A stretch of DNA of 32,000 bases, from positions 17,508 through 49,507 of the forward strand of contig DATKIB010000065.1 of assembly GCA_035509915.1 (NCBI GenBank), given 5' to 3'. The first letter of the stretch is position 1. Each line of letters begins with the position of its first letter. This document shows positions 1-32,000 of the stretch, piece by piece. The translations under genes were made by a program, and so were the position numbers. Source of the stretch: Acidimicrobiales bacterium (GTDB lineage: Bacteria; Actinomycetota; Acidimicrobiia; Acidimicrobiales; UBA8190). Below the pieces are notes generated by a model that saw only the letters and a list, made by a program, of their open reading frames with translations, had not been told where the DNA came from and did no database searches.

Positions 1-531
1 ATGGCCGAGCTCGTGGGCGAGGCGACGGGCGAACCCGCCGACGTGCACACCCCGGCCGACGAGCTGCGCCGGCGCCTTGCGGCGGCCGGTGGAGAGCCCG
101 AGGAGTCCTGGGGGTCGGGCAAGCTCCTGCTCGAGCTCTACGAGAAGACCACCGAGCCGCAGCTGTGGGGCCCTGTGCTCGTGATGGACTTCCCCGCAGA
201 GGTCTCGCCGCTGTCGCGACGGCACCGCGCGGACCCGGAGCTGGCCGAGCGCTTCGAGGCGATCGTCGCCGGGCGCGAGCTGTTGAACGCCTTCTCCGAG
301 CTCGTCGACCCCGACGACCAGCGCGCGCGTCTCGAGGCTCAGGCCGCCGCGCACGAGGCGGGGGACGAGGAGGCGATGGAGCTCGACGAGGACTTCCTTC
401 GCGCCCTCTCCTACGGCATGCCGCCCACCGCAGGGCTCGGGATGGGCATCGACCGTCTCGTCATGCTCTTGTGCGACCTGGCGAACATACGCGAGGCGAT
501 CGCCTTCCCCACGCTTCGCTCCGAGCGCTGA
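1..531 (+). CDS. lysS: lysyl-tRNA synthetase (class II), C-terminal part; 5' end lies outside the window
   Basis: ORF is open from base 1. Translation has the class II aaRS catalytic core typical of LysRS ([52 protein letters not shown]). lysS lies near clpC in many Actinobacteria. Confidence 0.9.
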
Positions 532-554
532 AAGCGGGTTCGCGTCGGGCTCGT

Positions 555-578
555 CGAAGCATGTCGGTGGATGCTTCG
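555..578. terminator. 8-bp perfect hairpin (cgaagcat / atgcttcg, 8-nt loop) between convergent lysS and the polyprenyl synthase; possible factor-independent terminator without a U-tract
   Basis: Inverted repeat read directly from the sequence. It sits in the 101-nt convergent intergenic gap. Confidence 0.3.
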
Positions 579-632
579 GAAGCTACGCAACCATCCGCAT
601 CTCCCGACACGTCCGTCCGAGCCCTAGACCCC

Positions 633-1655
633 TCAGCGTCTGACGAGGGGGAGGTCTGAGAGAAGAGAGTCCGCGAACTCGCCCAGTGCGCGCCCGAGCT
701 TCGTGGCGGGGACGGCCGCCGCGGCGTCGACCGCCTGTTGGACGTAGCGCCTGCCCGTCGAGATCGTGGAGTCGATCGCGTCGGAGGAGGCCACGATGGC
801 GCGTGCCTTGTCGCGCTCGGGAAGCCCTAGTGGCCTGCCGAGCAACGGAGCGAGCTCCCGGGCGGTCTCGGGTTCCTTCAGAGCCAGGAGGACCGGGAGG
901 GTGTAGACGCCCTCGGCGAGGTCCTGCCCGGGCAGCTTGCCGAGCTCGTCTTCGGTGCCGATCACGTCGAGGATGTCGTCGCGCAGCTGGAAGACCATCC
1001 CGAAGCACCTGCCGAAAGTCGTGAGCGCCTCGACCTCGGCGCGCTCGAGTCCTCCGGTGAGGGCGCCGATCCGGCAGGACGTCGACATGAGCGCCGCCGT
1101 CTTTCCGGCGATCGCCGAGAAGTAGTCGTCCTCTGAGCGAGTGAGGCTGAAGGCCGATCGGACCTCGGTCAGCTGTCCCTCGCAGAGCCGGCCCAGGGTG
1201 TTGGCCAGCAGACCCGCGATCTCGGTGCCGAGGGCGGCGGCTATCTCCGCGGAGCGCGCCAGTAGGAAGTCGCCGGCCACGATGGCCACGAGGTTGCCGA
1301 AGCGGGCGTTGACCGTCTCGGTGCTCCGTCTCATCGTCGCCTCGTCCATCACGTCGTCGTGGTAGAGAGAGGCGAGATGTACCAGCTCGACGGCCACGGC
1401 TCCGGACAGGTCGTCCGGCCCGGCTCGGCGCGATCCGCCCGTGGCGGCGGCGAGGGCCAGGCCGGGGCGCAAGCGCTTGCCACCGGCAGCTATCAGGTGG
1501 GTGGTGACCTGGTCGAGAAAGTCGTCCCCCGAGCTGACCGCCGTGCGCAATTCGGGCTCGAGGCGTGCCAAATCGTCCGCCAAGAACGAAAGGGAGAGCA
1601 GGGGTGAGGCGTTCACCAGGGTGAACGATATGCGACGGCGGCCACGGGGTGACAA
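633..1655 (-). CDS. trans-polyprenyl diphosphate synthase (FPP/GGPP/long-chain family)
   Basis: Both aspartate-rich motifs are present (LASLYHDDVMDE and FQLRDDILD), with typical family length. The exact start is uncertain because the N-terminal 20-30 aa may be an over-extension. Confidence 0.85.
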   Translation of the reverse strand: MSPRGRRRISFTLVNASPLLSLSFLADDLARLEPELRTAVSSGDDFLDQVTTHLIAAGGKRLRPGLALAAATGGSRRAGPDDLSGAVAVELVHLASLYHDDVMDEATMRRSTETVNARFGNLVAIVAGDFLLARSAEIAAALGTEIAGLLANTLGRLCEGQLTEVRSAFSLTRSEDDYFSAIAGKTAALMSTSCRIGALTGGLERAEVEALTTFGRCFGMVFQLRDDILDVIGTEDELGKLPGQDLAEGVYTLPVLLALKEPETARELAPLLGRPLGLPERDKARAIVASSDAIDSTISTGRRYVQQAVDAAAAVPATKLGRALGEFADSLLSDLPLVRR

Positions 1656-1757
1656 TGCGGCCCCACCAGCACGGACGGGTTCCGGGTGCCGCTCAGGGGC
1701 GAGGGTCCGGGCCCGACCGGGTACAAAGGCAGGTATTGGCCCTTCCGAAAGCTGGTG

Positions 1758-1785
1758 TTACGAACCGGGGCCCGGCCGTTAGAAT
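1758..1785 (+). promoter_or_regulatory. candidate sigma-70/SigA-type promoter for clpC: TTACGA-N16-TAGAAT
   Basis: Hexamers read at 1758-1763 and 1780-1785, about 34 nt upstream of the clpC TTG start. No experimental support. Confidence 0.35.
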
Positions 1786-1818
1786 CGGTGCGGGTCCACC
1801 GTCGAGGGAGGCGGAGCA

Positions 1819-4305
<2,487 letters not shown>

Positions 4306-4335
4306 CCCATCCCGGGCGGGGCCGGCGCAGCCGAT

Positions 4336-4368
4336 GCAACGTCCCGCCGTCACCCCAGACGGCGTTGC
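4336..4368 (+). terminator. imperfect hairpin (gcaacg..ccgtc / gacgg cgttgc) downstream of clpC; weak terminator candidate
   Basis: Inverted repeat with a bulge, read from the sequence 30 nt after the clpC stop. No U-tract. Confidence 0.25.
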
Positions 4369-4470
4369 TGCGGTGCCCGATGCACCTCGGCGTCCCATGG
4401 TCCCGATGATCACGTTCCTGCGGTGACGGTCCACGTGCCGAAGGTCCCAGGTCGCACTGCGAATTCGGCG

Positions 4471-5517
4471 ATGGCCGAGGCCCTCGCCCTTGTGGTGCCC
4501 GGAAAGCCACTCAGAGAGGGCCTCGAGAGGGTGCTGCTGGCGAAGCGAGGCGCCCTCATAGCGGTCGGCGACGGTCACGAGGTGCTCTCCATCTGCACGG
4601 GCGGTTTTCTCCTCGACGCCGAGTTCAGCCCGCAGCGCCTCTCGGAGCTCGCGAAGCTCGACGGCGGGATCGTGCTGTCCCCCGACGCCGGGCGCATCGC
4701 ACGCGCCAACGTCCACTTCATGCCCAACCCGTCGATCCCGACCACCGAGACCGGGACCCGGCACCGCACCGCCGAGCGCATGGCCCGCTCCCTCGACGTG
4801 GCTGTCGTCTCGGCGTCGGCGGCGATGGGAGTGGTCACCGTCTACCGCAACGACATGAAGCACGTGCTCCAGTCCTCGAGCCACATGCACGAGCGGGTGA
4901 GTCACGCCCTTGCGACCCTCCAGCGCTTCCGCCAGCGTTTCGACCTGGCGATAACCGCGCTCAGCGCGCTGGAGATCGAGGACACGGTGACCGTGAGGGA
5001 CGTGGCGGCGGTGCTCCAGCCGGCGGAGCTCGTGATGCGCATCTCACGTGACATCTCCGAGAGCCTGATCGAGCTTGGCGAGGACGGGGTGATGCTTCGA
5101 CTGCAGCTCGACGAGCTCACCGAGGGGGTCGAGACCGTCCGCCGTCTGGTGGCCCGTGACTACCTCCACGGGATCGAGGACGGCGCGCATGGTGTGCTCG
5201 AGCGCCTCGAGCAGATGTCCACCGAAGAGCTCGCCGACCCGAGGCGGGTTGGCGCCGCGCTCGGGCTGCCCGACTCGCGCACCGAGCTCGACGCTTCACT
5301 CGAGCCGCGCGGTTACAGGCTCCTGCACCGGCTCCCGAGATTCCCCGACGCGCTGGTCGAGCGGATCGTGCAGCACTTCGCCGGATTGCAGAAGATCATG
5401 CGCGCCTCGGTGGGTGACCTCGAAGAGGTCGAAGGGGTTGGAGAGGCAAGGGCGCGCTCGCTCAAGGACGGCCTCGCACGCCAGGCCGAGGCGAGCATCC
5501 TGGATCGCTATACCTAA
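4471..5517 (+). CDS. disA: DNA integrity scanning protein DisA (diadenylate cyclase with HhH DNA-binding C-terminus)
   Basis: DAC-domain signatures (GALIAVGDG, DGGIVLS, GTRHRTAERM) and a C-terminal HhH region (SVGDLEEVEGVGEARARSLKDGL). The ATG at 4471 gives the canonical N-terminus. An in-frame GTG at 4423 is an alternative start. Confidence 0.9.
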   Translation: MAEALALVVPGKPLREGLERVLLAKRGALIAVGDGHEVLSICTGGFLLDAEFSPQRLSELAKLDGGIVLSPDAGRIARANVHFMPNPSIPTTETGTRHRTAERMARSLDVAVVSASAAMGVVTVYRNDMKHVLQSSSHMHERVSHALATLQRFRQRFDLAITALSALEIEDTVTVRDVAAVLQPAELVMRISRDISESLIELGEDGVMLRLQLDELTEGVETVRRLVARDYLHGIEDGAHGVLERLEQMSTEELADPRRVGAALGLPDSRTELDASLEPRGYRLLHRLPRFPDALVERIVQHFAGLQKIMRASVGDLEEVEGVGEARARSLKDGLARQAEASILDRYT

Positions 5518-5518
5518 T

Positions 5519-5540
5519 CGTTCGGGAGTGGGTCCGAACG
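5519..5540 (+). terminator. 7-bp hairpin (cgttcgg / ccgaacg) directly after the disA stop
   Basis: Inverted repeat read from the sequence. No U-tract. Confidence 0.25.
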
Positions 5541-5598
5541 GTCCGGGGCGATTTCTCCGCGCGAAAGCTTGTCGGCCCGCGCCCCCCCGCACCTCAGG

Positions 5599-5604
5599 TA
5601 GAAT
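5599..5604 (+). promoter_or_regulatory. TAGAAT -10-like hexamer upstream of carD (no convincing -35)
   Basis: Hexamer lies 58 nt upstream of the carD GTG. The same hexamer occurs upstream of clpC. Confidence 0.25.
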
Positions 5605-5661
5605 GTGAGCTTCGCGGTTCGCCGATGACGGCCCGCTCGTTGGTGGGAGCAGGAGATAAGC

Positions 5662-6141
5662 GTGGTATTCGACATCGGTGACAAGGTGGTCTATCCCCAC
5701 CATGGTGCTGCGATCGTTGAGCGCCGTGAGCAGAAGGAGGCGTTCGGCGAGAAGCGCGAGTACCTCGTCCTTCGCCTGGCGTACGGTGACCTCACGCTGA
5801 TGGTCCCCGCCGACAACACCGAGGGAGTGGGACTCAGAGAGGTCATCAACGACGAGGAGGTGGAAGAGGTGTTCGCGGTCCTCCGCAAGAAGGAGGCCCG
5901 AATGCCCACCAACTGGTCGCGCAGGTACAAGAACCACTCCGAGAAGCTCCGCAGCGGTGACATCTACCAGGTCGCCGAAGTCGTGAGGAACCTCTCCATC
6001 CGCGACAAGGACAAGGGCCTTTCAGCCGGGGAGAAGAGGATGCTCGGCCGTGCGCGCCAGATACTCGTCTCCGAGCTGACCTTCGCTCTCGACGTGAACG
6101 AGGAAGAAGCCGAGAAGCGCCTCGACGAAGCGCTGCCCTGA
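5662..6141 (+). CDS. carD: CarD-family RNA polymerase-binding transcriptional regulator
   Basis: GTG start with AGGAG 6 nt upstream. N-terminal Tudor-like RID (FDIGDKVVYPHHGAAIVE) and CarD C-terminal domain. carD-ispD-ispF order as in mycobacteria. Confidence 0.9.
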   Translation: MVFDIGDKVVYPHHGAAIVERREQKEAFGEKREYLVLRLAYGDLTLMVPADNTEGVGLREVINDEEVEEVFAVLRKKEARMPTNWSRRYKNHSEKLRSGDIYQVAEVVRNLSIRDKDKGLSAGEKRMLGRARQILVSELTFALDVNEEEAEKRLDEALP

Positions 6142-6166
6142 GCTCGAGGGCTCGGGCCGCGAGTCC

Positions 6167-6910
6167 GTGGGCATGCACGATCCCGGTTCCGGCGGTTCGC
6201 AGGGTTCCGCGCGTTCCGAAGGCTCCGCGCGCTCGGAATCTCCAGCGCCCTCCGAAGGCTCCGCGCCGAGGACCGTCTGGGCGGTGGTCGTCGCAGCAGG
6301 CGGCGGATCGCGCTTCGGGGGAAGAAAGCAATTCGCCATGATCCGGGGACGCCCGATGCTCGAGTGGGCGGTGGCCGCGTCGAGGAGCGCAGTGGACGGC
6401 GTGGTCCTGGTGCTGCCTCCCGGCGAAGCGCACGTCGGCACGGAGGGCTGCTTCGGTGCGGACGTGGTGGTCGCGGGCGGTGACTCGCGCTCAGCCTCCG
6501 TGCGCGCGGGACTCGGCGCGGTGCCCGAGGAGGCCTCTGTCGTGGTGGTCCACGACGGGGCGCGTCCACTCGCGACTCCCGCTCTCTTCGCCACCGTCGT
6601 AAGGGCGATCGATGACGGTGCGGACGCGGTGGTGCCCGCGGTGGCGGTGGCCGACACCGTAAAGCGCGTCCGCGCAGGCGCGGTCGTCGGTAGCGCGGTG
6701 CGCGAGGAGCTGATGGCGGTCCAGACACCGCAGGCCTTTCGCGCCGAGGTGCTCAGGCGGGCCCACGTGGGGGGCGGTGAGGCCAGCGACGACGCCGGCC
6801 TGGTGGAGGCGCTCGGCGTGACGGTCCGAGTCGTAGAGGGAGAGCAGCGCAATCTCAAGGTGACCACGCCCGCAGACCTGGAGCTGGTACAGGCGATGGC
6901 GGGTTCGTGA
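6167..6910 (+). CDS. ispD: 2-C-methyl-D-erythritol 4-phosphate cytidylyltransferase
   Basis: WAVVVAAGGGSRFG nucleotide-binding loop and the VHDGARP motif. Carries a roughly 35-aa Ser/Gly/Glu-rich N-terminal extension. Start is GTG 6167 or ATG 6173. Confidence 0.85.
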   Translation: MGMHDPGSGGSQGSARSEGSARSESPAPSEGSAPRTVWAVVVAAGGGSRFGGRKQFAMIRGRPMLEWAVAASRSAVDGVVLVLPPGEAHVGTEGCFGADVVVAGGDSRSASVRAGLGAVPEEASVVVVHDGARPLATPALFATVVRAIDDGADAVVPAVAVADTVKRVRAGAVVGSAVREELMAVQTPQAFRAEVLRRAHVGGGEASDDAGLVEALGVTVRVVEGEQRNLKVTTPADLELVQAMAGS

Positions 6911-7416
6911 TGAGCGCGGACGGCCACGGCATGGGGAGCATGAGGATCGGCCAGGGCTTCGACGTGCACCGTTTCTCGGATGATCCGGCCCGGCAGCTCG
7001 TGCTGGGTGGCGTATCGATCGAGGGCGAGCCGGGCCTGGAGGGGCACAGCGACGCCGACGTCGTGTGCCACGCGCTCGCCGACGCGCTGCTCGGAGCCGC
7101 CGCGCTAGGAGACCTTGGTCTTCACTTCCCCGATACCGACCCTGCCTGGTCCGGTGCCCGGTCGCTCGAACTGCTCGAGCGCGTGCGCTCGATGCTCGGC
7201 AAGGAGCAGCTCGAGGTGCTCAACGCCGACTGCACAGTCGTGTGCGAAAGACCGCGGCTCGCCGGCTACACCAGGCAGATGTCCGAACGGTTGGCGGCGG
7301 TGCTGGGCGCGCCTGTCGGAGTCAAAGCCACGCGGGCAGAGGGCCTCGGCGCGCTGGGCCGTGCCGAGGGGATCGCCTGCATCGCGGTCGCCCTCGTCAC
7401 AGGGCCGGGCCGGTGA
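6907..7416 (+). CDS. ispF: 2-C-methyl-D-erythritol 2,4-cyclodiphosphate synthase
   Basis: MRIGQGFDVHRF and GHSDADVVCHALADALLGA motifs. GTG 6907 overlaps the ispD stop (GTGA). The internal ATGs at 6931 and 6940 (the latter giving the canonical MRIGQGFDVH N-terminus) are equally plausible starts. Confidence 0.9.
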   Translation: MMSADGHGMGSMRIGQGFDVHRFSDDPARQLVLGGVSIEGEPGLEGHSDADVVCHALADALLGAAALGDLGLHFPDTDPAWSGARSLELLERVRSMLGKEQLEVLNADCTVVCERPRLAGYTRQMSERLAAVLGAPVGVKATRAEGLGALGRAEGIACIAVALVTGPGR

Positions 7417-8693
7417 ACAGACCCGAGGGCGCGGGTCGGCGGCGCGGGGTCGGCTCCCGGCCGGCCCCACGCGGCGGCTCGGGCAATTGGGACCGCACGA
7501 CCCGCGGGCGTGGAGCGGCGCCCCGTCCTACGCGAGGTACCGCATCCCGCCCTCCCCCGCGCGGCGGCGGCCCGGCCAAGCGCGAAGGTCCGACCCGCGG
7601 AGGCGCTGCGTCCCGTCCTACCCGAGGTACCGCGTCCCGCCCTCCCCCGCGCGGCGGCCCGGCCAAGCGCGAGGGTCCGACCCGCGGACGTGGCGCAGCT
7701 TCTCGCCCGACCGTGCGCGGTGGCGCCCCGGCCAGGCGCGAAGGTCTGACCCGAGGACGTGGCGCAGCTCCTCGTCCGACCGTGCGCGGTGACGGCCCGA
7801 CCGAGAGCGATGGCCCGTCCCGGCGACGCGCAGTGGGTCATCGCCCTGCGAATCTGGCCGGAGTTCCGGCGAGGTTCGGAGGCAGTCCGGCTCGCCGAGG
7901 TGGTGCACAGCGCGACCGGCAGCGGGGTCTCGGCGGCGAGCAGGTCGAGGGCCGCCGCTCCGTGCTGGAGCTGCTCGCGGCTGGAAGGCGGCGGGTGCGC
8001 GAGGTGTGGATCGCGCAGGATTCCGAACCTTCCCGCCAGCTCGACGAGATCGAGCGCCTCGCCGCCAGACGGAGGGCGAAGGTCCTGATGGTCGGGCGCC
8101 GCCGTCTGGACGCCGCGGCGAGGACCGGTTCGCCGCAGGGCGTGTTGGCCTTCGCCGAGGCCCTCGAGGAGGGTTCCCTCGAGGAAATGTGCGACCCGGT
8201 GCGCGGCGCCGCGCCGTTCTTGGTGGTCCTCGACGGAGTGAGCGATCCCCACAATCTGGGAGCGATCCTGCGCAGTGCCGAATGTGCCGGAGTTACAGGC
8301 ATGGTGCTGCCGCGGCATCGCGCAGCCCACGTGACCCCCACCGTCACGAAAGTGGCAGCAGGGGCGATCGAGCACGTGCCGATGGCGGTGGTGCCCGGGG
8401 TGCCCAATGCCCTGAAGCGGCTGAGCGACCGGGGGGTGCTGTGCATCGGCCTCGATGCCGCCGCCCAGACATCGTTGTTCGAATTGGGAGAAGACCTCTG
8501 CGGCGCTGTGGCTCTCGTGCTCGGCGCCGAGGGCGGAGGCATCGGCTCTCTCAGCCGGCGTAGGTGCGACCTGCTCGTCGCCATTCCAAGACAAGGAGAG
8601 CTCGAGTCGCTGAACGTGGCGGCCGCCGCCGCGGTGGCGTGCTTCGAGACAGCGCGCCGACGCAGCGAATCGACGCCCGCCACGCTTCCCTGA
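7413..8693 (+). CDS. rlmB: TrmH/SpoU-family 23S rRNA (guanosine-2'-O)-methyltransferase (RlmB-like) with a long Arg/Gly/Pro-rich N-terminal extension
   Basis: C-terminal SpoU_sub_bind plus SpoU methylase signatures (VEGRRSVLELL, LVVLDGVSDPHNLGAILRSAE, LVLGAEGGGI, ESLNVAAAAAV). GTG 7413 overlaps the ispF stop (GTGA). Upstream repeat periods of 90, 87 and 69 nt are all multiples of 3, which supports coding. A later GTG near 7831 is an alternative start. Confidence 0.75.
   Translation: MNRPEGAGRRRGVGSRPAPRGGSGNWDRTTRGRGAAPRPTRGTASRPPPRGGGPAKREGPTRGGAASRPTRGTASRPPPRGGPAKREGPTRGRGAASRPTVRGGAPARREGLTRGRGAAPRPTVRGDGPTESDGPSRRRAVGHRPANLAGVPARFGGSPARRGGAQRDRQRGLGGEQVEGRRSVLELLAAGRRRVREVWIAQDSEPSRQLDEIERLAARRRAKVLMVGRRRLDAAARTGSPQGVLAFAEALEEGSLEEMCDPVRGAAPFLVVLDGVSDPHNLGAILRSAECAGVTGMVLPRHRAAHVTPTVTKVAAGAIEHVPMAVVPGVPNALKRLSDRGVLCIGLDAAAQTSLFELGEDLCGAVALVLGAEGGGIGSLSRRRCDLLVAIPRQGELESLNVAAAAAVACFETARRRSESTPATLP
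7505..7805 (+). repeat. imperfect tandem DNA repeats (about 90/87-bp pair followed by a 69-bp pair) encoding RG/P-rich peptide repeats
   Basis: Directly visible: ccgtcctacScgaggtaccgcRtcccgccctcccccgcgcggcgg... recurs at 7523 and 7613. gacgtggcgcagctYctcgYccgaccgtgcgcggtg recurs at 7687 and 7756. Confidence 0.75.
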
Positions 8694-8721
8694 CGCCGCG
8701 CCACCCAGTCAGCGCGGCGTC
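8692..8721. terminator. perfect 10-bp GC-rich hairpin (gacgccgcgc / gcgcggcgtc, 10-nt loop) between convergent rlmB and the ABC substrate-binding gene; candidate bidirectional terminator
   Basis: Inverted repeat read from the sequence. It starts inside the rlmB stop codon. No U-tract. Confidence 0.45.
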
Positions 8722-8790
8722 AACGCCCTTCGCACCCGCGAGGAGGACGCCTTTTCGGCCGGCGCCGAGCTCGACCGACCCTCGAGGACG

Positions 8791-10173
8791 TCAGGCGGTG
8801 TTCACGAGCTTGGAGGGAGGCGACTTGGGCCTGCCGGTGAAGGGCTTGACCGGTCCCGCCCCGGGACTGGTCGAGTAGACGGGGGAGACCGCGGTCCCTC
8901 CTATCCAGCTACCGGTCGGGGTCACCGCCGGCGGAGCCGAGGACGAGTACTGCCACACCTGTGCCCCCTCGAACCCGAAGTGGACCGTCTTGGAGTACGA
9001 GAGCGGAACATAGCCGGAAGTGACGAAATTCTTACCGGTGCTTGCGATCGCGTTGATCAGGCCCTGGCGGGTCAGGTTCCTGCCGGCCGCCTGGAGTGCC
9101 TGCACGAACGTGTAGCCGAGGTTCACTCCGTACTCGGTGTTGCCGTCGAGGCCAGCCTTGGCCCACAGACCTGGCGCGTAATCCTGGAGAAGCTTCGAAT
9201 CGACCTTGACCCAGGCGTTCGAAGTCTCGTTCTCGGCAGGCTCGTAGGTGTCGTAGATGACGTTGTTGAGCAGGCCGACCGCGGCCTGCGCCTCGGAGGC
9301 GCTGTGGGTGGCGGACTGGGTGAACGACGAGAGCAGGGGCCCGACGGTGGGCGAGTCGGCGCCCACGCTGTCGACCACGTACTGCGGCAGGTAACCGACC
9401 GCGGCGGCGGGCAGCATCGCCAGAGCGGTGGCGGCGGGCACGGTCGCAAGCACCACTACCTTGGCCCCGGCGCTCTGGAGGGCGGCCATCTGGTTGCTCA
9501 AGGGGCCCGACAGGGTCGCGGCGTCATAGGTCTGGCGCGAGACCACCGACGAGGAGGGGATCTCCATATCGAGTCCCTTCACCACGTCCTGGCCGAACTC
9601 GTCCCCCTGGTACAGGTAGCCGATCTTCTGGCCGGCGAAGTGCGACTTTATGTACAAGCCGAGGACCTTGCCCTCGATGGTGTAGGGCGGCTCCCAACCC
9701 AAGCTGTACGGGTACTTCGACTGGCTCCAGCAGTTGCAGCCGGACTCGATGAACAGCTGCGGCACCTTCCGCGAATTGAGGTACGCCTGCACCGAGAGCT
9801 GAGTGGGCGTACCGAGAGACCCGACGTCGGCGAAGATGTTGTCCTGGAGCACGAGCTGGCGCGTGAGCGCAGCAGTGTTGGCGGGGTTGTACCCGTCGTC
9901 CAGGTACGTGTAGTGGATCTTTCGCCCGAAGACACCCCCGTGCGCGTTGACCCACGAGAACACGGCGTTGACCGCCGGGGCGATCTCGTCGTATCCGGGC
10001 GCGGCGGGGCCGGTGAGCGGGACGGTGGCGCCTACGTTGATGCTGTTGCTCGTCACACCGGGTGTGCTGGCGGTCGCGACCCCGGAGGTCGTCGTGACCA
10101 CGAAGCCGGTCGCCAGCGCGCCCACCACGAGCGCGCTTGCCCAACGGCGGAGATGTCCGGAGCTGCGAATCAT
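8791..10173 (-). CDS. ABC transporter substrate-binding protein, branched-chain amino acid (LivJ/LivK, Peripla_BP_6) type, secreted
   Basis: N-terminal signal-like segment (RRWASALVVGALATGFVV). Family-typical INVGATVPLTGPAA...YDDGYNPA. Last gene of the liv-type operon, with a 4-nt overlap with the upstream permease gene. Confidence 0.85.
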   Translation of the reverse strand: MIRSSGHLRRWASALVVGALATGFVVTTTSGVATASTPGVTSNSINVGATVPLTGPAAPGYDEIAPAVNAVFSWVNAHGGVFGRKIHYTYLDDGYNPANTAALTRQLVLQDNIFADVGSLGTPTQLSVQAYLNSRKVPQLFIESGCNCWSQSKYPYSLGWEPPYTIEGKVLGLYIKSHFAGQKIGYLYQGDEFGQDVVKGLDMEIPSSSVVSRQTYDAATLSGPLSNQMAALQSAGAKVVVLATVPAATALAMLPAAAVGYLPQYVVDSVGADSPTVGPLLSSFTQSATHSASEAQAAVGLLNNVIYDTYEPAENETSNAWVKVDSKLLQDYAPGLWAKAGLDGNTEYGVNLGYTFVQALQAAGRNLTRQGLINAIASTGKNFVTSGYVPLSYSKTVHFGFEGAQVWQYSSSAPPAVTPTGSWIGGTAVSPVYSTSPGAGPVKPFTGRPKSPPSKLVNTA

Positions 10174-11309
10174 GGATCAGTCCTTTCCGTCGCCGGCCCC
10201 TCTCCCCTTGACCATCCCCCCTCGGGCCCGCCGGAGCCGACGGTCGCCATTGCGGGCCCTTCACTCTCCTGCAACTCGTCTGTAACACTATCCCCGCGCC
10301 TGCGCCGGATGAAGGCCTTTATTTCAGACGCCCCCCTCCTAAGGCCGCCCTGGATCCCCGAGGGGGCGAGGAGCATCACGACTATGAGCACCACCCCGTA
10401 GATGATCGTCGCCAGGTAAGCGCTCACGCCGTTGCCGAGGCTGAAGCTCTTCGAGATCGAGGTCGACCAGTCGGGCAGGTATACGAGCGCCACAGCGCCC
10501 CACCACACGCCCATGAGGCTGCCTGCGCCCCCGAGGACCATGCCGGCGAGTATCCCGATCGAGAGGCTCAGTGGGAACTCGCCCGTGCTGACGACCCCGG
10601 TCGACACCCCGAGAAAGGCGCCGGCCAGCCCAGCGCAGCCTGCGCTCACCGCGAAGGCGATCACCTTGGTCCGCGCCACGTGGATGCCCGCCAGCGAGGC
10701 CGCTATCTCGTCGTCGCGCACTGCCCGGAAGGAGCGCCCGAAGCGGCTACGAAGCAGGTTGGCCAGGAGCAGGAGCGTGATTAGGGCGCCCAAGATCTCG
10801 ATCCAGGTGAGCCACTCGTAGGCGCTGATGCTCCCCGGCGGGGTGGGGGAGTTGGTGGAGAGGCCCTGGTCGCCGCCGAAGGTGGCGCTGTACTTGTCGG
10901 CCAGCAGAGGCAGGCCGAGCGCGAGGATGAGCGTCATGCCCGCCAGGTAGGGGCCCTTGAGCCTCGTGGCGGGTATCCCGACCACGACCCCCATCGCGGT
11001 GGTGACCGCCACGGCCGCGAGCAGCTCGACCACGAAGTTCAACTGGGTGTGCGTCATGAGCAGCGCCGTGGTGTACGCGCCGACAGCCATGAGCGCCCCG
11101 TGCCCGAGCGATATCTGACCGTTCATCCCGGTGAGGACGCTCAGGCCCGCGAGCGCCACTGCATAGAGGGCGATCTCGCCGAGCCGGTAGTTGTCGTAGT
11201 CGCTGAGCACCGACGTGAGCCCGTAGAAGCCTGCCGCCGCCACCAGGGCGAAGAGCAGATGGCGCGGGAACGGGCGGGTCGGGAGCCGCAGGCGGCGTGA
11301 TCGGCTCAC
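10170..11309 (-). CDS. livM: branched-chain amino acid ABC transporter permease (LivM-type)
   Basis: Polytopic membrane protein with LTGMNGQISLGHGALMAVGAYT. GTG at 11309 overlaps the livH stop (GTGA). The track ORF extending to 11606 is an over-extension into livH. Confidence 0.85.
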   Translation of the reverse strand: MSRSRRLRLPTRPFPRHLLFALVAAAGFYGLTSVLSDYDNYRLGEIALYAVALAGLSVLTGMNGQISLGHGALMAVGAYTTALLMTHTQLNFVVELLAAVAVTTAMGVVVGIPATRLKGPYLAGMTLILALGLPLLADKYSATFGGDQGLSTNSPTPPGSISAYEWLTWIEILGALITLLLLANLLRSRFGRSFRAVRDDEIAASLAGIHVARTKVIAFAVSAGCAGLAGAFLGVSTGVVSTGEFPLSLSIGILAGMVLGGAGSLMGVWWGAVALVYLPDWSTSISKSFSLGNGVSAYLATIIYGVVLIVVMLLAPSGIQGGLRRGASEIKAFIRRRRGDSVTDELQESEGPAMATVGSGGPEGGWSRGEGPATERTDP

Positions 11310-12184
11310 ACCCGCCTCGCCTCGGGCCTTGCGAATATGCCCTGAGGTCTCGCCGTGAGCGTCACCATCAAGAGAGCGAGAGCCCCGAGCGGCTGCAGGC
11401 TCGCGCCCAGGTAACCCCCGACGTAGGAGACGCACAGGCCTGTGATGAGCCCGCCGACGAGCGCGCCGACGGGGCTGTCCAGGCCGCCGATGACGGCGGC
11501 GGTGAACCCGAAGACCAGGGAGAGGTCCATGTAGTAGGGGCTGAACGACGCGGTCGGCGCCACTAGCAGCCCCGCGAGCGACCCCGCCACCGCCGCGAGC
11601 GCCCACCCGAGGGTGAGGATCCGACCGACCCGCACCCCGAGCAGGCGCGCCACCTCGGGCTCGAACGCCGACGCCCGCATGCGCAGCCCGAGGCTCGTCC
11701 CCCTGAACAGCAGCAAGGTGGCGATCATGAGGGTGAGCACGGCACCGAGGATGAACAGGTCGAAGTGCGAGAAGGCGATCTTCGTATGGCCCACGGTCAG
11801 GCCGGTCTGCGAGAAGGCGGGCGGGAAGCCCTTCGCACTGTTGCCCCAGATGCTCCCGGCGAGCCCCTCGAGCACCACGAGCAGCCCGATCGTGACGATC
11901 ACGGGATTCAGCTCAGGCTTGCCCTGCAGGGGCCGGATGAGCACTCTCTGCACGAGCGCCCCGAGCACCAGCCCGATCCCGAGGGCCGCGGCGAAAGCCT
12001 CCCAGTAGCCGATGCCTCGGTCGAGGAGGCTGAATGCGATGAAGGTGGTGAACATGCCCATCGCGCCCTGAGCGAAATTGACGATGCTCGTCGCCCGGTA
12101 GATGAAGACGAGGGCGAGGGCCATCGCGGCGAAGATCATGCCGTTGGCCACTCCGTTCAGCGTCACGTCCACGAACAGCTTCAT
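11306..12184 (-). CDS. livH: branched-chain amino acid ABC transporter permease (LivH-type)
   Basis: Start MKLFVDVTLNGVANGMIFAAMALALVFIY at ATG 12184, preceded by GAGGGG. The track ORF starting at 12244 overlaps livF. Confidence 0.85.
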   Translation of the reverse strand: MKLFVDVTLNGVANGMIFAAMALALVFIYRATSIVNFAQGAMGMFTTFIAFSLLDRGIGYWEAFAAALGIGLVLGALVQRVLIRPLQGKPELNPVIVTIGLLVVLEGLAGSIWGNSAKGFPPAFSQTGLTVGHTKIAFSHFDLFILGAVLTLMIATLLLFRGTSLGLRMRASAFEPEVARLLGVRVGRILTLGWALAAVAGSLAGLLVAPTASFSPYYMDLSLVFGFTAAVIGGLDSPVGALVGGLITGLCVSYVGGYLGASLQPLGALALLMVTLTARPQGIFARPEARRV

Positions 12185-12194
12185 GTTCAGCCCC

Positions 12195-12950
12195 TCAGAA
12201 TCCGAGATAGTGGTGGCGCAGGTCGTTGTCGGCTGCCACGACATCTGCGTCGTCGCTCACCACGACCTTCCCGAGGTTTAGTACGACGGCGCGTTGCGCG
12301 ACCGAGAGCGCACTGCGGGCGTTCTGCTCCACGAGCACGACGGTGAGCTCTGAAGAGACGGCGAGGTCGCGCAGCACCGCCATGAGCTGGGCGGTCACTA
12401 TGGGGGCGAGGCCGAGAGACGGCTCGTCGAGCAGCATCACCTTCGGCCGCGACACGAGCGCCCTGCCGATCGCGAGCATCTGGCGCTCTCCCCCCGAGAG
12501 GGTCGAGGCGTGACGGTTGCGCCGCTCACCGAGGAGGGGGAACAGACCGTAGACCTCCTCCATGGCCTTTCTGCGCTCGGATCGTCCCAGGCGCCACAGC
12601 GTCCCGAGGCGAAGGTTCTCGTCCACGGTGAGCTCCTGGATGACGCCGCGCCCTTCGGGGACGTGCGCGACTCCCACGCGCGCGATGTCCTCGACCGCCA
12701 TGCCGGTGAGCCTCGTCCCGTTCAGGCGTACGCTCCCGGCGCTCGGCTTCACGAGCCCCGTGATCGTCCGCAGGAGCGTGGTCTTTCCGGCACCGTTCGC
12801 CCCGAGGACGGCCGTGATCATGCCCTCGTGGGCCTCGAGCTCGACGTCCCGGAGAGCTCGTATCGCTCCGTAGGAGACGCTCAACCCCTCAACCGCCAGC
12901 ACTGTCAGGTCCCCCCGACCCGCCGTCACCTTCGCTACCGCGCGCAGCAT
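12195..12950 (-). CDS. livF: branched-chain amino acid ABC transporter ATP-binding protein (LivF-type)
   Basis: Walker A GANGAGKTT, signature LSGGERQML and Walker B VMLLDEPS. Start uncertain: ATG 12950, GTG 12929 or GTG 12902. All three overlap the livG 3' end. Confidence 0.85.
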   Translation of the reverse strand: MLRAVAKVTAGRGDLTVLAVEGLSVSYGAIRALRDVELEAHEGMITAVLGANGAGKTTLLRTITGLVKPSAGSVRLNGTRLTGMAVEDIARVGVAHVPEGRGVIQELTVDENLRLGTLWRLGRSERRKAMEEVYGLFPLLGERRNRHASTLSGGERQMLAIGRALVSRPKVMLLDEPSLGLAPIVTAQLMAVLRDLAVSSELTVVLVEQNARSALSVAQRAVVLNLGKVVVSDDADVVAADNDLRHHYLGF

Positions 12951-13854
12951 CGAGGTGCTGCGATGCCTCGCCGTGTTTGGCGGCGGCTCCGCCCGGGCGG
13001 ATCGCCTCCACGTCCTCGCCCAGGTAAGCGGTCGTGACCTCCGGGTCGGCGCGGACCTGCTCGGGGGTCCCCGCGGATATGACGCGGCCGAAGTTGAGAA
13101 CCACGAGGCGGTCGCAAGTGGACATCACCAGGTCCATGTGGTGCTCGACGAGCATCACCCCGATCGAGCCGCGAAGCCGCACGATCAGCGCGCGCAGCTC
13201 TTCCATCTCGGCTCCCGATAGCCCGCTCGCCGGCTCGTCCAGCAACAACAGCGTGGGCTCGCTGATCAGCGCCCGGGCGAGCGCGACGCGCTTCTGGATC
13301 GCGTAGGGGAGCGCGGTCGGGGGCCAATCGGCGAATTCCGCGACACCGAGCTGGTCGAGTAGGTCCATGGTCCTGCTGCGCAGGCGTTGCTCCTCCCCGC
13401 TCGCGCGCCACGTCCCGAGGAGAGCGGACACGAAGTTCGTGCGGAGGCTCGCTTGCGCCCCGGCCATCACGTTCTCGGCCACACTCATTCCGGGCCACAG
13501 GCCCACTCCCTGGAGGGTGCGGGCGATGCCGAGAGGGGCGAGGTCGTGGGGGTTGTGGTGCCGCAGCAACCGCCCCCTGTAGGAGATCCTGCCGGCAGTC
13601 GGCCTGACGAACCCGCACACGACGTTGAAGAGCGTTGTCTTGCCCGCTCCGTTGGGCCCGATGACGCCGACCACCTCGCCTTCGTCGACCGACATGGACA
13701 CGTCGTCGAGGGCTGCGAGGCCCCCGAAGGTGACGCTCACACCGCTTACGGAGAGGCCCCCGGACGGCTCACCCACGAGATTCGGTGACGGTCCCCCGGC
13801 CCGGGGTCGGCGAAGCGAGAGCCTTCGACCTGGGCCCGCCGGGGGTGACAACAC
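12889..13854 (-). CDS. livG: branched-chain amino acid ABC transporter ATP-binding protein (LivG-type)
   Basis: Walker A GPNGAGKTT, LivG-type insertion, signature-like PYAIQKRVALARAL and Walker B LLLLDEPASG. The Arg/Pro-rich first 26 aa look like an over-extension. GTG 13776 is a likely true start. Confidence 0.8.
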   Translation of the reverse strand: MLSPPAGPGRRLSLRRPRAGGPSPNLVGEPSGGLSVSGVSVTFGGLAALDDVSMSVDEGEVVGVIGPNGAGKTTLFNVVCGFVRPTAGRISYRGRLLRHHNPHDLAPLGIARTLQGVGLWPGMSVAENVMAGAQASLRTNFVSALLGTWRASGEEQRLRSRTMDLLDQLGVAEFADWPPTALPYAIQKRVALARALISEPTLLLLDEPASGLSGAEMEELRALIVRLRGSIGVMLVEHHMDLVMSTCDRLVVLNFGRVISAGTPEQVRADPEVTTAYLGEDVEAIRPGGAAAKHGEASQHLDAARGSEGDGGSGGPDSAGG

Positions 13855-13936
13855 GAGTCACGCGGCCCATTTTGGCTGTGCCCGAGGCCGATTGCTTGGG
13901 TAGAAAGCCCTTGGCATCGATCTCATTGTGCGACCG

Positions 13937-13965
13937 TTGACGCGTCGTAGTGGTGAGTGTACTTT
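13937..13965 (+). promoter_or_regulatory. candidate promoter TTGACG-N17-TACTTT upstream of the FHA-PrsW gene
   Basis: Hexamers read from the sequence in the divergent intergenic region, about 70 nt upstream of ATG 14035. Confidence 0.3.
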
Positions 13966-14034
13966 CGCGCCGAAGAGTTAGACAGGCCCGGGCTGGGGCG
14001 GCTCTCTCGAGGCCTCCGACTGGGAGGGAAGAAG

Positions 14035-15417
14035 ATGAGCGTCGTCGACGGAGGCGCAGCCCCACCTGCGCCCGGCCAGAGCGTTCCCCCCGTGGCCCCG
14101 GGCACAATCACGATCCACCACGGCCGGCACCGGTTCGTGCTCCAGCCCGGGCAGGCAGCCAAGGTGGGGAGCGGGCCGGCCAACGAGGTCGTGGTCAGTG
14201 ACCCACGCGTCTCGGCCACGCACCTGTTCGTCAGCTGGAGCCCACAGGGTTGGGTGCTCGACAGCGTGGGCACTGGCGGCACGTACATGTCCGGTCAGCT
14301 CGTCACCCGCGTGCTTCTCACACACCCGGTCGAGGCGCGTCTTGCGGCTCCGGACGGACCCCTCGTCCACTTCGAGCCGGCAGTCACAGCACCCTCTGCC
14401 GGGGTACCGGCGAGTACGGTGCAAGGCGCTTTAGCGAAGGCCGGTCTCGGGCACCACAATGGCCAGTGGGCCTCGACGCCAGAGCTCGAGGAGCTGTCCA
14501 CCGCGCTCAAGATCCTCGTCCCGATCCGAAGCTGGTTGAAGAACCCCAGCTGGCACAAGGGGCTCAGGCTTTGCGTGATCCCCTACGCCTTGCTGCCGCT
14601 GTCTTTCATCGCCCTCTTCGCCGGCTCGGGCAACCTCACGACGCCCGGATGGGCCTACAGCCTTTACGTAGCCCCCTTGTGGCTGGTGGCCTTCTGGTAC
14701 CTGATCCGCCCCGGCACGATCACGAGACAGGAGGTGGTCATAGGCGCCATCGTGATCGCCTGGGTCCTCACGTGGATGAAGCTGGTCACGATCCACATCA
14801 ACGACCATCTTGCCGGTGCAGGCCAGTCGTTGACGTTCATCAAGGCCATCGGAGTCGGGTTCAACGAGGAGATCACCAAAGCGCTCCCTGTGCTCATCCT
14901 CGCCGTGGTGCTCATGAAGTTCCGCTCTACGAGGCTCGACGTCCGGATGTGGATGTTCATAGGCACCATCGCTGGACTGACGTTCGGCGTGTACGAGGCG
15001 ACCAGCTACACGGTCGGCGCCATCGTCAGCATCCACGCCGCAACCGGCAACAACGGGGCGGTCGTTGCTAGCCTCGAGTTCGCTTACCGAGTGTTCGTGG
15101 ACGGGTTCCAACACGCCGTGTGGGCCGGCATCTCGTGCTTCTTCGTCGGGATGGCGATCAACCACCGACGCCGGGGAGTGCAACTGATCCTCGTCGGTAT
15201 CGTGATCGCGGCTGTCCTGCACGGGGTGAACGACTGGATCGCTCCTGCGGTAAACAGCCTCTGGGCGCAGGTGGCCGTCGAGGCCGTGTCGCTGTTCCTC
15301 TTCTTCGGCTACTCGATGTCTGCCCGTGACATCGAGCTCGAAGTACAACAGAACCCCGTGTTCGAAGAGCAGCCGAAAGCGAATACTCAGCAGTCCCAGC
15401 CGACTCCCACCACCTAG
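14035..15417 (+). CDS. FHA domain fused to a PrsW-like polytopic intramembrane protease domain
   Basis: ATG 14035 preceded by GGGAGG. FHA landmarks are present (GR, VSATH, GGTYMSG). The membrane domain has PrsW-type motifs (NEEITKALPVL, GLTFGVYEATSY, FQHAVWAG, LHGVNDW). Confidence 0.75.
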   Translation: MSVVDGGAAPPAPGQSVPPVAPGTITIHHGRHRFVLQPGQAAKVGSGPANEVVVSDPRVSATHLFVSWSPQGWVLDSVGTGGTYMSGQLVTRVLLTHPVEARLAAPDGPLVHFEPAVTAPSAGVPASTVQGALAKAGLGHHNGQWASTPELEELSTALKILVPIRSWLKNPSWHKGLRLCVIPYALLPLSFIALFAGSGNLTTPGWAYSLYVAPLWLVAFWYLIRPGTITRQEVVIGAIVIAWVLTWMKLVTIHINDHLAGAGQSLTFIKAIGVGFNEEITKALPVLILAVVLMKFRSTRLDVRMWMFIGTIAGLTFGVYEATSYTVGAIVSIHAATGNNGAVVASLEFAYRVFVDGFQHAVWAGISCFFVGMAINHRRRGVQLILVGIVIAAVLHGVNDWIAPAVNSLWAQVAVEAVSLFLFFGYSMSARDIELEVQQNPVFEEQPKANTQQSQPTPTT

Positions 15418-15429
15418 CCGTCAGAGTCC

Positions 15430-17352
15430 TCAGGACGCCTTTGTGTGTGAGAGAGAGGCGACCTCGTCGCCGCCAAGGCGGCGGATGGTGAACCCGGCGC
15501 GCGACAGCACCACCGGGATCGTCTTCACGTGCTCCCTGTCCTTCTCCTTGTTGTCCTCGGGGAGCTCGTCGAAGGGCACGTCGATCATCGGGTGGTGCTG
15601 GTTGTCGCGTTGTGAGCCGTAGCGGTATCCCATCCGCTTCATGTCCGCCGACCAGCGATCGTGCTCCAGCGGAGCGAGCGCCTCGATCTCCTCTGCGGAG
15701 AACTCGAAGAGCGGCTCGTTGGCCCGCAACGGAGCAGGCGCGACCACGCACCTAACGCTCGCGAGCTTCGCGGCGATGCCGTCGGCCCACAGCCGGTTGG
15801 ACTCCCTCAGGGCGTGTGGGAGCTGCTCCCAGGGCACGAGGGAGGAGTCCTGCGCCACCGTGACGCCGAGCTCTCGTTGGTGCGCGCAGTGCAGCTCGTG
15901 CCCGAGCCTGGCGATGGTCTCCGTCGAGGTGTGGGTCAACAGCGCGTTGGGTCGCAGGCACTGGCTCATCCAGCCGAAGGAGGCGATGTTCTCGAGCCCG
16001 GGCCCGCCCCTCGTGACCGTGCGGGCCACCCCCGCGTCGTGGTCCGACACCGCTATGACGATCGGGGTGTCGGAGTCGAGCGCTCCCTGCTGGCGGAGAG
16101 TGAGGGCGGTGGCCAGCGCCTCGGTGTCGCTCGGGAGGGCGATGTAGATGGCGCTCACCTCTGCCGGGAAATCAGAGATCCGCCCCGTGGCCGCCAGGTC
16201 GATCTGCCAGGTCCGGAGCTCGACCGACCCGATGTCGCCGAGCTCGGGGTTGCGATTGGTGAGCTCGGCGAGGATCCTCTCGGGGTCGACTCCCACGATC
16301 GTCACGGTGAGCGAGCCGTGCGCCGAGCGCATCGACGCGAGCCAGCGCCTCAGCACGCCCACGACCAGGCTCGGGCCCAGGCCGCCCGCCGTGACGACCA
16401 ACACGTGCGGCGATCCCGGGCGCGCCTCGTCGAAGGGGGGGTGCTCGTCGAGCAGGAGCTCGGCGGCCAGCGCGAAGACGTTCACCAGCTCGAGCCGGAA
16501 TGCCGACTGGTCCCTGTCCACTAGGGCCTGCGCCTTCATCACGTGCCAGAGCTCGAAGTCGTCGAACTCCACGAGAGCTGTGAGCACCCCGTCGCTGCGG
16601 TTGCTGGAAAGCGCTCGTGAGCCGGCGGCGACGTCGATGTTTGCGCCGTCGTTGCCGCACATTGCCACGAGCAGGGCGGCATGCCCAGCGCCCGCCTGCC
16701 TCAGTATTTGGGGGTCGGTGGCGTCACCGATCAAGGTGAAAATACCCCGCTCGCGACAACTCTCTATGCCGACGTTGGACTGGTCGCGCTCGATGACGAC
16801 CACGGGGAAGTCCTCGTCGCTGAAGGCCCTCGCGATCCTCAGCCCTCCGGCTCCTAGCCCGGCCACCACCACGTGGTTGCGCAACCGACGGACCCGGAGG
16901 CGGTTCAGCTGGTCGCGGTACAGGGCTAGGACCACGCCAAGTCCCGCGTACCCCAGCAGGACAGGGCCCAGGAAGCGCGAGATGTTCAAGAGGAGGTTCG
17001 GGTTGTTCGGTACACCGATGTGGATCGCGAACAGCCCGAGCGAGTCGTAGAGAGCGTCGAAGAAGCCGAGCTTCGGGTAGGCCTGCTCGAAGCCGGCAAC
17101 CCCCATCGCCAGGTCGATGACGGCGACGAACGCCAGGAGGGCGGGGCCGGCTCTCTTGAGGCGGTGTACCGCCTCCCTGCCCCTCGCCGAGCGCACCAGC
17201 CGATGGCCGCGCGAGCGCCTGTGGCTCAGTATGTCGATGTCGGCCGCGGTGAGGGACCGGGACTCGACTGTGGTGTCCCGCCCGAAGACCTCTGCGTCGC
17301 TCTCCGCTACCGGAGCTTGGAGCTCGTCCGGCCGTTCAGTTGGCGGCGGCAT
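15430..17352 (-). CDS. membrane protein: 2-TM K-channel-like pore module with a non-canonical filter, RCK/TrkA-N Rossmann domain and C-terminal RyR (ryanodine-receptor repeat) domain
   Basis: FFDALYDSLGLFAIHIGVP aligns with the channel pore helix but lacks TVGYG. VVVAGLGAGGLRIA...VVVIERD is a TrkA-N GxGxxG fingerprint. The C-terminus (LEHDRWSADMKRMGYRYG...HHPMIDVPFDELPEDNKEKDREHV) matches the RyR repeat pattern. ATG 17352 overlaps the upstream gene by 17 nt. Confidence 0.7.
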   Translation of the reverse strand: MPPPTERPDELQAPVAESDAEVFGRDTTVESRSLTAADIDILSHRRSRGHRLVRSARGREAVHRLKRAGPALLAFVAVIDLAMGVAGFEQAYPKLGFFDALYDSLGLFAIHIGVPNNPNLLLNISRFLGPVLLGYAGLGVVLALYRDQLNRLRVRRLRNHVVVAGLGAGGLRIARAFSDEDFPVVVIERDQSNVGIESCRERGIFTLIGDATDPQILRQAGAGHAALLVAMCGNDGANIDVAAGSRALSSNRSDGVLTALVEFDDFELWHVMKAQALVDRDQSAFRLELVNVFALAAELLLDEHPPFDEARPGSPHVLVVTAGGLGPSLVVGVLRRWLASMRSAHGSLTVTIVGVDPERILAELTNRNPELGDIGSVELRTWQIDLAATGRISDFPAEVSAIYIALPSDTEALATALTLRQQGALDSDTPIVIAVSDHDAGVARTVTRGGPGLENIASFGWMSQCLRPNALLTHTSTETIARLGHELHCAHQRELGVTVAQDSSLVPWEQLPHALRESNRLWADGIAAKLASVRCVVAPAPLRANEPLFEFSAEEIEALAPLEHDRWSADMKRMGYRYGSQRDNQHHPMIDVPFDELPEDNKEKDREHVKTIPVVLSRAGFTIRRLGGDEVASLSHTKAS

Positions 17353-20300
17353 GGTACAAGGCCTGCTCGGTCGAGGTCAGGTCGCGGGTGATCCGTCCGT
17401 GAGCGGCCTGTTCGAGCTGGGGAAGAGGCATGGCCCCGGAGGTCGACCACAAGCGCGCGACCCCGTCGTTACCTGCCGTCAGGATCTCAGTACCATTCGA
17501 ATTGAACGCGGCGCTGTTGACTGCTCGTGGGTTCGGCCGAGGGGTTGGCCCGAACACCGCCAGTTGCGAGCCCGACGCCACGTCCCAGATGCGAACGGCT
17601 CCGTCGTCTTCGGACGTGACTATCTGTGTACCCTGGGGATTGAACACAGCCGTGTTGAGCTGACCGGTCGAGGCGTTCATGGGGGGCTTGGCGGGCCGGA
17701 TCGTGTGGCCCGGAGAGCAGTCGGCGGTGTCGAAGACGGCGACGTTGCCTGCGTTGTCCGCTGTCACGACCAGATCTCCCTTGAGGTCGAATTGACCGTC
17801 CCACATCACTGCATCAGGGTCGGGACCCTGGAGCAGGCACGGATGCTCGCTGGGATGGGCGGTGTTCCACATGAGAGCCTGCCCGCTCTGATAGGAGACG
17901 AGCAGGTGGGCCTGCGACTGGTCGAAGGCGATGGAGTTGACTATCCAGTCCGTGGAATCGTCGTAAACCTGGTTGTAATGACACGGAAAATCGAAACTCT
18001 TCGGGCACGACAATTTGATCTGCTTCCCGGTGTTCAAATTGTACAAGTGTACGAGGTAGTTGGTGTCGACGATACCGATCCAGGTCTGCTTCTGGCTCAC
18101 GGCAACCGCGTCGACGTCACTGAGCAGGGTCTTGGGCGACCCCGAAATCGACTGAAGGGTCGCCGTGCTGTTGTCGATGGTGACGATTTGGTTGGGATCG
18201 CCCGGGACCAATGCGAACGCGTAGCCAGCGTAGCTGGCGCGAAGTTTGAGCGTCCTGAGATCCCAGATCTGGACTTGCGACTGGTTCGAGGCGGTCGCCA
18301 CCAACGCGACCTCGTGGTTGCCTGTCCCCGGTACAAACTGCGCGCTGCCCAGTTCTTCGGATCCCGGAGGCACGACCTGCCCGACCAGCTGTCTCGGCAG
18401 AGTGTCCCAGAGCTTCACGGTGTGGTTCTCGTTGCCGGTCACGAGTCGTGGCGCCCCCGTGGGGTCGAATCCGACGGAGTAGATGACACCGCAGTCGCAG
18501 TCCAGCTGAGCGACCTGGTCGCCGGTGCTCGAGTCCCACACGGTCGTCTGTCCGAGGTCGTTGACCGTCGCGAGCTCACTGCCGTCGGAGTTGAAGGTCG
18601 CCGCAATCGTGTCACCGACCGTGTCCAGCGCGTGTAGCTGCGCTGGTGGGGAGCTCGTGACGTCCCACAAGAGCGTCTTCCCGTCGGCGCTTGTAGTAGC
18701 CACCTCAGTCCCGGAGGGGGAGAAGACCGCGTCGGTCATTACGTTGGAGCCGATCGTCGCCAATTGGGTCAAGCTCGGCACCGACCACAAGATGGCACCT
18801 GTGTTGTACGAGAGGGTGACGAGCATGGTGCCGGCGCCGTTGTAAGAGACCGGGCCATAGGAAGGGGTAGCTACGGAATTCGGGGGAGTGCAACCGATCG
18901 CTGCGCCCGTCACCGCATACTCGCAGAGCTGGTCGTTGGTGTCCTCGGTGGCGAAGCTCTTGCCGTCCGGATCGAAGGCGACGTAGTCGATGCCGTAGCC
19001 GTTGCTGGGGTCGTCGCTAATGGCGATGTTCGAGCCGTGGGTTTCCGCTCCCGCCGAGGTCATCGTGAACATCGTCACGTAGCCGTTTCCTTCTGCGACG
19101 GCGAGCTTGGTACCGGCTGGGTTGAAGGCAACCTCATTCGGGTCGGCGCCCCTCGGTGTGGACAAGATCGACGGGGGCGAGGACGGATGGTGAGTGTTCC
19201 AAAGCTCCGCGATATCGATGGCCTTTGTATAAGCGACTGCTGCCACGTAGCTGCCGTCCGGGCTGTAGGCGACGGAATAGACCGAGCCGCGGGCCTGGAG
19301 CGAAGTGAGCTCCTGAGTGCTGCCGAACGCCTGGCGGAGCGCGTTCTGGGCCTCGGGGGTGACGCTGGTCGTGACGGCCTGCAAGGCGAGATTGGTGCTC
19401 AGCTCGGGGTCGCTGCCGAGGTTGCTCACTGCGCTGGCGGCCAGCTGGCGCGACTTCGCCGCGTCGCTCTGAGAGCCCACGTCCCACAGCAGCCCTCCCA
19501 CGACGACGAGCACGACCAGGACCGCCACCGTCCGCCAGTTGCGTGCGCGGCGTCGCTGCGTGCGCGCCTCGCGCTCTGCCCTCTGCTTCTCCCGTTCGGC
19601 CCGAGCAGTGGCCTGCTTGCTACGCCAGTCCAAGATGGCGGAGGCGAGCACGTCGTGGAAGATCTCGAAGCGGGGCGGCTCTTCGACACCGGGAGGCGGG
19701 GGGACGTGGCGGACGATGCGTGAAGGCTGGAGCTTCTCGAGCAGCGCCTCGATCGGCGCTTGCTCATCGGGCCGCTCCGTCAGGCCGCTGAGGTCCTTTG
19801 CCGTTAGTGCGATCTTGGTGCCCGATGGCGTGACGAGCTGCTTGAAGACGTCGGTGGCGATGTCACGTTCGTCCTGCGACAGGCCGTCGAGGGTCGTCGC
19901 GAGGTGCGTGCTCACGATCTGCTGGGCGCCGCCGAGGTCTTCCAGCGTCTTCAAACGCAGGTTCGTGGACCCCGAGTCGACCTCCGCCTGCCAGAGCTTG
20001 CTCATGACCAGTTGGAGGTACGGCGCTTCGAACGCGTCGCCCGCCGCACCGTCCAGAGTGCCCGCGCCCTCCTGGTCCAATCTCACTCGGCCCGCGCGCA
20101 CCTGCTCGAGGACGGTCTCGACGAGAGCCGGCTCCCAGCCAACCTGAGGCTCCCCGGGCCGCCGGCGGTTGAACTCCTCGATGGGGCCCACGATCGCCTC
20201 GCGTGCGGCGGCCTTGCCGAGCGGGTTGACGCGACGCAGCGAGTCGAACAAGGCAGGGGTGCGGTCCTTGAACCGATCGAGCTGCGCCAACGCGTCCTCA

Positions 20301-20878
20301 CGTATCGAGACCAGGAATCCCGCCGGCAGGCCGGGGCGGTTGACGGCCGGGGGGAACTGGGCGAAGAACGTGTCGTCGCCTTCCTCGGCGCCGTGGTAGA
20401 GGAAGTACTCCTCGAACTGGTCGAGGATCACGAGGAGGGCAGCGTCGAGCTGCTCGGTGGCGGCCTCCACGACCTCGATCAACTGACCTTCCGCTGCGAA
20501 GTCGCGGCCGGAGAATTCCCTCGTGGCATCCGCGATGGAGCGGGTGAGCGAGCCCAGCGGGTCGTCTCGCCAAGTGCTGAAGACCACCGGCACGAATTCT
20601 GGAGAGCCGATCGCCTCCTGGTTCTCGTGCGCGAGCTCCCTCAGTCGCGACGCGACACCCGCTCGCAACAGCGAGCTCTTGCCCACCCCGCTCTGGCCGT
20701 ACACGACTGTCAGCCGGCGTGCTTTCAGGTTGGAGATGATCAGGTCCCGCTCGCGTTCGCGACCGAAGAAGAAGGCGGAGTCGTCCTCGGTGAAGAACGT
20801 CAGGCCCTTGTACGGGCTGGTCGCGCCTGTGGCGTCGGGCTCGGGACTCGTCCGTGGTCCCGCTTCGGTGGTCGTCAC
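17336..20878 (-). CDS. STAND-class P-loop NTPase with a central transmembrane helix and about 14 WD40-like beta-propeller blades (1180 aa)
   Basis: YKGLTFFTEDDSAFFFGRERE lead-in. Walker A GQSGVGKSS (20672-20698) and Walker B LLVILDQFEE. Arg-rich stretch then NWRTVAVLVVLVVVGGLLWDV (about 19484-19540). Recurrent blades such as VAFNPAGTKLAVA, AVFSPSGTEVATTSADGKTLLWDV and AVFNPQGTQIVTSEDDGAVRIWDV. Confidence 0.85.
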   Translation of the reverse strand: MTTTEAGPRTSPEPDATGATSPYKGLTFFTEDDSAFFFGRERERDLIISNLKARRLTVVYGQSGVGKSSLLRAGVASRLRELAHENQEAIGSPEFVPVVFSTWRDDPLGSLTRSIADATREFSGRDFAAEGQLIEVVEAATEQLDAALLVILDQFEEYFLYHGAEEGDDTFFAQFPPAVNRPGLPAGFLVSIREDALAQLDRFKDRTPALFDSLRRVNPLGKAAAREAIVGPIEEFNRRRPGEPQVGWEPALVETVLEQVRAGRVRLDQEGAGTLDGAAGDAFEAPYLQLVMSKLWQAEVDSGSTNLRLKTLEDLGGAQQIVSTHLATTLDGLSQDERDIATDVFKQLVTPSGTKIALTAKDLSGLTERPDEQAPIEALLEKLQPSRIVRHVPPPPGVEEPPRFEIFHDVLASAILDWRSKQATARAEREKQRAEREARTQRRRARNWRTVAVLVVLVVVGGLLWDVGSQSDAAKSRQLAASAVSNLGSDPELSTNLALQAVTTSVTPEAQNALRQAFGSTQELTSLQARGSVYSVAYSPDGSYVAAVAYTKAIDIAELWNTHHPSSPPSILSTPRGADPNEVAFNPAGTKLAVAEGNGYVTMFTMTSAGAETHGSNIAISDDPSNGYGIDYVAFDPDGKSFATEDTNDQLCEYAVTGAAIGCTPPNSVATPSYGPVSYNGAGTMLVTLSYNTGAILWSVPSLTQLATIGSNVMTDAVFSPSGTEVATTSADGKTLLWDVTSSPPAQLHALDTVGDTIAATFNSDGSELATVNDLGQTTVWDSSTGDQVAQLDCDCGVIYSVGFDPTGAPRLVTGNENHTVKLWDTLPRQLVGQVVPPGSEELGSAQFVPGTGNHEVALVATASNQSQVQIWDLRTLKLRASYAGYAFALVPGDPNQIVTIDNSTATLQSISGSPKTLLSDVDAVAVSQKQTWIGIVDTNYLVHLYNLNTGKQIKLSCPKSFDFPCHYNQVYDDSTDWIVNSIAFDQSQAHLLVSYQSGQALMWNTAHPSEHPCLLQGPDPDAVMWDGQFDLKGDLVVTADNAGNVAVFDTADCSPGHTIRPAKPPMNASTGQLNTAVFNPQGTQIVTSEDDGAVRIWDVASGSQLAVFGPTPRPNPRAVNSAAFNSNGTEILTAGNDGVARLWSTSGAMPLPQLEQAAHGRITRDLTSTEQALYHAAAN

Positions 20879-20915
20879 GCCAATCCGGCTTCGAAGGTGG
20901 TCACCGTGGCAGCGC

Positions 20916-21932
20916 TCAGGCTGCCCCAGCCTGCTCCGCGAGGAAGGTGTCGAATGCCGCGCTGAGTCCCTCCAGGTAGTCCTCTAGCGGGGTGTCGCGC
21001 ATCTCGACGCCATGGTGCCGCCAAGACGCCCGCTCGACGTCCGAGCAATCTCGCTGGATCGACCACCAGGAGTTCTTCCCCTTGTTGCTGTCGTACAGCT
21101 CGTAGAGGATTGCGCGGAGGTTCCAGTCGTGGAGGCTGTAGCCCAAGAAGAGTAGGTGGCAGTTGTTGAGGCGGACCATCACGTCGGTGGGCAGGCGGTC
21201 CCGCAGGTCGGCACGCCCTGAGCGCCCTTCCCGGCCCAGGTACTCGATGTAGTGGTCCTCGGTTATCACGTAGCTGTCCTGGTCAGGGTCAGACTTGTTG
21301 ACGAAGCCGTGGAGCTTGACGATGACCGTTCTAGTGTCCGGGTTCACCGCGTCGTAGTCCTCGGGCTTCTCGATCAAGGTGAGATCACCATCGGGCGACT
21401 GGTGGAGGAAGCAGCCCTTGTCGGCTCCCTCCGCTACGTAGGCGACCAGGTCGAAGGGCTCGCCCTGGGTGCTGAAGGCTTTTTCGAGCAGGTCGTCGTA
21501 GTTGGTGGTGACTATGAGCGGAGGGCGGCGCAACTTGCCCGCCTCGCGCAACCGGCCGGGCACCGAGGCGAGGAACTCGTGGAGCTTGGTGGTCGGGAGC
21601 TCGCGGTTGAAGACATCGTGCAACGCGAAGTAGAGGGGTGAGGACCCGCCCTGCATGGTGGCGATCCACTGCGCCACCTCCAGCAGGTTGGTCGGGGAGC
21701 TCTCCATGTCGAACTCCCTTGCAAGATGGACTGCCAGCTCCGACGAGCTCGGGGGCCCGTGCCACTCATCGCTGTCGGGAGGGCGGCCGAACAGACTCGC
21801 GCCGGCGCCGAGGACGGGAGTGAGGTTCCCGTTCTTGAACCCGCGGCACACCATCTTGTAGTGCAGCGACAGTTCCCCTGCCACCGCCGTCCTGCCAGGG
21901 TCGTCGGTCTGCGCAAAGGCCATTCGATCCAC
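20916..21932 (-). CDS. SIR2_2-family (Thoeris ThsA/DSR-like) NAD-utilising domain protein
   Basis: LTPVLGAGAS, LIVTTNYDDLLEKAF (Asn codon 21501-21503), VIVKLHGF (His codon 21309-21311) and LLFLGYSLHDWN. No Zn-ribbon module of classical sirtuin deacetylases. Start is GTG 21932 or ATG 21923, both with GGAG upstream. Confidence 0.8.
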   Translation of the reverse strand: MDRMAFAQTDDPGRTAVAGELSLHYKMVCRGFKNGNLTPVLGAGASLFGRPPDSDEWHGPPSSSELAVHLAREFDMESSPTNLLEVAQWIATMQGGSSPLYFALHDVFNRELPTTKLHEFLASVPGRLREAGKLRRPPLIVTTNYDDLLEKAFSTQGEPFDLVAYVAEGADKGCFLHQSPDGDLTLIEKPEDYDAVNPDTRTVIVKLHGFVNKSDPDQDSYVITEDHYIEYLGREGRSGRADLRDRLPTDVMVRLNNCHLLFLGYSLHDWNLRAILYELYDSNKGKNSWWSIQRDCSDVERASWRHHGVEMRDTPLEDYLEGLSAAFDTFLAEQAGAA

Positions 21933-22184
21933 TCCGTCTCCCGAGCCTGCCCAATCCTCCCCCGCCCGAGGGACCAGCTGGTGGGTGAGGTTCCCCGGGC
22001 CACCGCGGCTGCTAGGCGCCTGGAAGCTCCCGCGCGGAAGGTACCAAGACCCCTACGTGATGTCAACTGTTGCACACGGACCAAGCAAATGGAGGCAATA
22101 AGCTCGAAAGGGCAGGCGCCCACTCGGGCGAAGAGCAAGGTCCCACAGGGCAACATTGGTCGGGGAAGGCCCGGGAGCGTTCGC

Positions 22185-22997
22185 ATGGAGGCTTGGCTGA
22201 GTACGGCTGCGCTGGCGAGCGTGCTCGTACCACTGTTCGTGTTGGCGGAGCGAGTGGACCCCGAGGTCGAGCGCCCGCCGAGTGCGCCCAGTGCAAGGCG
22301 TACGGACCTTGTGTACCTGGGTTTCTTCGCCCTCGCCTACCCGCTGGCCGGGATCGGCGCCTGGGAGCTGACGCAGAAGGTCGGAGTGTGGGGGATCTTT
22401 CGCGACGAGCTGTCCCACCAGCCGTACTGGGCCGGGGCCGCGGCGGCCTTCGCCGTAGCGGAGCTCGGCTCGTACTGGCTGCACCGCGTCGAGCACAAGG
22501 TGACACGCCTGTGGCGTTTGCACGCGGTGCACCATTCCGCCACGGACGTGAATTGGTTGACCACGTTTCGTTTTCACCCGCTCGACGCCTTGATGGAGAA
22601 GCTCGGACCGGTTCTGGTGGTGGCGGCTCTCGGGTTCCCGCTGTCGTGCCTGGTCCCGTTCCTCGGCGCGGCGGCAGTCGTCACCTTGCTGGCGCATTGC
22701 AACGTGTGGGTCCCGGGGGCTTGGATCTCGCGCGTCGTGGTCACACCGGGGTACCACCGTACGCATCACGAGGTGGACCGTGACGGCGCGAACTTCGCGC
22801 TCGTCCTACCTATGGTCGACGTGTTGTTCGGGACGGCGTCCTTTGCGATCGGCGAGCGCCACTTCGGCACCCGAGCCCCCATGCCGGCATCGGGGTTCTG
22901 GGCGCAGTTGCGCTGGGGGCTCGGGTTTTCGTCTCAGCGTCTTGCTCAGCGTAGAAGCAGTACGCCGAGCGAGAACGACGCCACATTGGCCACGTAG
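22185..22997 (+). CDS. fatty acid hydroxylase / sterol desaturase superfamily membrane di-iron enzyme
   Basis: Histidine boxes HRVEH, HAVHH and GYHRTHHE with TM segments. ATG 22185 preceded by GGGAG. The track ORF from 21726 overlaps the SIR2 gene and is an over-extension. ATG 22089 is an alternative start. Confidence 0.75.
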   Translation: MEAWLSTAALASVLVPLFVLAERVDPEVERPPSAPSARRTDLVYLGFFALAYPLAGIGAWELTQKVGVWGIFRDELSHQPYWAGAAAAFAVAELGSYWLHRVEHKVTRLWRLHAVHHSATDVNWLTTFRFHPLDALMEKLGPVLVVAALGFPLSCLVPFLGAAAVVTLLAHCNVWVPGAWISRVVVTPGYHRTHHEVDRDGANFALVLPMVDVLFGTASFAIGERHFGTRAPMPASGFWAQLRWGLGFSSQRLAQRRSSTPSENDATLAT

Positions 22998-23296
22998 CTG
23001 ATCCCGCAGATCGGCAACGCCTCCCGACGCTGCACAGCGAAGAGGAGCCCCGCCTCGACAAGCACGACGACCAGCTCGACGATCGCGAGCGCCGGGAAGG
23101 GTCCCATGGGGCGTTCGAGGAGGGGGAACAGGACGAGGAAGCCGATCGGGTGGGACACGAGATTGACGCCCGCACCGGCTGCTAGCCCCTGCGGCATCGG
23201 AGTCGACTGCATGACGCGCAGCAGACAGGCGTACACAGGGGCTTCGATGACCACTGTCAAGCACAGCGCGAGGAGGTACGCGCTCTGGTGCGTCAC
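22946..23296 (-). CDS. hypothetical small polytopic membrane protein (116 aa)
   Basis: Strong GC3 bias and 3-4 hydrophobic segments. Its start lies 1 nt after the stop of the upstream gene. Its 3' end overlaps the convergent hydroxylase gene by 52 nt. No family recognised. Confidence 0.5.
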   Translation of the reverse strand: MTHQSAYLLALCLTVVIEAPVYACLLRVMQSTPMPQGLAAGAGVNLVSHPIGFLVLFPLLERPMGPFPALAIVELVVVLVEAGLLFAVQRREALPICGISYVANVASFSLGVLLLR

Positions 23297-23297
23297 G

Positions 23298-23588
23298 CTA
23301 CTGGCGCGGCCGCCAGGCCCAGCCGTCCCATACCCAGCGCCCGTCCGGAGAGACCTGCCCGGTGGGGTTCGCCGCTCTCGCCAACCGAGCGGCGCCGTCG
23401 TACGACTGCTTGCGCTTCCTGTACCGGAGCAGGAGCCCCAGGACCACCAACGCGACGAGCACGAGTATCACGACGAAGAGGACGAGCAGTGTGGAGCTCC
23501 CCCCTCCGAGTGGGTTGGGAGATCCTCCGCCGGGTGGAGGTGCAGGTATGTCGGCGAGCAACCCTGCGAACAGCCCTAACAGACCCAC
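23298..23588 (-). CDS. small single-pass membrane protein with C-terminal SPDGRWVWDGWAW motif (96 aa)
   Basis: GTG start and a hydrophobic core (LLVLFVVILVLVALVVLGLLL) followed by RYRKRK. The C-terminal motif is the same as the repeats in the upstream gene. Confidence 0.55.
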   Translation of the reverse strand: MGLLGLFAGLLADIPAPPPGGGSPNPLGGGSSTLLVLFVVILVLVALVVLGLLLRYRKRKQSYDGAARLARAANPTGQVSPDGRWVWDGWAWRPRQ

Positions 23589-23595
23589 GACCTAA

Positions 23596-23601
23596 ATTCT
23601 A
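23596..23601 (-). promoter_or_regulatory. TAGAAT -10-like hexamer 7 nt upstream of GTG 23588 (possible leaderless internal promoter)
   Basis: Minus-strand TAGAAT read from attcta at 23596-23601. The spacing to the start codon fits leaderless transcripts, which are common in Actinobacteria. No -35. Confidence 0.25.
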
Positions 23602-23613
23602 CGTTGACGTCCG

Positions 23614-24228
23614 CTAGCGGCCGGTCTTCTGCCATGCCTGTCCGTTCCAGACCCAGTGGCCGTCGGCGGACACCGGCATGCCGGCGGCGATGAGGGACTT
23701 CACTCCAGGGTCCAGCTCACCGGCAGAAGCCGGGCTCTTCGCCGCTTCGGCCTCGGCCGGCTGCCAGGCCTTCCCGTCCCACGCCCAGCGCCCGTCTGCA
23801 GAGAGGAGGCGGGTGCCGCTCGACTCGGGCGCCTGCGGTGCCACCGGCTGCCAGGCCTTCCCGTCCCAGCGCCAATGACCGTCGGCCGAGATCGGATGCT
23901 CCTCAGGCGGTGCAGGTGGGGCGGCGGGTGTCGCGGGCGCGGGAGCGGCGTGCGGCACCCACTTCGCACCGTCCCAAATCTGTGTGCCGTCGGGAGAAAG
24001 CGGGTGGGACGCATCGGGCTGCGGTGCAGCAGCAGTCGATTCCGCAGCAGTCGGTACAGCGGCAGCCTTCGAAGTCGCCGTCTCTGCGTTCGGCGCACCG
24101 GTCGGCGGTGCGGATACGGGGTTCCATTTGTCGCCGTCCCAGACCCAATGACCGTCGTCGCTGACCCAGCGGTGCTGTTCGTCCTGCCGCATCGACGTCT
24201 CCATTCGTTCACGAGCGCTCATGGTCAT
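23614..24228 (-). CDS. repeat protein: five copies of a roughly 15-aa [SD]xDGxWxW[DN]GxxW motif separated by Pro/Ala-rich linkers
   Basis: SDDGHWVWDGDKWNP, SPDGTQIWDGAKWVP, SADGHWRWDGKAWQP, SADGRWAWDGKAWQP and SADGHWVWNGQAWQK. Start assigned to ATG 24228, because the track ORF up to 24480 would overlap the divergent gene. The second half of the motif resembles the RYWDGxxWT core of DUF2510 (from memory only). Confidence 0.6.
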   Translation of the reverse strand: MTMSARERMETSMRQDEQHRWVSDDGHWVWDGDKWNPVSAPPTGAPNAETATSKAAAVPTAAESTAAAPQPDASHPLSPDGTQIWDGAKWVPHAAPAPATPAAPPAPPEEHPISADGHWRWDGKAWQPVAPQAPESSGTRLLSADGRWAWDGKAWQPAEAEAAKSPASAGELDPGVKSLIAAGMPVSADGHWVWNGQAWQKTGR

Positions 24229-24256
24229 CTTGCGCCAAACATGCAGTATACGGAGG

Positions 24257-24285
24257 TTGTTTTGTACTTGGGTGTGTCTTATAGT
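24257..24285 (+). promoter_or_regulatory. candidate promoter TTGTTT-N17-TATAGT in the locally AT-rich divergent intergenic region
   Basis: Hexamers read from the sequence, about 63 nt upstream of ATG 24348. Confidence 0.4.
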
Positions 24286-24347
24286 TTTTCCGTTACTGGT
24301 CGATTGAGGTGGGCGATTCCCACGAGCACGTGGCCGAAGGGGGCCGG

Positions 24348-25487
24348 ATGATCTGTTTCCGCTGCTCGACGCCGAACCCGGAGGTCGCCCGGTTCTGCCA
24401 CCACTGCGGGGCCGTGCTCGTGCCCGAAGCTGACAGGGCCGACTACTACGCAGCCCAACCGGCGGAGTCGGTGCGTGCACTGGCTCTGGTCAGTACGTTG
24501 ATGCCGCACGCGTCGGCGAACAGGCACCACATCTACCGCCTCGGGCTCGTGTTTGCGGTGGGCGCGGCGCTCGTGGCGGCGGGCTTCGGCATCCTCCCGG
24601 TCGCCCTCGTATGTGCTGGGGTGGCACTACCGGGCATGCTCCTCACCTATTTCCACGACCACGAGGTCTGGAGCGACGAGCCCGCGATAGTCATCGGCGC
24701 GTGTGTGTTCCTCGCAGCCGGAATCGGTGTCGGCGTCGGGTTTCTGGCGAACCTGTTCAGCAACAGCGGGCTGCTCGTCACGATCAACAATGCTCTTCCC
24801 TCGACGGGCCGGTTACTCGAGGAGTGCCTGCTGCTGCCGGCAGTGGCGTTCGTCGCTCTCCAGATCGCACCTAGCCTCGTCACGTCCCGGGAGAAGTTCC
24901 GCCACGCCCTCGACGCTCTCACTCTCGCGGCTCTCGGTGGAGTGGCTTTCGCTCTGGCGGAGTCGATCGTCATCCAGCACGGAGCCTTCTCGAGCTTGAC
25001 GGTCCACAACACCAACGCGGCTACCGACGCCTTCGTGGCTCTCACCCTGGGCTTCGTGAAGCCGATCATCTACGCGACGGCGGCAGCGGTCGCTGTGATG
25101 CGCATGCGCGGGGGCGCCAACAGCTACCTCACCGGACTGGTCGAAGGCTTCCTCCTCGTGGCCATCTATGACACCTCTGTTGCGACCCTCACCTCCTACG
25201 GGCAGCGCGGCGTAGTGCTCACCTTCCTCATCGCAGCCGCGTTGGCGTCGGTGGGCCTGCTCTCGGTCCGCAACGAGGCCCATGGGGCGTTGCTCCAAGA
25301 GGCGGAGCAGGCGGCTGGCATCGCAGAGCCCGGCGGGTTCGGCGGCTTCTGTGCCAATTGCCAGCTCCCTCTGCTCGCGGGCGCGGCGTTCTGTCTGGCC
25401 TGTGGCACGGCCGTAGCGGCGATGCCGAAGCAGCACCAGCGCAGTCTCGCCTCGTCCTCCGGCTCCTCCTCCGACCTGTCCGCCTGA
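24348..25487 (+). CDS. polytopic membrane protein (about 8 TM) flanked by N- and C-terminal CxxC-N9/10-CxxC zinc ribbons; distantly PrsW-like
   Basis: ATG 24348 preceded by GAAGGGGG. CFRCSTPNPEVARFCHHCG and CANCQLPLLAGAAFCLACG. LLEECLLLPAV and LDALTLAALGGVAFALAES resemble the PrsW EE and GF..E motifs, but the His motifs are absent. Confidence 0.7.
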   Translation: MICFRCSTPNPEVARFCHHCGAVLVPEADRADYYAAQPAESVRALALVSTLMPHASANRHHIYRLGLVFAVGAALVAAGFGILPVALVCAGVALPGMLLTYFHDHEVWSDEPAIVIGACVFLAAGIGVGVGFLANLFSNSGLLVTINNALPSTGRLLEECLLLPAVAFVALQIAPSLVTSREKFRHALDALTLAALGGVAFALAESIVIQHGAFSSLTVHNTNAATDAFVALTLGFVKPIIYATAAAVAVMRMRGGANSYLTGLVEGFLLVAIYDTSVATLTSYGQRGVVLTFLIAAALASVGLLSVRNEAHGALLQEAEQAAGIAEPGGFGGFCANCQLPLLAGAAFCLACGTAVAAMPKQHQRSLASSSGSSSDLSA

Positions 25488-25518
25488 TGGCGCCGAAGAA
25501 CCCGACTGGAGCGCTTCG

Positions 25519-26421
25519 ATGACATCGACGTACGAACCGCCTCCTCCGCCTCCGCCGCCACCGTCGGAGGGTGGTCCTGCGGTCCCTTCGGTGGCGTACC
25601 CGCCGCCTCCGCCTCCCCCGCCGCCCAGCGCGCCACCCGGGGCGCCGGGTGCACCCCCGAGCGGCTGGACCGGTCTTCAAGGCAAGATCCCCAACCGCAG
25701 GATCGCCGCGTTCGCGGGCGGCGGCGTTGCGGTTGTGGGCGGGATAGTCGCGTTGATCGTGCTCCTCGGTTCCGGGCCGAAGCCCACACCCCCCCCAACC
25801 CCTCTTCCCACGACCCCTCCCACGACCCCGGCCACGACCCCGAGCACGACACCCTCCACCACACCGAGCACGACGCCCTCAACCAGCCCGAGCACCACAC
25901 CCTCGACCACACCGAGCACCACGCCGACAACGTCTCCCCCGCCCTCCTCGTCGGCGGGAGCGGTCCCGCTCGGGAACGGGCTGAGCGTGAGCCCTGCGAG
26001 CGGCTGGACCGCCAACTGCAGCAACTGCAGCAGCGGGTCCACGGACTTCTTGAGCCCCGACCAGACGTCGGACGTGTACTACGAGGGCCTCAAGCAGACG
26101 TCGTCCAACCCACTCAACGACCTCGTGCAGGGCGTCTCGACGGGCCAGAACGCCTCGTTCTCGAACTTCCAGGGAGGTACCCCGACCAACAGCTCGCTCA
26201 ACTCGAACCCGGCCGGGTTCGGCGAGTTCTCCTACGAGGCCTTCCAGGGAACTGTCAGCACCAACCAGGGCACTCAACAGTTCTACGGAGTCTTGGGAGT
26301 GTTCTGGAACTCGAGCAGCGGTTACGAGGTGTTCTTCGTCTATGAGGCCACCAGTCAGAGCTCGGTGCAGAGCAACCTCAACAGCCTCAATACGATGAAC
26401 GACTCGGTCGTGGCAAGCTGA
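25519..26421 (+). CDS. single-pass membrane protein: polyproline N-terminus, TM anchor, Pro/Thr/Ser linker, roughly 160-aa Ser/Asn-rich extracytoplasmic domain
   Basis: GGAG 8 nt upstream of the ATG. Two runs of nine consecutive Pro codons (25537-25563, 25600-25626). TM IAAFAGGGVAVVGGIVALIVLLG. (TTPS)n linker. Confidence 0.7.
   Translation: MTSTYEPPPPPPPPPSEGGPAVPSVAYPPPPPPPPPSAPPGAPGAPPSGWTGLQGKIPNRRIAAFAGGGVAVVGGIVALIVLLGSGPKPTPPPTPLPTTPPTTPATTPSTTPSTTPSTTPSTSPSTTPSTTPSTTPTTSPPPSSSAGAVPLGNGLSVSPASGWTANCSNCSSGSTDFLSPDQTSDVYYEGLKQTSSNPLNDLVQGVSTGQNASFSNFQGGTPTNSSLNSNPAGFGEFSYEAFQGTVSTNQGTQQFYGVLGVFWNSSSGYEVFFVYEATSQSSVQSNLNSLNTMNDSVVAS
25778..25950 (+). repeat. short tandem coding repeats (acSacSccSagc-type) encoding a (T-T-P-S/T)n linker
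   Basis: Visible periodic 12-nt units encoding PTTPPTTPATTPSTTPSTTPSTTPSTSPSTTPSTTPSTTPTT. Confidence 0.7.
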
Positions 26422-26486
26422 CGACGCTCGGCCAGGGTGAAGGCCCTTCGGGCCCGCAGTTATCGTGCCCGTACTGCGGCGAGACT

Positions 26487-27563
26487 GTGCCCGCCGGGGC
26501 ATTCTGTGGGAACTGCGGCGCGCACCTCTCGGATGCCGGTGGGCGCGCACGGCTCCACCATTACGCGGCATCTCCTAGCGAGCACGTGCTTCGGATCGCG
26601 GTCATCTCGACCTTCTTCCCGCACCTGCCCAGGAGGCACGCGCATCTCTTTCGGGAGACCTTCACGATCGGCTTGCTGGTGGTGGTGCTGCTGGCCGCTC
26701 TCCGCCTGTACGCGCCCGCCTTGATCGCTGCGGCAGCACTGCTACCGATCCTCTACGTCCTCTACCTCTACGAGGTGGAGGTCTGGGAGACCGATTCGGT
26801 CTCCGTCCTGCCGGCCACCCTGGGCCTGGGCGCGGCACTCGGGGTTGGCTACAGCCTCGGTTTCGGTCAGGTGGTGACGGTGGGTTTGGGCGGTCCGCGT
26901 CAGGGAGCGGCGTTCAGCGGCGTCCTCCTGCCGGTGGTCTCGCAGCTGCTCATGATCGTGGGCCCGCTCCTGCTGCTCGGGCGGGTCCGCTTCGACGAAG
27001 CGCTCGACGGGCTGAGCTTCGGGATCACGTCCGCCTTAGGGTTCACCTTTGCGTCGGTGATCGCGGGGTACTGGCACACCCTCACCGCGCCGCTGTTCGG
27101 ATCAGGAAGCATCTCGACCGAGCAGATCGCAGGCATCGCACGCGCTGCGATCCTGGCCGGAGTGGTAAACGCCGCCACTACGGGGATCGTCACCTCGAGC
27201 CTGTGGCTGCGCCGCCACGGCCGCTCGCGCAAGCGTCACGACCACGTCCTTCTCCGATTGCCCGCCGCCGTCGTGATCGCGTTCGGTTTCCAGATCGCAT
27301 TGGGCATCGTGACGTACTTCGTGACGTCTCTGCTGCTGGTGGTGATCCTCTGGGCGATAGCCGCCGCCGCGTTGCTCGTGTGGGTGCGTATCACCGTTCA
27401 CCACGCACTACTGGAGGAGGGCGCAGAGCACGTGATCGGCGAGGCCTCGGCCTGTCCCGAGTGCCACCTGCTCGTGCCGACCATGTACTTCTGCCCGGCT
27501 TGCGGGGCCGCGCGGTCGGCGGTGCCCAAGCACAGCCGACCGCCGATCGGGGCACGGGCGTGA
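26487..27563 (+). CDS. paralog of 24348-25487: double zinc-ribbon polytopic membrane protein (PrsW-like motifs further degenerated)
   Basis: FCGNCG..., HHYAASPSEHVLRIAVISTFFPH (compare YYAAQPAESVRALALVSTLMPH in the paralog) and C-terminal CPECHLLVPTMYFCPACG. The true start is probably upstream of GTG 26487, because the in-frame CPYCG (26466-26480) completes the ribbon. See findings. Confidence 0.7.
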   Translation: MPAGAFCGNCGAHLSDAGGRARLHHYAASPSEHVLRIAVISTFFPHLPRRHAHLFRETFTIGLLVVVLLAALRLYAPALIAAAALLPILYVLYLYEVEVWETDSVSVLPATLGLGAALGVGYSLGFGQVVTVGLGGPRQGAAFSGVLLPVVSQLLMIVGPLLLLGRVRFDEALDGLSFGITSALGFTFASVIAGYWHTLTAPLFGSGSISTEQIAGIARAAILAGVVNAATTGIVTSSLWLRRHGRSRKRHDHVLLRLPAAVVIAFGFQIALGIVTYFVTSLLLVVILWAIAAAALLVWVRITVHHALLEEGAEHVIGEASACPECHLLVPTMYFCPACGAARSAVPKHSRPPIGARA

Positions 27564-28255
27564 CGTCGCTCTCGTACAGCTATCCGGTGGTCGGCGCAGG
27601 GTCCGTCCCCGGAGCGAGGCAGAAGCTTCCGCACACGCGCTTCCTCGCGATCGCCGGCGTGGGCCTAGGCGTCCTGGTGATAGTCATCACCGCTGTCGTC
27701 GTGCTCGTAAAGCCCGGCGTCCAGTCCTGTCACTTCACCTGCGGTCCCGACGTGGGTCCGAGGCTTGTGAGTCCTACTTCCTTCACTAGCTCCGAGTTCG
27801 GATACAAGGTGGAATACGACAGCGGCTACTTCAAGCAGAGCAACGCGACCAAGTCCGGTGCCGAGTTCGACCTGACGATCGGGGGCGGTGGCATCCTGGT
27901 CTTCAAGGCCGAGTCGGGTAGCGACGTCAACGGTGCCGTCGACAGCCTCGTCAACAGCATCAGCTCCAACGAGATCCAGAACCTCCAGGAGATCGAGCCC
28001 GTACCCGGAGCCGAGATCGGCGAGGTGGAGGGCTCGGGGACAGCGTTCTCGGGCACGTTCGTCCCGCAGGGCGGGGGACAGACCGTTCCCGTCTCGGTGG
28101 TTGCGATGGCAGCTTCTTCGCACGGTCTCACGATCGGCGTCCTCGCGATCGATCCGCAGGACCTGAGCTCGGTCCAGACGCTGCCGCTCGGGTTCGCGGA
28201 CGGTGCGTTCCTCGACGCTCCGATCACCGACACGATCTGGCCTGGACAGAGCTGA
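27560..28255 (+). CDS. single-pass membrane-anchored extracytoplasmic protein (231 aa), positional analog of 25519-26421
   Basis: GTG 27560 overlaps the upstream stop (GTGA). TM FLAIAGVGLGVLVIVITAVVVLV. Its stop overlaps the ATG of the S53 gene (TGATG). The track ORF from 27203 is an over-extension. Confidence 0.65.
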   Translation: MTSLSYSYPVVGAGSVPGARQKLPHTRFLAIAGVGLGVLVIVITAVVVLVKPGVQSCHFTCGPDVGPRLVSPTSFTSSEFGYKVEYDSGYFKQSNATKSGAEFDLTIGGGGILVFKAESGSDVNGAVDSLVNSISSNEIQNLQEIEPVPGAEIGEVEGSGTAFSGTFVPQGGGQTVPVSVVAMAASSHGLTIGVLAIDPQDLSSVQTLPLGFADGAFLDAPITDTIWPGQS

Positions 28256-29955
28256 TGGTGGTCGCACGACGGACCACAACGGTCCTCGCGGTCAGCCTCA
28301 TCGCCGTGCTGTCGTGCTCGGTCCAGGCCCTCGCAGGCACGCCAGCGCGGCGCCCGGCGGCGGGCACCTCGAGTTCGCTCCCGTCCCTCGCTGTCGCTGT
28401 GCACGAGGCGACCGACCTGGGTCCGTTGCCCTCGGGGGTGCGGGTCGGGCTCACGTTCGCCCTGCGCGAACGAGACCCGTCGGGCCTCCAGGCACTCCTG
28501 GATCGCGGGGGGAGGCTGACGCCAGCGCAGTTCGCCTCGACCTACGGGCCCGCCCCCACTCTCGTCGCTTCGGTGCGAGGGGTACTTGCTCGCGAGGGGT
28601 TGTCGTCGCAGTGGGAGCCGGGCGAGACCTTGATGTCGGTCACGGGCTCCGCGGCGGCTGTCGAGCACGCCCTCGCGCTGCAGATCCATCGCTTCGTCCT
28701 CCGCGGCTCGACTCGCTTCTACGCCCCGCTCACCACCCCCGAGCCGCCGAAGGCGCTCTCCAAAGAGGTTGTCGCGGTGACCGGTGCCGACGACTACCCG
28801 AGCCAGCTCACTGCAGCGAGCTCCAGCAAGGACGGGCTCACGCCGAGCCAGATCGCGAGCTTCTACGACCTCACGCCCTTGCGTTCGGCGGGCCTCGACG
28901 GCAGCGGGATGACGGTCATGTTCCCCGAGTTCGCCGTACCCGGCACGTCGGTGCTGTCGGCCTACGCGTCGAAGTTCGGGCTGCCACCCTTCGACGTGAC
29001 CGTGCACACCAACCCGAGCTGGGGACAACCCGCCGCCTCCACCAGTGAGGCGTCGAGCGAGGCCGCCCTCGACCTCGAGATCGTCCACGGCTTGGCGCCC
29101 GGTGCCAAGGAGGTCGTCTACGAGCTCGGGGACGCGACGGATCTGCCGCAGGTAGTGCAGGCCATGGTCGCCGCCAACCGTGGTGCGGTCCTGTCGAGCA
29201 GCGTAGGTGTGAACGCCTGCGAGGCCACCTCCGGCGCCCGCCAGTACTCGCTGGAGATCAGCTCGGCATTCGCGCAGGCAGCGGCGGAGGGCACCTCCAT
29301 CTTCTGGGCGTCCGGTGACCGCGGTGCATTCAGCTGCCTGCCGACCGGAGACGCCTCCACCGAGCAAGAGGTGTCCGTCGGGGTCGAGGCCGACAGCCCC
29401 GACGTCACCGCGGTCGGCGGGACGACGGTCTTCCTCGGCTCCAACGGCGCGTACTTCAAGGAAGCCTCCTGGGGGGAGCCGCTCGAGACCTGGGGCAGCG
29501 GCGGCGGGATCAGCACGATCTTCCAGCAGCCCTCCTGGCAGGTGGCTCCCGGTCTAGCCGCCGGCAGCCTGGGCGGACGGGGGGTGCCGGACGTGGCGGC
29601 CAACGCCGACATCGTCTCGGGTTGGGACACCTTTTCCCCGGGACAGAACGGTACTGAGGAGGGACCCGTGGGCGGGACCTCCGCGGCCACGCCCTGCTGG
29701 GCTGCGATCACGGCGCTCATCGACGAGGACCTCGCACAGCTGGGCCTTGCGGCGGTGGGCTTCGCCAATCCGACGCTCTACTACTTCTCACACGATCCCT
29801 CGGGTCTGCCCGCCGTCCCGTTCCACCAGGTGAGCGAGGGGAGCAACCTCCACTTCCTGGCGACGGCGGGGTGGAGCCCCGCGACGGGCCTTGGCAGCCC
29901 CGACGCGGCGCACCTCGCGGACGACTTCGAATGGTACGACCGCAACACGAGATGA
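28255..29955 (+). CDS. secreted sedolisin/kumamolisin-type serine-carboxyl peptidase (MEROPS S53) with pro-kumamolisin activation domain
   Basis: Signal peptide (VLAVSLIAVLSCSVQALAG) and prodomain pattern. E-x3-D (SEAALDLE), SGDRGA and GGTSAATP catalytic signatures are present. Confidence 0.85.
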   Translation: MVVARRTTTVLAVSLIAVLSCSVQALAGTPARRPAAGTSSSLPSLAVAVHEATDLGPLPSGVRVGLTFALRERDPSGLQALLDRGGRLTPAQFASTYGPAPTLVASVRGVLAREGLSSQWEPGETLMSVTGSAAAVEHALALQIHRFVLRGSTRFYAPLTTPEPPKALSKEVVAVTGADDYPSQLTAASSSKDGLTPSQIASFYDLTPLRSAGLDGSGMTVMFPEFAVPGTSVLSAYASKFGLPPFDVTVHTNPSWGQPAASTSEASSEAALDLEIVHGLAPGAKEVVYELGDATDLPQVVQAMVAANRGAVLSSSVGVNACEATSGARQYSLEISSAFAQAAAEGTSIFWASGDRGAFSCLPTGDASTEQEVSVGVEADSPDVTAVGGTTVFLGSNGAYFKEASWGEPLETWGSGGGISTIFQQPSWQVAPGLAAGSLGGRGVPDVAANADIVSGWDTFSPGQNGTEEGPVGGTSAATPCWAAITALIDEDLAQLGLAAVGFANPTLYYFSHDPSGLPAVPFHQVSEGSNLHFLATAGWSPATGLGSPDAAHLADDFEWYDRNTR

Positions 29956-30026
29956 CCCCCGCCGAGGCGACCCCTGCCTGCTGTGCGTCGATACAGGGCC
30001 ATGCTTGAACGAAGCGCCGATGAATC

Positions 30027-30074
30027 GACCGTTTCGTGAGACAGGGCGCTGACCGTTTCGTGAGACAGAGCGCG
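30027..30074 (+). repeat. tandem direct duplication of a 24-bp unit (gaccgtttcgtgagacagRgcgcK) 17 nt upstream of the second S53 gene; possible operator
   Basis: Copy 1 at 30027-30050 and copy 2 at 30051-30074 differ at 2 of 24 positions. Read directly from the sequence. Confidence 0.6.
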
Positions 30075-30090
30075 GAACCAAGGCGGCGGG

Positions 30091-31875
30091 TTGGCGCCGG
30101 TTAGCCGCGGAAGGCTCGGCGTCGGCTGGCTACTGGTTGGTGCGTTGTTGGTCCTCTCAGGGTGGGTCGTGGCGGGCCAGGAGTGGGCCTCGGCGCGGGG
30201 GACGGCTTCTGGCGGGGCGCGTGGCATGGGCTCGGCCGGCACGACCGGCTCGCTTCCTTCCCTGGCCGTTGCCGAGCGGGAAGCGAGCGACGTCGGCCCC
30301 CTGCGTGGCGGCGCTCAGGTGGGCTTCACCCTCACGTTGCGAGACCGCGCCAGCGCGGGTCTGGCAGTCCTTCTCGGACGGGGCGGCCGAGTCACACGTG
30401 CGGAGTGGGACTCCACGTACGGGCCCGATCCTTCGGCCGTGGGGGCCACGAGGACCCTGCTCGCGGCCGCAGGGTTGTCGTCAACGTGGACGCCCGGAGA
30501 CCCCCTCCTCGGAGTCACGGGTCGCGCGGAATCGGTCGAGAGCTTCCTGCACGTGGAACTAAGACACTTCGTCCTGCACAGCGGGGCCAGTTTCTACGCC
30601 CCACTCAGAGCGCCGGTTGCGCCGTATGCGATCCGGCAGGAGGTGAGCGCTGTGACCGGTCTCGACGACTACCCGGCCCACCTGGCATCGGCCATACCTC
30701 ACAGTGAGTACGGGGTATCGCCGAGCGAGATGACGAGCTTCTACGACTTGTCGCCGCTGCGGGACGCGGGTATCGACGGCGCCGGAGAGACGGTGATGTT
30801 CGTCGAGGCGGCGATGCCTGCCGCGTCGGTGCTCGCGGCCTACGCCTCGAAGTTCCACCTCCCACCCTTCGACGTGAGCGTGGTCAAGGATCCCGCCAGC
30901 TGGGGGAAGCCCGACACCCCGACGACCGGCGGCTACTCGGACGACGCCGGTGAGGCTTCGCTGGACCTCGAGATAGTCCACGGCCTTGCTCCCAGCGCGA
31001 AGGAGGTCGTCTACGAGTTCGGTGACGACTCGAAGTTCCCGGTGATGATCCAGGCGATGATCAGCTCCAACCCCGGTGCGATCCTCTCGAGCAGCTACTC
31101 GATGGCCGATTGCGAGGAGTCCCCCGGCGGGCGCGCCGACGCTCTCGCGCTCGACGCTGTCTTCGAGAAGGGGGCAGCCGAGGGGACCTCGATCTTCTTC
31201 GCCTCGGGGGACAGGGGCGCCTACGCGTGCCTGCCTGACGGTGAGCCGTCCACCGAAGGGATGCTCTCGGTCGACCCTGACGTGGACAGCCCCTACATCA
31301 CCGGAGCCGGTGGGACGACGGCGTTTCTCGCGTCGAACGGCGCCTACTTCAAAGAAGCCTCCTGGGGGGAGCCGCTCGAGACTTGGGGCAGCGGAGGCGG
31401 GATCAGCACGATCTTCCAGCAGCCCTCCTACCAGCGGGCGCCCGGACTGGGTCAGGGGAGCCTGGCCGGGCGCGGGGTGCCGGACGTCGCCTGCGACGCC
31501 GACTCCACGGTGAGCGGATGGGACGTGTTCGAGCCGCCGGACAAGAGCCAAGGCGAGAACGGGCCCCAGGAATTCCCCGACGGTGGGACCTCTGCGGCGG
31601 CGCCCTGTTGGGCGGCCGTCACTGCTCTCGTCGACGAGGACCTCGCTGGCCTGGGCCTGCGATCGGTCGGCTTCGCCAACCCCGCGCTCTACTACTTCTC
31701 GCGCGACCCCACAGGGCTGCCCGCGACGGCGTTCCACCAAGTGACCCAGGGAAGCAACCTCCACTACCTGGCGACCCCGGGATGGAACGCGGCGACAGGG
31801 CTCGGTACACCTGATGCAGCGCATCTCGCCGACGACTTCGAGTGGTATGACCGCGAGCAGCCCGCAGGGGACTGA
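30091..31875 (+). CDS. second secreted sedolisin (S53) propeptidase, tandem paralog
   Basis: TTG start (the only start codon in the frame upstream of the signal-like segment GWLLVGALLVLSGWVVAG). GEASLDLE, SGDRGA and GGTSAAAP. Collinear with 28255-29955. Confidence 0.85.
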   Translation: MAPVSRGRLGVGWLLVGALLVLSGWVVAGQEWASARGTASGGARGMGSAGTTGSLPSLAVAEREASDVGPLRGGAQVGFTLTLRDRASAGLAVLLGRGGRVTRAEWDSTYGPDPSAVGATRTLLAAAGLSSTWTPGDPLLGVTGRAESVESFLHVELRHFVLHSGASFYAPLRAPVAPYAIRQEVSAVTGLDDYPAHLASAIPHSEYGVSPSEMTSFYDLSPLRDAGIDGAGETVMFVEAAMPAASVLAAYASKFHLPPFDVSVVKDPASWGKPDTPTTGGYSDDAGEASLDLEIVHGLAPSAKEVVYEFGDDSKFPVMIQAMISSNPGAILSSSYSMADCEESPGGRADALALDAVFEKGAAEGTSIFFASGDRGAYACLPDGEPSTEGMLSVDPDVDSPYITGAGGTTAFLASNGAYFKEASWGEPLETWGSGGGISTIFQQPSYQRAPGLGQGSLAGRGVPDVACDADSTVSGWDVFEPPDKSQGENGPQEFPDGGTSAAAPCWAAVTALVDEDLAGLGLRSVGFANPALYYFSRDPTGLPATAFHQVTQGSNLHYLATPGWNAATGLGTPDAAHLADDFEWYDREQPAGD

Positions 31876-31878
31876 ACC

Positions 31879-32000
31879 CATGCGTCGCGTCAAGACCGGC
31901 GCCTGCAGGACGGCCCCGCTCCTCCTGCTCGCCCTCGCGCTAGTGGGGTGGGTGACCCTTGCGCACGGGCCGGCCGGCTCTCCGGCCACGCGCTCCGTTC
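31879..32000 (+). CDS. 5' end of a further secreted protein (signal-peptide-like MRRVKTGACRTAPLLLLALALVGWVTLAHG); continues beyond the window
   Basis: ATG lies 3 nt after the S53 stop. The ORF is open to the window end with high GC3. Only 40 codons are visible. Confidence 0.4.

Follow-up and report, generated by a model that had tools for sequence, protein, structure and literature searches.

What brings a SIR2-type enzyme, a STAND NTPase with a WD40 array and a channel-like protein together in three closely spaced genes of a soil actinobacterium, and do the three act together? The genes lie in the window (the whole stretch of 32,000 nucleotides that was analysed), all on the minus strand, at 20916-21932 (gene 1), 17336-20878 (gene 2) and 15430-17352 (gene 3). 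An earlier note, which proposed an uncharacterised conflict system, had placed them there, and open reading frames were found at exactly these coordinates, from which the 37-nt gap between genes 1 and 2 and the 17-nt overlap between genes 2 and 3 that it reported follow. The high GC content at third codon positions (0.87, 0.83 and 0.89 in genes 1 to 3; host genome 65-70% GC) indicates that they are real genes. All motifs listed in that note (GQSGVGKSS, LLVILDQFEE, TTNYD and KLHG) are present, as is GLGAGG, and the three codons it had singled out for mutation encode K67, N144 and H208 exactly as claimed. To us the trio looks like an undescribed outside-to-inside alarm pathway, which may tie NAD breakdown to ion flux.

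Recurrence and surroundings of the cluster

The trio also stands together in at least 12 further loci, found in MAGs of Acidimicrobiales and Solirubrobacterales and spanning two actinobacterial classes. The order seen in the window (SIR2, nSTAND1-WD40, RCK-RyR) is kept in nine of them, the RCK-RyR gene comes first in two, and in one it is divergent from the SIR2 and nSTAND1 genes; the co-occurrence that the earlier note had suggested looking for is thus found as synteny in other genomes, in three permuted gene orders. From sequence comparison, a conserved functional unit of the three genes is supported. Its distribution is sparse, as a pattern scan of 185,579 species genomes returned 12 loci. 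An nSTAND1 gene is present in 60 of the 61 SIR2 loci whose downstream sequence reaches 300 bp or more, directly adjacent in 57, and the RCK-RyR gene is absent from 11 of the 14 SIR2 plus nSTAND1 loci with at least 6.5 kb downstream. The widespread core consists of two genes, SIR2 and a membrane-anchored nSTAND1, to which one clade has added the channel-like gene.

Around the cluster neither an integrase nor a transposase was found, in agreement with the earlier note, nor were flanking repeats; no phage or plasmid copies of the system were found, and the trio could not be assigned a promoter or a terminator. Neighbouring genes in the window and in most related loci have housekeeping roles (Liv ABC transporter, ClpC/DisA/CarD, Lon, pirin), and in one Acidimicrobiaceae clade the cluster occupies a stable position adjoining Lon and pirin. 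The defence-island context that the earlier note had proposed to test for did not emerge, the neighbours being housekeeping or unknown genes without PADLOC matches. A tentative accessory candidate is the plus-strand gene at 13957..15417, convergent with gene 3, in which Pfam recognizes an FHA domain and a PrsW intramembrane protease; its FHA shares 49% identity with the FHA fused N-terminally to the STAND protein of the closest relative (L014). Moderate evidence points to a further accessory block at 24309..31875 on the plus strand, comprising two Zn-ribbon/multi-TM/Zn-ribbon proteins (24309-25487 and 26487-27563), a Pro-rich TM protein (25519-26421) and two secreted S53 peptidases (28255-29955 and 30091-31875), homologues of which recur near RCK-RyR genes in diverged loci (L001, L013/L014, L095, L096 and L108/L109).

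The three proteins and their relatives

Gene 1 encodes a standalone SIR2_2-type protein of 338 aa, a predicted NADase; its probable start codon is the ATG at 21923, since the database protein has 335 aa, the length counted from this codon, and GGAG lies upstream. The protein matches Pfam SIR2_2 (E = 6.3e-25) and PADLOC ThsA (3.4e-14), and its closest solved structure is the SIR2 NADase KomC, to whose catalytic H146 H208 of gene 1 aligns. These profile and structure matches agree with the SIR2_2 call of the earlier note, identify an NADase-like protein of SIR2_2/ThsA/KomC type, not a classical sirtuin. In an alignment of 26 homologues the motifs G-A-G, T-T-N144-Y-D and K-x-H208-G are invariant, N144 (codon 21501..21503, minus strand), D146 and H208 (codon 21309..21311, minus strand) among them. 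To our knowledge, no SIR2-derived second messenger has been established.

Gene 2 (1180 aa) combines an nSTAND1 NTPase, a single TM helix and a double WD40 propeller. Its NTPase module (residues 22-442; 19553..20815), predicted to be cytoplasmic, is a true STAND NTPase, as had been proposed: it covers positions 1-368 of the 379 of the Pfam nSTAND1 profile (E = 4.1e-50), and the codon check places Walker A K67 at 20678-20680 and Walker B D153 at 20420-20422. Many WD40/beta-propeller models also match the protein, and PADLOC defence models gave no convincing match to it. A TM helix that the earlier note overlooked (residues 450-468, TVAVLVVLVVVGGLLWDVG; 19475..19531; Kyte-Doolittle mean 2.33) separates the NTPase from the WD40 array, and nearly all complete SIR2-linked nSTAND1 partners carry one in the same place. 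Lysines plus arginines total 9 on its N-terminal side and 2 on its C-terminal side; homologues average 6.5 on the N-flank versus 3.3 on the C-flank, with the N-flank higher in 27 of 28. The WD40 array (residues 533-1147; 17438..19282), detected by Pfam and by an HMM from the protein's own repeats, is accordingly predicted to be an extracytoplasmic sensor; the HMM finds 12 blades, and a 105-residue gap has room for two degenerate ones, which fits the roughly 14 counted earlier. With the propellers behind the TM helix, the trigger is probably sensed at the envelope and not in the cytoplasm, so that the sensor role first suggested for them is kept and its predicted site moves outside the cell. 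No part of the cluster diverges more than the WD40 region, which has 32-41% identity between orthologues as against 52-65% for the SIR2, NTPase and RCK-RyR parts, and nSTAND1 partners differ freely in their C-termini, which are WD40 arrays in some and multi-TM regions or short tails in others.

Gene 3 (640 aa) contains, according to Pfam, AF2 and Foldseek, a 2TM pore-like module, tandem RCK domains and a RyR repeat pair. Pfam recognizes TrkA_N (E = 1.5e-16) and RyR (E = 4e-9), the AF2 model (pLDDT 83.6) displays TM1, a pore helix, TM2, two RCK domains and the RyR pair, and Foldseek matches the TrkA ring, GsuK, MthK, Slo1 and RyR Repeat12, the best matches being the TrkA ring and GsuK, including entries deposited with NAD and with ADP. 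The protein models as a GsuK-like module minus the K+ selectivity filter. In the model TM1, the re-entrant pore helix FFDALYDSLGLF and TM2 (residues 52-144; 16921..17199) form helices at 52-91, 97-108 and 120-144. Conservation of D99 and Y102 in the family alignment reaches 90% or more, and the loop at the filter position is variable; TVGYG is absent, and the module has neither an Ion_trans_2 match in Pfam nor a sequence match in the PDB. The RCK, GxGxxG and RyR assignments of the earlier note hold, whereas its K-channel-like pore appears in AlphaFold and Foldseek only, and with no channel sequence match and no canonical filter the case for ion conduction is the AF2 model itself.

The first RCK domain, a TrkA_N Rossmann domain (residues 161-300; 16453..16872; Pfam and alignment), has an invariant G165-x-G167-x-x-G170 and a D190 conserved in at least 90%. 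The second RCK-like alpha/beta domain (residues 316-460; 15973..16407), recognized from AF2 secondary structure and Foldseek, lacks a conserved Gly motif; Foldseek alignments to tandem-RCK TrkA/GsuK span 400-520 columns. The R12-type RyR repeat pair (residues 472-625; 15478..15939) matches solved RyR repeats in the PDB at 1.9e-27 with the family profile. By hhalign it matches the phage protein RyDEP gp78 (probability 97.4%, E = 1.2e-11), with H75/W78/H100/D117 aligned to H564/W567/H587/D605, a predicted ADPR/cADPR pocket (minus-strand codons 15661-15663, 15652-15654, 15592-15594 and 15538-15540) in which H564 is invariant and the conservation of W567 and D605 is 90% or higher. Through these four residues, phage RyR-domain proteins bind 2'/3'cADPR with nanomolar affinity or cleave it to ADPR (PMC13232231). 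The RyDEP catalytic dyad is kept in gene 3, and the signal could therefore be degraded and not read.

The RCK-RyR family comprises 3,323 representatives at E <= 1e-30, a minority of which are covered by genomic context. Diverged RCK-RyR or RyR genes adjoin TIR-TM-propeller proteins in four loci and a TIR-nSTAND1-WD40 protein in another (L106), and one protein (P0290) is a single-chain TIR, TrkA_N and RyR fusion. TIR genes occur in 6 of 12 diverged RCK-RyR/RyR loci versus 1 of 80 control loci (Fisher p = 8.5e-6), a test that favours the positive loci since the TIR queries were drawn from them. The TIR-adjacent and TIR-fused relatives, together with the RyDEP-matching pocket, give independent support to the coupling of gene 3 to NAD+ proposed in the earlier note. 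As for its suggestion that the RCK fold could read NAD+, the link to NAD+ stands, and the RyR repeat pair is no less likely than that fold to read the nucleotide.

A proposed signal flow and its alternatives

We hypothesize that the three components form a membrane-embedded NADase module for signalling or suicide and that this is most likely a conflict (anti-invader) system, a reading to which we give about an even chance. According to this hypothesis the STAND protein would be anchored by its one TM helix, with the NTPase in the cytoplasm and the double propeller outside, where it would recognise a cue at the envelope, for instance a damage product or a foreign protein, of phage or other origin. 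Bound ligand would license NTP-dependent oligomerisation of the NTPase, and the oligomer would recruit and activate the small SIR2 protein encoded just upstream, which would split NAD+ into ADP-ribose and nicotinamide. The third protein, probably a tetramer of two-helix pore, tandem RCK and RyR repeat pair, would read the rise in ADPR or the fall in NAD+ through its RyR pocket and/or the RCK1 Rossmann site and open a non-K+-selective pore. Loss of NAD+ would thereby be coupled to membrane depolarisation and to growth arrest or death, and a defence role is plausible.

That the three genes are neighbours by chance, without joint function, is hardly credible: the missing promoter and terminator would fit it, but it is contradicted by synteny in at least 12 further loci despite 40-65% identity, differing flanks and three gene orders, as well as by the tight spacing. 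We are more hesitant about SIR2 as the only effector, acting by NAD+ depletion, and consider it unlikely. The RCK-RyR protein would then be a regulator or safety device and not a killing pore, its RyR pocket sequestering or hydrolysing ADPR-type nucleotides, or its RCK ring reporting NAD(H), and so setting a threshold or terminating the response. Such a division of labour would suit the majority of lineages, which have the SIR2 and nSTAND1 pair alone (11 of 14 loci), the retained His/Asp dyad that makes RyDEP a glycosidase, the phage RyR homologues, which are sponges or hydrolases and not effectors (PMC13232231), and a pore without a recognisable selectivity filter. A soluble sponge or hydrolase, however, would have no need of the 2TM-pore-helix module and tandem RCK that are kept across a very large family; the whole-protein structural matches of gene 3 are ligand-gated channels, and linear ADPR, the expected SIR2 product, is the product and not the substrate of RyDEP-type cleavage.

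The cluster could also serve no immune purpose and instead carry signals from outside to inside in the normal physiology of these actinobacteria, which we regard as rather improbable. Propellers sensing cell-wall fragments, nutrients or neighbouring cells would here control ion flux or membrane potential by way of local changes in NAD+/ADPR or of protein modification catalysed by SIR2. The setting among core genes without any mark of mobility or of a defence island, the stable place beside Lon and pirin, and the recurring FHA, PrsW, Zn-ribbon membrane and secreted S53 neighbours, which suggest envelope signalling, are what such a pathway would lead one to expect. Against it, conflict systems are typified by SIR2_2-type proteins, TIR domains and STAND NTPases whose repeat sensors are hypervariable (Kaur et al. 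2021, PMC8195603), divergence of the sensor region greatly outpaces that of the remaining cluster, partner C-termini vary freely, the trio is sparsely distributed, and TIR-WD40 and TIR-NB-ARC genes co-occur in two loci (L048 and L106).

Comparison with known systems

The nSTAND1-centred conflict systems (Kaur, Iyer, Burroughs and Aravind 2021, eLife; PMC8195603) share with our cluster the NTPase clade (Pfam nSTAND1, 4e-50), superstructure-forming C-terminal repeats, NAD+-targeting effector domains and FHA, here in the closest relative. Our cluster differs in having its effector as a separate SIR2 gene without a recognisable effector-associated adaptor domain, a TM helix predicted to set the repeat sensor outside, and a channel-like third gene; neither RyR nor TrkA is mentioned in that paper. 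In Avs5-type SIR2-STAND proteins and DSR1/DSR2 a large sensor likewise controls a SIR2 NADase, with abortive NAD+ depletion, but these are single cytoplasmic polypeptides whose helical-repeat sensors bind phage proteins inside the cell, whereas our cluster is split across genes, membrane-anchored, predicted to sense outside by beta-propellers and equipped with a third membrane component; no convincing PADLOC matches were found. Kongming KomC (PDB 8zsf) is the closest solved SIR2 sequence (E = 1e-6), with TTNYD and the catalytic His aligned, but identity is low and confined to the SIR2 core, and KomA and KomB partners are missing from the cluster.

Thoeris, in which the TIR protein ThsB generates a signal for the SIR2-SLOG or Macro/TM effector ThsA, resembles the cluster in its NAD+-centred logic, in the ThsA-type SIR2 domain of gene 1 and in that TIR-linked relatives pair a TIR enzyme with a protein bearing a cADPR-binding-type pocket. 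Unlike Thoeris, the window has no TIR gene and its SIR2 protein no SLOG or Macro sensor domain; the SIR2 protein is placed upstream, proposed to be STAND-activated and not a signal-activated effector, and the candidate signal reader is the RyR/RCK channel-like protein. That protein shares with the K+ channels GsuK, MthK and Kch and the TrkA gating ring a two-helix pore with re-entrant helix followed by tandem RCK, and a conserved GxGxxG dinucleotide site (GsuK was deposited with NAD and ADP; Foldseek E about 1e-9). It lacks their TVGYG filter and Ion_trans_2 match, adds a C-terminal RyR repeat pair, and is encoded in NADase operons and not among ion-homeostasis genes. Finally, the anti-Thoeris RyDEP proteins (bioRxiv 2026, PMC13232231) belong to the same RyR domain family (PF02026, R12) with the four ligand-contact residues conserved, but whereas RyDEP is encoded by phages and, as a small soluble sponge or glycosidase, defeats host signalling, the RyR pair of gene 3 is host-encoded, fused to a membrane pore-like and RCK module and genetically linked to an NADase.

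Domain content and predicted topology of the three proteins

The cluster is made up of three minus-strand ORFs, gene 1 (20916-21932), gene 2 (17336-20878) and gene 3 (15430-17352), with a 37-nt gap between the first two and a 17-nt overlap between the last two, as an earlier note made from the sequence alone had described. Third-codon-position GC (0.87, 0.83 and 0.89 for genes 1, 2 and 3) in a genome of 65-70% GC indicates that these are genuine genes, and the exact cluster proteins are recorded from an Acidimicrobiales metagenome-assembled genome (MAG).

Gene 1 (338 aa) consists of a SIR2 domain only. Its sole Pfam match is SIR2_2 (PF13289, E = 6.3e-25) and not PF02146, CxxC pairs are absent from its sequence, and there is no trace of the Zn-binding Cys4 module. 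The GAG NAD-binding loop, N144, D146 and H208 are invariant across 26 homologues, and H208 aligns with the catalytic H146 of KomC from the Kongming system (PDB 8zsf), the closest solved SIR2 NADase. The ThsA profile of PADLOC matches the protein over positions 35-128 of 478 only. Judged by these features gene 1 falls in the SIR2_2/ThsA-type NADase family, not among the classical sirtuin deacylases, and NADase activity is predicted; the previously claimed SIR2_2 type with retained Asn and His holds, the N144 and H208 codons lying where they had been placed. The ORF coordinates also stood, but the start codon is revised, most likely to the ATG at 21923, since an identical database protein is 335 aa long and there is a GGAG 9 nt ahead of that ATG. 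A word-indexed search found 4,210 clusters of this large family at E <= 0.001. A perfect TTGACA at 22061-22066 (minus strand), which precedes the SIR2 start by about 135 nt and is followed 17 nt on by TACCTT, is a weak candidate promoter that a consensus scan did not call; that scan produced no useful calls of promoters or terminators.

Gene 2 matches nSTAND1 (PF20703, E = 4.1e-50) over profile positions 1-368 of 379, with the NTPase beginning at residue 22, and also a long run of WD40/beta-propeller Pfam models. Walker A (GQSGVGK67S) and Walker B (LLVILD153QFEE) are both present, and the codon named earlier for Walker A encodes K67, in agreement with the proposed STAND NTPase with intact Walker motifs. 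The estimate of about 14 blades was fair as well: 12 were found by an HMM grown from gene 2's own repeats, which was used because a single-sequence AlphaFold model of the WD40 region reached a pLDDT of only 41, and a gap of 105 residues has space for two degenerate ones.

Missed at that stage was that the NTPase and the WD40 array are separated by a strongly hydrophobic stretch (residues 450-468, TVAVLVVLVVVGGLLWDVG); almost every complete SIR2-linked nSTAND1 protein recovered has one in the corresponding position. The 20 residues preceding this type of helix contain on average 6.5 Lys and Arg, versus 3.3 following it, and the N-terminal flank is the richer one in 27 of 28 proteins (9 versus 2 in the window protein). 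The N-terminal NTPase module has no signal peptide which, together with the single helix, implies an N-in, C-out topology; the double propeller is accordingly predicted from sequence to be extracytoplasmic. The WD40 region is 32-41% identical between orthologues, versus 52-65% for SIR2, NTPase and RCK-RyR, a pattern expected of a fast-evolving sensor. No adaptor or effector-associated domain was detected in gene 1 or gene 2.

In gene 3, Pfam bears out the RCK and RyR parts proposed earlier (TrkA_N, E = 1.5e-16; RyR, E = 4e-9), and the family profile matches PDB RyR repeats at 1.9e-27. An AlphaFold (AF2) model from a 28-sequence alignment (pLDDT 83.6, pTM 0.78) consists of a long helix (52-91), a short re-entrant helix (97-108, FFDALYDSLGLF), a loop, a helix (120-144), a Rossmann domain (161-300), a second alpha/beta domain (316-460) and a helical domain (476-625). 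Foldseek ranks the TrkA tandem-RCK ring (3e-10) and the GsuK channel at full length (1e-9) highest, with NAD-bound and ADP-bound GsuK entries among the matches; MthK, Slo1 and RyR Repeat12 domains, that of RyR3 included, come next, the Repeat12 matches including ATP- or ADP-bound entries. G165-x-G167-x-x-G170 is invariant, and D190 and the pore-helix residues D99 and Y102 are at least 90% conserved. Of the K-channel-like 2-TM module claimed earlier, the topology stood, in that the model and Foldseek place two transmembrane helices and a re-entrant helix before an RCK domain with GxGxxG, whereas Ion_trans_2 was not matched in Pfam and a phmmer search of the pore region against PDB sequences found nothing even at E <= 10, so that the argument for homology of the pore to channels is the model by itself. 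The K+ filter position reads AIHIGVP, not T-V-G-Y-G, and is variable across the family, which makes K+ selectivity unlikely.

The apparent rarity of gene 3 was rejected as an artefact: a word-indexed search gave 39 full-length matches, versus 3,323 family representatives at E <= 1e-30 in an exhaustive profile search, the best 150 of which are all near full-length at E <= 5e-132. Two to four additional RyR repeats occur in some of the family. Four database proteins of 900-1300 aa (P0262, P0269, P0289 and P0293) have three to four RyR repeat matches, and another (P0356) has an added TY-Chap1/YbjN domain. The gene is split by frameshifts in several MAGs (loci L008/L099, L098, L100 and L106), these copies being pseudogenes or assembly errors, and the products P0201, P0205 and P0239 mimic standalone RyR proteins; P0201 and P0205 were considered as such and rejected as fragments of frameshifted RCK-RyR genes.

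Linkage of the trio and its genomic setting

A scan with the gene 3 profile, using one genome per species, gave 12 loci, and tblastn was then run on these and on later loci. SIR2, nSTAND1-WD40 and RCK-RyR genes follow each other in the window order in L001, L004, L005, L007, L008, L009, L014, L016 and L019; RCK-RyR comes first, followed by SIR2 and STAND, in L003 and L094, and is divergent from SIR2-STAND in L010. The sources are Acidimicrobiales/Acidimicrobiaceae and Solirubrobacterales/Solirubrobacteraceae MAGs, that is, two classes of Actinomycetota. The window trio is flanked by a Liv ABC transporter and an FHA-PrsW gene on one side and a fatty-acid hydroxylase on the other, the trio of one Acidimicrobiaceae clade by Lon protease and pirin, and that of L094 by small HTH and MerR genes. 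That the linkage persists despite reordering and changed context is strong evidence that the three genes act jointly, and the synteny in other genomes by which the earlier note proposed to judge the cluster is found, in three gene orders and with different flanks.

Not all of the trio appears to be equally fixed. A metagenome scan with the SIR2 profile returned 80 loci, 61 of them with at least 300 bp downstream of SIR2; an nSTAND1 NTPase lies downstream in 60 of the 61 and is immediately adjacent in 57. Where the downstream sequence extended for at least 6.5 kb (14 loci), just 3 loci had an RCK-RyR gene, and all 3 are among the closest SIR2 relatives (at least 56% identity). The C-termini of the partner nSTAND1 proteins vary between WD40 arrays, 2 to 8 further transmembrane helices and short tails. 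The conserved features are thus SIR2 and a membrane-anchored nSTAND1, and on this comparison of loci the core is that pair, with gene 3 an add-on. Kaur et al. 2021 (PMC8195603), who defined nSTAND1, mention neither RyR nor TrkA, and SIR2, RyR and TrkA are all unmentioned in Kaur et al. 2020. We found no description of the pair in the literature on nSTAND1 and defence STANDs, including a 2026 survey of the latter, and PADLOC has no model for the gene 2 NTPase. SIR2 plus membrane-anchored nSTAND1 is now defined as a widespread, uncharacterised two-gene module. In locus L048 (1463-8389) the NTPase of such a pair is followed by five hydrophobic segments in place of WD40 repeats, and a separate TIR-TM-WD40 protein comes after the pair.

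Further genes recur in the vicinity. At least 2.4 kb upstream of SIR2, the window holds on the plus strand two paralogues with 4-7 hydrophobic segments between zinc ribbons (24309-25487 and 26487-27563) and two secreted S53 (sedolisin/kumamolisin-type) peptidases (28255-29955 and 30091-31875). Homologues of both kinds lie beside RCK-RyR genes in L001, L013/L014, L095 and L108/L109, and of the Zn-ribbon protein only in L096; with gene 3, the RCK-RyR genes found there share only 37-65% identity. In L108/L109 Zn-ribbon and S53 genes complete an apparent operon headed by a TIR-RCK-RyR fusion. An FHA-PrsW intramembrane protease gene (13957-15417, plus strand) is convergent with gene 3, and the STAND protein of the closest relative (L014, 11000-14827) has an N-terminal FHA domain 49% identical to that of the window FHA-PrsW protein, which suggests domain shuffling and possibly a functional tie. 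It is suggestive only, but the Zn-ribbon, S53 and FHA-PrsW genes may be further parts of an envelope signalling layer. A relationship of the Zn-ribbon membrane proteins to PrsW was rejected, as BLAST found no similarity to the FHA-PrsW protein, and PADLOC matches none of them. A minus-strand gene at 23298-24480 contains a 48-nt direct-repeat family (23306-23891) encoding D-G-x-W-x-W-D-G-x-x-W-x-P motifs; its product has weak WXXGXW and DUF2510 matches, and a homologue in L013/L014 is directly upstream of SIR2 and co-directional.

SIR2_2, TIR and STAND domains belong to the typical toolkit of conflict systems, and a conflict function of the trio, although unproven, is on balance the likelier one. 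For it we counted these domain types, the hypervariable sensor, the sparse distribution, and the TIR-WD40 and TIR-NB-ARC genes and transposase in some related loci; against it, that the window neighbours are core or uncharacterised genes with no PADLOC match, and that no tRNA genes or flanking direct or inverted repeats were found at the cluster, in keeping with the earlier statement that evidence for mobility is absent. Positions 1-8700 are a conserved actinobacterial core block (ClpC, DisA, CarD, IspD and probable IspF) followed by the Liv-type ABC transporter (8791-13854), which puts the cluster in the core chromosome. A further point against a conflict role is that viral contigs contained no RCK-RyR relative and only SIR2 proteins of at most 29% identity, and plasmids gave no matches except for one chromosome filed as a plasmid. 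PADLOC, which the earlier note had recommended, gave a divided answer: the SIR2 protein matches ThsA, while gene 2 has no convincing model and the neighbours no match.

The RyR pocket and its association with NAD+-cleaving enzymes

RyDEP proteins, anti-Thoeris RyR-domain (PF02026, R12) proteins of phages, cleave 2'/3'cADPR to ADPR or bind these with nanomolar affinity; they use H75, W78, H100 and D117, and a post-reaction crystal has linear ADPR in the pocket (PMC13232231, a 2026 preprint). We took the RyDEP sequence (DyoEdafos gp78) from the accession given there and aligned it by hhalign with the gene 3 family's RyR region; the probability was 97.4% (E = 1.2e-11), and the four residues fell on H564, W567, H587 and D605, respectively. 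Of these, H564 is invariant, and conservation reaches at least 90% for W567 and D605. The RyR pocket of gene 3 is a likely nucleotide reader, ADPR/cADPR binding and cleavage being known for the phage homologues only. A tblastn search of phage genomes with the RyR region did not recover RyDEP. Host-encoded, channel-fused or SIR2-linked RyR proteins are not discussed in PMC13232231.

Outside the SIR2 trio, RyR genes repeatedly have TIR neighbours. An archaeal RCK-RyR homologue (L011, 31% identity) is preceded by a PPC-TM-TIR protein, a degraded RCK-RyR gene (L100) is convergent with a TIR-TM-LVIVD protein, and TrkA_N and RyR ORFs resembling a split RCK-RyR gene (L106) are divergent from a TIR-nSTAND1-WD40 gene. 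A small RyR ORF (L012) is convergent with a TIR-TM-WD40 protein, and a multi-TM RyR protein (L097) lies two genes from a TIR-TM protein. In all of these TIR proteins a single transmembrane helix separates the TIR domain from the remainder; the part after the helix is a beta-propeller in L012 and L100, and the L048 TIR-TM-WD40 protein is built likewise. Their predicted inside/outside layout matches that of gene 2. TIR genes occur in 6 of 12 independent RCK-RyR/RyR loci versus 1 of 80 SIR2-scan loci (Fisher p = 8.5e-6, a figure that is indicative only since the queries were drawn from positive loci). P0290 joins TIR_2, TrkA_N and RyR in a single protein. Substitution of one NADase for another, fusion, and the biochemistry of the domain are thus three independent lines that tie RCK-RyR to NAD+-cleaving enzymes.

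L106 is a TIR analogue of the SIR2 trio; its ORFs lie at 1-2447 (minus strand), 4641-6399 (plus strand), 7577-8020 and 9560-11437, the TIR-nSTAND1-WD40 gene is fragmented by frameshifts, and the locus also has a transposase fragment and a TIR-NB-ARC gene close by. Closely spaced behind the P0290 gene (L108, 8001-10262; L109, 4660-6921) come genes for two uncharacterised TM proteins of 259 and 750 aa, then for a Zn-ribbon multi-TM protein and for an S53 peptidase; a patatin gene is convergent. Not every RyR context is linked to an NADase: a genuine 162-aa RyR-pair protein (L101-L103, 7001-7489), present on many contigs, has type VI secretion genes (TssK/VasE, DotU and IcmF/TssM) as neighbours and no NADase nearby.

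Proposed pathway and relation to known systems

The earlier interpretation is kept as to the unit, the NADase family and the STAND protein, and revised on three points: the sensor is predicted to lie outside the cell, the core is reduced to two genes, and the RyR pocket is taken as the likely reader. What is observed directly are the domains, the transmembrane helix with its charge bias, the conserved residues, the linkage of the genes and the association of NADases with RyR-domain proteins. In the scheme we propose, for which we infer the direction of signal flow, the ligand, ion conduction and the biological role, an external cue would bind the propellers of gene 2, the STAND protein would oligomerise, and SIR2 would be activated as an NADase, raising ADPR and lowering NAD+; gene 3 would read this nucleotide change at its RyR and/or RCK sites, and its pore would open.

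A bolder version, which we hold to be possible but rather doubtful, is that host RyR-domain channels are the natural prokaryotic receptors of NAD-derived nucleotides, and the locus a four-stage outside-in immune pathway of extracytoplasmic beta-propeller receptor, transmembrane STAND switch, SIR2 NADase (TIR in sister systems) and ADPR/cADPR-gated RyR-RCK cation channel. If so, the long-debated cADPR/ADPR-to-ryanodine-receptor axis of animals would have in it a bacterial counterpart and possibly an evolutionary source, the phage RyDEP sponges would be captured copies of a host receptor domain, and the S53 peptidases (secreted) and Zn-ribbon membrane proteins that recur might make up an extracellular layer of proteolytic input.

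To our knowledge, the STAND/NLR-type immune sensors reported to date detect their triggers intracellularly, and a family with its repeat sensor outside the membrane would extend NLR-like signalling to cell-surface surveillance. An RyR pocket that is joined to a channel-like module and genetically linked with SIR2/TIR NADases offers a testable candidate for a nucleotide-gated RyR-domain channel, and makes the old question of ADPR-type nucleotides acting on RyR domains accessible to experiment in a simple bacterial protein. That RyR (R12) domains bind or cleave cADPR signals was shown only in 2026, and only for phage proteins (PMC13232231).

Compared with known systems, the trio departs from Thoeris in that gene 1 has none of ThsA's SLOG, Macro or TM sensing domains, and Pfam scans of 23 candidate genes, including all cluster neighbours, found no TIR domain (ThsB). 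Avs/AVAST proteins are single-chain effector-STAND-TPR, whereas the trio has split genes, a WD40 sensor and a transmembrane helix; no Avs model was matched in PADLOC, where the best match of gene 2 was PtuA (5.5e-4). Membership in Thoeris, Avs, DSR and Kongming was rejected, as the defining partners or domains are absent. With RCK-gated K+ channels gene 3 shares, in its model, the layout of two transmembrane helices, re-entrant helix and RCK, but not the pore domain and filter, while it has both the fold and the His/Trp/His/Asp pocket of the RyR/R12 family that includes RyDEP. Like nSTAND1 systems, gene 2 has the NTPase module with Walker motifs and a C-terminal repeat array; unlike them it has no N-terminal effector fusion or effector-associated domain, a separate SIR2 gene taking that place, whereas its L106 relative carries an N-terminal TIR on nSTAND1. 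We assign the trio to the nSTAND1 class, in which it would represent a new split, membrane-embedded architecture with a new candidate effector or receptor.

Follow-up and report, generated by a model that had tools for sequence, protein, structure and literature searches.

PrsW makes the site-1 cut in the anti-sigma factor RsiW. APH-1 of gamma-secretase and TMEM147 of the BOS/Nicalin-NOMO complex are non-catalytic polytopic scaffolds, each of which binds a protein that crosses the membrane once and has a large ectodomain (nicastrin and nicalin, respectively), and in the iRhom-ADAM17 pair a pseudoprotease controls an active sheddase. APH-1 and TMEM147 have CPBP/PrsW-superfamily folds (PMC6588880), and a cytoplasmic zinc-ribbon fusion of PrsW was noted earlier in comparative genomics (PMC3482391). 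The bacterial sedolisins described so far are secreted and free, and no dedicated membrane partners of theirs were found in the literature; in contrast, the S53 peptidase genes investigated here are linked to genes of a membrane module. The region, part of a 32,000-nucleotide stretch of Acidimicrobiales DNA (called the window for simplicity), contains a module of two genes in two paralogous versions, A1-B1 and A2-B2, of which A2-B2 belongs, together with sedolisin (S53) peptidases, to an obligate unit of three parts. The gene set is conserved in soil actinobacteria and was previously undescribed. Its features are the following:

24348 to 25487, + strand: A1, with zinc ribbons at both termini (Pfam Zn_Ribbon_1, E 3.5e-11; DZR, E 3e-07)
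25519 to 26421, + strand: B1, from its open reading frame and translation
26418 to 27563, + strand: A2, paralogous to A1, with an 8-TM core and a zinc ribbon at either end; probable CTG start
27560 to 28255, + strand: B2, from its homologs, AF2 model and Foldseek matches
28255 to 29955, + strand: S53a, Pfam matches to Pro-kuma_activ and Peptidase_S8
30027 to 30074, no strand assigned: tandem repeat, two 24-nt copies in the spacer between S53a and S53b
30091 to 31875, + strand: S53b, Pfam matches to Pro-kuma_activ and Peptidase_S8
31880 to 32000, + strand: S53c, third sedolisin gene, of which the 5' part (signal peptide) lies here

Open reading frames and Pfam matches reproduced the gene order from A1 to S53b on the + strand given in the initial annotation, as well as the coupling of the second module through to the first S53 gene by GTGA (A2/B2) and TGATG (B2/S53a) overlaps. 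The start of A2, previously placed at GTG 26487, had to be moved. This GTG is the first canonical start but would truncate the first zinc knuckle, and the frame stays open 5' of it, encoding the first CxxC knuckle (CPYCGET). The sole start-like codon further upstream in the frame is CTG 26418, which overlaps the B1 stop (cTGA) and completes the N-terminal zinc ribbon. A relative of 67% identity has an ATG within an ATGA overlap at exactly this position (MTT... versus LTT...), and therefore A2 is taken to span 26418-27563 and B1 to be coupled to A2 as well; from the CTG, A2 measures 381 aa, and its relatives 380-383 aa. A GGAG lies 8 nt 5' of the B1 ATG; in the source record, automatic gene calling left out most of B1. 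The open reading frame after S53b, correctly described as carrying a signal peptide, can be named more fully as a third S53 gene, encoding 583 aa on the source contig. The 135-nt spacer between S53a and S53b contains the 24-nt repeat GACCGTTTCGTGAGACAGGGCGCT twice in tandem, the second copy being 92% identical; it has no match in Rfam and is possibly a regulatory site.

By its sequence, S53a is a predicted secreted pro-sedolisin of the kumamolisin type: it comprises a signal peptide, a prodomain and a catalytic domain that retains E, D, D and S, and it aligns with pro-kumamolisin 1t1e (E 5.9e-34) with the catalytic residues in register. S53a and S53b share 62% identity. As in MEROPS family S53, S53a to S53c possess a pro-kumamolisin activation domain together with the Glu/Asp/Ser triad and the oxyanion Asp, and none of their catalytic residues has been lost; unlike described sedolisins and kumamolisins, those of the window show a Cys pair close to the SGD motif that is specific to their clade.

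A1 and A2 are clear paralogs, as had been proposed, aligning over their full length in BLASTP (28% identity, E 2e-20) and sharing the motif YAA.P.E.V...ST..PH. Clustered at 50% identity, their family in Actinomycetota amounts to several hundred clusters, with 59 close homologs of A1, and its conservation peaks on the cytoplasmic face, at the two zinc ribbons, each with four cysteines, and at a pair of juxtamembrane motifs. The suspected relationship to PrsW was supported at the superfamily level by Pfam, hhalign and fold. PF13367 was matched by 10 of 40 family members, best by P0180 (38.6 bits against a cut-off of 23.5 bits), and hhalign of the family with a Pfam-validated PrsW sequence gave E 4.7e-5 over 178 columns; A1 and A2 themselves reached no PF13367 score in the Pfam search, and hhalign of the family with the FHA-PrsW protein encoded in the window gave no match. 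The AF2 model of A1 (pLDDT 71.7) contains eight membrane helices, and its best-probability fold matches were APH-1 and TMEM147 (probability up to 0.97; target-normalised TM-score 0.54-0.57), with poor Foldseek E-values (0.3 to 3). The likeness to these two eukaryotic proteins, which have no detectable sequence similarity to A, is confined to fold and logic; they lack zinc ribbons whereas A has two, and their partners are aminopeptidase-like whereas B is PsbP-like.

A is thus an 8-TM protein with a PrsW/CPBP-superfamily fold, in which the catalytic histidines are lost and the glutamates usually so. With PrsW it shares the motifs Y..D....EP, F..xDG and GF...E and a conserved Pro before motif 3: among 148 family representatives the proline of ...EP is kept in 131, the aspartate of DG in 143, the glutamate of GF...E in 82 and P134 in 139. 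At the positions of PrsW H138 and H175, His occurs in none of the 148, all of which have Ala, Gly or an aliphatic residue at both, and no conserved His was found anywhere in their membrane core. The two EE positions hold Glu in only 32/148 and 19/148. Our motif reading agrees with the earlier one in that EE (158-159) and the glutamate of GF..E (E206) are present in A1 but both are absent from A2, and neither protein has the two histidines. Because the FHA-PrsW protein of the same window retains every catalytic motif, the loss is specific to the A family. A also differs from PrsW in having one zinc ribbon at each end, in its obligate pairing, often by fusion, with a PsbP-like single-pass partner, in the obligate linkage of the A2 subtype to S53 peptidases, and in having no anti-sigma/sigma pair nearby.

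B is a single-pass protein with its N terminus inside and its C terminus outside. B1 consists of a Pro-rich cytoplasmic tail, one TM helix, a Pro/Thr-rich linker and a B1-type ectodomain of ~160 aa, a domain found 3' of A1-type genes at about 40 loci (93 matches after iteration). In B2 the cytoplasmic tail is short and conserved (SYPV), and it is joined to a single TM helix, a CxxxC in the juxtamembrane part and an ectodomain. Y8 and P9 of the tail are invariant, and some of the 21 B2 homologs carry an extra cytoplasmic zinc ribbon. From its AF2 model (pLDDT 81, and >90 over residues 70-200), the B2 ectodomain can confidently be assigned a PsbP/Mog1-like fold: Foldseek matched PsbP (E 2.9e-5) and also Mog1, DcrB and the actinobacterial envelope proteins Mtc28, Apa and LpqN. 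PsbP-like folds are scaffolds for protein binding. B1 shares Pro-rich linkers with Mtc28 and Apa; sequence-level matches of B to Mtc28, Apa, LpqN or DcrB were not found, and these are lipoproteins or secreted antigens whereas B is TM-anchored and paired with A. The two anchored proteins had been thought possibly homologous. BLASTP of B1 against B2 gave no similarity and the kinship holds at the profile level only, hhalign of the ectodomains yielding a probability of 86.5% (E 4.6e-6) when the alignments were large and of 61% (E 8e-5) when they were small; B1 and B2 are probably related, with a PsbP/Mog1-like fold. Neither matches an annotated family, and thus not the well-known family of independent function that the initial annotation had considered.

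Linkage of these genes in other genomes, named there as a test, was found: S53 and B2 genes lie beside the A2-type gene at 40/40 metagenomic loci, counting those with enough flank on both sides. The link spans 45-70% identity and is accompanied by start/stop codon overlaps between the genes of the unit. A gene for B comes after that for A in genomes and metagenomes alike; at most genome loci, A1-type genes are followed by B1-type genes. A and B are fused in 40/148 family representatives, B being C-terminal in all; the A-B2 fusion P0180 begins 1 nt after an S53 gene, and P0153, seen in two samples, joins A, a TM helix, B2 and an S53 catalytic domain in a single protein without the S53 prodomain, whose usual place is occupied by B2. 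Adjacency and fusion suggest that A and B act together, and A2/B2 together with S53. A1-B1 modules without nearby S53 genes exist, e.g. in Mycobacterium, and therefore the A-B pair must have a function beyond sedolisins.

With moderate confidence we propose that A is a pseudoprotease scaffold, B a surface partner that docks or chaperones the sedolisin, and the ribbons a cytoplasmic input. A would bind the TM helix and tail of B within the membrane, perhaps as APH-1 and TMEM147 hold nicastrin and nicalin; the B2 ectodomain would dock the sedolisin once exported, or its proenzyme, on the outer side of the membrane, where the enzyme may be retained and/or its activation chaperoned or gated; and the zinc ribbons of A, the B2 tail and the extra ribbon of B2 homologs could couple the unit to a putative cytoplasmic partner or signal. 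Physical binding among A, B and S53 and a tethering, chaperone or regulatory role are thus predicted. The arrangement may resemble iRhom-ADAM17, an inactive intramembrane-protease relative with a regulatory cytoplasmic extension being genetically tied to an active extracytoplasmic protease, but the folds are unrelated (rhomboid versus PrsW, metalloprotease versus serine-carboxyl peptidase). Since the S53 proteins of the window come with signal peptides and prodomains of their own, the need for a chaperone is not obvious, which speaks against this proposal.

Alternatively, the module could serve regulated-proteolysis signalling, in which the sedolisin took over the site-1 cut and cleaves the ectodomain or linker of B presented by an inactive A, and a signal is then relayed inward by the membrane stub or by A through its zinc-ribbon face. 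The PrsW ancestry of A, the anti-sigma-like topology of B, the conserved B2 tail with a zinc ribbon in some homologs, the cytoplasmic location of the most conserved parts of A and the long B1 linker as a possible substrate are all in line with this, but the conserved neighbours of the module include no gene for a sigma factor, a transcription factor or a site-2 protease, no anti-sigma domain was found in B, and P0153 would tether the protease permanently to its own substrate, so that we consider such a pathway unlikely. Still less probable is that A1 and A2 remain active intramembrane proteases, processing B or sedolisin precursors through other residues. CPBP-type enzymes are thought to be glutamate- rather than metal-dependent (PMC6588880), the GF..E glutamate is kept in A1-type proteins and EE in some, and D189 is nearly invariant (143/148); however, the membrane core has no conserved His, most members have no EE, A2 has also lost the GF..E glutamate, and the canonical PrsW of the same genome retains all motifs. 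We give slightly less credence again to A as an export or insertion conduit, after the 'PrsW-dependent export' of PrsW-fused polymorphic toxins: Zhang et al. 2012 proposed PrsW domains as a conduit for C-terminally fused cargo (PMC3482391), and B, with S53 in P0153, always lies C-terminal to A in fusions, but the fused cargo has its own preceding TM helix after a cytoplasmic zinc ribbon, free sedolisins have ordinary signal peptides, so Sec/YidC suffices, and the same study sets Zn-ribbon-fused PrsW versions apart from toxin-linked ones. Inherited synteny of functionally unrelated neighbours, which does exist locally (SIR2/STAND and W-repeat protein genes are shared with close relatives only), is very improbable and already contradicted by the repeated fusions, the codon overlaps and the 40/40 linkage across that identity range; that this linkage is kept in two gene orders also speaks against synteny alone.

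If the proposal of a pseudoprotease scaffold with a sedolisin-docking partner is true, the data suggest a platform in the membrane by which an extracellular protease is held or controlled.

The genes between 24348 and 32000 all lie on the same strand, at a G+C content of about 65-70%, and comprise two pairs of membrane proteins followed by sedolisin-type peptidases.

Genes of the module (window coordinates, strand, product)
24348-25487, + strand: A1, zinc ribbon-8 TM-zinc ribbon protein of 379 aa, a ribbon at either end (Pfam Zn_Ribbon_1, E 3.5e-11; DZR, E 3e-07)
25519-26421, + strand: B1, single-TM anchored partner of A1; no Pfam or NCBIfam match
26418-27563, + strand: A2, paralog of A1; 381 aa counted from CTG
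27560-28255, + strand: B2, single-TM anchored partner of A2; no Pfam or NCBIfam match
28255-29955, + strand: S53a; pro-kumamolisin activation domain and subtilase-type catalytic domain (Pfam)
30091-31875, + strand: S53b; pro-kumamolisin activation domain and subtilase-type catalytic domain (Pfam)
From 31880, + strand: S53c, third S53 gene; 583 aa on the source contig

The layout described in the initial annotation was borne out with three corrections, which concern the start of A2, the third S53 gene and the relation between B1 and B2. The second zinc-ribbon gene had been placed at 26487-27563; its end stands, but upstream of GTG 26487 (the first canonical start) the frame stays open and encodes the first knuckle, CPYCGET. 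In this extension the sole candidate start is a CTG at 26418 that shares bases with the B1 stop (cTGA). A relative at locus L068 (67% identical) has ATG at the exact position of the CTG, with an ATGA overlap (MTT... versus LTT... here), and A2 proteins of relatives are 380-383 aa long versus 381 aa counted from the CTG. From these comparisons A2 appears to start at CTG 26418, and with this start at the B1 stop, B1 through S53a would form one translationally coupled string; the coupling of A2, B2 and S53a proposed earlier is seen in the GTGA (A2/B2) and TGATG (B2/S53a) overlaps. Gene callers place the A2 start downstream and thereby cut off the first zinc knuckle. The gene caller of the source record also splits B1 (25519-26421; 5587-6331 in L063), of which it calls only the final 123 aa (+ strand), and it places a spurious ORF of 121 aa (- strand) across the Pro/Thr-rich linker. 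An identical copy of the B2 protein is found on a record from an Acidimicrobiales MAG.

Between A1 and B1 lie 31 nt, and GGAG precedes the B1 ATG. S53b and S53c are 4 nt apart; the ORF that had been reported after S53b as another signal-peptide protein is present and is now recognized as the third S53 gene. The 135-nt spacer between S53a and S53b contains a 24-nt sequence (GACCGTTTCGTGAGACAGGGCGCT) twice in tandem (30027-30074; copy 2 is 92% identical), which has no Rfam match and is possibly a regulatory site. Rfam returned nothing over 23000-32000 but one sub-threshold chance match, and a sigma-70 promoter scan found no promoter and terminator-like sites at chance level.

A1 and A2 are paralogs, as had been proposed, with 28% identity over their full length (BLASTP, E 2e-20). 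A zinc ribbon (PF13240 / DZR PF12773) with two CxxC knuckles is present at both ends of A. A word-indexed search returned 59 homologs of A1, all unnamed or labeled 'zinc ribbon domain-containing protein', and a profile search of 1.84 billion 50%-identity representatives yielded 208 A-family clusters at E < 1e-30 and 659 at E < 1e-10. Genome matches fall in Mycobacterium (M. nebraskense, M. helveticum, M. interjectum and many MAGs) as well as in Frankiales, Acidimicrobiales, Pseudonocardiales and Jatrophihabitans. In 148 full-length representatives compared column by column, the best-conserved features are cytoplasmic: the eight ribbon Cys, each kept in 136-147 sequences, the AA.P.E...STL.P motif, of which P53 is invariant (148/148), and, following the last helix, R308/H312/L315/E318. 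In the AF2 model of A1 (pLDDT 71.7, pTM 0.70), eight membrane helices lie between the ribbons. High-probability Foldseek matches to this model were TMEM147 (0.97, 0.91) and APH-1 (0.92); their TM-scores per target were 0.54-0.57 and their E-values 0.3-3. Against the PDB nothing was found at E < 1e-3, and Rce1, which has a six-helix core in common with APH-1, was not in the top 50. TMEM147 and APH-1 both belong to the CPBP/PrsW/APH-1 superfamily and are non-catalytic (PMC6588880).

Neither A1 nor A2 matched the PrsW intramembrane-protease family (PF13367 / M82) at E up to 1, whereas 10 of 40 longer A-family members did, among them P0180 with 38.6 bits at a curated gathering cut-off of 23.5 bits; PrsW membership of A1 and A2 is therefore by transitive homology only. 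For comparison we used a B. subtilis PrsW sequence, validated by its match to PF13367 (E 1.2e-34) and by EE75/76 and H175, which stand at their literature positions. It aligned with the A-family profile over 178 columns (hhalign, E 4.7e-5), EE standing opposite EE and GFATLEN opposite AFALAES. Of motif 1, EExxK/R (E75/E76 in B. subtilis PrsW), A1 retains EE without the basic residue and A2 retains nothing, and the two EE columns hold Glu in just 32 and 19 of the 148 representatives. His occurs in none of the 148 at the columns of PrsW H138 and H175xxxD (motifs 3 and 4), and their membrane core has no conserved His anywhere. The motifs Y..D....EP, xDG...G and GF...E and a conserved Pro are present in A, together with eight modeled helices, close to the number typical of PrsW; among the representatives the Pro of ...EP is kept in 131, the Asp of xDG in 143, the Glu of GF...E in 82 and the Pro ahead of motif 3 in 139. 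These counts fit the earlier view that the A proteins are PrsW-like, have lost the His motifs and are more degenerate in A2 than in A1. A thus appears to have the PrsW fold while lacking the catalytic residues of PrsW, and since it shares the non-catalytic motifs and probably the fold, but not the catalytic motifs, we do not class it as a PrsW protease.

As an internal control, the degenerate A1 and A2 lie some 9 kb downstream of a 486-aa FHA-PrsW protein that is also encoded in the window (13957-15417, + strand; PF13367 E 5.5e-16, FHA E 2.4e-6). This protein retains every PrsW catalytic motif (EE..K, F...E, H, H...D) and, judged by these motifs, is apparently an active PrsW paralog. The alignment of the A family with this FHA-PrsW was not significant (hhalign, E 0.39), so the PrsW link of A is one at superfamily level, resting on the B. 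subtilis-type PrsW, the Pfam matches of other members and the fold.

Homologs of B2 (21 sequences, 41-59% identity) have a single TM helix and a juxtamembrane CxxxC, and their cytoplasmic part contains an invariant YP; five of them (P0220-P0222, P0226, P0228) carry an extra N-terminal cytoplasmic zinc ribbon. The B2 homolog at L070 1970-2752 likewise has a ribbon of its own, additional to the two on its partner A. The AF2 model of B2 (pLDDT 81, and > 90 across residues 70-200) is an alpha/beta sandwich of the PsbP/Mog1-like alpha-beta-alpha type, with Foldseek matches to PsbP (1v2b, E 2.9e-5) and Mog1 (E 7.6e-4) and further fold matches to Jonesia 3lyd, M. tuberculosis Mtc28, Apa and LpqN, DcrB, Tsi3 and the EagT6/SciW chaperones. 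This fold is an envelope protein-binding scaffold. The B1 ectodomain forms a separate family, with 93 matches versus 35 for B2 among the collected sequences. The initial annotation had considered the C-terminal halves of the two anchored proteins possibly homologous, and at the profile level there is a relation: hhalign aligned the two profiles with a probability of 86.5% (E 4.6e-6; smaller alignments 61%, E 8e-5), which suggests that they are probably remote homologs sharing the same fold, B1 being tied to B2 by hhalign alone. PDB sequences searched with profiles of the B1 and B2 families gave nothing below E 1.

S53a and S53b are 62% identical to each other and both match PF09286 and PF00082. 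S53a can be aligned with pro-kumamolisin (1t1e) from end to end (E 5.9e-34), its SEAALD, SGD and GGTSAA falling on E78/D82, D164 and S278 of kumamolisin; the same residues occur in S53b. With the Glu-Asp-Ser triad and the oxyanion Asp present, both are, by sequence, sedolisins. A Cys pair around the SGD region (near residues 322 and 361 of S53a) is common to S53b, L065 and the fusion protein P0153 and corresponds to gaps in kumamolisin, which hints at a disulfide loop close to the active site, specific to the clade of A2/B2-linked sedolisins.

Most genome loci collected with A1 have a B1-type gene after it, and each A2-type gene adjoins an S53 gene and a B2-type gene. A metagenome scan started from A2-type proteins gave at least 416 relatives, and we retained 80 loci. 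S53 lies beside A2 in 67 of these 80; in the remaining loci (13/13) the sequence upstream of A2 runs out after fewer than 340 nt, and where there is room on both sides the linkage to S53 noted in the window recurs without exception (40/40). The commonest order is S53-A2-B2 (60 loci). Seven loci have the order of the window, A2-B2-S53, three of them with A1-B1 upstream, and two of those three with three S53 genes. A and B are fused in 40 of the 148 representatives, B being C-terminal in every one. P0180, an A-B2 fusion, begins 1 nt after an S53 gene, and P0153, found on contigs of two samples, joins all three components: A at 18-404, TM at 422-445, B2 at 450-641 and an S53 catalytic domain from about 676. 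The S53 part of P0153 is 36% identical to residues 181-556 of S53a, with intact catalytic motifs and no prodomain. A and B form a unit, and the A2/B2 subtype forms a unit with sedolisins. A1-B1 also occurs without S53 nearby, for example in Mycobacterium, where the neighborhoods consist of housekeeping genes and offered no candidate partner.

Other genes were noted in the window and in relatives. At 17336-21932 (- strand) a SIR2_2 protein (ThsA-like, PADLOC E 3.3e-14) stands beside a 1180-aa nSTAND1 NTPase with WD40 beta-propellers, a pair that looks like a defence or conflict system; it is also found upstream of A1 in L068, and L005 has a SIR2 homolog at that place. Of the genes screened with the anti-phage defence models of PADLOC, this upstream SIR2 gene alone matched, with no match for A1, B2 or S53a. 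A 192-aa protein with S.DG.W.WDG..W.P repeats and weak WXXGXW and DUF2510 matches (23614-24192, - strand) adjoins a TM protein of 96 aa with a single copy of the motif at its end (23298-23588, - strand). The repeat protein is the divergent upstream neighbor of A1 only in Frankiales-type relatives (L003/L004, L006-L008), and we rejected it as a component because it is common to the closest relatives only. An 819-820-aa polytopic membrane protein is found beside S53/A2/B2 in L003 (12029-15216), L007, L008, L069 and partly in L010, L017 and L023, adjoined in the first four by a 243-254-aa lipoprotein-like protein; neither has a Pfam match and both are absent from the window. A TrkA_N and RyR-domain protein is encoded at 15430-17352 (- strand), and in L001 a small RyR-domain protein (4115-4585, - strand) lies between the S53-A2-B2 and A1-B1 modules; this recurrence may be a coincidence. 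The DisA (diadenylate cyclase) gene (4423-5517, + strand) and a branched-chain amino-acid ABC transporter operon (8791-13854, - strand) are ordinary chromosomal context.

By topology, the B ectodomain and the S53 peptidases are outside the membrane and the ribbons inside. In our preferred model, to which we give about an even chance, A would be a pseudoprotease scaffold keeping B in the membrane, and the PsbP-like ectodomain of B2 would dock the exported sedolisin, which would be retained at the surface and/or chaperoned or activation-gated by B2. The cytoplasmic ribbons and the conserved B2 tail would connect the complex to a cytoplasmic partner. The position of B2 at the place of the prodomain in P0153 points to docking or a chaperone role. 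Overall, the linkage and the PrsW superfamily relationship support the initial interpretation of a divergent or pseudo PrsW-like system. More tentatively, and by analogy, the A-B complex could be a bacterial counterpart of iRhom/ADAM17 or APH-1/nicastrin logic: the PrsW-fold pseudoprotease and its PsbP-like single-pass partner would form a membrane complex that captures a secreted serine-carboxyl peptidase, the zinc ribbons would read a cytoplasmic cue, and activation or release of the peptidase would be switched in response, amounting to inside-out control of extracellular proteolysis. In prodomain-less fusions such as P0153, B2 might then stand in for the sedolisin prodomain in trans.

It is unlikely that S53 cuts B as part of a regulated-proteolysis cascade. 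PrsW-RsiW-type regulated intramembrane proteolysis has an ECF sigma/anti-sigma pair and a site-2 protease pathway, whereas no sigma, anti-sigma or site-2 protease partner was found here: B1 and B2 contain no anti-sigma domain (Pfam, NCBIfam), and no conserved sigma factor gene adjoins the module in the window or in relatives. The triple fusion P0153 also weighs against such a cascade. Residual protease activity of A is improbable given the loss of PrsW motifs. It is quite improbable that A serves as an export conduit, as the sedolisins have signal peptides of their own and the Zn-ribbon versions were set apart from the toxin-export versions (Zhang et al., 2012; PMC3482391). Mere synteny of A2, B2 and S53 is hardly credible.

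PrsW domains with Zn-ribbon fusions are known and were regarded as probable signalling peptidases (Zhang et al., 2012; PMC3482391). For the present clade, its catalytic degeneration, the obligate partner of PsbP-like type and the S53 link were not found described in the open-access literature, where absence is no proof, and a search for PrsW with sedolisin, S53 or kumamolisin gave no paper containing PrsW among the top results. The module is widespread, tightly conserved and unannotated, its components having known folds and its mechanism being inferred. It represents a large uncharacterised family, with A2-type loci in soil and peat metagenomes and hosts that include Mycobacterium, Frankiales and Acidimicrobiales, whose members now carry the labels 'zinc ribbon domain-containing protein' or 'hypothetical protein' and whose B1 is mis-called in the source record, so that annotation would gain. 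PrsW-fold proteins that lack the catalytic residues yet are strongly conserved make a clear case of bacterial pseudoproteases, and the obligate link provides a testable partner in the sedolisins, otherwise seen as free secreted acid peptidases. If the scaffold or tether model is true, the module would reveal how extracellular proteases are retained or controlled at the membrane of monoderm and mycolate bacteria, and would provide a prokaryotic parallel to eukaryotic pseudoprotease-protease pairs.
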